This document shows positions 1-64,000 of a stretch of 64,000 bases of DNA, one piece after another. Within the stretch, counting starts at the first letter, position 1. Every line of letters begins with the position of its first letter. The DNA is taken from IMG/VR virus record IMGVR_UViG_3300008107_000253, positions 7,024 to 71,023 of that record; one strand, 5' to 3'. The notes below the pieces were generated by a model. It worked only from the letters and a program-made list of their open reading frames with translations. It searched no databases and had not been told where the DNA came from. The DNA comes from a virus. Both the position numbers and the translations under genes were made by a program.

Positions 1-496
1 TTGAAGCATCAAAATTTGGGTCTGCAATTACTGAATATATTTTACCTGATGTTTGATCTTCAAAGAACAACAGCATTTCATTTTCGTTTTTATATTTGGT
101 TTTAATGAGCCTCATAGTACCAAATACACTGGATGTTGGAATTAAGGTAATAGGACCGACTGTTACATTATACGCAGTCGGTGAAAATGTTTTTACACTA
201 TATGCCGAAATTTTGACACTAAATGTCTTCTCATTGTGAATGCTTGGTCGTGTATATGTTTTGGTAATATTATAATTTCGAACATTACCAATATCAGCAG
301 AAAAGGGTAAAGATGATACAGACGACGCAGGTGCTGATGATGCGAACCAAAAAACTGTCTTATTGGTACCATCGCCAAAATCAAAATATACCTTTGCCAA
401 ATCCCCAGGTGGAAGTGTAGACATTAAGAAGGTAACAGTGATTGGAGATGCGCCACTAATTGAGGAAATGCTTGTCAAATTGACATTTGCTGTCAT
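1..496 (-). CDS. Partial (runs off window) putative virion protein with PKD/Ig-like motif
   Basis: Manually translated frame from ATG at 496 (MTANVNLTSISSISGASPITVTF...YFDFGDGTNK...) is open to position 1. DFGDG is a PKD-type motif. A CATAAATA box lies 5 nt upstream. Not in the ORF track. Confidence 0.6.
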   Translation of the reverse strand, partial: MTANVNLTSISSISGASPITVTFLMSTLPPGDLAKVYFDFGDGTNKTVFWFASSAPASSVSSLPFSADIGNVRNYNITKTYTRPSIHNEKTFSVKISAYSVKTFSPTAYNVTVGPITLIPTSSVFGTMRLIKTKYKNENEMLLFFEDQTSGKIYSVIADPNFDAS

Positions 497-501
497 ACAA
501 A

Positions 502-509
502 TATTTATG
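502..509 (-). promoter_or_regulatory. T4-late-like promoter box (CATAAATA)
   Basis: 7/8 match to the T4 late consensus TATAAATA, 5 nt before the ATG at 496. Confidence 0.55.
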
Positions 510-537
510 TTGCATTCAACAAAACCAGCATTATATT
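510..537 (+). promoter_or_regulatory. sigma70-like promoter TTGCAT-N16-TATATT
   Basis: -35/-10-like hexamers; -10 ends 5 nt before the ATG at 543. Confidence 0.45.
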
Positions 538-542
538 AATGA

Positions 543-1166
543 ATGTCATATCTAATTTTAGGAATTACAGGTAAGGCGACTGCAGGCAAAGACACATTTT
601 ATAACCTTCTAACGAAACAATTGCCTGAATATAACCTTTGTCGTGTTTCCATTGGCGATACAATTCGGCAAAATTTAAGCATGTTGCCTATTTTTTCACA
701 TGTAAATTTGTTTAATCTGCCTCCATTTGAAAAAGAAACAATTCGTCCTCTTATGGTGGAATATGCAAGATTGGTCCGCTTGATGCATGGTAGCAGATTT
801 TTCTTAGATGAATTTGATACTAGAATTAATTATACACTTTCAAAAAGCAAAAATAACCCTAATCCAGACAAACCTCTAATTATTTGTGTAACTGATATTC
901 GCTTTGATGATTATGAAGGAGATGAAGCAGATTGGATTCAAAAGAAACATAAAGGCAAACTAATTTTCATTGATCGCCATAATGTTGTGTATGGAAATAA
1001 ACAATATCTGCCTTATGTAAATGATACCGAAAAAGGTCAAATTCCTAAACTTCGTGCAAGGGCAGATCAGATTGTTGATTGGCCAACCACTCCTTCTCTA
1101 AATAATCTCGAAACATATGTCAACCCAATCGCAGATAGAATCCGTCAAAACTGGTTCCCTGTATAA
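543..1166 (+). CDS. Deoxynucleoside monophosphate kinase (T4 gp1-like)
   Basis: N-terminal P-loop ILGITGKATAGKDT and the xxTDIRF motif of phage dNMP kinases. Confidence 0.75.
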   Translation: MSYLILGITGKATAGKDTFYNLLTKQLPEYNLCRVSIGDTIRQNLSMLPIFSHVNLFNLPPFEKETIRPLMVEYARLVRLMHGSRFFLDEFDTRINYTLSKSKNNPNPDKPLIICVTDIRFDDYEGDEADWIQKKHKGKLIFIDRHNVVYGNKQYLPYVNDTEKGQIPKLRARADQIVDWPTTPSLNNLETYVNPIADRIRQNWFPV

Positions 1167-1461
1167 AGCCCTTCGCGTAGAACAATTTTTTACCATCATT
1201 GATCAATCTGAGCTGACTCTAACTTTGTATGTAACAAGGACAAATAACAAAATCACAATTTCTAAAAAAGAATTCTTGCACAAATTACAACAACAAGAGA
1301 TATTGTATGTAGATCAAATCTCAGATGACGAAATTAAAAAGCTTCGCCACATTTGTGATACATCACATCAATTAAAAAAATCTTATGACGATTATCATCG
1401 ACGGAAACAATCTATTATTTCGGGCGAGCTTCTCAGTTCCGGAATACAAGAACAGCAATGA
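1117..1461 (+). CDS. Hypothetical protein
   Basis: 114-aa ORF co-oriented between the kinase and the exonuclease. Confidence 0.5.
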   Translation: MSTQSQIESVKTGSLYKALRVEQFFTIIDQSELTLTLYVTRTNNKITISKKEFLHKLQQQEILYVDQISDDEIKKLRHICDTSHQLKKSYDDYHRRKQSIISGELLSSGIQEQQ

Positions 1462-2281
1462 CATTAATATTGCCGCAATTAATCAAACGCTAAAATTGAT
1501 CCGTTCATATGCTGTCGGTCATGATGCAACAAAGGTGTTAGTGACTTGGGATCAAAAAATTGATTATGATCCAGAACGACCATCATTCCGCAAAGAATTA
1601 AATGAAGATTATAAACAAAACAGAAATAAGGATAATAATGTATACAATACAGTTCCTTATATTATCGATCTTCTCAAGTACATGGGCGTGCCTTCGTACT
1701 ATCCATACCGAATGGAGGCTGATGATGTTATTTCTTGGCTTGTTCAAAAAGAACAAGGGTACATAATTGTCATTTCAGGAGACAAAGATTTGTTACAGCT
1801 GATCAATCATCGAGTCAGTGCATATAATCCATATCAGAAAAAGTTATACACACAAGATAATTTTCTTGATGAGATTGGCATTTGCAAAGAACAATTTGTT
1901 CTGTACAAATGCATTATGGGCGATAATTCTGATAATATCAAAGGATTATACAAATACGGCGAAAAGAAAGCAAAGAAATTGGCTAATGAATTAAAGACAT
2001 TTGATAATCTTGATTCATTAACAGATGAACAAAAGGAAATAATTCAGAATAACCGCAAGATCATGGATTTGAATCTTGGATGGCCAGTCGACCCAGAAGA
2101 ATTGAATTCGTATGAATCACAGCATATTTGTAATGCAAGCATCAAAACCAATGCGGTGAAATTTACCGAACTGTTGGCTAAATTAGAAATGACCACACTA
2201 TTGGCTAAAATTGATGCACATACTTGGCTGCAGCCATTTATGCCACGCATTGATGATGCTATTAGTAAATGGTTTGAATAA
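1385..2281 (+). CDS. rnh: 5'-3' exonuclease / T4 RNase H (FEN-like)
   Basis: IIDGNNL, FRKE...YKQNR, EADD, SGDKDLLQL and GDNSDNIKG motifs. Confidence 0.92.
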   Translation: MTIIIDGNNLLFRASFSVPEYKNSNDINIAAINQTLKLIRSYAVGHDATKVLVTWDQKIDYDPERPSFRKELNEDYKQNRNKDNNVYNTVPYIIDLLKYMGVPSYYPYRMEADDVISWLVQKEQGYIIVISGDKDLLQLINHRVSAYNPYQKKLYTQDNFLDEIGICKEQFVLYKCIMGDNSDNIKGLYKYGEKKAKKLANELKTFDNLDSLTDEQKEIIQNNRKIMDLNLGWPVDPEELNSYESQHICNASIKTNAVKFTELLAKLEMTTLLAKIDAHTWLQPFMPRIDDAISKWFE

Positions 2282-2282
2282 T

Positions 2283-2474
2283 ATGGAACTACGTTTTTAT
2301 CCAATCAATAGCAACAATTTATATGCATTGAATTTGAAATTGCATGTTACTGAACTTTTAGCATTGCATTATGATTCTAAGAAAGCATTCGAAGATCAAT
2401 TGTTAGAACTTATCAAAGAAGCTACTTTAAATGTTGCTGAAGAATTAAAAGATCAAAAATTAGCAAATGATTAA
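2283..2474 (+). CDS. Small hypothetical protein
   Basis: ATG at 2283 directly after the rnh stop; overlaps the next start. Confidence 0.5.
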   Translation: MELRFYPINSNNLYALNLKLHVTELLALHYDSKKAFEDQLLELIKEATLNVAEELKDQKLAND

Positions 2475-2865
2475 AGAAATTTTCAAAGCGTTGTCGATGC
2501 TCATTATTGTATCAATGAGCATTTCTGGTGTTGTATCTTTATTTTTGAATTGGGATTTAATCCGATTTGGAATTGGATCTGTAATTGCTATTGTATTGCA
2601 AATTGCGATTAAATGGTACGTCGATCAAATTAAACAGACAAAGGTAGAAGAGCTCATCAAAGAAATACCACCAGCCACTATCAAAATGAATATTGAATGT
2701 GCGTTTTGTCAAAAACCAAGTATCATTGATTATGATGTTTATCGTGAAGAGTATGAATGCGAACATTGTAACAACGTCAATTCAATTTATGGCAAATTTT
2801 ATACCGCGAGGAAAGTCTTACCTCTTGATTCTGTTTTAACTTCAGACAACTCTTCACTCATATGA
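2467..2865 (+). CDS. Membrane protein with C-terminal zinc ribbon
   Basis: Two N-terminal hydrophobic stretches; CAFC...CEHC. Confidence 0.6.
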   Translation: MIKEIFKALSMLIIVSMSISGVVSLFLNWDLIRFGIGSVIAIVLQIAIKWYVDQIKQTKVEELIKEIPPATIKMNIECAFCQKPSIIDYDVYREEYECEHCNNVNSIYGKFYTARKVLPLDSVLTSDNSSLI

Positions 2866-3206
2866 ATACCGTACCACCAAGATATAACGAAATGCTTGAA
2901 GCACATCGAATTTTCAAGACTCCGATTATTGATGACCCACCTCATATCAAAGCTAAGAAGTTTCTCGAAAATCATTTCATTAAAGATAACACTAAAGATT
3001 TTCGTGCAGGTGAATTTCTCGGCAAGAATGCTCTCGATGAAATCGATCTAAGAGCTTCGATTGTAGGATTGCTCGATTATCTATTTTCCAAAAACGCACC
3101 AGCTGTTCGCGAAATAGAAAAGACTATCTACAACGAAACATCAAATGAAGAAATGAAAGTTTTTATGTCAACCCTTGCTGGGTTTATTTCAGGATCAATC
3201 AAATAA
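2862..3206 (+). CDS. Hypothetical protein
   Basis: ATGA-coupled 114-aa ORF. Confidence 0.6.
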   Translation: MNTVPPRYNEMLEAHRIFKTPIIDDPPHIKAKKFLENHFIKDNTKDFRAGEFLGKNALDEIDLRASIVGLLDYLFSKNAPAVREIEKTIYNETSNEEMKVFMSTLAGFISGSIK

Positions 3207-3218
3207 CAAGATACAAAC

Positions 3219-3497
3219 ATGAGCAAAAAAATCCCAAAGTATAAAAGACCAAAACCTAACAAATACGAAGATAGTGATGTTTACGTATGTGCAAGATGGC
3301 TTGCATTGATTCGAGCAACTAATTGTATTTTTGATCGAGCTGATCGATTGGGTATTAATGAAGATAGTGTCGATCTGTCGCCAAATGATATTCAGGATTA
3401 CATTGATGATGTGTCTGGTGATATCTATTTTGATATTGTCAATGCCAATGGTGCTACTGATATGAGAAAATATGCCGAGAAGCTTAAATTTAAATGA
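3219..3497 (+). CDS. Hypothetical protein
   Basis: 92-aa ORF in operon context. Confidence 0.6.
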   Translation: MSKKIPKYKRPKPNKYEDSDVYVCARWLALIRATNCIFDRADRLGINEDSVDLSPNDIQDYIDDVSGDIYFDIVNANGATDMRKYAEKLKFK

Positions 3498-3745
3498 ACT
3501 ATATCCCGGGTGCTGAATTTGATGTACCTAATGACCGCTTTGTGAGTCTTGGTTTAATTGCTGGTCGATATCGCATTCAGAATATCAGATTCAATCGTCA
3601 AGCGAACCAGATAACATATACGTTTACTAACGGCAAACAAGCTGTTTTTAATTCAGTGCAAGACGCTGAAGCTATCTTTGATAGAATAAGAGGCGTGGTT
3701 CGATCAACCACGCCTCTTGACACAGAAACAACTTTAGAAGAATAA
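3494..3745 (+). CDS. Hypothetical protein
   Basis: 83-aa ORF overlapping the previous stop. Confidence 0.55.
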   Translation: MNYIPGAEFDVPNDRFVSLGLIAGRYRIQNIRFNRQANQITYTFTNGKQAVFNSVQDAEAIFDRIRGVVRSTTPLDTETTLEE

Positions 3746-4384
3746 TTAGCAGGCATTTCCTGCACCGATAGCAGGAGCAAAAATCTGAGGCGAAGTAACA
3801 TCTGTAATGACCTGTCCTCCAGGAATTTTACCGTTATTGACACGGAAATATTGGTATGCAAGGGTTCCAGTGAATGTCATAATTTTACCATCTGAAGTTA
3901 AATCAAAGCTGATTGGCCCAAACGACACAGGCCAAACACCAATTAAATCGTAATATCGAATGGCTTCACCTTTAATATTTAAAAGAGCCATTGTTAATAT
4001 ATTTGTATTTGTAGGAACTCCATAGCATCCTGTCGATGTAGCATCATCGAAGACATCAAAGCTCATTGATTCAAAAGCATTACGTATTGAAAGATCTCCT
4101 GGCAATTTAAAAGTTACATCCCACCCTTCACTTCCAGGATATGTCGCAGTTCCAGGAATATTAAATTGCAGCCCCATAAATGAAGCATTTTGGACAGAAA
4201 TGGTTCGAGATGGGACAGATGCGCTTTCAACATACGCATTAGAAATAGGACCATCAAAAGATAGCTCGTTTCGTAGCTTTGTCAAAATACCATCTCCCGT
4301 AATATCGATAATACGGAAAAGATTATCTCTTTGAAATCCTCGCTTTTGAATAGCGTTATAATAGTCTTGGATGCCTTGTGCCAT
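3746..4384 (-). CDS. Tail tube protein (T4 gp19-like)
   Basis: FQRDNLFRI...SASVPSRTI...FMGLQFNIPG...YDLIGVWPVSFGPI...F-x-x-TLAYQYF pattern; downstream of the sheath gene. Confidence 0.8.
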   Translation of the reverse strand: MAQGIQDYYNAIQKRGFQRDNLFRIIDITGDGILTKLRNELSFDGPISNAYVESASVPSRTISVQNASFMGLQFNIPGTATYPGSEGWDVTFKLPGDLSIRNAFESMSFDVFDDATSTGCYGVPTNTNILTMALLNIKGEAIRYYDLIGVWPVSFGPISFDLTSDGKIMTFTGTLAYQYFRVNNGKIPGGQVITDVTSPQIFAPAIGAGNAC

Positions 4385-4399
4385 AAAAATACTTAGGTT

Positions 4400-4750
4400 T
4401 TAACCTTGATTTTCTTTCAAAAAGGCATACATATCTTCCAGGATTTCATCTACGTTTTCAAATGCTTCCATTCTATTTGTTTGGAAATAGCTTTCTAAGA
4501 ATGTAATCATTGATGTCGATGTTCCTTTAGATATGTGCTTTTCTTTCAGCGTTTGTCTGTTATTTGATTTATTGGTGTTTGTTTGGTTGTTTTTAACATG
4601 GAATCTTTCCGGCAAATATGTATTAATAACAGTTTGCCTTTCGCTGAGTTTTTGTTCGCTTGTTAGTCTAGTATTCTCAAGCGGATCTAATTGAATCGAT
4701 GGCTTTCCGAATACTTTCGCGCCGTAGATATTATCTAATTGATCTTTCAT
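4400..4750 (-). CDS. Hypothetical protein (late-promoter-like box upstream)
   Basis: 116-aa ORF; CATAAATA upstream. Confidence 0.6.
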   Translation of the reverse strand: MKDQLDNIYGAKVFGKPSIQLDPLENTRLTSEQKLSERQTVINTYLPERFHVKNNQTNTNKSNNRQTLKEKHISKGTSTSMITFLESYFQTNRMEAFENVDEILEDMYAFLKENQG

Positions 4751-4779
4751 AGTTGTTGTAGATATTTATGAATTTGAGC

Positions 4780-4814
4780 AAAATAAAAGCCAGCTTTTGG
4801 CTGGCTTTTATTTT
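4780..4814. terminator. Intrinsic terminator downstream of the tail sheath gene
   Basis: Perfect inverted repeat AAAATAAAAGCCAGC-ttttg-GCTGGCTTTTATTTT with A/T-rich outer arms. Confidence 0.8.
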
Positions 4815-4826
4815 TTTGGATTGTGA

Positions 4827-7148
4827 TTAAATCACTTCAGCGAAGTCTTGGCCTGTTCTGGTTGCAATGAAATTCACGAGAATAAATTCACTTGCTTTGA
4901 CTGGTTTTAGATAGATGTCAATAACCAGCTCATTGCGATCAATCACATCAGGTGTGTTGTTGCGATGATCACACACGATTAAATAATCATACAAGCCTTC
5001 ATTTCTCTTAGCATTTTCAAAGAGAGGTGTAAGAACATTAACAACCTGAGTACGTGTAAAGATTGTATTTGGTTCAAACACGAAGTACTTCAGTACTCTC
5101 GCTGTTGGTTTTTCAAGAGCTAAGAAGAGACGGCGAACGTTAATACGATCAAATGCACTTGGCTTTTTGAACATCGTCTTTTGACCCCAGATAACATATC
5201 CATCATTCGGGAAGAGACATACTGGATTCATGCCAATACGATATAGTAAATCTCTTTCCTTTTGATTTGGATTAATGGCGATATCAACAACGTTGCGAAC
5301 TAAACCTCTTGTAAGACCAGCAGGGGCGATCCAAGGGAAACGATCTCTATCAGTTTCTGCGAATGCTCTTGCAGCCCATCCAGAGAATGGAATCCAGCAA
5401 TAATTATCAGAAGAACTATCATAGACTCTTACCCAGTTAGCATATGCTGCTGCATAAGATGTATTAGCACCGACATAAAGATTGCGTAGCGGCCAATATA
5501 CTTGTTTGGAGAATGGATTATTAACACGATCACATTTTGATGTAAACACTCTGTAATCAATACCATCTACAAATAATTGACGAAGTGGATCCGAAACATG
5601 AATATGGTCGCGACGTGTCGATTCTGCAAAGTTTGCAAATTTGTTGAAGATGGTTTGGTGATCGGCACCCATGCCAGCAGCCGATCCTGTATAGCTACCA
5701 TCAGTGGAGCTTAGTGATGAAAATGCATTTGTAAATGTTGTATCATCAAAAATACCACCAAGCGAAGCCGATGTAACTTTCGTAGTAGCCCAAATTGTAC
5801 TCAAGCCGCCATCGACTGTAACATCAATAGGAATTAGGTCTGGATTTGAAACGCACGCAAAAATGCGGTCAAGTTTGGTAGGAATATTACCAATTACTTT
5901 ATTGCTTTCTGGTGTTGTTGCGTATGTGCTAATAGCGTATAGGCTTCTCGATTCAGCGAAAGGTGCCGCAGAAAGCAAATTATTCGCGGCTGTGGTAGCT
6001 ACGATAAATGATGTTGGTGTACCTACTCCTGTTGTTTTCCACGTGCGTACTTTCTTAGCAGGATTTCCGCTTGCATCAAGCCAATTGGTTGATCTTGAAA
6101 TAAATGGATTAACCAATACTTTCAAATTAGCAGAATTATTATTGACAACATCACCAATAAAGAATGACTTTGGTGGGCCCCCTAAAGGATCTGCAACTCG
6201 GCGCGAAGCATCGAGTGAACCTACATATGATTCTACCAGTACTTTGTCAAGAATATTTGTACCAGATCCGGCATAAATCGATTTACGTACTTTAAACAAG
6301 CCAATTGCAATTGCGTCATTGTAACTTGTTAAGTCAAATGTAAAGTTCGGAATTGATTCTAGAATCTCAGAAACAGAACCAGGCAATCCTGTGAATGATG
6401 CACTAAGTGCAAATGCAAGGCGTGTGGAATTAATGGTACTGAACGCAGTCGCGCTGCTGACTGATTTTACATTGATTACATCTGTATAATCTGTCGCAGG
6501 ATTTGATGCTGCGTTGTCGATAACGCCAAGATAATAGCCTTCTTGGACATTATTTGTCATTGATCTTGATGTGTCAACCACAATCATACCAGCCTGTCCT
6601 AGATTATTAACATTTGTTAAATTATTGTATACAGAGCTAAGTGTGGTTGCTGAAATAGAAGCAGACCAACTAATATTATTGTTGATAATATCAAGATATT
6701 GATCATTTGTTAATTCAATGTGAACAGGTTCTGCTAAAACATATGTATCACCTGCAGAAAGTGTAATTACAGTACTTGCTGCAATATTGGCTGCGTTGTT
6801 GCTCGTAACAGAACTCGTGGATGCGATAATAGGATAAACTAAAGCGCCATATTTTTCACCATAACTGCTACCAGCACCATCTCCGTATGGAATTCTTGTA
6901 GCAATAAGATTTGCACCGGAATTTAGATATTCACGGCATGTGTGATAAAAATATCTTTCAGCTGCGTTTGTAGGTTCGCCATAAACTGATTCAAATTCTG
7001 AAAAGCTGCTAATAGTAATAGGTTCTTCAGTTGGACCTTGGTTTGCATATCCAAGCACCCATGTATTTGTACCAACTGTCGGTTCAATACGTAGGGTTAA
7101 GTCGCGTTCTCTGATTTCTACTCCTGGTGATTCGATTGTACGTGCCAT
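4827..7148 (-). CDS. Tail sheath protein (T4 gp18-like)
   Basis: N-terminal SPGVEIRERDLT; C-terminal PWIAPAGLTRG, IWGQKT, FDRINVRRL, FVFEPN, IYLKPVKASEFI. Confidence 0.95.
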   Translation of the reverse strand: MARTIESPGVEIRERDLTLRIEPTVGTNTWVLGYANQGPTEEPITISSFSEFESVYGEPTNAAERYFYHTCREYLNSGANLIATRIPYGDGAGSSYGEKYGALVYPIIASTSSVTSNNAANIAASTVITLSAGDTYVLAEPVHIELTNDQYLDIINNNISWSASISATTLSSVYNNLTNVNNLGQAGMIVVDTSRSMTNNVQEGYYLGVIDNAASNPATDYTDVINVKSVSSATAFSTINSTRLAFALSASFTGLPGSVSEILESIPNFTFDLTSYNDAIAIGLFKVRKSIYAGSGTNILDKVLVESYVGSLDASRRVADPLGGPPKSFFIGDVVNNNSANLKVLVNPFISRSTNWLDASGNPAKKVRTWKTTGVGTPTSFIVATTAANNLLSAAPFAESRSLYAISTYATTPESNKVIGNIPTKLDRIFACVSNPDLIPIDVTVDGGLSTIWATTKVTSASLGGIFDDTTFTNAFSSLSSTDGSYTGSAAGMGADHQTIFNKFANFAESTRRDHIHVSDPLRQLFVDGIDYRVFTSKCDRVNNPFSKQVYWPLRNLYVGANTSYAAAYANWVRVYDSSSDNYCWIPFSGWAARAFAETDRDRFPWIAPAGLTRGLVRNVVDIAINPNQKERDLLYRIGMNPVCLFPNDGYVIWGQKTMFKKPSAFDRINVRRLFLALEKPTARVLKYFVFEPNTIFTRTQVVNVLTPLFENAKRNEGLYDYLIVCDHRNNTPDVIDRNELVIDIYLKPVKASEFILVNFIATRTGQDFAEVI

Positions 7149-7190
7149 AATTACAATCTACTTACATTTTTCTTATCGGGGGTTTTTAAA

Positions 7191-7823
7191 TTAGTCGCAA
7201 TTTTGTGTAGAATTGTCTACAACAGGATCATTTACAGTATCAAAAGAAGTATCGCATATTAAGTCAGCATAAAACTGAGAATACATAAAGCTGAAGCTGC
7301 AAGTAACTAATCCATCACTTTGGTATGACCATTCAACACCACCAAGAAATGTAGGGAATGCATTTGTGTATACAAATTTAATTGTCTGTGCTTTTTGATA
7401 CTCATCTAATGCATATATTGTAAGATTTGTCTGGTATCCTATTCCAGGCATTCCTCTAACTATCTGTCCTACATTTTTAGCATCATATATGCCATGCTGA
7501 TCGTCGGATATAAAATCAAGCCATTTATAAATAAACCAATAATTATTAAATTCATTGTCAATTATAAATTTTACGGTTATAGGTTCTGGCGCAGATTTAC
7601 TGTGCTGAGAAATTGCAAATGATTGCCCACCAAATCTATCGACTTGATAATTGACATTAATGCTTGGTATTATAGATCCATTGATCGTATATTGCATTGA
7701 ATTGACATTAAGCAATTTTTGCTCTCTGGCATTTTTTGTTTTTAAATGTCTTAATGCTGGTGGTGCATCAATAACCAGTAAAAATCTATCTACTGTTTGT
7801 TTATTTAATGGACTAGAAATCAT
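7191..7823 (-). CDS. Tail-tube-fold protein (gp3 tail completion / gp54-like)
   Basis: ITVKFIIDNEFNNYWFIYKW and FVYTNAFPTFLGGV...FSFMY tube-family motifs; likely start is the ATG at 7823. Confidence 0.65.
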   Translation of the reverse strand: MISSPLNKQTVDRFLLVIDAPPALRHLKTKNAREQKLLNVNSMQYTINGSIIPSINVNYQVDRFGGQSFAISQHSKSAPEPITVKFIIDNEFNNYWFIYKWLDFISDDQHGIYDAKNVGQIVRGMPGIGYQTNLTIYALDEYQKAQTIKFVYTNAFPTFLGGVEWSYQSDGLVTCSFSFMYSQFYADLICDTSFDTVNDPVVDNSTQNCD

Positions 7824-9498
7824 ATAGATATTTATAATCCTCTTCTGTAAACGAATCTGCTGTATTGAAGTAAACAGGCGACGCATTATAGTATACAGGA
7901 TCTATACTTTGCCTTAGTTCACTTAATTGCATTGATTCATAGAACATATTTGGGTCTGTTAATTTAGAAACCTTACCATTACGATCTCTATCATATACAT
8001 CAAAGTATTTTTCTGCAATGCCGTTCTCAATAGAGAAAAGAGCCCATATCATTGCCATTACTCTATCATCCCAAATATTTTTACCGTTGATCTTTTTCCA
8101 AATGCCGTTTGAATGTTTTACAAAGGTTCGCATTTCTTCGATTAAACTACCACTTCGAATATCTACACATTTCAGCATATGCACCCAATAGCGCATATTT
8201 AAAACAGCATCATGTCTTACATTTGTATGGCTAAAAATTCCTCTTCTGGTGAAGTCTGCTTGTTTTGAAGGCAAATAATCTATTAATCTAGTATAATGAT
8301 AATTTGAAACTAAAGTATCGACAACGGTGCCGCCCATATTATTTCTTTCAATACCAATTATTGGCATGCCCCATTGCAATGCCATTTGATATAATTTTCT
8401 TGTAAAGGTAAGAGGTTCGGCTGTTCTATTATGATATTCGGCTACTTGTTTGATCATTCCTAAATCAGTAATATCAAATACCTCAACAACAGAAGCGGCT
8501 TCGCCAATACCATCGGAAACGTCTACACCCATTACATATACTTTACTTTTATCCGGGAAATCATATATTTTATAATGCTCATCATCAAGCTCCATAATAG
8601 GATCTTGAACCTTGGATCTCAATTCTTCTATAAATTCTTCATCAACAGAACCACCCCCAGTACTAATAAATTTGTTATCATATTCTTGCGCAAATGCTTC
8701 CTCATCACCGTTTAAACTAGCAAGCATTGCTTCTTTCCATTTTTTACCACGACCAGGAACATCAGTCCCATGAATAGATTCTGCATGCCATTGATCATCT
8801 GTACTTTCCGGATCTACTGATGTCGCTTTTTTATAAATCTCATAAAACATATTATCAGTGCCATTTGCAGTACTGACTACAAAAATTTGCGATGTTTTGG
8901 ATGAAGAAATCGTAGCAGATATCGACTTCCAGAATTGCGACATAATATTCGGAGCAATAAATGCCATTTCATCGACGATGATTAAATTAGCAGCTTTACC
9001 ACGACCTGTATTCACCGATGTTGTTTCAACGGATAGATAAGAACCATTTTCAAGCTTCATTCCAGTTTCGCCCCATTTTTCAACACCAGGCTTAATCCAA
9101 TTTGGCAATTGTTCATACGCCAATTTTATACGACTAAAAATTTCAATAGCAGTATCTTCGCGGTTAGCAGCAATAACAATACGTTGATGTTTATTGAAAC
9201 AAGCTCTCCATAATGAGTAAACACACATTAGTGTACTTTTACCAACCTGACGAGATGCTAAAGTGATAACAAATCGGTGTTTACAAAGAGATTTGAGAAT
9301 TCTTTTTTGTGCAGGATACAACTCAATTTTTTTAATACCATCGTCTACATTGACAATAATAAAATAATTTTGCGCGAAATGAATGAGGTCTTTTTTACTA
9401 CGAGCAATCTCCTCGATCATCTCAGGAGTATAATCGTGTTTTGTCTCTGGCAATGGAAGATTCTCATTGTTCAGATAATGTGTTCTTTTTGAAATCAT
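7813..9498 (-). CDS. Terminase large subunit (T4 gp17-like)
   Basis: Walker A ASRQVGKST, Walker B IIVDEMAF, VSTANG, FAQEY, nuclease GVDVSDG and DDRVMA. Confidence 0.95.
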   Translation of the reverse strand: MISKRTHYLNNENLPLPETKHDYTPEMIEEIARSKKDLIHFAQNYFIIVNVDDGIKKIELYPAQKRILKSLCKHRFVITLASRQVGKSTLMCVYSLWRACFNKHQRIVIAANREDTAIEIFSRIKLAYEQLPNWIKPGVEKWGETGMKLENGSYLSVETTSVNTGRGKAANLIIVDEMAFIAPNIMSQFWKSISATISSSKTSQIFVVSTANGTDNMFYEIYKKATSVDPESTDDQWHAESIHGTDVPGRGKKWKEAMLASLNGDEEAFAQEYDNKFISTGGGSVDEEFIEELRSKVQDPIMELDDEHYKIYDFPDKSKVYVMGVDVSDGIGEAASVVEVFDITDLGMIKQVAEYHNRTAEPLTFTRKLYQMALQWGMPIIGIERNNMGGTVVDTLVSNYHYTRLIDYLPSKQADFTRRGIFSHTNVRHDAVLNMRYWVHMLKCVDIRSGSLIEEMRTFVKHSNGIWKKINGKNIWDDRVMAMIWALFSIENGIAEKYFDVYDRDRNGKVSKLTDPNMFYESMQLSELRQSIDPVYYNASPVYFNTADSFTEEDYKYLYDF

Positions 9499-9932
9499 GT
9501 TATATTTGGCGGTGCTAAAAGTTGAGTAACTCTTTGTGCTGTTAATATATTTCTTGCTACTAATATTTGCATGGCATTAACGACTCTAGGATCATCACTC
9601 CATACTTCGGATGGCCATACAGACAGCGCTACTAATAAATATTTAACCTCCGCCTCATTTCTCGATACAATAGATAATTGCTCTGCTTCTGTAAATTCTC
9701 CCCAAAAATGAGCAGTGGTTGGCCATACTTTACGATTGGGTGGTATTGGTTTTGCTATTAATTCCCAAACACCTTGACCCCATACACAATCGTGGATTTT
9801 TGGATCATATTGTGGTTTATCTGGTAATATAGCAAATCTTGTTGCTCTTGGATGATTATTGGCTACCCAAGTATTCCATGTACTCGCATTTACTTCATGC
9901 AGACTATAGTCGGTTGTGTTGTATATTGTCAT
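9495..9932 (-). CDS. Hypothetical protein, possible tail-fibre assembly chaperone
   Basis: Trp-rich 145-aa ORF downstream of the fibre and LamG genes. Confidence 0.4.
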   Translation of the reverse strand: MTIYNTTDYSLHEVNASTWNTWVANNHPRATRFAILPDKPQYDPKIHDCVWGQGVWELIAKPIPPNRKVWPTTAHFWGEFTEAEQLSIVSRNEAEVKYLLVALSVWPSEVWSDDPRVVNAMQILVARNILTAQRVTQLLAPPNIT

Positions 9933-10603
9933 GGTATTAAATTTGGATGGCTAACAGTTGATACATTTGTTTCAGTTCCTATAGTAAATTGCAAATTGAC
10001 TGGTGTTCGATGCCTCACTAACGGGGCATAAAATTCTAATGATTGAGGTGCAATGTATTTTGGTGAAAATCCTTTAGCCAAAGCAGCGACTTCAGCATCT
10101 GATAATTCTGCACTCCAAATAGCAGCATCTGCAAATCCTCCAGGTAAACCTCTATCTGCGGCAGATCTATTTCCAATGGTTAATGGTGCATTTGTATCAC
10201 TTGTTCGTGTCCCGCTACCTGTGCTATTTAAAACAAGAGCTGCTGGTGTGCCATTTATCCAAATTTTTGCGTTTGATGTTGTACCCGGGAATGTACCATC
10301 CCAATATCCAGCAACATGCTGCCATTTATTTGTTCCTGCAGACAAAAGAGCTGTTTGGGTATTAACTATATAGTTTGAAAACGAGCCTACTACACCAATA
10401 GCAACACGGCCATCACCAGCATAAAAATACATTAAATATCCACCAGGGGATTCTTTGGCTATTAATCTTGGAAATGTTCCTGTTGTAAAACTAACAGGTC
10501 TAATCCAACAAGCTATTGTAAATTTTGCGATATTATCTAACGGCGATGCTCTATATGAATATGTTAATCTTGAAGTATTTGAATTACTCAACTCAATAGC
10601 CAT
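9929..10603 (-). CDS. LamG / concanavalin A-like lectin domain protein
   Basis: FTIACWIRP...WQHVAGYWDG...KIWING...LTIGN...DAAIWSAELSDAEV LamG_3-type pattern. Confidence 0.8.
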   Translation of the reverse strand: MAIELSNSNTSRLTYSYRASPLDNIAKFTIACWIRPVSFTTGTFPRLIAKESPGGYLMYFYAGDGRVAIGVVGSFSNYIVNTQTALLSAGTNKWQHVAGYWDGTFPGTTSNAKIWINGTPAALVLNSTGSGTRTSDTNAPLTIGNRSAADRGLPGGFADAAIWSAELSDAEVAALAKGFSPKYIAPQSLEFYAPLVRHRTPVNLQFTIGTETNVSTVSHPNLIP

Positions 10604-10606
10604 AGA

Positions 10607-13104
10607 TTATGAAATGGGTTGTAATACCGTCGCTTGAACAGCAATCAGTTCGACGTCACCTCTTGCGAAATCATTATTGATGTCGCGGCGAATACGAACT
10701 CTAAAATAATCATTAGCGGATAATGTCGACAATGCTGAATATCCTAATGTAGTTGATGTGACCTTTGATACACCGGATGTTGTAGGCACTGTTGCACCAA
10801 TGATAGTGGCAGAATTGCTCCAAATCATACTAACCGAATCAAGGCTGCTTAAATCAAGAGATTGCGTATCGACAATCCATCCGACCGTACAAAGTGCATT
10901 TGTTTCCGTAGTGCAAGACCATCTTACAGCAATTTCCATGCCCCCTGTGAAATTTGTACTAATTGGAATTACTACAGGGAATATAGCTGCATTTTCTGTT
11001 GTTTCAGTAAAGTCTAATACGTCAATACCTCCTCTTGTATCAAGTGTTGCGAAGTTTGCAGATGGTGGTTGATTGTGTCTTGGAAACCATGTTTTTAATA
11101 ACGTAGCACGAGCACTACTTGTAGAACCACCCCATGTACTGCTATTAGTAGTTACAGTTGTATATACATTATTCCAATTTGCACTATTAGCTGTAAGGTT
11201 AGTATACGCTTGATTCCAGTTGCCGCTGTTAGCAGTCACTGTATTATTGACCGCAGAATTGCTTGTACTGGTGCCCCATGTACTACTATTAGCAGTTACT
11301 GTTGTGTACGTTAAATTCCAATTACCACTATTAGCAGATGTTCTATTAGCAGTAAGGTTTGTATACGATTGATTCCAATTACTACTAGTACTCGACAATG
11401 CTGTATAACTTTGGTTCCAGTTTGAACTATTAGCAGATGTTACATTGAAAGCATTATTCCAATTACCACTATTGACTGTAAGATTAGTATAGCTTTGATT
11501 CCAGCTTGCACTATTAGCAGATGTTGTATTGAAAGCATTGTTCCAATTACCACTATTGACTGTAAGATTAGTATAGCTTTGATTCCAATTACCACTATTA
11601 GCAGTAAGATTAGTATAGCTTTGATTCCAATTTGCACTTGTGCTTGTAAGGGCCACAAATCCTTGATTCCATCTTGCACTATTGGATGTGAGATTTGTAT
11701 ATGATTGATTCCAATTACTGCTATTAGCAGTAAGATTAGTATAGCTTTGATTCCAGCTTGCACTATTAGCAGATGTTGTATTGAAAGCATTGTTCCAATT
11801 CGCACTATTAGCAGTAAGGTTTGTATACGATTGATTCCAGCTTGCACTATTAGCAGATGTTGTACTGAAAGTATTATTCCAATTACTGCTATTAGCAGTA
11901 AGATTAGTATAGCTTTGATTCCAATTGCCACTATTAGCAGTCACTGTATTATTGACCGCAGAATTGCTTGTACTGGTGCCCCATGTACTACTATTAGCAG
12001 TTACTGTTGTGTACGTTAAATTCCAATTACCACTATTAGCAGATGTTCAATACCCCATGTGCTGCTATTTGATTGCACTGTTGAGTAAGTTGAATTCCAA
12101 TTACTGCTATTGGCAGTAAGGTTAGTATAGCTTTGATTCCAATTGCCACTATTAGCAGTCACTGTATTATTGACCGCAGAATTGCTTGTGCTGGTTCCCC
12201 AAGATGCACTATTCGCTGTTACTGTTGAGTAAGCCGTGTTCCAGTTACCACTATTAGCTGTAAGATTTGTATACGATTGATTCCAATTAGCACTATTAGA
12301 TGTCACTGCATTATTGACTGCAGATGTAATGGGACTAGTACCCCACGTGCTGCTATTTGATTGTACTGTTGAATATGCTTGATTCCAATTACTACTAGTG
12401 CTAGACAATGCTGTATAACTTTGGTTCCAGTTTGAACTGTTGGTAGATGTTACATTGAAAGCATTATTCCAATTTGCGCTTGTGCTTGTAAGAGCCGCAA
12501 ATCCTTGATTCCATCTAGCACTATTAGCCGTAAGATTAGTATATGATTGATTCCAATTACTGCTATTAGCGGATGTTGTGCTAAAAGTATTGTTCCAGTT
12601 TGCACTATTAGCCGTAAGATTAGTATATGATTGATTCCAATTTGCACTATTGGATGATACTAAATTATTAATAGCAGAATTTCCGGTGCTAACTCCCCAA
12701 GATGCACTATTCGATGACACCGTCGAATATACTGAATTCCAATTAGCACTATTAGCAATAACAATATTATTAACAGCAGAATTGCCTGTACCTGAACTCC
12801 ATGTACTACTATTGGCTGTAAGAACTGCATATGATTGATTCCAAAAACTACTATTGGAAATAACCAACGAATTGACTGCAGGATTTCCAGATCCAATACC
12901 CCATGTTGAGCTATTGGATGTAAGAGTGGTGTATGCTTGATTCCAATAACTACTATTGGAAATAACCACTATAGAAACGCCCGGATCTGTTGGTGCAAAT
13001 ACTTTAACATCCCATTTATTAAGAGCAGCATTATATTGCCAAGTATTCAATCCGAATGAAACAAGCTGACCATCTGTTGCTGATATTGGAAATTGCAATG
13101 CCAT
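10607..13104 (-). CDS. Fibre-like structural protein with 14-aa Asn/Ser/Trp repeats, split by a frameshift near 12048 into two ORFs (12016..13104 and 10607..11944)
   Basis: N-terminal MALQFP...GQ...TWQY phage-fibre-type start; the WNQSYTNLTANSxN repeat continues across the frame break; globular C-terminal domain. Confidence 0.65.
11130..12975 (-). repeat. Degenerate 42-bp (14-aa) coding tandem repeats
   Basis: Recurrent gattccaattNNcactattagcagtaag-like units at about 42-nt spacing; 115 bp identical at 11229-11343 and 11934-12048. Confidence 0.9.
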
Positions 13105-13243
13105 GTATTAATTATTTACTTCAATGCCAACCGAATCTTATAGTATATAAAATGAATTATAATGGCTGTAATCATTATTCGATGTATTTTTAATCAGACT
13201 ACAAAGAAAACTTATGAAATTCACATAAGTACGTTACATACAT

Positions 13244-13990
13244 ATGAACGCCAAATTGAAACAACTTTTAGAAAAGCGTAAAGCAATGAAGAAAACCGGC
13301 AAAGGTAACTTCAAGCAAACAACCGCTACAAAACTTCCAGATCGTCCAACACCAAAGAAGGGTCCATCTGGCGCTGGTCCTGAAGGTGTTAAAACACCAG
13401 TCAAGCCGAAAAAAGTCAACGAATCAGTACCAGCTTTTGGTTCTAGATTTAATAGACTATGGGAACAAACTCTAACAGAGAATCAAAATTTCTTAGCAGA
13501 AGACGACGCATCCGATCTATACTATGAGTATGATATGATGAACGATGAAGACTACGGAGATGCTGATATGATGGGTGGAGAATCAGAAGGTGGTGATAAT
13601 GTTACACTAACACTCGATAAGCAAACTGCTCAAATGCTTCTTGATCTTTTGCAAGCCGCTGTTGGTGGTGGTGAAATGGAAGAGCTTGAAGGTGGTGAAG
13701 AGGAAGAAGTAACAGGAGAATCAAAAGACGACGAAGATGAAGATGAAGATAAGGAAGTCGTAGAAGAAGAAGGAAGCTACAGCATGACTAGCGCTAATCT
13801 TGGTGCTGGTGCTAAGCTTGCTCAACCAGGATCAAAAACAGTTAAAAGCAAACTAGGTGCACGACCTGGTAAAGCCGGAAATGTTAAGACCTATGATAGC
13901 AGTGGCAAACTAACTGCTGTCGGTGCTCCAAAACAATTAGGACTACAAGTGAAATCGAACATGAGTTCTGCTGGCAAGGATCTCTTCTAA
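13244..13990 (+). CDS. Acidic putative prohead core / internal head protein
   Basis: Basic termini with a very acidic centre and L-x-E sites; CATAAGTA box upstream; followed by a terminator. Confidence 0.5.
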   Translation: MNAKLKQLLEKRKAMKKTGKGNFKQTTATKLPDRPTPKKGPSGAGPEGVKTPVKPKKVNESVPAFGSRFNRLWEQTLTENQNFLAEDDASDLYYEYDMMNDEDYGDADMMGGESEGGDNVTLTLDKQTAQMLLDLLQAAVGGGEMEELEGGEEEEVTGESKDDEDEDEDKEVVEEEGSYSMTSANLGAGAKLAQPGSKTVKSKLGARPGKAGNVKTYDSSGKLTAVGAPKQLGLQVKSNMSSAGKDLF

Positions 13991-14018
13991 AAAGAAATCA
14001 ATAAATACATAACAAAAC

Positions 14019-14047
14019 AAAAAAGGGTCGCAGTGCGACCCTTTTTT
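14019..14047. terminator. Bidirectional intrinsic terminator
   Basis: AAAAAAGGGTCGC-agt-GCGACCCTTTTTT between convergent genes. Confidence 0.85.
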
Positions 14048-14048
14048 A

Positions 14049-14390
14049 TTACTCAAATTTAATATGAAGTTGGTTATTTAAAAATTTACTTGTTTTGTAT
14101 TTTCCTATATACAAAGAAAGATTTTTATAACCCTTAGTATTCTTTACTGCAATTTTGCTTATATCGTAATCAAAAACGATCAAATCGTTATTAGTTGTGT
14201 AGTGGAATGGTATTGGCAGTGAAATTATTTCAGCGGTAGGTTTGTTCGATTTAATATACAAATCTAAAGTAAATAAATTTGGTCTTACCAAAATAAATTT
14301 ACCTTTCTTTATTACCTGGGTTCCTCCAATGGTAATTTCAATATTTTTCTGAAATTGGGTTTTGAAAAAATTTTCTAAAAAGTTAATCAT
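14049..14390 (-). CDS. Hypothetical protein
   Basis: 113-aa ORF coupled to the upstream gene. Confidence 0.6.
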   Translation of the reverse strand: MINFLENFFKTQFQKNIEITIGGTQVIKKGKFILVRPNLFTLDLYIKSNKPTAEIISLPIPFHYTTNNDLIVFDYDISKIAVKNTKGYKNLSLYIGKYKTSKFLNNQLHIKFE

Positions 14391-14788
14391 TAGCTATTCA
14401 TAAACTTCAACTTGTCTTCAGAGGAAAGAGACATAATGTTATCATCAAAGTATTTCCAAAATGATTCTATTTCTGCGTCTGTTGTTACTGGTATAGCAGT
14501 AATAACCTGAGACCCCTCAGCACCAAATAATCGATATTCTTGCCACAATAAATCCCACGCCAGTACTAAATTCTTTGCTACTACATTAAATCCCAATCCA
14601 GATGCACCGTCTTTAATACCAGTATATCTCAGGGTTACCTTGCCTCGAGGGCTATTAAGCAAAACAGTATTATTAGTAATAAATGCTCTTCTTGTAGCAG
14701 CATTTCCTGGTTTTGGCTTTCTACGTACAAACTTAGCTTCAATTACGTTTGTATCGAGCAAGCCATATAGTTCAGACAACGATGCCAT
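14390..14788 (-). CDS. Hypothetical protein, possible WYL/SH3-like fold
   Basis: VIEAKFVRR...RRAFITNN...LVLAWDLLWQEYRLF resembles phage WYL_2-type proteins. Confidence 0.45.
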   Translation of the reverse strand: MASLSELYGLLDTNVIEAKFVRRKPKPGNAATRRAFITNNTVLLNSPRGKVTLRYTGIKDGASGLGFNVVAKNLVLAWDLLWQEYRLFGAEGSQVITAIPVTTDAEIESFWKYFDDNIMSLSSEDKLKFMNS

Positions 14789-14789
14789 G

Positions 14790-15131
14790 TTATTCTTGTG
14801 GTTTGAGTTTTACTTTGCCGAATAATCTATCCTCATTGATATATCTTACTTCTTGGCCTGCATGCTTAATTCCAGGAATACCTCGATCATTAGGAAAGAG
14901 AACCATATCACCCACCTCAATGTTATTTGTGCATTTAGGACCTTTGAGTAAAACTTTACCAACACGCCACATAGAATATGTAACACTTGGGTCTACATAA
15001 AGAGAACCTCTTTTAATCATACCATCTGTTGTGGCATCAGTATATACAACCATTAGAGTGTCTCCAAATAGTTCTGTGATTTCGAAATCTTCTGGAAGTT
15101 GAACTCCATGATACTTTTCAATATTTTCCAT
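14790..15131 (-). CDS. GroES-like co-chaperonin
   Basis: GDTLMV...GSLYV...GKVLLKGP...IEVGDMVLF...YINEDRLFG Cpn10 pattern. Confidence 0.8.
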   Translation of the reverse strand: MENIEKYHGVQLPEDFEITELFGDTLMVVYTDATTDGMIKRGSLYVDPSVTYSMWRVGKVLLKGPKCTNNIEVGDMVLFPNDRGIPGIKHAGQEVRYINEDRLFGKVKLKPQE

Positions 15132-15147
15132 ATATCATCAATTATGA

Positions 15148-15537
15148 TTACTTTTTGTAAATATCAACATTAAATGGTTTTTTATCAATTTCTGTTTTTT
15201 CAAGATACATACGTACCTCTCTTTCTGAAATTTCTAAATTACGTGCAATTGCACTAATCACTTCGTCAGGTTTTTCATTTTTATCTTTTGATTTCTTAAT
15301 GTAATTAAGCTTGCGGAATTTAACGCGAGGAAGCATCGTAATAAATGCATCATACCAATCTTGCTTTGTATTGAATGATGCCCAATAGCGATTGGTTGTT
15401 TCATTAACAATCAATGCCATTTCGGGAGAATGCATTGTTAGCCACCTCTGAATCAAAAAAGGCACAAAATCATTATCCTCTTCAAGAATCTCTGGGTTCT
15501 TTTGATAGAGAATATTTTTAAGATAATCAAAAAGCAT
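15148..15537 (-). CDS. Clamp loader small subunit (T4 gp62-like)
   Basis: LFDYLKNI...FVPFLIQRWL...NETTN...IARNLEISEREVRMYL; ATG at 15537. Confidence 0.7.
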   Translation of the reverse strand: MLFDYLKNILYQKNPEILEEDNDFVPFLIQRWLTMHSPEMALIVNETTNRYWASFNTKQDWYDAFITMLPRVKFRKLNYIKKSKDKNEKPDEVISAIARNLEISEREVRMYLEKTEIDKKPFNVDIYKK

Positions 15538-15538
15538 A

Positions 15539-16129
15539 TTAAATAATTGCTGTCTTAGATGTAGCAATGAAAATATCTTGAATCATTGAATAAAATTCTT
15601 GAATAACATCATTTGCAAAGCTTAATACGACCTGATCTGTCATTCGTGTGGAGTATGCAAATGCTGGTGCTTTTGGTCCTGCATTGATATTAATGCCTAA
15701 ATGTCCGAGTGTCGCCCCATTAACTTCATGGCAAATAGAAACGCTGGCTTTGCCTCTTGGTAATACCAAGCCATGATGGTCACTTACAAATTCATTTTCA
15801 ACCATGATGTCATCGCCTTCTAATGTAATTCTTGGAATGCCTTTTGAATGAAGAATTTGAGCCACCTGTGCAATGAAAAGTCTTTGAAAACATACAGCAC
15901 CAAAGCGATCAAGATTTGGAATCTCCCAAACAAATTGAATTGCATCGTCGCTATGAATGAAATCATTATTCAATACATCTTCAAGGTCTACAAGATTTGA
16001 TGTTACATCCATTGACCCTCGAAATGCCATAATATCTCCTAATGGATTAACTTTCTTGCGAAGATACTTGTATGCAAATCTTTGATGAATAAGAGAACCG
16101 TCGTAACTTTTAATTTCTGTGTTATACAT
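15539..16129 (-). CDS. DUF366-family protein (biotin/lipoate-ligase-like fold)
   Basis: YDGS...FAY...GDIMAFRGSMDV...LVDLEDV...IHSDD...FQRL...GDDIMV...GKASVSI...HLGINI matches my recollection of DUF366. Confidence 0.75.
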   Translation of the reverse strand: MYNTEIKSYDGSLIHQRFAYKYLRKKVNPLGDIMAFRGSMDVTSNLVDLEDVLNNDFIHSDDAIQFVWEIPNLDRFGAVCFQRLFIAQVAQILHSKGIPRITLEGDDIMVENEFVSDHHGLVLPRGKASVSICHEVNGATLGHLGININAGPKAPAFAYSTRMTDQVVLSFANDVIQEFYSMIQDIFIATSKTAII

Positions 16130-16583
16130 AATAGAGTGGTGAAGTTGTTAGTGTATTAATATAATTTGGCATGCTCACAGAATCAATGTATTTTCCTCGA
16201 TACCTCCAGAATAATTTATCTCCCTTGGCATGTATCTTTTCAACAATGCGTGTTTTGAGAATATCTGAATCTCTGTTACTTGGTCTCCAATCATTTAAAA
16301 GATGCTCTGGGTATTCATCTAACTTAAATTCTTTATCTGTTACTTTAAATTTTCGATTAATAATTTCGTTTTTAATTTCATTATGTCTTTTATGAAGGTA
16401 AAGAATTTTGTCAGTCCAAAAAAGAATATGACCTTTATTCAAAGTCATAGCAGGAGGTATTTTAGCCTTCATCTGAAAATTATATTTTCTCAGCATTCCA
16501 TCAACAATTAATAGCTCTGACTGTTCTGCTATTAAATGTTGATCGCATAAAATTTCAGGATTAATTCCTGCATTACATCTCAT
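16122..16583 (-). CDS. denV: Pyrimidine-dimer DNA glycosylase / endonuclease V-like
   Basis: LCDQHLIAEQSEL and IP...TLNKGHILFWTDKILYLHKRH align with T4 DenV LADQHLMAEYREL / [20 protein letters not shown]. Confidence 0.8.
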   Translation of the reverse strand: MRCNAGINPEILCDQHLIAEQSELLIVDGMLRKYNFQMKAKIPPAMTLNKGHILFWTDKILYLHKRHNEIKNEIINRKFKVTDKEFKLDEYPEHLLNDWRPSNRDSDILKTRIVEKIHAKGDKLFWRYRGKYIDSVSMPNYINTLTTSPLYYV

Positions 16584-17200
16584 GGTACAAAATAAAGTGG
16601 CTTGGTGTTGTATTTATGTGCTGATATTAATTCATGACCGACAACTTCAAATACTGTATGTTCTGCAATACTTGTTTTACATGAATCAGTTTCTACAGAA
16701 GAAAAATCACCCGACCATCTATCAATAAATAAAGTATTTGCTGATCTGGTAATGTATAACTTTTTTGTAGTCATATTATACATCCAACATGACCATGTAC
16801 CTTGTAATTTTTCAAAAAATGAAAAATCTGAATATGCATATAATAAAAAAGGAATTATACTACTGTCAATTGCATAATCAGCAATGCTCAAATTATGTTC
16901 TTTTAGTAAAGCTTTATGATTTGTCAAAATGCCATTATGAGCAACTAACCAATTCCTAAATGAAAATGGATGGCATGTGTCTGGTGTAAATTCAAGACCA
17001 GCACCAGTAGGTGCTCTTAAATGACCAAGATATACATCCGCATCGGTATTGATTTTAGCTTTTACATCTTCAGATTTGTATATTGTTGCTTTATTATCAC
17101 TAAGAAATAATCCACCAAAGCATTTCACTCCACGAACAGAATTCGCATCATATAACTCATTGAATCTTTCTAACTTACTTGATTTGAAAATACCACACAT
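16580..17200 (-). CDS. Class II (Ntn) glutamine amidotransferase
   Basis: N-terminal nucleophile MCGIF; GHLRAPT, HPF, VAHNGILTN, DSS. Confidence 0.85.
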   Translation of the reverse strand: MCGIFKSSKLERFNELYDANSVRGVKCFGGLFLSDNKATIYKSEDVKAKINTDADVYLGHLRAPTGAGLEFTPDTCHPFSFRNWLVAHNGILTNHKALLKEHNLSIADYAIDSSIIPFLLYAYSDFSFFEKLQGTWSCWMYNMTTKKLYITRSANTLFIDRWSGDFSSVETDSCKTSIAEHTVFEVVGHELISAHKYNTKPLYFVP

Positions 17201-17202
17201 AC

Positions 17203-17877
17203 TTAACTATACTTTGTTAAAAACAAATTTTCACTATTTTTCCACACTTTATCACTCGTAGAATTTAGACCTCCTGATTGATGAGTAACATGCAATGGAA
17301 TTGTTGACATTTTCAATCCTGCTTTGTTTGCTTGTATGCAGAAGTCAATATCATAATGGTGGAAATGAAATTGAGGATCGAATAGCACTCCCTTATCGAT
17401 AATTGCGTTTTTATTCAGTGCTAAAAACAGACCATCCATCACTACACATCTTTTTGGTGATAATCCAAAATTAGTAGCAAATGAATGATTGTCTGGTGTA
17501 AAATGATTTACAAACCCACACCAATTTTCTTTTGGCGACATCAAATGCCATAATGCTGGTGATTTAATTTGCATTGCACTTGCACCTGCCAATCCAAGTA
17601 TTTCAAATTCACGGAATCCTTGTTCTAATTTTTCCAGCCAAAATAAGTCTTCGACAATGACGTCATCATGGACACAAACCACGTAGTCTTGCTCGCAGTG
17701 TAAAATTGCATGATTATAAACATCAGGCAATCCAATTTTATTATTATACGCAATATATGCTTGATCGCTGACTTTTGCTTTTCTGAGAAATTTAGCAAGG
17801 TGTGAATCTTTCCAAAATTCATCATGTGATTTTTGGGTAGCAGATGCAAAGTAAATATCTGTAATTTTTATACTCAT
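17203..17877 (-). CDS. GT-A fold glycosyltransferase (GT2-like)
   Basis: YVVCVHDDV DxD-like motif; GLAG; MDGLFLA; FHFHHYDIDFC. Confidence 0.8.
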   Translation of the reverse strand: MSIKITDIYFASATQKSHDEFWKDSHLAKFLRKAKVSDQAYIAYNNKIGLPDVYNHAILHCEQDYVVCVHDDVIVEDLFWLEKLEQGFREFEILGLAGASAMQIKSPALWHLMSPKENWCGFVNHFTPDNHSFATNFGLSPKRCVVMDGLFLALNKNAIIDKGVLFDPQFHFHHYDIDFCIQANKAGLKMSTIPLHVTHQSGGLNSTSDKVWKNSENLFLTKYS

Positions 17878-18614
17878 AGGATTCCGTATTTCTTATAATC
17901 AATGGAAATTGCATATTCCATGGGATCTTTCATTTTAGCATTAATGAACCCCTGTAATCTATTAGCACACGCCACACATTCACCACATGAAATTGTTTTG
18001 ATTCCAGGCACATCGATTGGGTTATAACAAGTCCATGTTAATTCAAACGGCACATTTAATTCAGCGCCTCTATGAATAATTTCTTCTTTATTCATGGTCA
18101 TTAGAGGTGCTTTAATTTCGATTGCATTCTTTCTATTAAGACAAATGACCTTATTAATTGACTCAAGAAACTCTGCAGAAGCATCCCAATATCCGGATAG
18201 AGTGTCTGCTTGTTGTGCTCCATAATATACTTCATTTGATTCGGTGCTTTCAGCAAAACCAACTGCAGTGCTCAACATAATCATATTGCGATTGGGTACA
18301 TAACTTAGAGGCTGAGGATCACCAAGAACGTCTCTCGCTTTTGGTATTTCATATTCTCCATTCAAGAGTGCCGATTTTTGAAGATAATCAAAAACATGCT
18401 TTAGTGAAATCGAATGTAAAACGACTTTGTTTTGAATTTTTGAGGTCAAATTATCGATCACATTCTCTGCTGCCTTACATTCAATTGAATGCCTTTGTCC
18501 ATAGAAGAAATTAAGACAATATAAAATTTCCCCCTCTTTTAATTGTGATGCTACCTCATAAAGCAAGACGGTTGAATCTAACCCTCCGCTAAATATAATT
18601 ACCTTGTTAGTCAT
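17874..18614 (-). CDS. queC: 7-cyano-7-deazaguanine synthase
   Basis: SGGLDST, YGQRH, YVPNRN, YWDA, APLMTMNKEEI, TWTCY...CGECVAC zinc site; probable ATG at 18614. Confidence 0.93.
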   Translation of the reverse strand: MTNKVIIFSGGLDSTVLLYEVASQLKEGEILYCLNFFYGQRHSIECKAAENVIDNLTSKIQNKVVLHSISLKHVFDYLQKSALLNGEYEIPKARDVLGDPQPLSYVPNRNMIMLSTAVGFAESTESNEVYYGAQQADTLSGYWDASAEFLESINKVICLNRKNAIEIKAPLMTMNKEEIIHRGAELNVPFELTWTCYNPIDVPGIKTISCGECVACANRLQGFINAKMKDPMEYAISIDYKKYGIL

Positions 18615-18620
18615 AAATAA

Positions 18621-18649
18621 AATATAATACACTGAAATCAACAATTCAA
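18621..18649 (-). promoter_or_regulatory. sigma70-like promoter TTGAAT-N17-TATATT for the queC cluster
   Basis: 17-nt spacer; -10 ends 6 nt before the queC ATG. Confidence 0.5.
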
Positions 18650-18668
18650 GTGATAAATAAATATAGTT

Positions 18669-19487
18669 ATGTCCAAGCTTAAACAAATTTTCCTATCTAC
18701 TCTTCGAGAGGCTGACGAAGAAAAAACATATGATCCTACTGCAGATGAAGTGCCTCTACGCAGCAGGCTTGAGAATGATGACATTGAACCAGATGCTCTT
18801 GATGTAGAACCAGGCCCTCCGAATACAGGATATAAAGCTGAAGTCGAGGCTGCTAAAAAATGGATTACTGAAATTGAAAGATTCGTTGAATATTTAAATG
18901 ACATTGACCAAGGATCAATCAACCGCCAAATTAACGTGCTCGACAGAGACAATAGTGTCTTTAAAGGCATTGCTTCACGTATTTCGGATAAGATTGCACG
19001 TGTATCATCTGACCTCGCTGAATTAAAAGAAATTATGGCTGGATTTGTTATCGCATCTGATCGCAAAGCTAAAAACATTCGCCTTTCAGATTCATTAAGT
19101 GTTGCTGATGTTGTAGTCGAAACGTTGTCGAGAATCGGCTTTGAAACAACATATTCAAGCCCAAAATTATGTCGTATGGTACTTGAGACCACAGAAGGCG
19201 AACTTAAAGCTGAAGTTCATGAAGACGGTACTGTAAACGGCGAAAGCATTGATGCTTATTTAGATCGCCTTGCATCTGAATATGATATCAATGCAATTAT
19301 CGAAGATGATGTTCTTCATGAAGAAATTGTGATGGATGAAAAAATCCTCAAACAAATCAAAGAAATTGATGATAAACTAGCGGTGCAGTGGAATCAAGAT
19401 TTGTATGCAAAGCGCAAAGCTCTCCAGTCAAAAATGGAAACAAATTATATTGATGTCGCGAAAAGCTTAATTGGCGAAAAAGATTAA
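18669..19487 (+). CDS. Hypothetical acidic protein, probably virion-associated
   Basis: 272-aa ORF; ATAAATA box upstream; N-terminal LKQIFLSTLRE. Confidence 0.6.
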   Translation: MSKLKQIFLSTLREADEEKTYDPTADEVPLRSRLENDDIEPDALDVEPGPPNTGYKAEVEAAKKWITEIERFVEYLNDIDQGSINRQINVLDRDNSVFKGIASRISDKIARVSSDLAELKEIMAGFVIASDRKAKNIRLSDSLSVADVVVETLSRIGFETTYSSPKLCRMVLETTEGELKAEVHEDGTVNGESIDAYLDRLASEYDINAIIEDDVLHEEIVMDEKILKQIKEIDDKLAVQWNQDLYAKRKALQSKMETNYIDVAKSLIGEKD

Positions 19488-20512
19488 GACTTCATATACG
19501 ACATCTTAGCATCTAATCCTTCTTTTGCGTAATTGAGAATTAGTTGATAAGGAAATTCATTCTTGTTTTTATCAATGCATATTTCATTGATGTCTTTATA
19601 TTGCCAATTTGGCCATATAAAAACTGTTTCTCCTCTGTCAACTAATTCGAGAAATTTATCTGTCACCTCTTCATTTTGATCTTGATAGGGATTGTCTAGC
19701 ACCCATATAATTTTATAAAAGTCAGATAATGCTTTGATTTGTTTCTCTTGCTTTGTTGTGTAGTTAATACCAGCAACTGCAACTCCATTCTTCACAAAAC
19801 ATGCATCAATCGGCCCTTCAAATACAAAGATATATGGAATATCGGGAGTGATATTACTGATATTGAAAATGGTCTTGTCTGAATTAATCTTTGATAGATA
19901 TTTTGGCCCATCTTGATCTGCTTGAATTTTTCTTGATTGATAAAATTCAACATTCTTACCAGACTCATCGTAAAAAGGAATAATAATTCTATTTCGATGA
20001 AATCGATCCTTATGAGAATAATATAATGATTTTGGTCTATTAATTGCCGTGTCTAATTTTCTTGATCGAATATATTCATCAGCATCGACAACATTACGGT
20101 CACTTTTGTAAAAGTCGATAGTATTTTCATCTAAGAGATCAATGCAATCCGTTGGAATTGCTGGTGTGTCATTTGTGTATTTTTTGTTATCTACCTTTTT
20201 AAAGAATCGTCCACTTGGTTCTGTTTCAAATCCATAATTGGTTCTTGCTTCATTAATGATCTGTGAGGGAGACATATTTGATGCCTCTTTAATCCACCAT
20301 AATGCCGACCATGAGCCTTGGCAATTATGACAAAAGAAACTATTGGTTTGTGGGTAATAATACAGTCTCTTCTTTTTAAGCCAAGATTTTCCTTCTCTGC
20401 AAATAGGACACGATGCGTTGTATTTATCACCTACGCGGCGAGGCTTGCCCGCATATAAAAAGAACTTTTCCAGTACATATTCGACTGGTAATATATTGTC
20501 GTATTCTCCCAT
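19484..20512 (-). CDS. DNA primase (T4 gp61-like)
   Basis: Zn finger CPIC...CHNC; RIIIPFY...YQSR...PKYL; TOPRIM FEGPIDA...WVLDN...KDINE. Confidence 0.92.
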   Translation of the reverse strand: MGEYDNILPVEYVLEKFFLYAGKPRRVGDKYNASCPICREGKSWLKKKRLYYYPQTNSFFCHNCQGSWSALWWIKEASNMSPSQIINEARTNYGFETEPSGRFFKKVDNKKYTNDTPAIPTDCIDLLDENTIDFYKSDRNVVDADEYIRSRKLDTAINRPKSLYYSHKDRFHRNRIIIPFYDESGKNVEFYQSRKIQADQDGPKYLSKINSDKTIFNISNITPDIPYIFVFEGPIDACFVKNGVAVAGINYTTKQEKQIKALSDFYKIIWVLDNPYQDQNEEVTDKFLELVDRGETVFIWPNWQYKDINEICIDKNKNEFPYQLILNYAKEGLDAKMSYMKS

Positions 20513-20522
20513 TGCCTCTAAG

Positions 20523-20530
20523 TATAAATA
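20523..20530 (+). promoter_or_regulatory. T4 late promoter consensus TATAAATA
   Basis: Exact consensus, 6 nt before the ATG at 20537, heading the baseplate cluster. Confidence 0.7.
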
Positions 20531-20536
20531 ATTACT

Positions 20537-20911
20537 ATGAATTATAGCGAGCTGATTGCTTTTTATCAACGGAATTTATTAGGAGAAAAGGATTACCGTG
20601 GTTTTGACCCTTATCGAAAATTAGGCCAAGATCAAGGATCTATGAATATTACAGCCAAAAAAGATGAAAATAAATATAGGCCATACAATCAAAGCTCTAG
20701 TGAATTATCAACCGACACTGACCAACAGCTTAAAAAAATAGATGTCACCCGCATTGGCTCAACTTTGCCGATTTCTGAAATTGTTGCGAGAGAATTAATG
20801 TCATACTACAACATCAAGGTCAGTGCAGAAGAGCCACAAAAAATGATAGATTCAAAAAGCAATTTATCATTAAATTTTGGAGAGAATGGTTATTATCTAA
20901 GAAAAAATTAA
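20537..20911 (+). CDS. Hypothetical late protein
   Basis: 124-aa ORF after the late promoter. Confidence 0.6.
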   Translation: MNYSELIAFYQRNLLGEKDYRGFDPYRKLGQDQGSMNITAKKDENKYRPYNQSSSELSTDTDQQLKKIDVTRIGSTLPISEIVARELMSYYNIKVSAEEPQKMIDSKSNLSLNFGENGYYLRKN

Positions 20912-20912
20912 A

Positions 20913-21695
20913 ATGAGTTGTCAAGTACCACCCGCAGTAGAATTTAATCCAGAATCTGTTAATAACAACACAACAGAAGGACCTATACCTGCCTTTTTGG
21001 AAATGATTAGTAAATGGCCTGCGGGTGTGCCATTAGACAGCATGTGGTCTGTTTATTATGTAACTCCTGAAATTAATAAAGACTTTATTACAGAACCTAA
21101 AATATCATTAAATACAAATACTGTAAACGGTGCTGGTGTTGATTATAATAAAGCGTGGGATTTGGCTGAATATCGAAATCAAATAATCAAAGCAAGCGAC
21201 AAGACAATTGCTGGTTGGTATAAAAGTAATATGATTGCAACTGGCATTAAAATAGGAGGCGATAAAATAAAAACTTCAAGAGTTGGCTCAAAAGGTTCTG
21301 AAGGATATCTTAAAGGAATTGTTACGGATGGTCGTGAGGATTTAGATACGTTAGAAATTGCTTGCTTAGAAACAAATATTTCTTATGCTGATATGGTCAT
21401 TAGGCCTTGGTTATTAAAAATCGCATCATATAGTCTTATCGCTGCGTCGTCGGATGCTTCAAATACTCGTAATTTTTTAAAATCGGATATTGTCTGTACA
21501 CTTTACGGATTAGTAGGACCAGGCAAAACACCAATCAAAAGAAAATCTTATTATTTCTATGATGCATTTCCTGTGCAAGTCGAGGGCGAGTCATATAATT
21601 TCAGTACATCGAAATCAATGGAAATCCGAAGCATTAAATTTGCGTATTCTCATTATGCTATTATTCAAGGTGAAACTAATTACCCAAAAAATTAA
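20913..21695 (+). CDS. Tail-tube-fold baseplate protein (gp54-like)
   Basis: LEIACLETNISYADMVIRPW...YYFYDAFPVQV...FAYSHY tube-fold motifs; located in the baseplate cluster. Confidence 0.6.
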   Translation: MSCQVPPAVEFNPESVNNNTTEGPIPAFLEMISKWPAGVPLDSMWSVYYVTPEINKDFITEPKISLNTNTVNGAGVDYNKAWDLAEYRNQIIKASDKTIAGWYKSNMIATGIKIGGDKIKTSRVGSKGSEGYLKGIVTDGREDLDTLEIACLETNISYADMVIRPWLLKIASYSLIAASSDASNTRNFLKSDIVCTLYGLVGPGKTPIKRKSYYFYDAFPVQVEGESYNFSTSKSMEIRSIKFAYSHYAIIQGETNYPKN

Positions 21696-21703
21696 ATTAC
21701 TAA

Positions 21704-22594
21704 ATGCTAAAGTCATTTAATAGCATTTGGATGCCAAGTGTCAATACTGAAATGTATTTTTCAGAAATGACTCATTATCAAGAGAAAATTTTAGCAAAGG
21801 CTGCAAAGCAATCTAGTCCACAAATGACATCCTTTTGCAAGGCTTTGGACTCGGTCATGGCAGAAAATTGCCATTCCAAAGACCATCCATTTAATATCAT
21901 TGACCGTTTGTATTATGCGATATACACTCGCGGTATGTGTTTTAGTAATGAACTAAAATATTCACTCGAATGTCATTGTGGCGAACAACTGAATTTCAAT
22001 ACAAATATAAATGATATTGTTGCGAAATTAAACTACGAAACTGACCCACATATTGTTCGTCTGGGTGAATATAATTTTACAATAGATTGGCCGACTGTAT
22101 CTTCTGAATGGCAATATCGAAAAATATCTGAATCTGATAATTCGATTAGTGTTGTGCCATTATATGTCAAAAAAATCGAAATAAGCAATCATATCATAGA
22201 TTTAATTCCATTTACATATGATCAAAAAAATACTCTCCTGACTTCTTTGAATCCGGATATATACTATCAAATTGAAAACTCAGTTGTTCAATTTCTTAAA
22301 AATGAAAAAACTAAAGAAATAATATTTGAATATAATTGCCCTTCTTGTGGTGATATGATTTTTAATTTGACATCCCATCCATCACATTTGTATTCATTTG
22401 TCTTATCCATATACAATTGCGATTTAAGAGATTTGTATATCAAAGAACTAAATTATGCGACAATGTATCCTGGTCAGAATGTTAATGAAGTGGTGCCTAT
22501 TGAGAGAGATTATATGGTTACACTGAAAACAGAAATAGCACAACAGAATCGAGATGCAAAGCAATTTGAAAATAAATTCGGAGACTTTGAGTAA
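21704..22594 (+). CDS. Baseplate hub assembly protein (gp26-like)
   Basis: IWMPS...FSEMT...EKIL...DRLYYAIYTRG...CHC...WPT...CPSC. Confidence 0.65.
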   Translation: MLKSFNSIWMPSVNTEMYFSEMTHYQEKILAKAAKQSSPQMTSFCKALDSVMAENCHSKDHPFNIIDRLYYAIYTRGMCFSNELKYSLECHCGEQLNFNTNINDIVAKLNYETDPHIVRLGEYNFTIDWPTVSSEWQYRKISESDNSISVVPLYVKKIEISNHIIDLIPFTYDQKNTLLTSLNPDIYYQIENSVVQFLKNEKTKEIIFEYNCPSCGDMIFNLTSHPSHLYSFVLSIYNCDLRDLYIKELNYATMYPGQNVNEVVPIERDYMVTLKTEIAQQNRDAKQFENKFGDFE

Positions 22595-22619
22595 CCCACG
22601 TGTAAATTAATTGAAAGAC

Positions 22620-23444
22620 ATGAGTGATACTTTAAAAATTTTAAATTTTAATGATGCTTTGAGTTTGGTTAAAAAAACAACCGATTCTGCTGTATATGAA
22701 GTTTGGATTCCATCATTGGATAAAAACGTCAAATTTCGGCCACTTAATGCAGCACAACATAAAAGCATTATTCAATGTGCTTTAAAAGCTTCGATTCTGC
22801 CTTCTCAATTTAATAATGTCTTTTATAAGATTATTAAAGAATGTGTTGTAGATATTGAGGTAGAACCAAATTCATTCACAATTCTTGATAAAATTTTTAT
22901 TGCATATCACATACGCAAAAATAGCATTGGTCCTGTTGTTGATTATACCTTATCCGTTAAAAATAAGAAAAAACAGATTCAATTCCAATTAGATGATGCT
23001 ATTTCCAATTTTAAAACAAAGTATCGAGAATTTGCACCCCAAACAATTCAAAGTACTGATCTTGAAATTGATGTAAAGGTGCCTACTCTGGAAGCTGAAA
23101 ATGCTACGGATAGATATATCATTGATAACAATATCGATCGCATTGATGATAATAATGAAGAAAAAATTAATAACGTATTAACTGAATCTGTTGTTTATAC
23201 AATTTCAAAATTCATTCAAGAAATTCGAATTGGGTCAAATGTCATATTATTTTATAAACTCACTACTTCTGAAAAGATTCAACTATTGAATAGTCTCGAT
23301 AAACCGACATTTGATAAAATTTATAATTATGTAGTTGAATTTAATAAATTGAAGACATTACTTATGCAGAATACTGTTAAAAGTGATAACTCAACGATTG
23401 ACATTAATGTTGATGTGTTGACTCCGGAATTCTTTATAGAGTAA
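22620..23444 (+). CDS. Second gp26-like baseplate protein
   Basis: VWIPSLDKNVKFRPL...DKIFIAYHIRKNSIG...VPT. Confidence 0.65.
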   Translation: MSDTLKILNFNDALSLVKKTTDSAVYEVWIPSLDKNVKFRPLNAAQHKSIIQCALKASILPSQFNNVFYKIIKECVVDIEVEPNSFTILDKIFIAYHIRKNSIGPVVDYTLSVKNKKKQIQFQLDDAISNFKTKYREFAPQTIQSTDLEIDVKVPTLEAENATDRYIIDNNIDRIDDNNEEKINNVLTESVVYTISKFIQEIRIGSNVILFYKLTTSEKIQLLNSLDKPTFDKIYNYVVEFNKLKTLLMQNTVKSDNSTIDINVDVLTPEFFIE

Positions 23445-23458
23445 CTTTTATAATCAGC

Positions 23459-23466
23459 CATAAATA
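23459..23466 (+). promoter_or_regulatory. Late-like promoter CATAAATA
   Basis: 6 nt before the ATG at 23473. Confidence 0.55.
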
Positions 23467-23472
23467 TATTAC

Positions 23473-25653
23473 ATGGCTGAACCCAATCAAGAATCACCAA
23501 TTAACATTAATCGTGTAAATTTTACTGTTCAAAATTTACAAGATCTTATTGGGAAGGATCAGGTTGCCAGATTAGCGTCTGTATTAGAAGAACAGTTATC
23601 AAAATCGGCTAGTCAATTGAATTTGACTGCACGCATTGATCGTATATTTGATCATATGTATAATGCCGATATGCAACGGAAATTAAAAGATCCTGTTGAA
23701 AAGGCATTAAGAAATGTATTGTCTAAAATACAAAACATTGATATCGATACTAGTCGTAAATTAAGCCTCGAACGCCTCGACATTACTAAGCTCATTGATA
23801 CGAAAAAACTTACGAGATCGGTATCTGATGATTTAAGAAATAATTATAAAACCATTGTCGATAAGGTTTTTAATGCTATCGATATCAATAGTGCAACTAT
23901 TAAGCCTGTTGATATAGGATCATTTTTTGATCGTGCTGTATTTGAACCCGATGATAAATCGATTTCAAAATTTAATGATTTGCGGTTTAAAATTATAAGC
24001 CAAATCGAAAACGGAATGAAATCGACTCAAATAAGCATTCCGAAAGAAATTGATTTAAGTGCAATCATAAAAGGCAGTCTTGCTGGCATGGATGTGGAAT
24101 ACGATCGATCTGTTCGCAACCAGCTCAATAAAATGAGAACAGCAGTTCTTGGTAAGATATCCGCTTATGTCAAAAATTTCGACAACAACAAAGATCTATT
24201 CAGTGGAGAAATTGACATTCATAATATTATGGATGTCATTATGGGGTCAAATAATCCGGAAATGGGTGCATTGTCTTCTTTTAAATTTAATGTAATGAGG
24301 TATAATTTGCTGTCTAAATTAGGCAATGCCGTTAAGAATGCAAATTTTCATTTTGATGATATCGATATTTTAAAAGTTTTAGGCGATACACCTAAGATGG
24401 GATTCTTTGATAGAAAACGCCTAAGCAAATCGAGAGAAAAAATATTAGACAAAATCGACAAATATCAACTCGATAAAAATTGGGATTTTGATACAAAAAT
24501 AGATGTCCTGAAAATTCTCGGCGATAGGCCTGATATGGGGATGTTCAATAGAATACGCCTGGGTAATTTACGCAAAAGTATACTCGACAAAATCGAATCG
24601 CTAGTAGAACGCATGACTAAGAAAGATCTGGTTACTGGTATTGACATATCGTCTATTTCTGGTATAAACAGAAATCTTGCAAATGCAGTGCCACCGGCAT
24701 CTAGTGAAAATTCTAGTAATATTTTTACAGATGAGAATAAAATTGTCGATGTTCGTCTTGTTGATGTGGCGTGGGATAAATTAGTCAATTGGTCTAATAA
24801 CGAAATGCAAGGAACGTCAAATAAAGGTGATCAGAGTGATAGTAATCAATCTACATTATTTGATATTATAACATCTAAATTAAGCACAATTGTTGCTGCT
24901 CTTGTGGGGTTTACTGGTGCTTGGAAAGGAATAGAATATGTCTTAAAAAAATTAATTGGAACAACCGATGAAGATTTCAAAGCAGACATCAAAGCTAATG
25001 CAGAAGCAATCGAAAAACTAAGTGAATTAAAAGATGGCATACACGAGAAACTTATTAAATCAAGGCCAGGTGGTGATCAAGCCCTTAAATATATTGAACA
25101 AGCCAAAGAACTAATTAAAAATGAAGCAACCGCATTTGAATTAGGACTTCCTGCTAATTTTAGTGGTTTTGACCCTAGTTCAATTGCAGCCTTAATCCGA
25201 AAAAATAATGGAAGCATAAGCGCCACAGACGGGGAATTGCGTCGAATTAATTCACTACCGCCAGAACAAAAAGCAAAAGAAATAAAAATTCTGCAAAAGG
25301 ATCAAGATGAATATATGAATAATTTTTTACAAGGTAAAAATATCTATCCTAGCAATACACCAACCCCAACAAATTACAGTCCACCGGCATCAAATGATGT
25401 GAAGACATCAATGAACAATACAATAAGTACTGGTATAGAAGATATGACGAATATTATTAGCAGCAAATTAGACAAATTAAATTCAACTCTTCCTATGTTC
25501 GCTCAGCAAACATCAAGAGAGCCAATGCCTACCATGCAAGCAGGAAATACAGGACAGTCTCCTGTAACGGATTTTGGAGGGTCAAGAGACCCTGCATATG
25601 AATTTAGAATAAATGCATGGACTCGCATACGAGGAGGTGGAATAATTTCATAA
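23473..25653 (+). CDS. Putative tape-measure / baseplate hub (gp29-like) protein with internal repeats
   Basis: Helical 726-aa protein between the gp26-like and gp48-like genes; one hydrophobic segment; about 45-aa degenerate repeats. Confidence 0.5.
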   Translation: MAEPNQESPININRVNFTVQNLQDLIGKDQVARLASVLEEQLSKSASQLNLTARIDRIFDHMYNADMQRKLKDPVEKALRNVLSKIQNIDIDTSRKLSLERLDITKLIDTKKLTRSVSDDLRNNYKTIVDKVFNAIDINSATIKPVDIGSFFDRAVFEPDDKSISKFNDLRFKIISQIENGMKSTQISIPKEIDLSAIIKGSLAGMDVEYDRSVRNQLNKMRTAVLGKISAYVKNFDNNKDLFSGEIDIHNIMDVIMGSNNPEMGALSSFKFNVMRYNLLSKLGNAVKNANFHFDDIDILKVLGDTPKMGFFDRKRLSKSREKILDKIDKYQLDKNWDFDTKIDVLKILGDRPDMGMFNRIRLGNLRKSILDKIESLVERMTKKDLVTGIDISSISGINRNLANAVPPASSENSSNIFTDENKIVDVRLVDVAWDKLVNWSNNEMQGTSNKGDQSDSNQSTLFDIITSKLSTIVAALVGFTGAWKGIEYVLKKLIGTTDEDFKADIKANAEAIEKLSELKDGIHEKLIKSRPGGDQALKYIEQAKELIKNEATAFELGLPANFSGFDPSSIAALIRKNNGSISATDGELRRINSLPPEQKAKEIKILQKDQDEYMNNFLQGKNIYPSNTPTPTNYSPPASNDVKTSMNNTISTGIEDMTNIISSKLDKLNSTLPMFAQQTSREPMPTMQAGNTGQSPVTDFGGSRDPAYEFRINAWTRIRGGGIIS

Positions 25654-25654
25654 A

Positions 25655-26677
25655 ATGGCAGTTAACTATTCGGCAATCTTAGTAGATATAAAAAATGGCG
25701 GATCACAAAATTCCGGCCCATATAAATATGTATCTACAAATGGAACTATTAATGTAATACAAGACCACAAGTGGGCAATTTTTGATGGTAAAAATCAAAA
25801 AAATATTGAAAATGTTCCTTCTATTATATTAACAGAATATCAGCCGATAGGAAGCCAAACAGTTGGTGTATTGGAAAAATTCATAGGAAATATAAAAGAT
25901 GCATGGGAAACTAATAATAGTAAAAGTGATGCTTTTTTAGATTATTACAAAGAACTATACAATGCAAAACTCACTGGGAACCAGTACATATTTCCTTATT
26001 TTAACTCATCAATAAGATCAAAAACAAACAGCTGGGCTAAAAATCCAGATATATCTAGTGCTGTGGATGCTTTGGGTAAATTGCCATATATAGGCACAGC
26101 CAAAGCAAAGTTAGCAGCTGAAACTGTCACTGCTGGAAATTTAGGAATTGAATATCCTAAAACATGGCAAGGAACTGATGCAGTTGCGACGTATAGTTTT
26201 GAATTTTATTTGCACAATACATTTAGTGAAGAGAATACAAAAAGAAATTTGGCTTTAGTGTCATTGTTATCATATAATAATTCATACAGTCGAAGAAATT
26301 TAGCAATTCAAGATGCTCCTGTAATATACACTGTCGAAATACCTGGTATCAGATATTCCCCGTTTTCTGTGTTTAAAAAGTTAACTATAGACGCTGTGGG
26401 TCAGATGAGAAAAATGAAAATCAATTTAGGTACTGGAGAGCCTCTTGATATAATTTTACCCGAAGCATATAAAATATCAATAGAAATAGAAGATATATTT
26501 ATAGAATCTAGACAGTTATTGCCTGCATCTTTGGGTGCTTCAAAGGTGGTAGTTTTGAGTGACTCTGAAGTTTCCGTTGCAATTGGTGGTTTTATAAGAC
26601 GCGTTGAGGGTGCACTAGGAGGACAACCTCAAGGCGAAGGGACCCCCGGTTCTAGCCCTCCACCTACTTCTCAATGA
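25655..26677 (+). CDS. Baseplate tube-cap protein (gp48-like)
   Basis: PKTWQG...YSFEFYLHN...PVIYTVEIPG pattern; upstream of the LysM/gp53 gene. Confidence 0.55.
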   Translation: MAVNYSAILVDIKNGGSQNSGPYKYVSTNGTINVIQDHKWAIFDGKNQKNIENVPSIILTEYQPIGSQTVGVLEKFIGNIKDAWETNNSKSDAFLDYYKELYNAKLTGNQYIFPYFNSSIRSKTNSWAKNPDISSAVDALGKLPYIGTAKAKLAAETVTAGNLGIEYPKTWQGTDAVATYSFEFYLHNTFSEENTKRNLALVSLLSYNNSYSRRNLAIQDAPVIYTVEIPGIRYSPFSVFKKLTIDAVGQMRKMKINLGTGEPLDIILPEAYKISIEIEDIFIESRQLLPASLGASKVVVLSDSEVSVAIGGFIRRVEGALGGQPQGEGTPGSSPPPTSQ

Positions 26678-27024
26678 AAAAAATAATTAAAGAAAAAATA
26701 GATATATACGAAATGTCATCTTTGTTTAACAAATACGAAGACGATGATGGTATGATTTTCTTTAATATACTTAAGCGCATTAATATCAATGCAGATAATT
26801 TAGAAGATCCTGAAGTATTTGAACCATACCTTATCAAGCCCGGCGATTCATTCACGAGTATAGCACATCGATATTATGGCAATTTAAAAGTTTGGTGGGT
26901 TATATGCACACTCAATAAAATTGATAATCCATTTCAAAAATTAGAAATAGGAACTAAAATTTATCTCTTGCGACCTTCCTATATGGCTAATTTGTTAAAT
27001 AATTTAGCATTTGCAAATGGATAA
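26674..27024 (+). CDS. Baseplate wedge protein (gp53-like, LysM)
   Basis: YLIKPGDSFTSIAHRYYGNLKVWWVICTLNKIDNP. Confidence 0.8.
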   Translation: MKKIIKEKIDIYEMSSLFNKYEDDDGMIFFNILKRININADNLEDPEVFEPYLIKPGDSFTSIAHRYYGNLKVWWVICTLNKIDNPFQKLEIGTKIYLLRPSYMANLLNNLAFANG

Positions 27025-28561
27025 AAATTTTTATATCAAAAATGGCAAAGAATACATCTTTAAGATTATTCTCGTCAATAATGATACACCAAACGAAACT
27101 ACTGTTTTTGAATTCAATCCTAATATGGTTGAAGACCTTGTCATTGAAGAAAGTTTATTTCAATGGTATACCCAGGGCAATATGACTTATATTAACTATG
27201 ATGAAGGGTTGGAAAGAGGAGGTCGTTCTGCGTTAGATCCTTTTAATACCGAAGATACTTTCCTCTACAAATATAGATTTGATTGCTATGATACTCTTAT
27301 AATTTCAATTCAACCTTTAAATCTTGATCCAGCAGACGATCCGAATGAATTTTTATTAGAGTATAAATTTGCAATCTATGATGTGCAAGATATCCCAGCA
27401 AAAGATAACGAGAAGAAAAGAAAGAAAATTTATTTCTGGGATATTGATTATCAATTCATGCTAGATAAAAATGTTGCATGGTCTTCGATTATGCATCCTA
27501 AATTTAGTGAATTGTCAAAATATCAAATCAGCCAATTGACAAATTATCAGAGATCTATTCAGGTATCGGAGTTACTTGAACTATTTTTAGAGCATGAAAA
27601 TATTTGTAATTTTGTTAACCGTATTGATCGAGACAATTGGCGATATACTGCAATAAACCATTTGATGTTTTATACATCTCCAAGTCAGAATTTCCTATCA
27701 GATGATTTGGATACCTTGATTTCGAATGCAATTGCAAGTGATCAATATGATTATTCGCCAATGATTTTTTCTAAAGATCGTGCACCTAAAACAAAAGAAA
27801 ACGGCAAATTCACACTATTGCCATTGTCTGAATATTATGAGAGATCACAAACCGATCTTTTTATGGAAAACATGTTTATTCAATATAAAGGATATAATCA
27901 AGCAATTCCGCTAAAATCTCCAAAATATAAATCGTATCAAGAAAGTGTCATTTTAAGCTATCAGTATGCGCAGTCTGCTGGAATCGATAATTCAAGAGCA
28001 TATCAAATTAAACCACAAACAAACTATAATCACGGATCTGGACAATTTAACTGGGACTCTGCATGGCATACACCGAGCGTTGCGAAAAAATTCGTTGCAA
28101 ACAACATGACTAAACATTTAAAAGCTCTAGGCGAAAATCCTGAGAAGAATACTTTAGTGCTTCTTAATCAATACAAGAAATCAAAGTCATATACACTAAC
28201 ACCCGAATATTCAGATCAACCAACAAGAGAGGGTAGATTAGCCACAGGTCGTAATAAATTAATCAGTTCAATGGTACAATTGAATGATACAATTAATTTT
28301 GTAGCAAGAGGGTTAACTTTTAGGAGACCTGGTCGTTTTATAGGTATTGATTTGTTATACGGCCATGATAATATGGATTTTGATAACCGTTTAATGGGTC
28401 AATGGCTAGTGGCAGAGGTTAAGCACGTTTTCCGTAGTGCTGAATATTTCAACGAAATGACGTGTATTAAAATTCATACGTATCAAAATCTACGACCTCT
28501 TGTGGAGGATTTAGATCCCGATGCATTAAATGTCGAAGGCTGGCCAGAGAGACGACAATAA
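27017..28561 (+). CDS. Baseplate hub protein (gp27-like)
   Basis: LVIEESLF near the N-terminus; C-terminal GLTFRRPGRFI...GQWLVAEVKHVF. Confidence 0.65.
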   Translation: MDKNFYIKNGKEYIFKIILVNNDTPNETTVFEFNPNMVEDLVIEESLFQWYTQGNMTYINYDEGLERGGRSALDPFNTEDTFLYKYRFDCYDTLIISIQPLNLDPADDPNEFLLEYKFAIYDVQDIPAKDNEKKRKKIYFWDIDYQFMLDKNVAWSSIMHPKFSELSKYQISQLTNYQRSIQVSELLELFLEHENICNFVNRIDRDNWRYTAINHLMFYTSPSQNFLSDDLDTLISNAIASDQYDYSPMIFSKDRAPKTKENGKFTLLPLSEYYERSQTDLFMENMFIQYKGYNQAIPLKSPKYKSYQESVILSYQYAQSAGIDNSRAYQIKPQTNYNHGSGQFNWDSAWHTPSVAKKFVANNMTKHLKALGENPEKNTLVLLNQYKKSKSYTLTPEYSDQPTREGRLATGRNKLISSMVQLNDTINFVARGLTFRRPGRFIGIDLLYGHDNMDFDNRLMGQWLVAEVKHVFRSAEYFNEMTCIKIHTYQNLRPLVEDLDPDALNVEGWPERRQ

Positions 28562-28569
28562 TTAATCTT

Positions 28570-29541
28570 ATGGCATTTACTTTAAGATCACCTCAAAATT
28601 CTGAATATCTACAGGACGAACAATTCTATGTTTATGTCAGCTCGAATCCAAATATTACAAGGGAGGATGCTAGAGTCATTGATGAAATAAGATGGTTTCT
28701 TCAATCACAAGATGCTATTAATTTGATTGCTTGTTTTGATGATAAGCTTCACAAAGAAGAAGGAGATCCAAAAGCAAATGAAACATATTGTGATAACGCA
28801 AGAGTAAATAAAAGGCCTTGCAAATTGATTTATCCAAATATGTCAGCAGCACAGTTACGCTACTTTGTTCGTAAAATTGAAAACATTCACCCAGAAATTA
28901 AGCAACTCGTATCTACACATGAAATGCATTTGCCGATATCACCATCTGTGGCAACTCTTGCTATGTTTTCTTCTGATGCCTCTTCAACCGATCTAATCAA
29001 TTTAACAAAGACACATAATTTTACTAGCAAAGATGGTTTTGTTGATTTGGTGTATGACACAAATGCTAATATTCCTGCAGTTGCCCCTTTAAGTATAATA
29101 CAGCAACAATATCCACAAGTAAATGAATGGGTCGATAAGCTGAATGCATCTGCAAATGGTTTATATGTACAGTCATTACCAGATAAAACATACGGCAAAG
29201 TAAAGACAGAATATAATTCTAGTGAAGCTCATGGCTTATTATTGGGCAATGATGCATTAAAGGCTTCAAGAGTATCTGGTGCTGTAAATTCTATTTTAGA
29301 AAATGCCTACAATAGATACAAAGATCGTTATCGTTTAATGGATCATTTAGTGCCATTGGTGTCTCGATATGAACCAGGCAAGGCTGCTTTGTTTTACAAA
29401 TTTGACATCGAGGGGATACAAACAGAAATGGACCCAAATGGTACAAAGAAAAATAGCAATAATGTGCCGAATAAAATCCTTTATGCCTATATTGAACGGT
29501 TTAATGATGACAATGTCAATGGTAAATATATCCAATCGTAA
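28570..29541 (+). CDS. Hypothetical protein in the baseplate cluster
   Basis: 323-aa ORF coupled to the gp5-like gene. Confidence 0.6.
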   Translation: MAFTLRSPQNSEYLQDEQFYVYVSSNPNITREDARVIDEIRWFLQSQDAINLIACFDDKLHKEEGDPKANETYCDNARVNKRPCKLIYPNMSAAQLRYFVRKIENIHPEIKQLVSTHEMHLPISPSVATLAMFSSDASSTDLINLTKTHNFTSKDGFVDLVYDTNANIPAVAPLSIIQQQYPQVNEWVDKLNASANGLYVQSLPDKTYGKVKTEYNSSEAHGLLLGNDALKASRVSGAVNSILENAYNRYKDRYRLMDHLVPLVSRYEPGKAALFYKFDIEGIQTEMDPNGTKKNSNNVPNKILYAYIERFNDDNVNGKYIQS

Positions 29542-31724
29542 TGAAAAAAGAGTATATCAAAAATTACCTCGGCATCGTCGTACAGAATAACGATCCGCTA
29601 AAAAGAGGTCGGGTTAAGGTTTGGGTTCCGCATGTGGAGATGACCGTGTATGAAGGATGGAACAACACACAAGAAAATAGGCAATTTAATTTTCCAGGTG
29701 CTAATAATTTTTCAGGACTTGATGCTAACATCATTGAACAACTAAGAATGTCATTGCCGTGGGCTGAAGTTGCAATGCCAATGGTTGGTTCTGGTGGCTC
29801 CAGTGGCATATATAATTCGATACTCGATAGAGGTACAATTTCTGATAAGTCTGAATACCTATCAGAAGGTCTTGATTTTATCGATCAGAAAAAGAAAGAT
29901 GAATTAGAAAGAGCTAAAAAAGAAATTGGTGAATGGAAACCAATTGATAAAAATAGGCTCGACCTATTAGCAAGAGAAGATGGCTTGCCTAAAACAAAAG
30001 GTAAAAAATTTCCAGAAATGGAAGACGATGTTTTTGTTCTTGGAACTAAACCAGCAAAGCTATATCAATCAATTTATGATAGTCATGAAAATGATAAGTC
30101 ATCGCTAGGTGCTGCTCCAGATTATCCTGGTAAGTTTGAAAACGGAACTAATCGTAATGATAAAGAATATCAAGCAAGCCGCGATGACATGATCTACCGC
30201 AGCAAGTATTCATTAGTACAGAGAGGAGGTGCGATTACAATTGTTAATACAACAGAGCGAGAGATTCTCAATTTAACGCATTTTAGCGGTTCATATAAAG
30301 AATTCAATAACTACACGAATACTGAATTTGCCGCGAATAACGATCAACGTCTGGTGATGAATGATGCATTCTATACAGTGAATGGCCACCGCTCGGAGTA
30401 TGTCGGTGGTGACTATGATATCATCATAAAGGGTGCTTATCGTGTTACGTTTGGTGATCCTAAAAATCATAAAGAACCGTTGTCACAAATCAAAAGGCTT
30501 ATGGAAGATTTCCATAAGAAATACAACCTGCCTTTCGAAATACAAAGATCAATTCTCGATGACTATGGTGGGCAGTCTGGTGAATTCACTTCATGTCCTA
30601 CCTGTACAAAAGCAATTTATGCTTCATTAGAAAATGTTGCCGATCAGGTAACTCAATCAATATATTCACCATCATGCCCGTCTGAAACTAATTTAATGCC
30701 ATCACCCAAAGCCTATTCACTTGTTTCAGTTCCGACTTTGGAATGTATGACATGTGGCGGCACTGGCAAAAGTCCATCTACTCAAGACGGATCATGGGGA
30801 CAGAATCCTAACAAAGCAAGCATGACTGAGGCATTAATTGATCTTCAGAACCGAATGTTTCAATATGAAGAACAATTAGGCAATACAGAAGACAATATTA
30901 TGAATTATGGCAAGAACCAGCATATTGTTGTATCGAATCGATCCTGTTGGTAAAATGGCACCGGCAGGAGTAAAGCTTTCAAGCACTACTGCGTATCAAA
31001 AGATGGCAGCAACGCCATTAGTAGAAAAAGTTCATGTCGATGCACCACCAACTGGTTCGTTTAGTATGGTTTGTGGCTTTCGATATAACCTGTTAGTTGG
31101 TTCTGGTGGTATATCATTAAAGACTACAGGACCTGTAGATATCAGTGGATCTGTTACGACGATTGCAGGCAAACAGGTAGTAGTGTCGTCAGAGAATGAA
31201 GTTTACGTTGATGGTGGTAAACGTTTACAGCTCACTGCTGATAATATTAGTCTTGCACCAAAAGGCGGCAATGGTGCTCAGGTTTATGTTGGTGGTAATT
31301 TAGAAATAGATAAGAATACTATCGTACGAGGCGGTGCTCACATCGAAGGTGAATTATCAGTACAGCACATTACTGCTCCTATTGAATATCAATCAACAGA
31401 AACAGAGGTTATGGCTGCACACATTGTTGATGATGTTGTACAAGCGTTAGACAGCAAGCAATGGCATTGAACGGAAGTTCGCCTGTTCTAGCAAAACCTA
31501 GTGTCTTTTCTTCTGACATGGCAAAGAAATTTGAAAATGTTGATTTGTCTGTATTGGTGTCAAATGATCCAATTCAATCAACTTCAAATTCTGATGTAAC
31601 ATTGGATTCACTGTTATCTATTGGTGAAATCATTGCACCTCCTTTAGTTGTAGAATCTCAACCAAAAGAAGCAACATGCCCGATTGTGCATCAATTAAGT
31701 GAAGGACTAACGCCTATTGTTTAA
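29541..31724 (+). CDS. gp5/VgrG-like baseplate spike protein, broken into three ORFs (29541..30953, 30907..31470, 31461..31724)
   Basis: N-terminal OB motif YLGIVVQNNDPLKRGRVKVWVP...LPWAE; beta-helix-like repeats; CxxC...CxxCGGTG; frame breaks near 30930 and 31445. Confidence 0.65.
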
Positions 31725-32047
31725 AATGGCAGTTCTTCTGATAGGTAAGAATTAATTAAAGACAAAGCAATGTCTTTTGTATCTTGGTCGACACCTTTCT
31801 CCCCTAATTCTGCTAGCTTGACTTTGTCAATGTCGCTGATTTTAGAAGGATCATAAAGCATTGCCCTTGCGACTAATTGCATTAGATTAAGTTCTCCCAC
31901 ATCATCTTGTTCTTCCGTATCAGGAGGAAGATCTTCTTCTGATTGATTAGGATTACCAGGAAGTTCAGATTGGTTCGGATCTCCTGGTTCTTGTTCAATT
32001 AGATATGAACGAATGACACTTTCAAAATAGGTTGTAGGTTTTTTCAT
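31721..32047 (-). CDS. Hypothetical acidic protein (possible internal head protein)
   Basis: N-terminal YFESVIRSYLIE followed by an acidic low-complexity stretch. Confidence 0.55.
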   Translation of the reverse strand: MKKPTTYFESVIRSYLIEQEPGDPNQSELPGNPNQSEEDLPPDTEEQDDVGELNLMQLVARAMLYDPSKISDIDKVKLAELGEKGVDQDTKDIALSLINSYLSEELPF

Positions 32048-32050
32048 ATA

Positions 32051-32272
32051 TTATAATGAAGAAGTCGATGTTGTTGATTTTAAGGCATCAGCTTTTTTAC
32101 GAGCTTCCAATGCTTCTTGTTCTTCTTTTTGTTTTTGTGCCTCTGCAGCTGCTAGTTGTGCGTCTTTAGCTTTTTTCTGTGCAGCTACTACAGTTGGATC
32201 CGTTGATGTTGTATCTTCTTCGTCTAATTGGCTTAGAAATTCATTGATCGCCATTTCAAATTTGGAACTCAT
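32051..32272 (-). CDS. Small hypothetical protein (possible internal head protein)
   Basis: MSSKFEMAINEFLSQLDEE; AATAAATA box 6 nt upstream. Confidence 0.55.
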   Translation of the reverse strand: MSSKFEMAINEFLSQLDEEDTTSTDPTVVAAQKKAKDAQLAAAEAQKQKEEQEALEARKKADALKSTTSTSSL

Positions 32273-32453
32273 ATTCTTTATTTATTGTAATTTGAGCAGA
32301 CTATGCCTTAAACCCTTTTCTTTTTTGCTCTTTGATTTATTTTCTTTTTTTAAATCCATATCTCAATGGCTCCCTTTCGCTATTTGCTAGCCCTTATTTC
32401 TACATACTCTTCGCTGATTTTTTTAGCAACGATAAAAATAAATAAAAAATAAA

Positions 32454-32969
32454 TTATTTAAATGTTGTGCTTAAAGCACACTTGACACTTAAATTGTCAT
32501 TGACCTTTCTTTTTAAGCCAGATAAAGAATATTGCTCTAGAATATTCGATAATGCATTGAAATTGAACTTCCTCGATTTTTGAATTGCTTCAATAATTTC
32601 ACCTGGTAAATCATTAAGGTCAAAATTATGACTATAGGTAATATATTTTGTCTTGAAAATTTTCTTTAATGCATTTTTTAGTTGCATTATGGCCTTATCA
32701 GATTTATTACCAACTGCATTAGTAATGAAAGTGTATTCTTGTGGTCCACTATCAACGATAACAGTGGAAGCTCCTACTTTGAGCATTAAAATTAAAGTCT
32801 CAACAGCACAATGCAGAACTATCTTTTTGATATCACTTTGAAGACTATTTTCATTAATGCCGTATAAGCTGAAATATTCTTCAATTTTATTCTTGCTTTT
32901 GTGAATCAGATCCTGCAATAGTATTACTTGATAGGAGCTGTAACAATGTTTCAAATTCAAGGCATGCAT
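32454..32969 (-). CDS. Hypothetical protein
   Basis: 171-aa ORF; start position uncertain. Confidence 0.5.
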   Translation of the reverse strand: MHALNLKHCYSSYQVILLQDLIHKSKNKIEEYFSLYGINENSLQSDIKKIVLHCAVETLILMLKVGASTVIVDSGPQEYTFITNAVGNKSDKAIMQLKNALKKIFKTKYITYSHNFDLNDLPGEIIEAIQKSRKFNFNALSNILEQYSLSGLKRKVNDNLSVKCALSTTFK

Positions 32970-33273
32970 AAGTCTTGGTATGGTTGCGCTTGAATACTAA
33001 TAGAGGAATGCGGCCTTCTTTGCAATTAGATTCGCATTGTTTTATTGAAGCCCACACATTCATCTTTTCTTGGTTCTTGCATTCAATATCAAAAGGTATT
33101 AGCTTGCGTGCAGCTGGTGATAATTTAATATCACTTCCACTTTCTCCCATAATAGCACATTTGATGTCGTCTTCTTCTAATTCTGTATGCAAGGACCGGA
33201 ATGAATCACGGACATGATCTTGTAATCGACGGCCTTTGGCCTTTGCAGCACTGGTGGAAATCTTTTTTGGCAT
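32887..33273 (-). CDS. PD-(D/E)XK nuclease, Holliday-junction-resolvase-like
   Basis: AKAKGRRLQ...GSDI...DIECKNQE...PLLVFKRN. Confidence 0.75.
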   Translation of the reverse strand: MPKKISTSAAKAKGRRLQDHVRDSFRSLHTELEEDDIKCAIMGESGSDIKLSPAARKLIPFDIECKNQEKMNVWASIKQCESNCKEGRIPLLVFKRNHTKTYACLEFETLLQLLSSNTIAGSDSQKQE

Positions 33274-33282
33274 TTCCAAAAC

Positions 33283-33483
33283 TTACACCTTTTTCGGTTC
33301 TAATACACCTTTAATTTTTTGACGACGAAACATTTTACCTTTAAACAAAGCCTTTGGTGCACGAGCATCACCTGGTGCATAATCACCTTTAACACTAATA
33401 CCAACAGAAGCCGTAGTATTATCTTCGCCAATAATATTTGCTTTTTGAAGAAGAATGTTATATAGTGTATAAAATTTTGACAT
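33283..33483 (-). CDS. Small hypothetical late protein
   Basis: 66 aa; DYAPGDAR motif; CATAAATA 6 nt upstream. Confidence 0.55.
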   Translation of the reverse strand: MSKFYTLYNILLQKANIIGEDNTTASVGISVKGDYAPGDARAPKALFKGKMFRRQKIKGVLEPKKV

Positions 33484-33497
33484 TATAAGTATTTATG
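33484..33497. promoter_or_regulatory. Overlapping divergent late-like promoter boxes (TATAAGTA +, CATAAATA -)
   Basis: The 11-bp gap between divergent ATGs contains a box on each strand. Confidence 0.5.
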
Positions 33498-33794
33498 GAT
33501 ATCATTGAAAAGTACGAAGCAGAAATCAAAGAAGACGCGCATGTTGATGAATTAAATGTCAAAGATGTTGCAATGAGATTACCAGCCATTAAACACAAAT
33601 GGGTTTCGCGTCTTATCTATCATAAAAGACAAGTATCAAAACTTAGCAACGAGTTAGATAATATTGTAGACCTTTCAATCCGAGAATATCATCGTTCGAT
33701 CGTGGATTACCTTGAACACGTCGAATCAATATTCAGATACATGACGAATGACATTAAAAATGTTATTGAAATTATGAAACTTGAAATGACATAA
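33495..33794 (+). CDS. uvsY: Recombination mediator UvsY-like (short)
   Basis: DAHVDELN...LPAIKHKW...IVDYLE...DIKNVIEIMK; directly upstream of uvsW. Confidence 0.65.
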   Translation: MDIIEKYEAEIKEDAHVDELNVKDVAMRLPAIKHKWVSRLIYHKRQVSKLSNELDNIVDLSIREYHRSIVDYLEHVESIFRYMTNDIKNVIEIMKLEMT

Positions 33795-35260
33795 TGGCTT
33801 ATTTAAAATTTAAATTCAAAAGAGCACATAAAGCAATATTAGATTCAGATATCTTAGATATTGTTCGCGAACAATTTTCTGTTGAAGGAACTAATTTTTT
33901 TCGCCGAGGTCGAAGATTTGGCGCTGCTAATCCACGAACATATGCAATTACACCTTTAGGTGAATTAGATATTTGTTTGATACCGGAAGTTGTCAAACAA
34001 ATATCTCAAATAGGATTGCCCGTATCAGTCGAATTAGACGATCTTTGCAGGAGAAGTCTTAAACCTGTATTGAATTTCAAAGGCTCAACTGCAATGGAGT
34101 TTAGTGAATTTCAGTTAAGACCTTATCAAAAAGAAGCGGTTGAAGTTTCAATACCAAAAGGCAGAGGTATAATCGTTTTACCTACTGCTACAGGTAAAAC
34201 TTTAACAATGGCATCTTTGATTAAAACTATTTTATCTGAAAATGAATTTGACAGTAAGCATGTTCTTGTTGTAGTTCCTGATATCGGATTAGTCAATCAG
34301 ACATATGCCGACTTTGTTAAATACGGGCTGGAATATTCATGCAGCAAATGGTCTGGTAGTTTTGATTTTGATAAAAACAGCAAAATCATTGTATGCAACC
34401 AGGCAATTTTAAGATCAGAGAGCCAATCAAGTATCACAGAATATCTTTCTAAGAATACAGGATTGCTCTTAATAGATGAAGTGCATACAATTAAAAGAGG
34501 TAATACATCTACAAAGTTATTGAGTAAATTTCAAACACTTCATCGATTTGGATTCACAGGCACATTACCAGAAAGTCCTCTCGACTTATGGGCATTGTTC
34601 GGTACTGTTGGTAGTGTGCTTACTAAAATTGAATCGAGAACAATGAGAGATGAAGAATGGATTGCAGATGCAATTGCCAAGATTATTCTGATTAAGCATC
34701 GAGAGCCTCCACATATCGTAGTTGATATTAAAGACCCAAATAAAGCTTATCTTGAAGAAATCGAATGGCTAGTTCAAAATAAATTCCGCAATAGTATTAT
34801 TTGTAATTTTGCCAATAAACTAAGCAAAAATAGTCTGCTATTAGTTAATCGAAAAGAGCATGGTAAACAATTATTGGAGATAGCAAAAGAAATGGACCCA
34901 ACAGGCCAAAAAGAAATACATTTCATTGAAGGAGAAGTCGAAGTAGAGGATCGTGAAAAGGTTCAAAAAATGATGGAAGAAAGAGATAATATTATCTGTA
35001 TAGCTATGTCATCTATTTTTAGCACAGGTATTAGTATTAACAATTTGCATTATGTATTTTTTTGTTCAGGTGGTAAATCTCGAGTAAGAATCATTCAATC
35101 AATTGGACGTGGCAGTCGATTGCATCACAGTAAAAATAAAATGGTTTTATTTGATTTTGCAGATAATACCAGATATAGTTTTAAGCATCTGCAACGCAGA
35201 ATAGAATTATATACACAAGAAAAAATTTCATATGAAACCATCGAAATCAGCGAAAAATGA
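33794..35260 (+). CDS. uvsW: SF2 DNA helicase UvsW
   Basis: LRPYQ, PTATGKT, IDEVH, GFTGT, FSTGISI, IIQSIGRG. Confidence 0.92.
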   Translation: MAYLKFKFKRAHKAILDSDILDIVREQFSVEGTNFFRRGRRFGAANPRTYAITPLGELDICLIPEVVKQISQIGLPVSVELDDLCRRSLKPVLNFKGSTAMEFSEFQLRPYQKEAVEVSIPKGRGIIVLPTATGKTLTMASLIKTILSENEFDSKHVLVVVPDIGLVNQTYADFVKYGLEYSCSKWSGSFDFDKNSKIIVCNQAILRSESQSSITEYLSKNTGLLLIDEVHTIKRGNTSTKLLSKFQTLHRFGFTGTLPESPLDLWALFGTVGSVLTKIESRTMRDEEWIADAIAKIILIKHREPPHIVVDIKDPNKAYLEEIEWLVQNKFRNSIICNFANKLSKNSLLLVNRKEHGKQLLEIAKEMDPTGQKEIHFIEGEVEVEDREKVQKMMEERDNIICIAMSSIFSTGISINNLHYVFFCSGGKSRVRIIQSIGRGSRLHHSKNKMVLFDFADNTRYSFKHLQRRIELYTQEKISYETIEISEK

Positions 35261-35786
35261 GGTCCCGAAAAAAGGACCTAAAAAAAATAAAGAGTATTAT
35301 GTGAAGCCAGAAGAGTTTCATGACGCAATAGTAAATTATTATGCAAGTAATACTGATGTAATTCCACATGAACTTGGTGATATGGTACAGAAGATTGCAA
35401 ATAAAATTGGCTTCTTGCCAAACTTTAAAGATTATTCATATAAAGAAGAGATGATTGGTGATGCTGTTGTGAGAATGATTACTGCACTTTCAAAAAAGAA
35501 ATATGATATTTCAATTGGAAATCCATTCAGCTATTTTACAAAAATTGCAATCAATACGTTTATCGGTCGTATTAAAAAAGAAAAGCAAAATCAAAACACA
35601 CTCAAAGAGTATCGTGATGAGCTGTATGCTAATTTAGCCAACGACGAAGCTTGGTATCAGACACGCAGACAACAAAATGCAGAAAATGAATGGTGTGATT
35701 ATCATCATTCATACCACACAGAAAGCTTCTATAATGACGATAATCAAGAAGAGGATACGTTAAAAACGATTGATGATGAAATTTAA
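35232..35786 (+). CDS. Late transcription sigma factor (T4 gp55-like)
   Basis: YYVKPEEF...KIAN...PNFKDYSYKEEMIGDA...NPFSYFTKIA...RIKKEK. Confidence 0.88.
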   Translation: MKPSKSAKNEVPKKGPKKNKEYYVKPEEFHDAIVNYYASNTDVIPHELGDMVQKIANKIGFLPNFKDYSYKEEMIGDAVVRMITALSKKKYDISIGNPFSYFTKIAINTFIGRIKKEKQNQNTLKEYRDELYANLANDEAWYQTRRQQNAENEWCDYHHSYHTESFYNDDNQEEDTLKTIDDEI

Positions 35787-36813
35787 TAACAATCAAATTG
35801 GTGTAATTGCTGATTTACATTTAGGTGTATATCGTGATAGTGAATTATGGCATACCCTTGCGTTGGATTTTGCTAGATGGATGTCAAAGATATACAAAAC
35901 AGTAGGCATTCAAGATATTGTTATTAGCGGTGATATTTTTCATAATCGCAGAGAAGTGTGTGTAAATACAATGCACACCGCATCTGAGTTTTTTAAGATA
36001 CTCAAAGATTTTAATATCATATTGGTAACAGGAAATCATGACGCATACTATAGAGATAGAGCGGATGTCAATTCATTGAACATCCTTACTGGTTGGGAAA
36101 ATATTCACGTTGTCTCTGAAGTAGAAACAATTGAATATTGCAATAAAAAAATAACATTTGTGCCATGGGCGGCTGATACGAATGTTATTCCTCAATGTGA
36201 TATTATGTTTGGTCATTTTGAAATTGCAAGCTTTTCAATTGCAAGAGATCAAGTATGTCAACATGGAGAATCTGCAACTAAATTGATTGACATTGCACCA
36301 CTAGTAATCACAGGACATTTTCATATGTCAGAAATACGACAATATAAAAATGGCAAAATTGTTTATGTAGGATCTCCAATGGAACTTAGCTGGGGTGAAG
36401 CATATACAAAAAAATATATTTGGGTATTAGATATTGAACAAAGCCAGATGAGAGCAATTGAGAATAATATATCACCGAAGCATTTAATCTTCAAGAGTTC
36501 TCAAGTCCGCAACAATCTCACGGAATATCGCGAACAAATCGCGAACAACTTTATCCGAATTCAAATTGATGAAGAGCTGCCGGTTTCTGATATCGAAACC
36601 CTACAAACAAATTTAGCAACGTTAAAGCCTATTGAATTTAATTTTGAATATCAAGAGTCTGGTCGTGTAAATTTAGATCACATTAATGATGATTTCGATC
36701 CAATTGACATTGAAAAAACATTTAGTGAAATAGTAGACAAGTTATCAGAACCAGCACATAAGAAGCAAAGAATATTACAAACATTGGTTGACATATACCA
36801 CCAAGCCAATTAA
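35773..36813 (+). CDS. Recombination endonuclease subunit (gp47, Mre11/SbcD-like)
   Basis: ADLHLG, GDIFHNR, GNHD, GHFE, TGHFH, YVGSP. Confidence 0.92.
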   Translation: MMKFNNNQIGVIADLHLGVYRDSELWHTLALDFARWMSKIYKTVGIQDIVISGDIFHNRREVCVNTMHTASEFFKILKDFNIILVTGNHDAYYRDRADVNSLNILTGWENIHVVSEVETIEYCNKKITFVPWAADTNVIPQCDIMFGHFEIASFSIARDQVCQHGESATKLIDIAPLVITGHFHMSEIRQYKNGKIVYVGSPMELSWGEAYTKKYIWVLDIEQSQMRAIENNISPKHLIFKSSQVRNNLTEYREQIANNFIRIQIDEELPVSDIETLQTNLATLKPIEFNFEYQESGRVNLDHINDDFDPIDIEKTFSEIVDKLSEPAHKKQRILQTLVDIYHQAN

Positions 36814-36822
36814 AATTATATT

Positions 36823-37101
36823 ATGAAACCAGAATTAATTACACCAGATCAATTAGAAGTAAACTCCGATACTAGTGAGGCCTCATTCGGGTGTGCACTA
36901 GATTTAATGGCAAAAGATGCAGACGCAAAATCTATTAATGAAATTAAAATCAAAGACGAAAGAATCGATGCGAATGTTTTTCTATCTTTAGAAATGGATG
37001 GTCTTGTTCCTTCTCATGAAGACATAGAATCATCTATGCTATCGGCAGAGGATCTTGTGAATATGATTCGTGAAATCGAAAAACACCAATCATCGACATA
37101 A
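36823..37101 (+). CDS. Acidic hypothetical protein
   Basis: 92-aa ORF. Confidence 0.55.
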   Translation: MKPELITPDQLEVNSDTSEASFGCALDLMAKDADAKSINEIKIKDERIDANVFLSLEMDGLVPSHEDIESSMLSAEDLVNMIREIEKHQSST

Positions 37102-37104
37102 AAT

Positions 37105-37368
37105 ATGAATACAAATTTATTACAAACAGACACTGATGATATTAAGAAACAATCATCTGATGCGTTGTTGAAATCTTTTGAAAATGATCCAGACAATATA
37201 AACATATCAAATCTCTATACACCACAAGAGTCAATCGACTTGCGGGATCTTTTTAATGCTTTATCTCCTTATAAAACACAGACCAACCATGTACCAACAT
37301 CGGACTTTGATGACATTATGAAAAGCATTGATGATGATATAAAAAGCAGAATGAATGATGAAGGTTGA
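37105..37368 (+). CDS. Acidic hypothetical protein
   Basis: 87-aa ORF. Confidence 0.55.
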   Translation: MNTNLLQTDTDDIKKQSSDALLKSFENDPDNINISNLYTPQESIDLRDLFNALSPYKTQTNHVPTSDFDDIMKSIDDDIKSRMNDEG

Positions 37369-37374
37369 TCAATT

Positions 37375-38160
37375 ATGAAAATAGGAATAGGAATCATTAC
37401 ATGCAATCGTCCAGAGTTTTTAAAAAAATTATGGGCAACTATACCAGACTATATCGATGATATAGCCATCGTCAATGATGGGAATAAAATCGATAATATA
37501 GAAGGTGCGTACATTATAAACAATACCCAAAAGTTACAAGTTGGTGGGTCAAAGAATGTGGCGATGAAATATCTTTTAAATCAAGGATGTGATTATATAT
37601 TCACACTTGAAGATGATATTTTAATCGAAGATCCTACTGTATTTTTACAATACATCGAAGCATACAAATCTACAGGTATTTGTCATTTTAATTTTGGGTT
37701 TTCAAATCTCGAAAATTTAGATGCATCTTTGCAACCTGTTTATAAAAAAGTCATTGAATATCCAAACGGTACAAAAATTGTATTAACACCTAATGTATTA
37801 GGAGCATTCACCTTTTACACAAGAAATGCATTAATGGAAATAGGATTACATAATCGTATTTTTAATAAAGGCCATGGCGATCATCCAGAATTGACATATA
37901 GAGCATATAAGTATGGCTATACAACTCCATTTTGGTGGTTTGCGGATATTTACAATAGTTGGAATATGATTAAAAATCAATCAAATATGTCATCTGATAG
38001 CACAATCAGAAATAACAATTTTTGGGAATCATTTAACGAGGCGAACGATGCATTCAAACAATTGCATGGGTATAAAATGACAGAGGTTCCGGATATCGGT
38101 GAAGAAAAAGTATATGAAATCCTTAAACAATTAAAAAAGAAAAATGGCCATGAAAGATAA
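37375..38160 (+). CDS. GT2 glycosyltransferase
   Basis: IGIGIITCNRP...VNDG...SKN...YIFTLEDD. Confidence 0.85.
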   Translation: MKIGIGIITCNRPEFLKKLWATIPDYIDDIAIVNDGNKIDNIEGAYIINNTQKLQVGGSKNVAMKYLLNQGCDYIFTLEDDILIEDPTVFLQYIEAYKSTGICHFNFGFSNLENLDASLQPVYKKVIEYPNGTKIVLTPNVLGAFTFYTRNALMEIGLHNRIFNKGHGDHPELTYRAYKYGYTTPFWWFADIYNSWNMIKNQSNMSSDSTIRNNNFWESFNEANDAFKQLHGYKMTEVPDIGEEKVYEILKQLKKKNGHER

Positions 38161-38932
38161 AATAGGAGTCGGAATTACAACATACAATGCAGAATCATAT
38201 TACAAAATACTATATGATTCTTTACCTCTTGATCATATTGATTGTTTAGTTACTGTAAATGGAGGTGACAAATATTCAAACAATTACTCAGGGCATTGGA
38301 TCCAGCATACCCAAAATAAATTTCCGTCAGTGTGCAGGAATGAATGTGTAAAATATTTACTTGATCAAAATTGTGAACATATCTTCATTATTGAAGATGA
38401 TATGATTATTTTAAAATCCAATATATTCAACGAATACATTAACGCTTCAAAAGAATCAGGTCTAAAATATTTGTGTTTTGTAAGTACTAGCCCAGGAGCA
38501 GGAAGTCCTCACAACAGAACACCAAAAACAATAATTGACTATCCAAATAATAGAAGAATTGCATTTTATCAAAATATGTGCAATGAATTTACATATCATC
38601 ATAAGACTGCATTTTTAAACACAGGATGGTATGACGAAAATATGCGTGATGGTTTTGATGTTGACATGGCATATCGTGAATCTAAAAACAAGCACAGTTC
38701 ATTATTTTGGTATTTTGCAGACATTATAAATTCAGACGAATATATCATGAATAATCCAAACGCAACAAGTCGCCTACAAACAGAACGACCTGATGGCAGT
38801 AGAGCAGATATCATAGATAAAATATGGGAATATTTTTACTCCAAACACCAAATATTAGTTAATGATATCCCTCATCCAAGTTTAGATGATTTGAAAATCA
38901 AACTCAAACAAATATATGAATCAAAAAATTGA
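38144..38932 (+). CDS. GT2 glycosyltransferase (paralogue of the upstream gene)
   Basis: IGVGITTYN...VNGG...CRN...HIFIIEDD...FWYFADI shared with the preceding gene. Confidence 0.85.
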   Translation: MAMKDKIGVGITTYNAESYYKILYDSLPLDHIDCLVTVNGGDKYSNNYSGHWIQHTQNKFPSVCRNECVKYLLDQNCEHIFIIEDDMIILKSNIFNEYINASKESGLKYLCFVSTSPGAGSPHNRTPKTIIDYPNNRRIAFYQNMCNEFTYHHKTAFLNTGWYDENMRDGFDVDMAYRESKNKHSSLFWYFADIINSDEYIMNNPNATSRLQTERPDGSRADIIDKIWEYFYSKHQILVNDIPHPSLDDLKIKLKQIYESKN

Positions 38933-39710
38933 CGTTTTTCTGCCAGTCGCACCAAAAGATCTTTTTAGATCAAGATTGGTTATTAAATATTTAACCAGGC
39001 ATGTCAATAACATTAATAATATCCATATATGCACACCTACACCAGTGTTGCCTATATTTGAAAAAAATGAATTAGAGTATAATATTCAATATCATTTGGA
39101 TAGTGAAATATTACCATATGTTGTGCCTCAAAAATGGAAATTTAGGCCTAATTGGATTCTACAACAATTTTTAAAGCTTTTTCAAGATGTAACGAATACA
39201 GACTATTACATAACAATTGACAGCGATGTAATTGTTACTAATCAATTAAATTTTTTCGAAAACACAAATCCGATATGGTATTATGGCGAGGACCAATGTG
39301 AATCACAGTATTTTAATTTTAACAAATCAATGTTTAATTTACCTCGAAAGGCTTCTCATACATACATAGGAGATATTGGGTTCTTTAATAAAAATATTGT
39401 CAAACATTTAATAGAATATTCTGGACTAACCAAAGAACAAATCATCGAACAAAGCTACAATATAATTACAAATACTTGTCATCTATCTGAGTTTGAATTG
39501 TACGGTAATTTTATCGAAACATTTTATCCTGATTTATATATTACAAAACGGTTAAAGGCTCTTAAAAATGGAAAATTTCAATTCAATCCATATGAAACTA
39601 ATTGGAATCTTGAGGAAACGTTACAATTAATACAAAAAGGAACAATCGAAAAATATGATGTTGTTAACATGCATTCTTGGTGCATAAATTCACATTCTTG
39701 GTTAAAATGA
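38916..39710 (+). CDS. GT-A-like protein (DUF6492-like)
   Basis: PVAPKD...WILQQFLKL...YITIDSD...SEFELYGNF. Confidence 0.6.
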   Translation: MNQKIDVFLPVAPKDLFRSRLVIKYLTRHVNNINNIHICTPTPVLPIFEKNELEYNIQYHLDSEILPYVVPQKWKFRPNWILQQFLKLFQDVTNTDYYITIDSDVIVTNQLNFFENTNPIWYYGEDQCESQYFNFNKSMFNLPRKASHTYIGDIGFFNKNIVKHLIEYSGLTKEQIIEQSYNIITNTCHLSEFELYGNFIETFYPDLYITKRLKALKNGKFQFNPYETNWNLEETLQLIQKGTIEKYDVVNMHSWCINSHSWLK

Positions 39711-40585
39711 AAGCAATATTAATACATTTATCTCCTCATAATTTGCCAATTAATGGCCAAATGATATGCGATAAATACGTATACAACACTCTGCCTTCTT
39801 ATGCTAATATATGTGTAAACCAATGTACGAAATATTTTCATGATCCTGTTGTAATTGATAATCAATATGTCATTGAACACATGAGAGATGATATTAAAAA
39901 TCTTTATGATATTTGTCTTATAAAATATCCAACACAATCATCAAATGCCTTTTGGTTTACAACAATGGCAAGATTATTTGTTTTATATCATTATTGTAAA
40001 CATAATAGTATAAATGAGTTCATTCATTTAGAATATGACAACTTAATATATTCAGAGATGAATGAACTTAAAAAATTAAAACCATCGTTATATTTTACAA
40101 GCGTTGGTCCCTATATCGGATCTGCTGGATTTGTGTATTGTAATTCTTTATCACATTTAGAAAAATTTATTGTTCACCTAACAAAATTGATAAACACAGG
40201 AGAACAAATACTGTACAATGATAATATTGTTCCTCATTTCTTACCAGTTTCTGAAATGGTCATGATAGATTTGATCTATAGAGGAACACAAAATGTAATA
40301 GAGTATCTACCAACATTACCGCTGGGAGTAGGAAGTAATCATTTTAATGAGTTAGGAATACTGTTTGATGGTGCTTCATACGGCCAATACATAGGAGGTA
40401 CAAATAACGGGCATAGCAAAGGATTCTGCGACCCCAATCATTATGTGGGCCAAAATATTTCAAATAACACAATAAATGTTTTATTTCAAAATAAAAAACC
40501 ATATACATCATATAACGGCAAATTAATTCCAATCGTTAATTTGCACATTCACAGTAAACAACTAGAACTATATTCTAATGAATAA
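39707..40585 (+). CDS. Putative glycosyltransferase-like protein
   Basis: FWFTTMARLF...HLEYDNLIY...SEM...FDGASYGQYIGG...NLHIHSK. Confidence 0.55.
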   Translation: MKAILIHLSPHNLPINGQMICDKYVYNTLPSYANICVNQCTKYFHDPVVIDNQYVIEHMRDDIKNLYDICLIKYPTQSSNAFWFTTMARLFVLYHYCKHNSINEFIHLEYDNLIYSEMNELKKLKPSLYFTSVGPYIGSAGFVYCNSLSHLEKFIVHLTKLINTGEQILYNDNIVPHFLPVSEMVMIDLIYRGTQNVIEYLPTLPLGVGSNHFNELGILFDGASYGQYIGGTNNGHSKGFCDPNHYVGQNISNNTINVLFQNKKPYTSYNGKLIPIVNLHIHSKQLELYSNE

Positions 40586-41351
40586 TACTTTTATCACGGG
40601 TAATAAATTTAAATCTCTATGCGATGATTATGTTGACATAGACAAACATTATATTGATATTTCAAAAAAACCAAAAACAATATTTGTAAAGACCGACTAT
40701 ATTCCTGCATTTTACAAAAAAATAATGCCACTAATAGATTATAATTTTAGCTTAGTTACACATAATTCCGATCTACATATCAACGAAAGATATTCGGTAA
40801 TATATGAGGATAAACGAATAATTAATTGGTACGCTATGAATTGCGAAATAATTCATCCAAAGCTTAAACCAATACCAATAGGAATTGCAAATGAAATATG
40901 GGAACACGGAAATGTCGATATTTTAAATGAAATCATAGAAAAAGAAATATCACATGACAATCTTTGCTATAGCAATTTTGATATATCTACTAACCCAAAC
41001 AAACGCAAACATGTATACGACATCATACAAAGTAAATCATTTATTGATTGTGAAACAAAAAAATTACCCTTCAAAGAATATTTGACAAAATTAAAAAGCT
41101 ATAAGTATGTAATATCACCACCGGGTAATGGAGTAGATTGTCATCGAATATGGGAATCAATTTACCTTGGTGTTATACCTATCGTAGAAAACCACGCCGC
41201 ATTGAGAGAATTTAAAGATTTGCCTATATTGTTTGTCGATTCGTTTTCGGATATAAATGAACAAATGTTGAATCATCTATATTTAAAAATCAAATATAGA
41301 GACAAACACAAAGTAAATATGTTAAGTGATTATAACAAAAACTTACTATAA
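40578..41351 (+). CDS. Exostosin/GT47-like glycosyltransferase
   Basis: THNSD...PIPIGIAN...YVISPPGNGVDCHRIWESIYLGVIPIV. Confidence 0.7.
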   Translation: MNNTFITGNKFKSLCDDYVDIDKHYIDISKKPKTIFVKTDYIPAFYKKIMPLIDYNFSLVTHNSDLHINERYSVIYEDKRIINWYAMNCEIIHPKLKPIPIGIANEIWEHGNVDILNEIIEKEISHDNLCYSNFDISTNPNKRKHVYDIIQSKSFIDCETKKLPFKEYLTKLKSYKYVISPPGNGVDCHRIWESIYLGVIPIVENHAALREFKDLPILFVDSFSDINEQMLNHLYLKIKYRDKHKVNMLSDYNKNLL

Positions 41352-41460
41352 TGCGCAACATTTTTTTACCACAATATAGGATAAGATTGTTTGCATGTCG
41401 AGGAATTAACTCACTTCTCACTAGCTACTAAATCTTTTGGTTGCATAAAAAAAATACCTA

Positions 41461-41468
41461 GATAAATA
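41461..41468 (+). promoter_or_regulatory. Late-like promoter GATAAATA
   Basis: 6 nt before the ATG at 41475. Confidence 0.5.
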
Positions 41469-41474
41469 TAAGGC

Positions 41475-42068
41475 ATGATACCACATTTGATTAACGAAAC
41501 ACTAAATGGAACTGGTGATTCTTCACAGCACACAATGGCACTTTTCGGCTTAGCACTGACTTTAAAAGCAAAAAATATTTTAGAATTAGGAGTTAGAGCA
41601 GGGCTTACTACATTGCCTTTATTACACTCAACATTATACACAGGAGGACACCTGACAAGTATTGATATCGAAGAAAATGCAGCAATAAGACAACTGCATA
41701 ATAATAACTCAAGTAATTGGGATTATATTATTTCAGAAGCACAACACTATTTAAAAAATTTACCACAAGATAAAATTTTTGATTTAGTTTTAATTGATGA
41801 TTGGCATGATGGTGATCATCTTTTTGAAGAAATAAAATTAATCGAGCCCCATATTACACCATCGTCATTAATTTTAATACATGATTGTATGTGTTATAAT
41901 ACACAGCCATCATATCATGTATACCTTGATAAAGAAGGTGAATTTGCAAATGGAGGTCCTTATGGTGCCGTGCAAAGATTGGATCGTGAAATATGGGAAT
42001 ATTCTACAATTCCTGTTAATAATGGCATGACAATTTTAAGAAAGCTTGACAAAACTTTAATTTTTTAA
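41475..42068 (+). CDS. Class I SAM-dependent methyltransferase (Methyltransf_24-like)
   Basis: ILELGVRAG, SIDI, DLVLIDDWH, LIHD. Confidence 0.85.
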   Translation: MIPHLINETLNGTGDSSQHTMALFGLALTLKAKNILELGVRAGLTTLPLLHSTLYTGGHLTSIDIEENAAIRQLHNNNSSNWDYIISEAQHYLKNLPQDKIFDLVLIDDWHDGDHLFEEIKLIEPHITPSSLILIHDCMCYNTQPSYHVYLDKEGEFANGGPYGAVQRLDREIWEYSTIPVNNGMTILRKLDKTLIF

Positions 42069-42107
42069 TTTATAAAATAAATTAAAAAATGCATAAAATT
42101 ATTTCCG

Positions 42108-42671
42108 ATGGATCATTATTATTATAATATAGGCGAAGATTGGTTCACATACCCGAACATATACGCAATGGCTGTCAATGGCGCACATGCTAATGCTAAA
42201 TTTGTTGAAGTAGGATCTTGGAAGGGACGCAGTTCATGTTTTATGGCTGTTGAAATTTTAAATTCTGGTAAAAATATAGAATTTTATTGTGTCGATACTT
42301 GGAAAGGTAGTGAAGAACACCAAGAAATGGATATAATTCATAGTGACAATTTATATCAAGAGTTTATTAAAAACATTAAACCAGTATCTAATATCATTAA
42401 GCCAATTAGAATGGATTCTTTGGATGCAAGTAAAACATTTGAAGATGAAACACTCGATTTTGTTTTCATAGATGCCGCTCATGACTATGAATCTGTCAAA
42501 AAGGATATTATTCACTGGTATCCAAAGGTCAAGAAAAATGGAATTTTAGCTGGGCATGATTATGCACCATCATGGGGAGTCAAACGAGCAGTTGACGAAT
42601 GGGCTGCTGAAAATAATATTGACATTGTAGTAGATCATGGCAGTATATGTTGGCTTTGCAAAAAGAAATAA
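42108..42671 (+). CDS. Class I SAM-dependent methyltransferase (Methyltransf_24-like)
   Basis: VEVGSWKGRS, VDTW, DFVFIDAAHDY, GILAGHDY. Confidence 0.88.
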   Translation: MDHYYYNIGEDWFTYPNIYAMAVNGAHANAKFVEVGSWKGRSSCFMAVEILNSGKNIEFYCVDTWKGSEEHQEMDIIHSDNLYQEFIKNIKPVSNIIKPIRMDSLDASKTFEDETLDFVFIDAAHDYESVKKDIIHWYPKVKKNGILAGHDYAPSWGVKRAVDEWAAENNIDIVVDHGSICWLCKKK

Positions 42672-42678
42672 AACTGAC

Positions 42679-42707
42679 TTGCAAATCAATATATAATGTA
42701 GTATCTT
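42679..42707 (+). promoter_or_regulatory. sigma70-like promoter TTGCAA-N17-TATCTT
   Basis: 17-nt spacer; -10 ends 7 nt before the gp46 ATG. Confidence 0.5.
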
Positions 42708-42714
42708 ATGCGTA

Positions 42715-44526
42715 ATGAAGCGTGTTGTCTTAAAAAAGCTAAAGGTCAAAAATTTTCTTAGTGTCGGTGATGAATGGGCAGAATTGGATATCAAACCAGG
42801 CCTAACATTCATCACAGGCCATAATCATGATAAGAACAGTTCGAATGGTGTTGGCAAATCAGCACTATTCACAGATTCATTCTTTTTTGCTCTTTATGGC
42901 CACACACTGCGCAAGCTCAATAAAAAAGAAATTGCTAATAACATTACACAGAAGCCATGCAAATCGATTATATCATTTGACGTTTATGATAATCACAATA
43001 AAGACGAATATATTCTAACAAGACAGCTCTCGCCATCTAAGATGCAGCTGTTTAAAAACGGAATTGACATTTCTCAAAATATTCGCGAAACTGATAATGT
43101 TATCGAAAAAACAATCAATGCTACTTCAGATATATTCAAGTATGCGGTCATTATGACTTTAAATGATTCTGTCGGGTTCATGAATCAAAATAAAAATGAC
43201 CGACGTAAATTCATTGAAAGTATTTTGAATTTAGGTGTATTTGCAGATATGGTCAAACTGCATACTAAGATTATCTCAGAGTCAAAAAAAGATTTCGAAG
43301 TCGCTAATAGTAGGTTGCTTGATGCTAAAAGAACCCTTGACCAATATGAAGAACAGACAAAGAAAAGTACCGAAAGAAGACAGAATAAAATTAAAGAACT
43401 AAATGATCGAATTGATTCCAACAAAGAGGAAATCAATCGTCTTTTAGATACGATTAATTCTATTCAAATTCCAGATATTAACAAGCTCCTGTCGAATAAA
43501 GATATCATAGAGCAAAAGCAAATTGAACTACGTCAATCAAAAGAAACTGTATTGACTAATAAGACTCAAATTGAATTTCAAATTCAGCAACATCAAAAAA
43601 GAATTAATCATATTCAAAGCCATGGCCCATCATGTGATAAATGCATGAGAGTGTTTACTGATGATGACAGGGCACATGAAGAAAATGAATTAGATACATT
43701 GAGACAAACAATTCAAGACTTAAAAGACAAGCTTGAGAAGTGGAATCATGCTAACAAAGAAATTGAGACTCGCATTAATAAATGCGTAGATGCATTAAAG
43801 CAAATCAATGATAATGTTCTTTTTGTAGAAACAAAAAAATCAGAAAAGGCAAGCATCCAATCTAGAATTGAACAACTTCAAAATTGGAATGATGTTATTG
43901 AAAAAGACATGTCATCGTTAAATGTAGAAGATGATAATTTTGTCGAAGCTATTAATGATATTAGTAATAGAGTAAATGATTTACAACAACAGACCAATAC
44001 CGAATCAGAAAAAATTGAAATACTAGAAATTGTTCGATTCTTGCTTTCTGAAGAAGGAATTAAAAAATTTATTGTCAAAAAAATTCTTAAATTGCTTAAT
44101 TCGAGATTGAGTCATTATCTCAAAGCTCTCAATGCACCATGCACATGTATCTTTGATGATGTCTTCGAAGAAAAAATTGTCAATGATAAGGGCGTTGAAT
44201 GTTCTTATGAATCATTTTCTGGTGGAGAGCGGAAAAGAATTGACCTTGCTATGCTTTTTACATTTCAAGATATTCGTAGATTGCAATCCAATACCACTAT
44301 CAATATCAGTGTATATGATGAATTGATCGACTCTGCATTATCAAGCGAGGGTGTTTTGAATGTTCTTGAAATGCTAAAAGAAAGATCAATCAAATACAAC
44401 GAGGCGATGTATATTATTACACATCGAAAAGAGAACACTACACTGATGAATGATTCGAATGTCATTCATCTTGAGAAAAAAAATGGAATAACTGAATTGA
44501 AAATGACAGAGACTTGTACTATATAA
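42715..44526 (+). CDS. Recombination ATPase subunit (gp46, Rad50/SbcC-like)
   Basis: KNFLSVG, NGVGKS, CDKC zinc hook, FSGGE signature, YDELIDSAL, ITH. Confidence 0.93.
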   Translation: MKRVVLKKLKVKNFLSVGDEWAELDIKPGLTFITGHNHDKNSSNGVGKSALFTDSFFFALYGHTLRKLNKKEIANNITQKPCKSIISFDVYDNHNKDEYILTRQLSPSKMQLFKNGIDISQNIRETDNVIEKTINATSDIFKYAVIMTLNDSVGFMNQNKNDRRKFIESILNLGVFADMVKLHTKIISESKKDFEVANSRLLDAKRTLDQYEEQTKKSTERRQNKIKELNDRIDSNKEEINRLLDTINSIQIPDINKLLSNKDIIEQKQIELRQSKETVLTNKTQIEFQIQQHQKRINHIQSHGPSCDKCMRVFTDDDRAHEENELDTLRQTIQDLKDKLEKWNHANKEIETRINKCVDALKQINDNVLFVETKKSEKASIQSRIEQLQNWNDVIEKDMSSLNVEDDNFVEAINDISNRVNDLQQQTNTESEKIEILEIVRFLLSEEGIKKFIVKKILKLLNSRLSHYLKALNAPCTCIFDDVFEEKIVNDKGVECSYESFSGGERKRIDLAMLFTFQDIRRLQSNTTINISVYDELIDSALSSEGVLNVLEMLKERSIKYNEAMYIITHRKENTTLMNDSNVIHLEKKNGITELKMTETCTI

Positions 44527-44529
44527 ATA
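44522..44529 (+). promoter_or_regulatory. T4 late promoter consensus TATAAATA
   Basis: Exact consensus, 7 nt before the ATG at 44537. Confidence 0.6.
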
Positions 44530-44536
44530 CAAAGTC

Positions 44537-45787
44537 ATGTCAATCCATAATCCATATACACAAGGAACTGTAATTGGTAAGCCAGTATTTGGCAATTATA
44601 ACCCAGAATTTTTTCAACGAAGAGTTAACGCACAATTCGAGCAACTAAGAAAGAATGCACCACCAGTACAATCGGCAGACACCCCTGGTGCTGGACTAAA
44701 GAGAGCCTTACATTTTTATGCTGATTATGGTGGGTGTGGGTTGTGGCGTATGACATGGCCAGAATTACTTCTTAATGGATATGGAAAAGCCGTAGTCAAT
44801 AGTTTGACTCAAATGGTTTCTGATCCTAATTTTTATCAGCCAATTAATGCAATTAAATTACAAAGACAAGCAACACCAGATCAGTATGAATTTGTGAAAT
44901 TCCTTAAGAGCCTGCAAGGCGAGTTTGGATTTAAACTTATCTATGAGGTTGATGATGTTGTATTTGGTGAAGATATTCCTCTATACAATACTAGTCGTGT
45001 GGCATTTACAGATCCAGTAATTAATGAAACGATCAAAAAGATTATTAATCTGTGTGACGAAATGTGCGTAGTATCTCCATACATGAGAGATTACTACAAG
45101 CGTAAAACAGGTAAACAAGAAATTAATGTCATTCCAAATTATGCACCAAAATTCTGGCTGCATGATTTTTACAATCCAATCAAGATTGACAAAAATTATG
45201 TTAAAAATAAGAAGAAACCTGTGATTGGTTATATGGGATCTGGTACGCACTTTGACCCATCAAATGCAGCGAATCAACAAGATGACTTTGCTCATGTTAT
45301 CGATGCAGTTATTCGCACACGTAATAAATTTCAATGGGTCTTCTTAGGCGGGATTCCAATGAAACTTTTGCCCTATGTGCACCGCAAAGAAATTATTCAT
45401 GTGCCATGGGTGAACATTTATGAAATGCCGCGTGTATTTGCTTCGCTAAATGTCAATGCTGTTGTAGCACCAATCGCACGCAATGAATTCAATCGTGCAA
45501 AATCGGACATTAAAATGCTCGAAGCTGGTGCATTGGGCATTCCAGGCGTCTTCCAGAATCTTGAACCATATCAAGCCGCACCTTATAAATTCGATACAGG
45601 AGATGAGATGATCGCACAGCTTGATCGACTTCTCAAAGATCGCAATGAGTATCTCAAACAATCAGAGAAGGCTCGTAAGATGGCGGAAAAGAGATGGCTA
45701 GACGATCATCTTGATGAGCATTACGAAATGCTCTTTAAAATGCCAAACGAAAAACGTGATTCTCTCTCCGCCAATGGTTATAATTAA
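44537..45787 (+). CDS. GT-B fold glycosyltransferase (GT4-like)
   Basis: GCGLWRMTWP, LQR, YEVDD, IPNY, IGYMGSGTH, API...FNRAKSDIKMLE. Confidence 0.8.
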   Translation: MSIHNPYTQGTVIGKPVFGNYNPEFFQRRVNAQFEQLRKNAPPVQSADTPGAGLKRALHFYADYGGCGLWRMTWPELLLNGYGKAVVNSLTQMVSDPNFYQPINAIKLQRQATPDQYEFVKFLKSLQGEFGFKLIYEVDDVVFGEDIPLYNTSRVAFTDPVINETIKKIINLCDEMCVVSPYMRDYYKRKTGKQEINVIPNYAPKFWLHDFYNPIKIDKNYVKNKKKPVIGYMGSGTHFDPSNAANQQDDFAHVIDAVIRTRNKFQWVFLGGIPMKLLPYVHRKEIIHVPWVNIYEMPRVFASLNVNAVVAPIARNEFNRAKSDIKMLEAGALGIPGVFQNLEPYQAAPYKFDTGDEMIAQLDRLLKDRNEYLKQSEKARKMAEKRWLDDHLDEHYEMLFKMPNEKRDSLSANGYN

Positions 45788-45789
45788 CC

Positions 45790-48369
45790 ATGTGGAGAAA
45801 TGTCTATTACGATAATAGCCGAAAGAAATTATTTTTGTGGAGTTGGGATAAGCAAGGCAAGCGCCGAATGTATGACTTTGCCTTTGAACCATTTCTCTAT
45901 GTAGAAACCACTGATGCAAAAAATGCAGATGGCAAGAGCTTGTTTGATACCAATTTGAAGAAGCTTACTTTCGCGAGTGAAAGCGCTCGTAATGCATATA
46001 TTAAGCAATCAAATATCCGTAGGCTATTTTACAACCTAAAACCAGAACAACAATTTCTTTTAGATCTTTATAGAGACAAGGACTTTGATTGGTCTGAATT
46101 GCCATTTAAGGTTTTTTATGCTGACATTGAGGTGTATTCTCCTTATGAATTTCCAGAGGCAGATGAAGCAAAACACCCAATCAATGTTGTCACTATTTAT
46201 GATAGCATTGCACAGACATATCATGTATGGGGATTGAATGATTATGATAAGAGCAAGTTGAATGAAGTTCTACAAAAACAGAACATATCACCACTCGACA
46301 TATCAAAAATCAAATACACACATTGCCGTTCGGAAACAGAATTGCTTCAGAAGTTTTTAGACTTCTGGACAAATGATTATCCTGATCTAGTGACAGGATG
46401 GAATATTGAAGGATTTGATATTCCATATCTCATTAACCGAATTTCATATATACTCAGTGAAGCCGATGCAAGATCACTCTCACCAGTCAATAAGCTCTAT
46501 GTAAGAGAGGGAATTGCTACAAAATTCGGTCGAGAAATTAACAAATGGTATATTCGAGGGCTTACTTGCCTTGATTATATGGATTTGTATAAGACATTCA
46601 GCAGAGGTGAGCAAGATTCTTATTCATTAAATAACATCGCAGCGGTCGAGCTTGATATTACAAAACTTTCACACAATGCAAGTGACCTTGCGTCTTTGAG
46701 TGAAAGTGATTGGAATATGTTTGTCAATTACAACATTCATGACGTAAACCTCGTTCGTCTGCTCGATGAAAAGTTGAATTATGTGAACATTGCTCGCTTC
46801 TTGGCTTATAAAGGATTTACAAAAATTGAAGATTCTTTAGGCAAGATCATGATTGTAACAGGCGCAATGTGTAAGGAAGCAAATCGGCTTGGTAAAATTA
46901 TTCCAACATTCGCACCTTCAAATTCACAAGAGGATTATGTTGGTGGTTATGTTAGAGAACCACAAAGAGGATTGCATGAAGCTGTAGTGTCATTTGATGC
47001 TAATTCACTATATCCTAATACAATCATTACACTTAATTTGTCACCAGAAACAAAAATTGGCAAGATCATTTACAAGGACGATGATGAATGCAGAGTCAAA
47101 TTTATAAATGGTAAAATACAATCAATGAGCCATGAAAAGTTGCACGAATTGTGCTCAAAAAACAATTTAGCATTATCAATGGCTGGTGTCTTATATAGAC
47201 AAGATGTAAAGGGCATTTGCCCGTCATTTATCGATTCCTTATATCAAGAGCGTGTTGTTATTCAAAATCAAATTGAACAGCTAGAATCACAGAATTTGAA
47301 GGAGAACAAGGCGAAAATTAAGCATCTTGACCAGATGCAATATACGATCAAAATCTTTTTGAATTCGGCATATGGTACTTATGCTAACAAGTATAGTCCT
47401 TTTTATGACATTGATATGGCGGCGAGTATTACAGAGACAGGACAGGCTGTAATCAAGCAAGCAGCTGGAGTTGTAAATCAATACTTTATACAAGAACACA
47501 ATCTCCCTGATAAAGATTATATCATTTATGGAGATACGGATTCGATTTATCTTACCATGAAGTCTTATCTTGCAATCAAGCAAGTTACTGTATTGCATGA
47601 TAATGGAAATGTAACAGAAGAATTTGTTAAAGAAACAGACACTCTGCAGTCATATATCAATGACAAGATCAATAATTGGGCTCGCAATGTTTTACATTCA
47701 ACAGATCCAAGATACTTCTTTAAGAGAGAATCAATTTGTGATGCTGGTCTCTTCTTGGAAAAGAAACGATATATTCTTAGTGTCCGATATGACGGAAAAA
47801 GACACAAACACAAATTTAAGTATGTCGGGGTTGAAGTACAGCGAAGCACGTATTCCGCAGCAATCAAAACCATGATGAAAGACATTATCATGGAAGTGTT
47901 TCGCACCAAAGACAGGCTTAAATCAGATGCCAAATATCGTGAATGTTACGAGAGGTTTAAGGAATTGCCTATTGATGAGATTGCTTTCAGATCTTCAATT
48001 AAAGACTACGAAAAATATGCAAGCCAATCGGATGGATTCAAAATAGCTTTGCATACACCTATTCATGTCAAGTCGGCAATTTATTATAATACATTGCTTG
48101 AAACATTAAAATTGAAAGCAAAATATCAAGCAATTGTTTCCGGCACCAAAATCAAATACATCTATACAGGACAAAACAAATACGGCATCAAGTGCATAGG
48201 CTTTAATGATACGATTCCAGAAGAATTTGATATTAAAGTTGATGTAGAAAAAATGTTTGAATCATTAGTTGCACCGTGCATTGAAAGAGTGTATAATTCA
48301 TTGGGGTGGCAACTGCCTGACATGAGAAGACAATACCAATGTGATTTCTTAGAACTTTTCGGATTATGA
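45790..48369 (+). CDS. Family B DNA polymerase (T4 gp43-like)
   Basis: Exonuclease DIE, GWNIEGFD, YNIHDV; polymerase DANSLYP, KIFLNSAYG, YGDTDS, KKRY; no intein evident. Confidence 0.97.
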   Translation: MWRNVYYDNSRKKLFLWSWDKQGKRRMYDFAFEPFLYVETTDAKNADGKSLFDTNLKKLTFASESARNAYIKQSNIRRLFYNLKPEQQFLLDLYRDKDFDWSELPFKVFYADIEVYSPYEFPEADEAKHPINVVTIYDSIAQTYHVWGLNDYDKSKLNEVLQKQNISPLDISKIKYTHCRSETELLQKFLDFWTNDYPDLVTGWNIEGFDIPYLINRISYILSEADARSLSPVNKLYVREGIATKFGREINKWYIRGLTCLDYMDLYKTFSRGEQDSYSLNNIAAVELDITKLSHNASDLASLSESDWNMFVNYNIHDVNLVRLLDEKLNYVNIARFLAYKGFTKIEDSLGKIMIVTGAMCKEANRLGKIIPTFAPSNSQEDYVGGYVREPQRGLHEAVVSFDANSLYPNTIITLNLSPETKIGKIIYKDDDECRVKFINGKIQSMSHEKLHELCSKNNLALSMAGVLYRQDVKGICPSFIDSLYQERVVIQNQIEQLESQNLKENKAKIKHLDQMQYTIKIFLNSAYGTYANKYSPFYDIDMAASITETGQAVIKQAAGVVNQYFIQEHNLPDKDYIIYGDTDSIYLTMKSYLAIKQVTVLHDNGNVTEEFVKETDTLQSYINDKINNWARNVLHSTDPRYFFKRESICDAGLFLEKKRYILSVRYDGKRHKHKFKYVGVEVQRSTYSAAIKTMMKDIIMEVFRTKDRLKSDAKYRECYERFKELPIDEIAFRSSIKDYEKYASQSDGFKIALHTPIHVKSAIYYNTLLETLKLKAKYQAIVSGTKIKYIYTGQNKYGIKCIGFNDTIPEEFDIKVDVEKMFESLVAPCIERVYNSLGWQLPDMRRQYQCDFLELFGL

Positions 48370-49169
48370 ATAAAACATACATTACACACGAAGCACCTAT
48401 ATCTATTTTAGATACAGTAGGTTCAATTACTGACTACGACTATTGTTTGGTTCATCTTCTAGATGAATCAGAAAAGTATCGTGATTATTTTTTCAGGCAG
48501 AAAAAAGCAGGACGAAGAATCATTCTTGACAATAGTATATTCGAACTTGGCACTGCATTTGATCATGCCAAATATGAGCAATGGATCGTCAAGCTAGAAC
48601 CATTTATTTACATTATGCCTGATGTGCTTGGTGATTTGGATGCTACTGTTGAAAATGCAAATGTATGGAGTAAAAAGAAATTTAATAGCAGACCGATGGC
48701 AGTAGTGCAGGGTCAAAGCATGGATGAGCTTACTACATGTTATACAAAGTTCATTCATCTCGGTATCAATACAATTGCGATTGGATTTAATCATGACTTC
48801 TTTGTTCGTGATGAATCAACAAGGGACTGGGATCAAGCGAACGGCAGAATAAAATTCGTTCAACATTTGCTGAATAAATTTTATTGGAATGGAGGCGCAT
48901 TCATCAATGATGGCGAAGGATTTTATCACCATTTGCTGGGTTGCTCTTTGCCGGTGGAATTCTGTCATTCAATTTATCAATCGGTTCACATTAATAGCAT
49001 CGACACTTCAAGCCCAGTATTGCACGGACTTCTTGGTGTTGATTATGAGCCACTAGGCATCTTAACAAAGAAGAAAATTAAAATGAATGATCTTATACAT
49101 GCAAATGTTACATCAGAACAATTGCAAAAAATCATTGCAAACATTCACACCTTCAGCGATATTATTTGA
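48366..49169 (+). CDS. TGT/DpdA-fold guanine transglycosylase-like protein
   Basis: Ordered TGT-like motifs LDNS (cf. DSGG), MPDV, AVVQG (cf. GIVQG), IAIG (cf. YAIGG), HLLG (cf. YLMG), SIDTSSP (cf. FDCVxP); lacks the C-terminal Zn cluster. Confidence 0.7.
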   Translation: MNKTYITHEAPISILDTVGSITDYDYCLVHLLDESEKYRDYFFRQKKAGRRIILDNSIFELGTAFDHAKYEQWIVKLEPFIYIMPDVLGDLDATVENANVWSKKKFNSRPMAVVQGQSMDELTTCYTKFIHLGINTIAIGFNHDFFVRDESTRDWDQANGRIKFVQHLLNKFYWNGGAFINDGEGFYHHLLGCSLPVEFCHSIYQSVHINSIDTSSPVLHGLLGVDYEPLGILTKKKIKMNDLIHANVTSEQLQKIIANIHTFSDII

Positions 49170-49170
49170 T

Positions 49171-49716
49171 ATGAAAATCTGTATTAGCGGGCCTCAATGT
49201 TCAGGTAAAAGCACACTCATGAAAGCGTTGGGTAATATTGAAATGTTTGAAGATTATCATTTCATTGATGAACCAGTACGCAAGCTTGTTGCTGAAAAAG
49301 GAATTAAGATTAATAAAATTGCAGACTATGAAAGTCAAATGATGATTCTCGAAGAACACCATCGAAACACGTATCGGCATTATTCTTTAATCACAGATCG
49401 TGGGGCATTAGATGCTTTTACGTATGCTACTTGGTCGTATCTCAAGGGCGATTATTCCTATAAGGAATGGACTGATTTTTCAGACATCTTCCAAAAAACA
49501 ATGAGAAGATATGATCGAATTTTTATTATGCCTCCGCTTGAAATGAAAAATGATGGATTCCGTTCTTTAGATGTCAATTGGCAAAATGAAATTGCTAATC
49601 TGATGGAAGATATTGCAAATGAATGGTGTGCCGTTAATAATTGGATTGTGCCGGTACATAATGTACCCACCGGCAATACAAATGATTATGTGAAATTTAT
49701 TCTTAGCCTCGTATGA
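49171..49716 (+). CDS. P-loop nucleotide kinase-like protein (AAA_28/NadR-type)
   Basis: ISGPQCSGKSTL; ITDRGALD; DGFR; ATG at 49171. Confidence 0.8.
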   Translation: MKICISGPQCSGKSTLMKALGNIEMFEDYHFIDEPVRKLVAEKGIKINKIADYESQMMILEEHHRNTYRHYSLITDRGALDAFTYATWSYLKGDYSYKEWTDFSDIFQKTMRRYDRIFIMPPLEMKNDGFRSLDVNWQNEIANLMEDIANEWCAVNNWIVPVHNVPTGNTNDYVKFILSLV

Positions 49717-50192
49717 CTAAATTATACCTATCTTGGGACACCGTAACAGAAGCTTCAGAACAGCTTGCACATAATCTATATGATCAATTTCCAGGTGAAT
49801 CAAAAAATGATATTGTTGTGTTTGCGCCTTATTATGGTGGCTGGCCTGTAGCATCGATGATCATTAATCAATTGCGCTCATTGTTTAATGATGAACATTA
49901 CAAGCCTGCCATTTTATCAGAAACAGATATGACAATGCATCTTTTGGTTCCGTTCTTGAAATCGAAGCATCTTGTCATTATTGATGATGTGCTTGATACT
50001 GGTCGCGTGATTAACAATATTATTTGGAGAATTGTATCGGAATGTCGTGCATTTATGACACAAGAAGAAATTCTGCAAAGGATTCATATTTGTACTGTCG
50101 GTAAGAAAAGAAATTGTGAATGGAAATGCAATCACTTTTATGTTCATGAATGGGATCCAAATAAATGGATTTGTTATCCATGGGAAACATAA
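49713..50192 (+). CDS. Purine phosphoribosyltransferase (Gpt/XGPRT-like)
   Basis: LSWD, PRPP-binding VIIDDVLDTG, C-terminal WICYPWE. Confidence 0.8.
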   Translation: MTKLYLSWDTVTEASEQLAHNLYDQFPGESKNDIVVFAPYYGGWPVASMIINQLRSLFNDEHYKPAILSETDMTMHLLVPFLKSKHLVIIDDVLDTGRVINNIIWRIVSECRAFMTQEEILQRIHICTVGKKRNCEWKCNHFYVHEWDPNKWICYPWET

Positions 50193-50200
50193 GTTAGAAT

Positions 50201-50668
50201 ATGGCTAATTTTTTGCAATTTATTAACATCATCGAAGAAGAGATGAAATTAAGAGAATCGAGAACAAACAAATTTAATATCAAATGGCAGATCGTAAGAA
50301 CAGATGCTCGTGATATTAAAGACCCATCTAAAAAACTATCGTTTGTTTTGAATTTTCTTAAAAACAATCCTTCTAAACAAAATTATGACCGCGTTGCTAA
50401 TTGGGTTAAAATGACAGGTGTTTCATACAAAGGAGAAGATCGTGAAAAATATGAAAAAGCACATGAAACCCTTAAAGCCAGCCAAGATGATTATAAAGAA
50501 GGAGATGAAGAGAACGATCTAAGCAAAGCAAGTACATCAGAAATAGAGAAAGTATACAAAGATCTTAGTAAGCGCAAGTACGGATTTCAATATAAATCAG
50601 TACCAAAAGATCATATTGCATTCATGAATGAATTAGAAAATGAACTAAAGAAAAGAAAAAATGCATAA
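50201..50668 (+). CDS. Hypothetical protein (possible internal head protein)
   Basis: MANFLQFINIIEEE N-terminus. Confidence 0.55.
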   Translation: MANFLQFINIIEEEMKLRESRTNKFNIKWQIVRTDARDIKDPSKKLSFVLNFLKNNPSKQNYDRVANWVKMTGVSYKGEDREKYEKAHETLKASQDDYKEGDEENDLSKASTSEIEKVYKDLSKRKYGFQYKSVPKDHIAFMNELENELKKRKNA

Positions 50669-51182
50669 TGAAAAATTAGAAACAATTGTTAATAAATGGA
50701 ATAGAATACTTCGTCATAAAAGAAACGAAAAATCACTATTCGATGATGATTATAAACAAAATGTAAAAATTTCCACAGGCAAAAATTCAAACAATCAACC
50801 AATTTATAAAGGAAAATCTTTTAATAGATTTACTTTGCTATTAAAAGATTTTGATTTTGATTGGCTAGAGAAAAATTTGTCAAAAATCAAAAGTACGATC
50901 AATGCAAAAATTACAGCATCAATAATTAATCAATTATTTAATGACTATTCTATATATACCAGCAACGAAATATATGCGAAAGTTGTATTAAAAGAACTTG
51001 CAGAAAAATCAAAAGATAAATTTTTAGATTCAAATTCACTGATGCAAACTTTTCAAAAATATAACATCAAATTGGATATTTACATAGCAGAAATTGGCAT
51101 TATAAAATATATCAACAATGCTTGTGGTAATCCTTATAGTTTGATGATTAATATGGGATTAAAAATACAACCTCCACGTTAA
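50661..51182 (+). CDS. Hypothetical protein
   Basis: 173-aa, very AT-rich ORF. Confidence 0.5.
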   Translation: MHNEKLETIVNKWNRILRHKRNEKSLFDDDYKQNVKISTGKNSNNQPIYKGKSFNRFTLLLKDFDFDWLEKNLSKIKSTINAKITASIINQLFNDYSIYTSNEIYAKVVLKELAEKSKDKFLDSNSLMQTFQKYNIKLDIYIAEIGIIKYINNACGNPYSLMINMGLKIQPPR

Positions 51183-51184
51183 TT

Positions 51185-51902
51185 TCAATAATTTAATTCA
51201 TTCCAACCATCAATTGAATACATATCACCAAACCACATGTGTCTATATTTGCCGTAATATATATTAGAATAAAAAGACAACCACCCGATCACCGCAGAAA
51301 AAGAACCATGTGATAGTATGACATTTTTACAAGTACTACCAAATTGCATAGTATCAACCTCTGTTCTATTAAAATATTCAATATTATAATTATCACTTAA
51401 TTTTTTTACTATTTCATGATTAAAATCATCACTAGCTAAAAAAATCTTATCATATTGAAGATTGTTAATTGCCCTGCTGTAATAGTCATATCCTAAATTC
51501 CACTGCGCAGTATCAGTCAAACGAAGATGCAGAAAAATATCATGATTATTGTCATATCTTTCATTAAATGGATTTTTACCAATAATACTATTTTTTCATT
51601 TCAGTGTGAAGCCAATTATGAATCATTTTAGAAATATCTTTTGTTTGAAAATAATGAACATTGGCGTTTATATTACACTCAATTTGAGGACCATTTAAAA
51701 TATCAAAATAATTATCATCCGTCAATTCAATGCTACAATTAAAATCATTTTCTCCTGAAAATAATTCAATACCTAAAGATTGGATTAAATCATGACTCGA
51801 ATAGCGAACAGCCAAATTATTCTTTTTAGCAATAAAATGTAATGCAATATTTCTTATAATTTGATTACCGAGTCGCCCATGATAAATATTAGTTTCAGTC
51901 AT
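51185..51902 (-). pseudogene. GT11 (alpha-1,2-fucosyltransferase-like) gene frameshifted at an A6 run
   Basis: GRLGNQ...YFQ in the upstream ORF; HLRLTD, YY, FLASD, SHGSFS in the downstream frame; removing one base at 51591-51596 joins them. Confidence 0.75.
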
Positions 51903-51923
51903 AAAAAAAATATTTATTTGTAG

Positions 51924-51952
51924 TTGATAACAAAGCACACCACATTTAAAAT
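51924..51952 (+). promoter_or_regulatory. sigma70-like promoter TTGATA-N17-TAAAAT
   Basis: Canonical spacing upstream of the ORF at 51969. Confidence 0.55.
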
Positions 51953-51968
51953 ATAATATCATTAACCT

Positions 51969-52352
51969 ATGAGTACAGAAACAAACCTTAATGTCTTCGT
52001 CAAAGAAAATCTGATCGCATTTATCGATCCTGCAGGCCGAACTGGTTTCGGCGAGCGTATTCCAACGCTAGATACTGATAGCACGATTGCAATCAAGAAT
52101 CCAGTCGTCGTCCATGTTATTCCACAAGGACCTAACATGGCACTACAGCTGTTGCCTGCCTTCTTCAAGGAATTCAGTGCTTCACAAGAAGAGCCAATCG
52201 TTTTCGATTATCCGAGAGGAGCGATTGCTATTACAAACAACGCGACATTTGACTTCAAGCTTTATGCGCAATATGAAAGCATGTTTGCACCTCCTCCACT
52301 AGTGCAGCCGGTTTTTTCAGATCCAAAAGTTGTCAAGCTGTTTGACGAATAA
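51969..52352 (+). CDS. Hypothetical protein (monocistronic)
   Basis: 127 aa with its own promoter and terminator. Confidence 0.7.
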   Translation: MSTETNLNVFVKENLIAFIDPAGRTGFGERIPTLDTDSTIAIKNPVVVHVIPQGPNMALQLLPAFFKEFSASQEEPIVFDYPRGAIAITNNATFDFKLYAQYESMFAPPPLVQPVFSDPKVVKLFDE

Positions 52353-52374
52353 AAATTGACAATATGTCAATTGC

Positions 52375-52409
52375 GCTCTCTTGGTGTAAAAGCCAAGAGA
52401 GCTTTTTTT
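52375..52409 (+). terminator. Intrinsic terminator
   Basis: GCTCTCTTGG-8nt-CCAAGAGAGC followed by T7. Confidence 0.85.
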
Positions 52410-52423
52410 GGCCTCTAAACCAT

Positions 52424-52452
52424 TTGATTTTATACTCACCATCGGTTATAAT
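52424..52452 (+). promoter_or_regulatory. sigma70-like promoter TTGATT-N17-TATAAT
   Basis: Near-consensus; -10 ends 7 nt before the uvsX ATG. Confidence 0.75.
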
Positions 52453-52459
52453 TTAATAC

Positions 52460-53560
52460 ATGAAAAATCCAATCCTAGAAAAGGCTTTTAAGAGTCTCAA
52501 GAAGATTAATCCAGACGCAGAATTTCTCAATAATAGTACATTATCAACGATCACAGGATATGTTGATACTGGTAGTTATGCGCTAAATGCCATTATCAGC
52601 GGCAAGATCAAAGAAGGAGGCGTGCCGAAAGGACGTATTACAGGATTTTCAGGCCCATCGGGATGCGGCAAGACATTGATCATTAACAAGATTTTCGGCA
52701 ATGCACAAAAACATCATGGCATGATTCCTGTTATGTGGGATACTGAAGGTGCTGTTGATCGTAGAGCAGCAGAAGGTGTTGGATGTGATGTTAATAATTA
52801 CATTTGGAATTCTGCCGATACGATTGAACAATGTCGAAATGATATGGTTAAATTTCTTGATGAGATTATCGCAGATCCAGATATGAAAGGTAAATTTATC
52901 TTTGCAATCGATTCTCTCGGCAATCTTATCAATGCAAAAGAATTGCAAGACATTTCAAAGGATAAAGATTCGGCAGATATGGGTTTGCGAGCAAGAGCAA
53001 TGAAAAGTTTGATGAGAACATTGAGCAATAAGGCATCAAAAGCACAAGTGCCTATTCTCTTTTCAAATCATATTTATGATGATCCATCTGCAATGTTTCC
53101 TTCATTGATTAAGAATCAAGGTGGTGGTAAAGGACCAATTTATCTTTCGACTGTATTGGTTCAAATGGCAATGACTCAGAATAAAGACGAAGAAGATGAG
53201 AATAAAAAGATTGCAATTGCCAATAAGGTTAGCGGCATTACAATGTCAGCAATGACAGTAAAAAATCGTATTGTACCACCATTCCTCAAGACAGAACTTG
53301 AGCTGAACTTCAAGACAGGATTGGATAAATATTCAGGACTTGAGGTGATGGCGATCGCATATGACGTGGTAAAGCAGACAGGAGCAACCTATCAGTTGCC
53401 GAATGGTACTAAGCTTGGATATTTCAAGCAATGGAGAAAGAATACTGAGCTTTGGGAAAATACAATTATTCCTGAACTGCAAAAGAAACTCGACATCGAA
53501 CTTACATACTCAACCGATAACATCGACCAAAATGACGAAGAAGACAGCGAAGAAGATTGA
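52460..53560 (+). CDS. uvsX: RecA-like recombinase UvsX
   Basis: DTGSYALNAIISG, GPSGCGKT, DTE, IDSLGNL, DMGLRA, NHIY, GGG, KNR. Confidence 0.93.
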   Translation: MKNPILEKAFKSLKKINPDAEFLNNSTLSTITGYVDTGSYALNAIISGKIKEGGVPKGRITGFSGPSGCGKTLIINKIFGNAQKHHGMIPVMWDTEGAVDRRAAEGVGCDVNNYIWNSADTIEQCRNDMVKFLDEIIADPDMKGKFIFAIDSLGNLINAKELQDISKDKDSADMGLRARAMKSLMRTLSNKASKAQVPILFSNHIYDDPSAMFPSLIKNQGGGKGPIYLSTVLVQMAMTQNKDEEDENKKIAIANKVSGITMSAMTVKNRIVPPFLKTELELNFKTGLDKYSGLEVMAIAYDVVKQTGATYQLPNGTKLGYFKQWRKNTELWENTIIPELQKKLDIELTYSTDNIDQNDEEDSEED

Positions 53561-54902
53561 TCTTAACCTATTTGAAGTGGTCATTGCTTATCATGCTCTG
53601 TTCAATGCAGAGTATCTTGCTAGCATTATTGATTTTCTCAAACCCGATTTATTCAATCGAGCAGAGACAAAGGCTGCAATCTTTCCGATTGTTGAATATT
53701 TCAATGAACATAATGAAATTCCGACGATCACAGAGATCAAAGTCCGTCTTCAGAATTCTACTGATCGTGAGTTATTTGCAAAGCTTTTAAGAGAGTTCCA
53801 GACAATTGACAAGACCTTTAATCTAAAAGAATTGCTCACAAATACAGAGCAGTTTTTGAAAGAAAGATCTCTTGTCTCATTCTTGAGTAAGACCGCAACA
53901 CAGCTTGCAAAAGAAGGCAGTGTTGATTATGAAGGTGCGTATGCAGAGCTAGAATCTGCTGTTACGATGTCATTGATCGATGATGTCGGTCTTGAATATT
54001 TTAAAGACTTTGATAAGCACCTAGAGTATCTTGACAAGAAAGAATCAAGATTGTCTACTGGATGGAAATGGCTCGATGAAAAGCTTGGTGGCGGTCTTCT
54101 TGAAGAAGGTAGATCATTGTATGTATTCTGTGGTACTACTAATGTAGGCAAATCAATCTTTCTTGGTAATATTGCAAATAATATTGTCAAGCAAGGCAAA
54201 TGCGCAGTCATTATTACATTGGAAATGCCTGAGCAGATTTATGCAAAACGAATCTCTTCACAATTGACAAGAATTCCTATTAATACTCTTGCCGAACAAA
54301 AAGAGCATCTTAGAAGCTGGATGAATAATTATACATCGAATAATCTTGATTCGAAATTATTCATTAAAGAGTTTCCGCCTTCGTCCATTAGTGCAAATCA
54401 TATTCGTGCTTATCTAACGAAACTGGTGCGCAAAGGAGTTAAGATTGATGCCATTATTATTGACTATCTTAATTTGATGATTCCATGTAGAGGATCTGGT
54501 GACGGTAATTCATATGAGAAGATCAAAAAGATTGCAGAAGAAACACGAGCACTGTCTTATGTATTCAATGCTCCTGTTATTTCAGCAACGCAACTTAATA
54601 GATCTGCATATGATCAAGCGAATCCAGGTCTTGAGACGACAGGTGAATCTATGGGATTGCCAATGACAGCAGATGCTCAATTTGGTATTTGGTGTACTGA
54701 CGAAGATCGTGAAGCCGGAATTCTACATCTTAACCTAATGAAGAATAGATTCGGCCCGAATTTTGGCAATACTACGTTTCAAATTGATTATGATACTTTA
54801 CATTTGTCAGAATATGATAATGAAACATTAGCATCAGATACGCAAATGTCTGAAGAAGATTTGGATTCTGTTATCAACGATCTCAAGTTGACAAATGGAT
54901 AG
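53532..54902 (+). CDS. Replicative helicase (T4 gp41/DnaB-like)
   Basis: GTTNVGKS, ITLEM, IIIDYLNL, ISATQLNR, ESMG, KNRFG; probable ATG at 53532. Confidence 0.93.
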   Translation: MTKKTAKKIDLNLFEVVIAYHALFNAEYLASIIDFLKPDLFNRAETKAAIFPIVEYFNEHNEIPTITEIKVRLQNSTDRELFAKLLREFQTIDKTFNLKELLTNTEQFLKERSLVSFLSKTATQLAKEGSVDYEGAYAELESAVTMSLIDDVGLEYFKDFDKHLEYLDKKESRLSTGWKWLDEKLGGGLLEEGRSLYVFCGTTNVGKSIFLGNIANNIVKQGKCAVIITLEMPEQIYAKRISSQLTRIPINTLAEQKEHLRSWMNNYTSNNLDSKLFIKEFPPSSISANHIRAYLTKLVRKGVKIDAIIIDYLNLMIPCRGSGDGNSYEKIKKIAEETRALSYVFNAPVISATQLNRSAYDQANPGLETTGESMGLPMTADAQFGIWCTDEDREAGILHLNLMKNRFGPNFGNTTFQIDYDTLHLSEYDNETLASDTQMSEEDLDSVINDLKLTNG

Positions 54903-54923
54903 TCATGAGGGTAAATAGGATGC

Positions 54924-55211
54924 ATGGAATTTGAACATAATGCGGAATCATCTGAATTTATTGGTGAAAATGAAATAGACGATTTCTTTATTAAAACATG
55001 CTCTTTGATATCCTTATTATCAAACAAAACACTTAGCCCTACATCGATTATCATTACAATGATTCAAAATCCAGAAATGAGACAATTGGTTTGTGAGATT
55101 ACAGATATGTCTTATTTTGAATTTGTTAAAAAGATGTCTTACAATTACGATATTGTCAATAGATCCAAAAAAATCCTTTACGCATTAAATAAGGCAAATG
55201 ACCGAGAATGA
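54924..55211 (+). CDS. Hypothetical protein
   Basis: 95-aa ORF; GTAAATA box 6 nt upstream. Confidence 0.6.
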   Translation: MEFEHNAESSEFIGENEIDDFFIKTCSLISLLSNKTLSPTSIIITMIQNPEMRQLVCEITDMSYFEFVKKMSYNYDIVNRSKKILYALNKANDRE

Positions 55212-55857
55212 AAAATTAGTCTACAACAAATGGCTCGCTACTACATCACAAGCTATCAATAAACCATTCAGGCTTCGTGAAAATTGGCTTAATTTTGATT
55301 GCAGGGATGATTATCCTTTATTGCAAAGATTATGTCATTTCTTTTCAAAACATACTCATATTAAATGGGATGATTTTTTTCTAGCACCTTATAAAATCCG
55401 CAAGAATATTAATGCCGGTCGAATATCATTAGAATACTACACAAGCCCCAAAGCAATAAAGGATTATACGACATATATGAAGCATTTGATGCTTCTTGAA
55501 CCAGACGATCACCAACAAATAAATCTTATTGTCGAATCATTTAAATATATTCGTGATTTTTGTCTCGAGCATAAATTATATGCACACCAATATTGCCAAT
55601 ATAAAGGAGGATATACATCTGCATTCTTAAAGCATATCAAGCAGCATCACGTTTCAGTATATGCAGTATTTGCATTTCCAGAATCATTCAGTACAATGAA
55701 TGGACTACACCCTGAAGATTATGCGTTGTTTCTTGGCGATATTAACCTATATACATTAAAGACCAAATATGAAAAATCCCAAATAAAACCAAAAATACAA
55801 CAATTATACCAAGCATTACAAAATTATCTTAAAAAAAATCTTGATTCACAACAATAA
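55198..55857 (+). CDS. Hypothetical protein, possibly gp59-like helicase loader
   Basis: Size and position immediately upstream of gp32 only. Confidence 0.35.
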   Translation: MTENEKLVYNKWLATTSQAINKPFRLRENWLNFDCRDDYPLLQRLCHFFSKHTHIKWDDFFLAPYKIRKNINAGRISLEYYTSPKAIKDYTTYMKHLMLLEPDDHQQINLIVESFKYIRDFCLEHKLYAHQYCQYKGGYTSAFLKHIKQHHVSVYAVFAFPESFSTMNGLHPEDYALFLGDINLYTLKTKYEKSQIKPKIQQLYQALQNYLKKNLDSQQ

Positions 55858-55892
55858 CACATTTATATTAATCCATACAACCAAATAACATT

Positions 55893-56828
55893 ATGTCAAT
55901 ACTCGACGAAATCTTCAGTAAAATTCAAACAGCACAAACTCCAAGCACAGATTATAAACAACCCAAAAACGAAAATCTTTTCAAAGCCGAAGTAGGCGCT
56001 ACCTACACCGTAAGATTTATTCCATACATGCCAAACCCAGCGTCATCGATGTTATCCTTCACGACTCATGGCTGGGAAAGTCGCCAAAATGGTAGATACA
56101 TTTCTATCCCGTGCCTCAAATCGTGGGGGCGCTCAGAGCTATGCCCGTGCTGTGAAACACGATTCGCAGAATTAAAAATTGGCACCGAAGCAGCAAAAGC
56201 AAAGGCAAGATTGCTTCGTCAGAAAGATATGCATTTCGCTAATATCTATATCATTGAAAGCCCTGAAGCAGATGACATTGGTAAAGTAAAGATCTGGAGA
56301 TATGGTGCTGAAATTCATAAAATTCTTCAGGCTGCTATTGTAGGTGAAGATTCAGATGAATACGGTAAGAGAATTTTTGAATTGACTCCTGGTGGTGTTG
56401 ATTTCCGTGTTCGTTGTGAAAGAAAGGGAACTGGCAAAGAAAGCACATTGACCTATACAAGCAGCAAATTCATCAGCAAGCCTCGTGATATGGGGCTGAC
56501 TGCTGCTGACATTGAGAGAATTTACGGAATGTCACATGACTTATCAGCACAGCTGCCACCAAGAAAGACTGCAGAAGAAATTCAAAGAATTCTTGATGAA
56601 CATTATTTTACATCACAAGACAAACAGCAATCATCCATTACATATGCGAAAGATGATGACGCAGAGCCATCAATTGGTACATATGGAGGACCACCACCAG
56701 TTCTTGTTGCACGAAACGAATTCGTTAGAAATGAAATCGAACAATTGAATACAAAGCAGACAGTGTCGAATATCGATTCGATTAATTCCACTGTGGATGA
56801 TCTTCTTAAAGAATTCGAACTTCCTTAA
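55893..56828 (+). CDS. Single-stranded DNA-binding protein (T4 gp32-like)
   Basis: VRFIP...HGW...CLKSWG...CPCCE...ANIYII...GKVKIWRYG...GVDF...YTSSKF; acidic tail ending DDLLKEF. Confidence 0.88.
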   Translation: MSILDEIFSKIQTAQTPSTDYKQPKNENLFKAEVGATYTVRFIPYMPNPASSMLSFTTHGWESRQNGRYISIPCLKSWGRSELCPCCETRFAELKIGTEAAKAKARLLRQKDMHFANIYIIESPEADDIGKVKIWRYGAEIHKILQAAIVGEDSDEYGKRIFELTPGGVDFRVRCERKGTGKESTLTYTSSKFISKPRDMGLTAADIERIYGMSHDLSAQLPPRKTAEEIQRILDEHYFTSQDKQQSSITYAKDDDAEPSIGTYGGPPPVLVARNEFVRNEIEQLNTKQTVSNIDSINSTVDDLLKEFELP

Positions 56829-56836
56829 TTTCTAAT

Positions 56837-57445
56837 ATGACAAAACAAACTTACAATCGAGAAGAAGCCGAAAAGGCTTATGGAGGATTTCTCAAAGCTC
56901 TTGGCTTTAATTGGCGAGACAATCCACACATGAAAGATACACCGAAGCGTGTAACCAAAGCATGGATTGAGGATCTTGCAAAAGGATGTTTTGAAGACAC
57001 GCCAAAAATTACTTCATTTGAAAATGATGGCAGTTATGATGGTATTGTATGTCAAACAAATATTCCTGTCGTGTCGATGTGTGCTCATCACAATTTGCCA
57101 TTCTTTGGATATTGTCATGTTGCATATATTCCGGAGAAAGACGGCAGGGTGGTAGGGCTTTCAAAGCTTAATCGTGTAGTTGATCATTTCAGCAGAAGAC
57201 CACAAGTGCAAGAGACATTGACAATGGAAATACACAACTTTATTAATAATCTTTGCGAGCATAACAAAGGTGTATCAGTTCTAGTTGAAGCAAATCACAC
57301 ATGTTGTTCTCTTCGCGGTATTAAGCAAAATTCAACCATGAGAACTGCAAAGATGTCGGGTGCATTTATTGATCCACAAAACAACAGCCGCAATGAATTT
57401 TACAAATTTGTAGAGTTTGCACAGTCAAGCCGTAGTTTAGTTTAA
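56837..57445 (+). CDS. folE: GTP cyclohydrolase I
   Basis: DTPKRV, SMCAHHNLPFFG, VGLSKLNR, RRPQVQE, HTCCSLRG. Confidence 0.95.
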   Translation: MTKQTYNREEAEKAYGGFLKALGFNWRDNPHMKDTPKRVTKAWIEDLAKGCFEDTPKITSFENDGSYDGIVCQTNIPVVSMCAHHNLPFFGYCHVAYIPEKDGRVVGLSKLNRVVDHFSRRPQVQETLTMEIHNFINNLCEHNKGVSVLVEANHTCCSLRGIKQNSTMRTAKMSGAFIDPQNNSRNEFYKFVEFAQSSRSLV

Positions 57446-57446
57446 T

Positions 57447-58010
57447 ATGCAAGAAGTATCTCGAGACGAAGCAATTGCAATGGCGAGAGTGGCTGCTTTT
57501 ATGTCAAACCAACTTAATGGCATTGATAGTGCAGTTATTAATTCAAATAAAAATATTGTAGGCAACACGGGAGAAATATCAGTGGATAAGATATTGTCTG
57601 GTATTAAAATTGCAACACCACACCCACCACCAGGTCCTGTTATTGATGGTCTTGATGGAGAAAAGGTTGTTTTGCATGAAGTGCAAGGAGAAGTTGTAGA
57701 TGCTCCTGTTCAAATTGACAATCCATTTGCAAAAGCATCATCACAAAACAAACCAATGGAACCACTACAATTGCCAGTAGGCAAATCACCAATCGCAAAC
57801 ATCATGAGAACAACAATGTTAAAGGATCCAGGGCCTTTATCTGTAACTGATCGGACAGTTGAAACCGTATCTGATGTTATGCCCATCAAACAAACATCAA
57901 CAAATGATGAAATACTTAAATTGATCATAGAAAAATTAGTAACAATTGAACTCAAGCTTAACAAATTAATCAAGAAAAAGAAAAATGAAAATAAAAGTCC
58001 TCAAGGATAA
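57447..58010 (+). CDS. Hypothetical protein
   Basis: 187-aa ORF in the replication operon. Confidence 0.6.
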   Translation: MQEVSRDEAIAMARVAAFMSNQLNGIDSAVINSNKNIVGNTGEISVDKILSGIKIATPHPPPGPVIDGLDGEKVVLHEVQGEVVDAPVQIDNPFAKASSQNKPMEPLQLPVGKSPIANIMRTTMLKDPGPLSVTDRTVETVSDVMPIKQTSTNDEILKLIIEKLVTIELKLNKLIKKKKNENKSPQG

Positions 58011-58734
58011 TTTCAGCGACTTCTTGAGCCCTATTGCAAGAATTGGTGATACTAATATTTCTTGCGCTCTTCACATTGAAAATGGCCATTTGTATGTCAT
58101 TTCACACGATGCAGGTGCAAATTGTATTTATTACGCAAAGCACATCCCACTTGAGATGATTAACTTCGATTCGCCGTTTACAATTTATGTTTCGGATATT
58201 CGTAAGATCATTAATGCATTAGATGCAATTGATGATGAAGAAGAAATTATTCTTGATGTTAATGATAAGTGTATTAGCTATACTTCAGCAACATTAAAGT
58301 TCAAATGTTATTTGCTCGATCCATCTGTGGCTGCTACGGAGAAGATTAGTGCTAAGCTTATTGATTCGTTTACATTCGATGTAGAATTTGTGTTGAATAC
58401 AAGCATATTCAGCAAGATTAATAAAGGATGCAGTTTCACAGACGGAAAAGGTAAAATTTATTTTTATACCAATTCAACTGATAAGAAAGTATATGTTGAT
58501 CTTGACGACAAATCGGTTAACCATAGTGTCAATAATATTACATTCATTGCGGCTGATAGTTATCTTGGTGGTGATTTAGCAGCAAATTCTCCACTAGCAA
58601 TTGATACATTTAAAATTATTAGTTCCCTTAAACATAATGTACAAACCAAGGTGAATCTTACAAAGGGTGTCTATATGTTTTATTATAAGGATCAGAATAC
58701 TGAAACCAAATATCTTCTTAGAGCAGTAAAATAA
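57985..58734 (+). CDS. Sliding clamp (T4 gp45/PCNA-like)
   Basis: About 250 aa with a two-domain beta/alpha pattern; replication cluster context. Confidence 0.65.
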   Translation: MKIKVLKDNFSDFLSPIARIGDTNISCALHIENGHLYVISHDAGANCIYYAKHIPLEMINFDSPFTIYVSDIRKIINALDAIDDEEEIILDVNDKCISYTSATLKFKCYLLDPSVAATEKISAKLIDSFTFDVEFVLNTSIFSKINKGCSFTDGKGKIYFYTNSTDKKVYVDLDDKSVNHSVNNITFIAADSYLGGDLAANSPLAIDTFKIISSLKHNVQTKVNLTKGVYMFYYKDQNTETKYLLRAVK

Positions 58735-58756
58735 TTTAACCTAACACACAAACAAC

Positions 58757-59116
58757 ATGGCAAATAAAAATAAACCAACCAATGAGAGCTATTTCGTCAA
58801 GAGACTTCGCGATAGTGGTTATCTTGTAGATAGGCTTCCAATTCGATATGGACAACACGACCCACGAACTTGGTCGGTTGTTATCGACCAAGGACATTCA
58901 TCAGTCATTGCGACCTTATTTCGCAATTTAGATGGCGTCGATGAAAACTATATTGAATTTTATGACGGAGATCAATTTGTACCAAAGAGATTCCGTTTGA
59001 CTACTGATTCGATGGAAGTGATCATGGAGTGGCTGTATAAGTTTGGCATCAATAATAAGACAAACTTATACAATATGAGAAGTGAAAACTATCAGCCACC
59101 CACATCGGATCAATAA
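58757..59116 (+). CDS. Hypothetical protein
   Basis: 119-aa ORF. Confidence 0.65.
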   Translation: MANKNKPTNESYFVKRLRDSGYLVDRLPIRYGQHDPRTWSVVIDQGHSSVIATLFRNLDGVDENYIEFYDGDQFVPKRFRLTTDSMEVIMEWLYKFGINNKTNLYNMRSENYQPPTSDQ

Positions 59117-59124
59117 ATAAATAT

Positions 59125-59484
59125 ATGAAGAAAAAATCCAAACCATCAGATTACGATTTGCATAAATCACTCAATGATCTTTCATCGCAATTACAAAAAG
59201 AAGGGTTTGGATTGTCTCCCGAGGAGCTGCAAGAATTAAAAAATGCAGCTGCTCGGGAGTTTAGCTCCCATAAAAGCTTTAAAGAATTAAAAGACAACAG
59301 TCAAAAAATCGTTAATTATTTGGCTGAATATTTTGATACCTTTATTTTGCTTGGATACGATTCTAAAGGAGAAAGAATTCAATTGCAATTTTGTGATAAT
59401 GCATTGAAAGAAGACGCATTAATGAAATTTTTAGAACAAGTATTTATCAAATATCACAGACAAAGAAACGAATCAGACACATGA
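59125..59484 (+). CDS. Hypothetical protein
   Basis: 119-aa ORF; AATAAATA 5 nt upstream. Confidence 0.6.
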   Translation: MKKKSKPSDYDLHKSLNDLSSQLQKEGFGLSPEELQELKNAAAREFSSHKSFKELKDNSQKIVNYLAEYFDTFILLGYDSKGERIQLQFCDNALKEDALMKFLEQVFIKYHRQRNESDT

Positions 59485-60194
59485 GAATAGCAGTAACCGG
59501 AACCCAATGTATAGGCAAAACGACATTCATTAATGATTTTTTAATGAGATGGCCGATGTATAAAAGACCCGAAAAGACATATCGTGATTTAATTTCGGAG
59601 AAAAATATCCAACTCAATCAAGGCGGTACTAAAGAAAGCCAAGAAATAATTCTCGATGCACTTTGCGAACAAGCGGAAGAAAATAAAGATGCAAAGCATT
59701 GTATTCATGATCGGTGTGTAATCGATAATCTTGCATATACCTGTTGGCTTGCGGCCAAGAAAAAAGGTGGGGTTACTGATTCCGATGTCACTGCAGCTAT
59801 TCTTCAAGCACGAATGGCTCTCAAGTATTATGATGTTATTTTCTTTTTGCCTGTTTCGACAACATCACCAATTGCAATTGAAGCAAAGGAAAATAGAGAC
59901 ATTGATCTAGACTATCGGAATGAAATTGATCATTTCTTAAAAGCATTCAATGTTGATTATATTCAAAAGAAAGGCAAAATTTTTCCAACAGAAGATTGCC
60001 CTGCCGTCATTGAAGTTTTTGGTGATCGATCAGAAAGACTTCATTTAGTGTCGCTATATGTCAATGAACAAGGCAATGCATATGATGAAAAAGAAGGCTC
60101 ATTAATTTCTTTTGATGGATTTACAGATGAAGAAGAAATGTCTGAATTAGAAAAGAACGAAATTTTGCGCCGTTTGACAGGTCCTAATTCATAA
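59481..60194 (+). CDS. P-loop nucleotide kinase-like protein (AAA_28-type)
   Basis: VTGTQCIGKTT; IHDRCVID; YDVIFF. Confidence 0.8.
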   Translation: MRIAVTGTQCIGKTTFINDFLMRWPMYKRPEKTYRDLISEKNIQLNQGGTKESQEIILDALCEQAEENKDAKHCIHDRCVIDNLAYTCWLAAKKKGGVTDSDVTAAILQARMALKYYDVIFFLPVSTTSPIAIEAKENRDIDLDYRNEIDHFLKAFNVDYIQKKGKIFPTEDCPAVIEVFGDRSERLHLVSLYVNEQGNAYDEKEGSLISFDGFTDEEEMSELEKNEILRRLTGPNS

Positions 60195-60222
60195 ATAGAC
60201 AACCTTGCCAGTAAATAAATAC

Positions 60223-61797
60223 ATGGATATTTTACGTCTTTATAAATTTATCAACGAAAATACCGTTACAAGCATCTTCAATGAAGATGAAGTGATGGAT
60301 GAAATGGCACAAATTACTGGCGATTTGGGTGCTGCTATTAGAGCCGCATACGAAAAGCACAAAGATCAACCTGATAATGTTGTCAGATCAATGATCAAAA
60401 GTGACCCTGAAGTAAGAAATGCATTACAAGGCCAAAAGTTGCATGATAACCAACTAAACAACTTTATCAAAAATGCACGAGCTGGTAAAGAGCAAAGAAC
60501 ACGAAATGTTGCAAAAGTATACAATGCAGAGCCAAAGACCGTAAAACCATCAACCGAACCGACAACAAGCCAAGGAGATGATGAATATACTTGGACTGCA
60601 GATCAACCAAGTGATGAAGACGAGATTAAAGAAATGGCTCAAATTGCTGGTGATTTGGATACTGCAATTCGTTCGGTTATTGATAGCAATCGAAATCTAT
60701 CCGATTCCGATCTTCGTCGCTTAATTCGTCGCGATCTTGCAGTCAGAGACGAACTTGAAAGAACAGGAGAAAAACTACACGACAATCAATTAAATCGTTT
60801 CATTGCAAAGGTTAAGGATGGCAAACCAACAGTCGCACCAAAAGCAGCGGAGCGTGAATGGTCTGAAGAAGAACCAGATAAAGCCGAAATCGCTGCAATG
60901 GTTCGCAAGACAATGGCAAATAAAGCAGGCCGTGCACTAAGTCTTGGATCTGGATTAAAACCAGCCCAGCTAGAAGACATTCTTACCACTCTCGATGCTG
61001 TTGAAGACAACGAAAGAGCATTTGAAGAAATCGCAAAACAACTTGCAGATGATTATGAGTTAACACCAGATGAAGTCAAATCTATCTATCGCCAAGAGAA
61101 AAGCGGCGAACAAGGATACGACGATGAAAGCGACATCCCAGAACCGACAGACAAGGAAGATGAGTATGCACCAAAGCTAAAAATTGATCTTCCTGAACCA
61201 TCAACACAATCTGCTTCTAAAGCAGTATTTGACAAGGCATCTATTCTATTCTCATTCAAGATGGGCGAGACCGAGGTTTTAAACAAAATGCGTCAATGGA
61301 TCGATTCGAGAAACGAAGAAAGAGAGGTCGATGATCCAAGAGGTCAACACCCACTCGCTGGTCTATCTGATGAAAAAGCTGAACAAATTTTTGACGATTT
61401 GAGATCAAATCTTAAAGACGTATCAAAATCAGGCAAATCAAGACTTAAATCCAATCTTCCAGCTGGTGCTGAATATGGCGAGCCTGGTAAAGCAAGAACC
61501 GACACATCAAAAGAAATGGAAAGAGAAATGGATATTGACTATAGTTCATTCCAAAACTTTGCTCAAACCTTTAGTGAAGGTATTAAGACACTCAAATCGA
61601 CAGTTATTACAAGATATCCACAGCAAATTCAATTCAGTGAAGAATTCGTCAATAAATTAGCCGAAGAGTTCTTCAATCATAACGTAGTATCCGAAGATAG
61701 AGGTACAATTCGGAATCTCGAAGAGAAAATGCTCAAAGCGTTAAGAATGCACATTCACGAAATTGCAAGACAATATCGAGAAGCACAACAACAATAA
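60223..61797 (+). CDS. Acidic protein with a duplicated domain, probably virion/internal
   Basis: Two copies of EMAQIxGDL...KLHDNQLNxFI; GTAAATA box 5 nt before the ATG at 60223. Confidence 0.6.
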   Translation: MDILRLYKFINENTVTSIFNEDEVMDEMAQITGDLGAAIRAAYEKHKDQPDNVVRSMIKSDPEVRNALQGQKLHDNQLNNFIKNARAGKEQRTRNVAKVYNAEPKTVKPSTEPTTSQGDDEYTWTADQPSDEDEIKEMAQIAGDLDTAIRSVIDSNRNLSDSDLRRLIRRDLAVRDELERTGEKLHDNQLNRFIAKVKDGKPTVAPKAAEREWSEEEPDKAEIAAMVRKTMANKAGRALSLGSGLKPAQLEDILTTLDAVEDNERAFEEIAKQLADDYELTPDEVKSIYRQEKSGEQGYDDESDIPEPTDKEDEYAPKLKIDLPEPSTQSASKAVFDKASILFSFKMGETEVLNKMRQWIDSRNEEREVDDPRGQHPLAGLSDEKAEQIFDDLRSNLKDVSKSGKSRLKSNLPAGAEYGEPGKARTDTSKEMEREMDIDYSSFQNFAQTFSEGIKTLKSTVITRYPQQIQFSEEFVNKLAEEFFNHNVVSEDRGTIRNLEEKMLKALRMHIHEIARQYREAQQQ

Positions 61798-61800
61798 AAG

Positions 61801-61830
61801 AAAAAAGGGAGCGCAAAGCTCCCTTTTTTT
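61801..61830. terminator. Bidirectional intrinsic terminator
   Basis: AAAAAAGGGAGC-gcaaa-GCTCCCTTTTTT between convergent genes. Confidence 0.88.
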
Positions 61831-61834
61831 GTGC

Positions 61835-62575
61835 TCAATAATTGCCAAATACGGAATCTCGATTATCACTATATGTCTTAATATTGTTAGACATAGCTTC
61901 GACATTTTGATCGTACAACTTAGCCGGGTGTGGTGATTCAGGATTATGATCACCAGGCAGACGACCAAAAATATCCTCGTCCGATACATCTGTAGTTTCT
62001 GCCTCTGGTGGTGCTCCTGGTTCGTACGCATATTCGTATCTTGAAGCTTCAATAAACCACCCATAATGCCTTCCAAGAAAATCACCACCGGCATTTTTGC
62101 GATCATACCTTTTTGTAACCTCAAAGACCTCTGCAGTCCTGCCTCCTTGACGGCCACATCCCGTATTAATAACGACGAATACATCACCAGCTTTAGGTTC
62201 CTGTCCTTTGAAGTATTGATCCCAAGTATCAAAAGGTATAGCCAAACTAACAGCAGCTTTAACAACAATACCAAACCGGCTTAAAGTATTGCTGTTTTCG
62301 CTAATTTCTACATATGCGCGGAATGTTTTATCAACATCAAATCCAGTGGTCATGTCTTCACCAAATAAAGAATTCATTTCTTCGAGTGAAAATTTATAGG
62401 GATAATATCGAATTATAACGCCATATAAATTAATAATTTCATGAAGCCAATTATTATATGATTTTTGTTCACCTGTTGGTTGATCACTACATCCTTGAAT
62501 ATATGACACAGGACCACCTAAATCAGCAGGATTAAATGAAAATGGTTCGTCAGTTGGATTGAAAGTAAAGGCCAT
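61835..62575 (-). CDS. Neck protein (T4 gp14-like)
   Basis: EIINLYG...YYP...LFGED...LSRFGI...PKAGDV...FEVT...YEY; divergent from the gp15-like gene. Confidence 0.8.
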   Translation of the reverse strand: MAFTFNPTDEPFSFNPADLGGPVSYIQGCSDQPTGEQKSYNNWLHEIINLYGVIIRYYPYKFSLEEMNSLFGEDMTTGFDVDKTFRAYVEISENSNTLSRFGIVVKAAVSLAIPFDTWDQYFKGQEPKAGDVFVVINTGCGRQGGRTAEVFEVTKRYDRKNAGGDFLGRHYGWFIEASRYEYAYEPGAPPEAETTDVSDEDIFGRLPGDHNPESPHPAKLYDQNVEAMSNNIKTYSDNRDSVFGNY

Positions 62576-62594
62576 TGATAAATATATTTATCAA
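62575..62594. promoter_or_regulatory. Perfect 20-bp palindrome carrying GATAAATA late-like boxes on both strands
   Basis: TTGATAAATATATTTATCAA is its own reverse complement and fills the gap between divergent ATGs. Confidence 0.7.
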
Positions 62595-62597
62595 AGA

Positions 62598-64000
62598 ATG
62601 CGCGACTATACTTACAATTTTGAAATAGAGGATCTAATCGTACAATTTATTGACGCATTTAATGATGTTGTCATCAAAAGATACAACAAAGACCGTGCTG
62701 TAGAAGACCATCTTCATGTCAACTTTGTTTATGCACCAAAAAAGAGAGTTCTATATGACGTTGTAAATAAGAATCCAAATCCTCGTAATCTGCCAATTAT
62801 ATCAGTCTATATTGATAGCATCGACAGAGATCGAGATAGAGTCGAAAATAAAATTGAAAAAAGTTATTTTGTAAACGATTCAGGCACTCCAAAACAAAGA
62901 CGCCAACCAGTACCAGTCAAAGTACAAATGAGTATGTCGGTGATCACAAAGAGCACCAATGACATGCTGCAGATATTAAGCAATTGGGTGCCATATACTG
63001 ATCCTTATATTTATATTGATGTTATTGATCCATCAACTAAACAAACATTACGCACCAAGGTCGAATGGAGTGGTTCAATAAGACCAGAGCAAGAAATTGA
63101 CGATCCAAAGGAGACATTCCGTACTGGTTTTAGCACATCATTTACCATTTACGGATATCTCTTCAAAAAAATAATTGAAGATGGAGGAAATATTTGTAAG
63201 ATTACAACAAACATGTCTTCAGTCACATCACTGAATAAATGTTTTTTTGATCTTAAAGAATTTGAGACATCTATTGGTTTAACGTCTGCGTACAAGTCGA
63301 CATTTGTAATTAATGGAGTTCCTTATCTGAAATGTATCAATCCAACCTATCTTGTTTTGGGTCACGAAAAATATGATTTTACAATCACAGGCAAAAACTT
63401 GGATTTTACATCTCATTTATTCGTAAGCGGACAGCCTGGAATGTTTCCGGTTTCTGCATACTCGTATTATAATTTTTTCCCAAATCTGAGCACTGTGTCA
63501 GCGATTAGTCCTTGTGCAGAGGTGCCAGCAACCACAACAATTGTCATACAAAGCAGTTGCCAGCCATTTTCAGCTATTCCTATTTCGGCGTTTACTGTCA
63601 CCGAAAATGGACAATCAATGCAATTTACATTGCCATATAATCCAGAAGCATTTGGTGTTTTTGATATTATAGCAACGTCAAAATGTGGTTGTGCTCGTTT
63701 ATCGCTTGATAGCATCTTAGATGAAATTAATCCATACCCACCAGGAACACCAGAGTATGAAAACTTTATTCCATACCAACCACCGCCTGCTGTAAATGGT
63801 GGTGTCGTAGTAGTTCCGATTGACTTTCAGAGCATAATGTCGCGTATTAGCGCTCTTGAGTCTCTCACTGCAAGATCAGTTAATACATCGATTGTTGTTG
63901 AATCTAATAGTTCATATTGGAATCAATCGTATTCAACTCTAACAGCATTTAGTGCATTATGGTCGACAGGAGGCCCGGGAGGGGGTGCATCGGTTGTAAT
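62598..64000 (+). CDS. Partial tail sheath stabiliser/completion protein (T4 gp15-like) with long C-terminal extension
   Basis: Manual translation MRDYTYNFEIEDLIVQFIDAFNDVVIKRY...VNFVYAPKKR...LPIISV resembles gp15. The frame appears open to the window end (segments checked by hand; absent from the ORF track, consistent with no stop). Confidence 0.8.
   Translation, partial: MRDYTYNFEIEDLIVQFIDAFNDVVIKRYNKDRAVEDHLHVNFVYAPKKRVLYDVVNKNPNPRNLPIISVYIDSIDRDRDRVENKIEKSYFVNDSGTPKQRRQPVPVKVQMSMSVITKSTNDMLQILSNWVPYTDPYIYIDVIDPSTKQTLRTKVEWSGSIRPEQEIDDPKETFRTGFSTSFTIYGYLFKKIIEDGGNICKITTNMSSVTSLNKCFFDLKEFETSIGLTSAYKSTFVINGVPYLKCINPTYLVLGHEKYDFTITGKNLDFTSHLFVSGQPGMFPVSAYSYYNFFPNLSTVSAISPCAEVPATTTIVIQSSCQPFSAIPISAFTVTENGQSMQFTLPYNPEAFGVFDIIATSKCGCARLSLDSILDEINPYPPGTPEYENFIPYQPPPAVNGGVVVVPIDFQSIMSRISALESLTARSVNTSIVVESNSSYWNQSYSTLTAFSALWSTGGPGGGASVV

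Follow-up and report, generated by a model that had tools for sequence, protein, structure and literature searches.

Near-constant pairing of the phage transglycosylase DpdA3 with a kinase-like neighbour hints at guanine exchange before replication

The pre-replicative hmC pathway of phage T4 combines a dCTPase, a dCMP hydroxymethylase and the dNMP kinase gp1, and that of the Z-genome phages S-2L and phiVC8 combines MazZ, PurZ and DatZ. We know of no TGT-fold enzyme that acts on free nucleotides. The closest described systems for replacing G with a 7-deazaguanine are those of Flavobacterium phage immuto_2-6A (fdPreQ1) and Campylobacter phage CP220 (dADG) and, more distantly, that of Cellulophaga phage phiST (dDG). 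According to the accessible text on the subfamily, phages with DpdA3 replace 100% of their G, and DpdA3 alone is inactive in E. coli.

The locus analysed here lies in a 64,000-nucleotide stretch of viral DNA (the window) from a phage known from its genes alone, 64% of whose genome lies outside the contig. With immuto and CP220 it shares the transglycosylase subfamily (36-39% identity), the family of the adjoining kinase, and FolE and QueC-type genes; CP220 is likewise a T4-like myovirus with two kinase paralogues, and immuto has a Gpt-type PRTase within its cluster. In contrast to these phages, DpdA3 here shares translational coupling with a family-B polymerase gene, and the kinase and PRTase come directly after it; the genes for QueC and the glutamine amidotransferase (GATase) stand apart, a GT2 glycosyltransferase gene lying between them, and DpdA3 has neither MazG nor HD as a neighbour. 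The phage also has no DpdN or QueF, in which it departs from immuto and from most metagenomic relatives. In phiST, a distant DpdA3 (CGPG_00065, reached by our DpdA3 profile A1 at 1.2e-17) lies near the polymerase region, directly beside a small P-loop kinase-like gene, CGPG_00066. The latter belongs to a different family (AAA_18, 9.4e-7; hhalign covers the P-loop only), the present kinase family being absent from phiST, and looks like a non-orthologous displacement of the kinase. phiST differs further in having MazG and DpdL and no QueC.

A DpdA3 gene coupled to a family-B polymerase

Four genes of the window form one translationally coupled block:

45790..48369, + strand: family-B DNA polymerase (PolB), 859 aa (Pfam DNA_pol_B 1.3e-33; exonuclease domain 2e-20)
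48366..49169, + strand: DpdA3-subfamily TGT-fold transglycosylase, 267 aa (tblastn, profile, AF2 model, Foldseek)
49171..49716, + strand: putative P-loop small-molecule kinase, 181 aa, AAA_28 / NadR-RNK / dNK / TMPK clade (Pfam, profiles, AF2, Foldseek, synteny)
49713..50192, + strand: divergent Gpt-type (xanthine-guanine/purine) PRTase, 159 aa (Pfam, NCBIfam, phmmer, family profile)

As the initial annotation had read, the TGA stop of PolB (also phrog_262, 3.8e-192; 79% identical to the polymerase of G001, a complete syntenic relative of 196 kb) overlaps the ATG of the 267-aa ORF as ATGA. The kinase ORF was listed from 49087, and its true start, from alignment with 43 relatives, is the ATG at 49171, one base past the DpdA3 stop; the PRTase ATG overlaps the kinase stop, again as ATGA, so that the proposed coupling of all four genes holds at each junction. 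Terminator-like sites were sought on the + strand from 42000 to 52375 and none was found.

Profile and structure searches with 48366..49169 returned a TGT/DpdA fold with its catalytic aspartates kept, and the ORF is a member of the already published and named DpdA3 subfamily of TGT/DpdA transglycosylases. It matches 980 database proteins at E<=1e-3 and by tblastn is 39.2% identical to the 'DNA guanine transglycosylase' (DpdA) of immuto_2-6A (5e-45) and 36% identical to CP220 gp056 (1e-41); no Pfam TGT match was found at E<=0.1. Its AF2 model (pLDDT 92.8) is a TGT-type barrel, with TGT, ArcTGT and DpdA 7ui4 as best Foldseek matches (probability 1.00). The TGT-like motifs noticed earlier (LDNS, PDV, VVQG, IAIG, HLLG, IDTSSP) are all present in the order claimed, and they are not a chance resemblance, because a set of positions is invariant in 48 homologues, besides the many database matches and the modelled barrel. 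The invariant positions are D55, D86, G116, H189-L-L-G192, D213, S215 and P217, among them all three catalytic aspartates (D55, D86, D213), of which D213 falls on the nucleophile motif in the alignment with 7ui4. The reported lack of a C-terminal zinc cluster was also confirmed, no Cys occurring in the 54 residues after IDTSSP; DpdA3 is a minimal barrel that lacks both the zinc subdomain and Ins8, a large insertion found in bacterial DpdA. The Salmonella Montevideo DpdA (7ui4) has a similar barrel (rmsd 4.8 over 257 columns) and, in the available part of its description, the same acid/base, base-recognition and nucleophile aspartates, with the HLLG...ID motif aligned (PMC10164549). It differs in its 128-residue Ins8, absent from DpdA3, in its length (DpdA3 is ~140 residues shorter), in its marginal sequence similarity (profile E 0.33; NCBIfam DpdA 12 bits vs a cut-off of 200) and in its ParB-like partner DpdB, which the phage system lacks; bacterial DpdA is described, in the text available, as modifying <0.1% of G.

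The Gpt-like assignment of the gene directly after the kinase also stands. It matches Pfam Pribosyltran (5e-8, 32.9 bits vs a cut-off of 26.3) and carries a DDxxDTG PRPP loop; NCBIfam PRK09177 xanthine PRTase aligns end to end at 1.9e-4, far under its equivalog cut-off, and phmmer finds the purine PRTase 1vdm in PDB at 0.002 (residues 1-158 vs 1-145). The family profile (A3) reaches 1vdm at 4.6e-28 and E. coli XGPRT 1a95 at 5e-13, and G42, G43, D91, D95, G97, W152 and W157 are invariant. In HGPRT and XGPRT, an Asp of the DDxxDTG loop acts on the purine N7. Because this Asp (D95) is kept and a 7-deazapurine has no N7, the PRTase is most simply read as a guanine recycler, and of the two roles suggested for it in the initial annotation, recycling fits better than making a deazaguanine nucleotide.

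FolE and QueC, which had been placed in the window, are both there, together with a GATase:

56837..57445, + strand: FolE, GTP cyclohydrolase I (Pfam GTP_cyclohydroI 2.1e-48; phrog_2197 3e-59; locus-derived FolE HMM 1.2e-72)
17874..18686, - strand: QueC, 7-cyano-7-deazaguanine synthase family (Pfam QueC 2.4e-55; NCBIfam TIGR00364 1.2e-48, above cut-off)
16580..17200, - strand: class-II glutamine amidotransferase, GATase (Pfam GATase_6 1.2e-6; GATase HMM 9.5e-19)

FolE, with which 7-deazaguanine synthesis starts, lies within the replication module. QueC and the GATase, whose HMM was built from the family that comes after QueC in 33 DpdA3 loci, share a minus-strand operon; this is the 'Gat-QueC' arrangement divided over separate genes. 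G001 has QueD and QueE and encodes NrdA/NrdB; QueF and DpdN were not found in it, and MazG was found neither there nor in the window and the 7 kb by which its contig extends further. In Pfam scans no HD domain reached cut-off, the nearest being a weak HD_4 in G001 (4.8e-5, below cut-off). Family assignments and synteny show the block to be the core of a DpdA3-type system by which a T4-like phage is predicted to substitute a 7-deazaguanine for G. Because FolE, QueC and the GATase occur in the window and QueD and QueE in G001, without QueF, DpdN or MazG, the base is predicted to be preQ0, ADG or G+. An ordinary-looking dUTPase adjoins QueD in G001, a feature that we list among the points against exchange at the nucleotide level.

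The kinase as partner of DpdA3

Of 83 DpdA3 loci, 66 have a kinase homologue downstream; among the 68 informative ones, which extend at least 2.5 kb past DpdA3, the count is 60. Conversely, when viral loci were collected with the kinase as seed, all 68 that reach at least 1.8 kb upstream contained DpdA3. No kinase is within reach in the other eight informative loci, seven of which have a small DUF3310 gene in its place. The pairing spans the side-chain chemistries of immuto, CP220 and the present QueF-less clade. A Gpt-type PRTase recurs in 24/83 loci and adjoins the kinase only in the window and two close relatives, while PolB is immediately upstream of DpdA3 in 13/83, all in one T4-like clade, and anywhere in the locus in 15/83. 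The view that the four genes are one unit is upheld only in part: the junctions are coupled and the DpdA3-kinase pair is conserved, but the full order pol-DpdA3-kinase-PRTase recurs in the two close relatives and nowhere else (3/83 in total). Within the block, wide conservation is confined to DpdA3 and the kinase, with the kinase as near-constant partner and the PRTase as a dispensable member. NTP-hydrolase genes also flank DpdA3 in three isolates, as MazG-like genes in phiST and immuto and as an HD-kinase fusion in CP220.

Both the P-loop and the DR motif attributed to the kinase are there (Pfam AAA_28 2.8e-15, 57.4 bits vs a cut-off of 27), and G7, G12, K13, R37, N48, Q56, D76-R77, D81, Y85 and the lid residue R131 are invariant in its family. 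Its profile finds NadR 1lw7 in PDB at 2.6e-7, as well as dNK 8puu, TMPK 2pbr and dGK 2jaq, and the best Foldseek matches of its AF2 model (pLDDT 92.8) are M. mycoides dAK, NadR, TMPK and dCK. Because the invariance extends to R37 and the residues beyond it, and the nearest folds are dAK, dCK, TMPK and NadR-RNK, the protein looks like a small-molecule kinase rather than a bare ATPase. A second member of the family lies elsewhere in the window:

59481..60194, + strand: second kinase-family paralogue, 237 aa, with an acidic C-terminal tail (Pfam AAA_28 8.5e-13; kinase HMM 7.5e-27)

This paralogue sits in the replication module; G001 has both copies, as does CP220, whose second (gp006) adjoins a dUTPase in the replication module. 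Its site in this phage and CP220 is as would suit a general dNMP kinase. The kinase profile had zero matches in phages 9g, CAjan, Rosebush and Dp-1, for which the accessible text describes partial 7-deazaguanine modification only, and in nt-1 it matched only the NAD-salvage enzyme NadR. This apparent specificity to full-replacement phages is counted for the nucleotide-level reading. The kinase is not mentioned in the available portion of the DpdA3 paper.

The level at which guanine is exchanged

The near-constant company of the kinase is a hint that free nucleotides may receive the odd base ahead of replication, and we lean slightly and tentatively towards an exchange that takes place, at least partly, at the level of the free guanine nucleoside or (deoxy)nucleotide instead of finished DNA. 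What DpdA3, the kinase and the PRTase act on is our inference, in contrast to their family assignments and synteny, which are shown. DpdA3 would remove guanine from dGMP or a similar small molecule and put the deazaguanine in its place, and the adjacent kinase, seen as a member of the phage's own dNMP/nucleoside-kinase family that has specialised, would phosphorylate the product, pulling the reversible exchange forward toward a dNTP for the upstream polymerase. The PRTase would convert the released guanine to GMP, thereby removing the by-product and refilling the GTP used by FolE.

This lean rests on the kinase partnership in both directions, the small-molecule-kinase features and the specificity to full-replacement phages. 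Also counted for it are the flanking NTP-hydrolase genes, the complete replacement of G, the inactivity of DpdA3 alone, the absence of Ins8, the second paralogue in the replication module, the ADG nucleoside that the accessible text reports from the cytoplasm of CP220-infected cells and, as weak evidence, the acidity of the DpdA3 family (median pI 5.35; pI >7.5 in 2/120 members). As in the T4 hmC and Z-genome pathways, a phage polymerase and a nucleotide-type kinase are clustered with a base-creating enzyme, replacement is described as 100%, and an NTP pyrophosphatase is clustered too in isolated DpdA3 phages; unlike in those pathways, this lineage yielded no enzyme that would remove dGTP. Because a pre-replicative route needs exclusion of dGTP, the failure to find MazG or an HD match above cut-off here counts against it, as do the eight informative loci without the kinase.

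To our knowledge, every characterised TGT or DpdA enzyme acts on a polynucleotide, which is a further count against exchange on nucleotides. It favours the published model, which is possible, if somewhat doubtful, and in which DpdA3 would be a very efficient DNA transglycosylase replacing G after replication, the PRTase would recycle the displaced guanine, the kinase would serve either the same salvage (e.g. by taking GMP to GDP, so that FolE has GTP again) or the supply of dNTPs in general, and the adjacency to the polymerase would mean no more than that genes of replication and nucleotide metabolism tend to cluster. Post-replicative insertion is what the authors defining DpdA3 propose, in the part of their paper available, and it agrees with the three aspartates shared with bacterial DpdA, the failure to find a dGTPase in this lineage, the kinase-less loci and the ordinary purine PRTase features; moreover, since complete replacement consumes a GTP for every G, it is in these phages that salvage would matter most. 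However, host Gmk and Gpt could perform such salvage, and salvage explains neither the far stronger conservation of the kinase than of the PRTase (60/68 vs 24/83) nor the restriction of the kinase to DpdA3 loci. In addition, the kinase lies outside the guanylate-kinase family, its nearest folds being dNK, TMPK and RNK, and DpdA3 lacks both the DNA-binding Ins8 and the TGT zinc subdomain and is inactive alone.

That inactivity, and the one-to-one pairing, would also be explained if the P-loop protein were a required ATP-hydrolysing helper of DNA-level exchange, a functional analogue of DpdB rather than a metabolite kinase; in the available account, bacterial DpdA puts preQ0 in DNA only with DpdB and ATP (PMC10164549). 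We consider this unlikely, because the protein is a single 180-aa domain without a DNA-binding part, is unrelated to ParB-like DpdB and keeps a dNK/TMPK acceptor-site signature (Q56, D76-R77, lid R131) beyond its P-loop, and because its paralogue is distant from DpdA3 and, in CP220, beside a dUTPase. The main proposal of the initial annotation, that the PRTase would convert free base and PRPP to a deazaguanine ribonucleotide, which the kinase and phage ribonucleotide reductase would take to a dNTP with DpdA3 secondary, draws on the kinase-PRTase coupling, the NrdA/NrdB of G001 and the recurrence of the PRTase, but is very improbable given that most DpdA3 loci have no PRTase whereas DpdA3 is the signature gene, that D95 is the N7-acting residue, and that the window's PRTase matched no phage record by tblastn at E<=0.01 (CP220 was outside the PRTase profile search). 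The sole fusions found, DpdA3-QueF, are neutral between free nucleotides and DNA.

A DpdA3 gene coupled to a phage DNA polymerase

The viral contig in IMG/VR from which the window comes is 71 kb long, with an estimated completeness of 36%; the window covers 64 kb of it and has a G+C content of ~35%. Because it carries a T4-type gene set (tail sheath, tail tube, baseplate, large terminase, gp32-like SSB, UvsX-like RecA, DnaB-like helicase and late sigma factor), it belongs to a T4-like myovirus whose genome would measure about 200 kb. A syntenic viral relative, G001, is complete (195,888 bp, direct terminal repeats, 100% completeness), and most of its proteins are 50–93% identical to those of the window. 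The genes under study form a compact block:

45790–48369, plus strand: family-B DNA polymerase (PolB), whose TGA stop is shared with the ATG of the next gene as ATGA
48366–49169, plus strand: 267-aa ORF (DpdA3), with 1 base between its stop and the kinase ATG
49171 (start ATG), plus strand: P-loop kinase (mechanical ORF start at 49087)
49713–50192, plus strand: PRTase of 159 aa, whose ATG overlaps the kinase stop as ATGA

The kinase start was placed at 49171 because 43 aligned relatives all begin just ahead of the P-loop. No terminator-like sites were found on the plus strand from 42000 to 52375. The features on which the initial annotation had relied are present in the sequence: the polymerase stop overlaps the start of the 267-aa ORF, the six TGT-like motifs that it named occur in this ORF in the order it gave, and the C-terminal zinc cluster is absent, the last 54 residues being devoid of cysteine. 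Its assignment of the four genes to families was correct, and at this level the finding is real. The system is of the DpdA3 kind already known, in a compact, polymerase-coupled form lacking QueF and DpdN.

The 267-aa protein is 39.2% identical to the DpdA of phage immuto_2-6A (immuto; 5e-45) and 36% identical to gp056 of phage CP220 (1e-41), and tblastn matched 19 of 50,697 phage records (14 Campylobacter, 4 Flavobacterium, 1 Weizmannia). The DpdA3 subfamily was defined in these phages by Hutinet, Cui and colleagues (PMC10516641). A profile built from 48 homologues recovers the founding member, CGPG_00065 of Cellulophaga phage phiST, at 1.2e-17, and has no match in phages 9g and Dp-1. The family is large: of 1254 candidate proteins, 980 match at E ≤ 1e-3, and in viral contigs DpdA3 relatives account for 549 of the 591 candidate stretches.

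Residues D55, D86, G116, H189-L-L-G192, D213, S215 and P217 are invariant in the 48 sequences, so that all three active-site aspartates (D55, D86, D213) are kept. HMMER aligns D213 to the SID nucleophile motif of the bacterial DpdA structure 7ui4, which is the sole PDB sequence match of the profile (E 0.33, across HLLG...SID); the nucleophile Asp256 of bacterial DpdA, described in PMC10164549, falls in this region. Judged by motif order, the bacterial counterparts of D55 and D86 are probably Asp95 and Asp130, and F59 stands four residues after D55, as does Phe99 after Asp95. The confident AlphaFold (AF2) model (pLDDT 92.8, pTM 0.90) is a (beta/alpha)8 barrel of TGT type, and the Foldseek matches listed for it are all TGT, ArcTGT, eukaryotic TGT or DpdA 7ui4 (probability 1.00, E values from 2.5e-8 to ~2e-6), which bears out the expectation that 48366–49169 encodes a TGT/DpdA-type enzyme; its sequence relatedness to the immuto, CP220 and phiST proteins places it within DpdA3. 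No Pfam family, TGT (PF01702) included, matches the ORF at E ≤ 0.1, and its matches to the NCBIfam DpdA equivalog (E 0.059, 12.2 bits where the cut-off is 200) and to the PADLOC DpdA model (E 0.0067) are marginal; by these scores it is a relative, not a member, of the Pfam and NCBIfam models. Unlike bacterial DpdA, it has no 128-residue Ins8 insertion, and unlike TGT, it has no zinc subdomain. Its acidic pI is only weak evidence on substrate, because overall charge tells little about DNA binding.

Among longer proteins (the search left out those of 469–510 aa), four fused DpdA3 matches were found, none of them joined to a kinase, nuclease or DNA-binding domain. Three metagenomic proteins of 531–568 aa (P0121, P0122 and P0124) are natural DpdA3-QueF fusions, and the fourth (P0123, 586 aa) is a DpdA3 relative with ~255 additional N-terminal residues that match no Pfam family.

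The kinase and PRTase that accompany DpdA3

Gene neighbourhoods were compared in 83 loci, consisting of the best 80 of 549 viral DpdA3-profile loci plus immuto, CP220 and the window. A kinase homologue is present in 66, FolE in 53, QueC in 47, GATase in 23, PolB in 15 and a window-type PRTase in 5, while a broader PRTase profile detects Gpt-type enzymes in 24. When at least 2.5 kb of downstream sequence is available, the kinase is found in 60 of 68 DpdA3 loci, and a small DUF3310 gene occupies its position in 7 of the 8 that lack it. Reciprocally, DpdA3 is present in every one of the 68 kinase-profile loci with at least 1.8 kb upstream, drawn from the best 80 of 296 relatives; the kinase-seeded and DpdA3-seeded sets share many contigs, and weaker kinase relatives lie outside this best 80. 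The data show that the kinase is a regular partner of DpdA3.

The commonest locus order, that of immuto, is DpdA3, DpdN formyltransferase, kinase and QueF. In the T4-like clade of the window the order is SbcC-like gene, glycosyltransferase, PolB and DpdA3 (the first two scored where the upstream sequence was long enough), and PolB lies directly upstream of DpdA3 in 13 of the 83 loci. The order polymerase, DpdA3, kinase, PRTase, for which the initial annotation had proposed a conservation check, is kept by two close relatives of the window, but in the cousins within the clade DpdA3 is followed by DpdN, kinase and QueF.

The kinase matches Pfam AAA_28 (2.8e-15, 57.4 bits versus a cut-off of 27), and PHROGs labels its family 'thymidylate kinase'. 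Besides the P-loop, R37, N48, Q56, D76-R77, D81, Y85 and R131 are invariant in the family. The family profile matches NadR ribosylnicotinamide kinase, deoxynucleoside kinases and thymidylate kinase in the PDB, and the folds nearest to the model (pLDDT 92.8) are Mycoplasma mycoides deoxyadenosine kinase, NadR, TMPK and dCK (probability 1.00). The P-loop, the acceptor-site signature (DR motif and lid arginine) and the fold place it in the AAA_28/NadR-RNK/dNK/TMPK group, and the invariants together with the profile and fold matches therefore indicate a small-molecule kinase; it lies at the same distance from nucleoside kinases and from NMP kinases, in sequence as in fold. A predicted complex of the window DpdA3 and kinase scored 0.23 against a mark of 0.32, a value that argues neither way about binding. 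A second kinase paralogue, with an acidic C-terminal tail, is encoded at 59481–60194 in the replication module of the window. The same holds for CP220, whose second copy, gp006, is flanked in the replication module by the genes for topoisomerase and dUTPase. This second paralogue may be the general dNMP kinase of the phage and the source of the DpdA3-linked copy.

Kinase loci in viral contigs were recovered by profile search, a single-sequence query having returned nothing. Among isolated phages, immuto has one copy by this profile and CP220 has two, whereas phiST, 9g, CAjan, Rosebush and Dp-1 give no match and nt-1 gives only a NadR-type NMN adenylyltransferase adjoining pnuC. Phages 9g, CAjan, Rosebush, Dp-1 and nt-1 are reported to carry 7-deazaguanine as a partial modification, in published work that includes PMC10516641. 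In phiST (NC_020842), a P-loop gene, CGPG_00066 (8385–8861, minus strand), lies directly beside DpdA3. Its product matches a kinase-like family just above the cut-off (Pfam AAA_18, 9.4e-7, 29.8 bits versus 29.4), aligns with the window-kinase profile by the P-loop alone, and is said in PMC10516641 to lack homologues among other deazaguanine phages. The DpdA3-linked kinase appears to have been replaced in phiST by another kinase-like gene.

The PRTase exceeds the Pfam Pribosyltran cut-off. It aligns over its full length both with 1vdm, a purine PRTase of Pyrococcus horikoshii (E 0.002), and with the xanthine-PRTase model of NCBIfam, where its 21 bits (1.9e-4) fall far short of the equivalog cut-off of 138. 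A family profile that includes PRTases of other DpdA3 loci, to which the window protein is 12–25% identical, matches 1vdm at 4.6e-28, Escherichia coli XGPRT at 5e-13 and Sulfolobus Gpt enzymes. Its PRPP loop, an aromatic W..PWE motif at the C terminus and full-length resemblance to solved purine and xanthine-guanine PRTases class the protein as a divergent relative of the Gpt-type (xanthine-guanine) 6-oxopurine PRTases. Neither tblastn of isolated phages nor a scan of viral contigs with the single window sequence found a relative, and the PRTase counts come from profile detection within the DpdA3 loci already collected. Its likeliest role would be guanine recycling, a reading based in part on the enzymology of a conserved loop aspartate.

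Base exchange on free nucleotides or on DNA

Phages in which every G is replaced by a 7-deazaguanine resist many restriction enzymes. For the route to 100% replacement, we tentatively favor exchange at the nucleotide level, while giving it somewhat less than an even chance of being correct. DpdA3 would carry out the base swap on free (deoxy)guanine nucleotides or nucleosides and not within a polynucleotide, the dedicated kinase would carry the product toward a 7-deaza-dGTP analogue for use by the phage polymerase, and the PRTase would clear the guanine by-product of the exchange and replenish GTP for FolE. The joint proposition, that no enzyme of the TGT fold before DpdA3 is known to act in this manner, that a dedicated kinase supplies the polymerase, and that the genomes of CP220, immuto, phiST and the T4-like clade are all made pre-replicatively, is a shade more tentative still.

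Four observations agree better with nucleotide-level exchange than with salvage only. They are the pairing of the kinase only with DpdA3 in the 68 loci from the best 80 of 296 relatives, the small-molecule-kinase signature, the apparent substitution in phiST, and the NTP hydrolases encoded near DpdA3 in isolates: MazG in phiST, an HD + AAA_33 kinase fusion (gp055) directly upstream of DpdA3 in CP220, and a MazG/PRA-PH-type pyrophosphatase two genes upstream in immuto. While these are dGTPase candidates, no counterpart was found in the window lineage. The pre-replicative T4 hmC and Z-genome pathways, to which DpdA3, the kinase and PolB would be the candidate counterparts, include an enzyme that removes the canonical dNTP, which here would be a dGTPase; no MazG was detected in the window, its contig or G001, nor was any dGTPase, G001 offering only a dUTPase-family protein and a weak HD_4 match. 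Against nucleotide-level exchange, moreover, every known TGT/DpdA enzyme works on a polynucleotide, and the kinase is missing from 8 of the 68 loci.

Post-replicative insertion by DpdA3, the model proposed in PMC10516641, is only slightly less likely than nucleotide-level exchange. [quoted passage not shown] Under this model the kinase and PRTase would serve in salvage, although host Gmk and Gpt could do the same, and the PRTase is less conserved than the kinase. The P-loop protein might instead be an ATPase helper of exchange on DNA, given that bacterial DpdA requires an ATPase partner (PMC10164549); this reading counts against nucleotide-level exchange, and we regard it as improbable for a protein with a small-molecule-kinase signature. 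Slightly less probable again is a PRTase-first route to the deazaguanine nucleotide, one of two options that the initial annotation had envisaged; the other, recycling of guanine, suits the PRTase better.

The words 'kinase' and 'phosphoribosyl' are absent from the main text of PMC10516641, literature searches that paired deazaguanine with a pre-replicative route, a kinase or a triphosphate returned nothing on the pre-replicative point, and in full-text searches the name DpdA3 occurred only in the PMC10516641 work and in an unrelated yeast usage. The value of the finding is that it sharpens a testable question, namely whether full replacement of G by 7-deazaguanine precedes or follows replication, for which the four coupled genes make a small test system free of extra tailoring enzymes. 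Nucleotide-level exchange, if true, would be a new reaction type for the TGT superfamily, would overturn the post-replicative model for DpdA3 phages and would allow 7-deaza-dGTP analogues to be made enzymatically; if it is false, the block would still be a tidy known system with a guanine-recycling accessory.

Synthesis genes, predicted base and surrounding regions

The window encodes FolE (56837–57445, plus strand), QueC and GATase, and G001 supplies QueD and QueE to the 7-deazaguanine synthesis set; its full complement is FolE, QueD, QueE, QueC, GATase, DpdA3, both kinases and the PRTase. Locus-derived HMMs detected no QueF, DpdN, MazG, DCD-like or NT5C-like protein in G001 (nor was MazG found with Pfam PF03819), and none of these, nor QueD or QueE, in the window plus 7.1 kb of additional contig. 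Since the G001 gene set lacks QueF and DpdN, the pathway is predicted to end at preQ0, with ADG or G+ as alternatives that the separate GATase would allow. G001 also encodes NrdA/NrdB, ThyX, a dUTPase adjoining QueD and a weak HD_4 match below the cut-off. The ORFs at 57985–58734 and 58757–59116 were considered as QueE and QueD and rejected, having no Pfam, PHROG or locus-derived QueD/QueE HMM match. The first of these two ORFs downstream of FolE, of 249 aa, looks like a sliding clamp from its size and position only.

QueC heads a tight minus-strand operon (15539–18686), kept in G001 at 61–80% identity:

17874–18686, minus strand: QueC
17203–17877, minus strand: GT2 glycosyltransferase, between QueC and the class-II GATase
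16122–16583, minus strand: DenV-like pyrimidine-dimer glycosylase
15539–16129, minus strand: DUF366 protein (PDB 2ddz, 7.3e-8)

It is unusual for a glycosyltransferase gene to separate QueC from its amidotransferase, and the arrangement could signify a further-decorated deazaguanine. No function is known for DUF366, and a literature search for it matched only work on DUF3669. Elsewhere, a glycosyltransferase island (37375–42671 and 44537–45787) holds two methyltransferases of the Methyltransf_24 family besides five or more genes of glycosyltransferase type; its 416-aa glycosyltransferase directly upstream of PolB is kept in 9 loci of the T4-like clade. GDP-mannose dehydratase, aminotransferase and sugar nucleotidyltransferase genes lie near the glycosyltransferase genes of G001.

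Just downstream of the PRTase, 50661–51962 is a low-G+C stretch (27.8% over 50001–52000) containing one ORF of 173 aa along with two short ones on the minus strand, of which one weakly matches glycosyltransferase phrog_2644 (5e-4). G001 has no counterpart of it, its o155 homologue being followed directly by the homologue of 51969–52352. This stretch looks like an insertion, perhaps including a decayed glycosyltransferase gene. The G001 polymerase is itself divided into two ORFs (141 and 785 aa) by a gap of ~600 bp (G001 115387–115990), and its NrdA large subunit is a split gene with an intein-splicing domain (L104 16874–19078), which suggests mobile insertions in G001 replication genes that the window polymerase does not have. 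Finally, a Laminin_G_3 protein and two neighboring ORFs (9929–13104, minus strand) match parts of a 1373-aa G001 protein and its neighbor that sit elsewhere (133793–138561), pointing to a module, probably for host recognition, rearranged between the window phage and G001.
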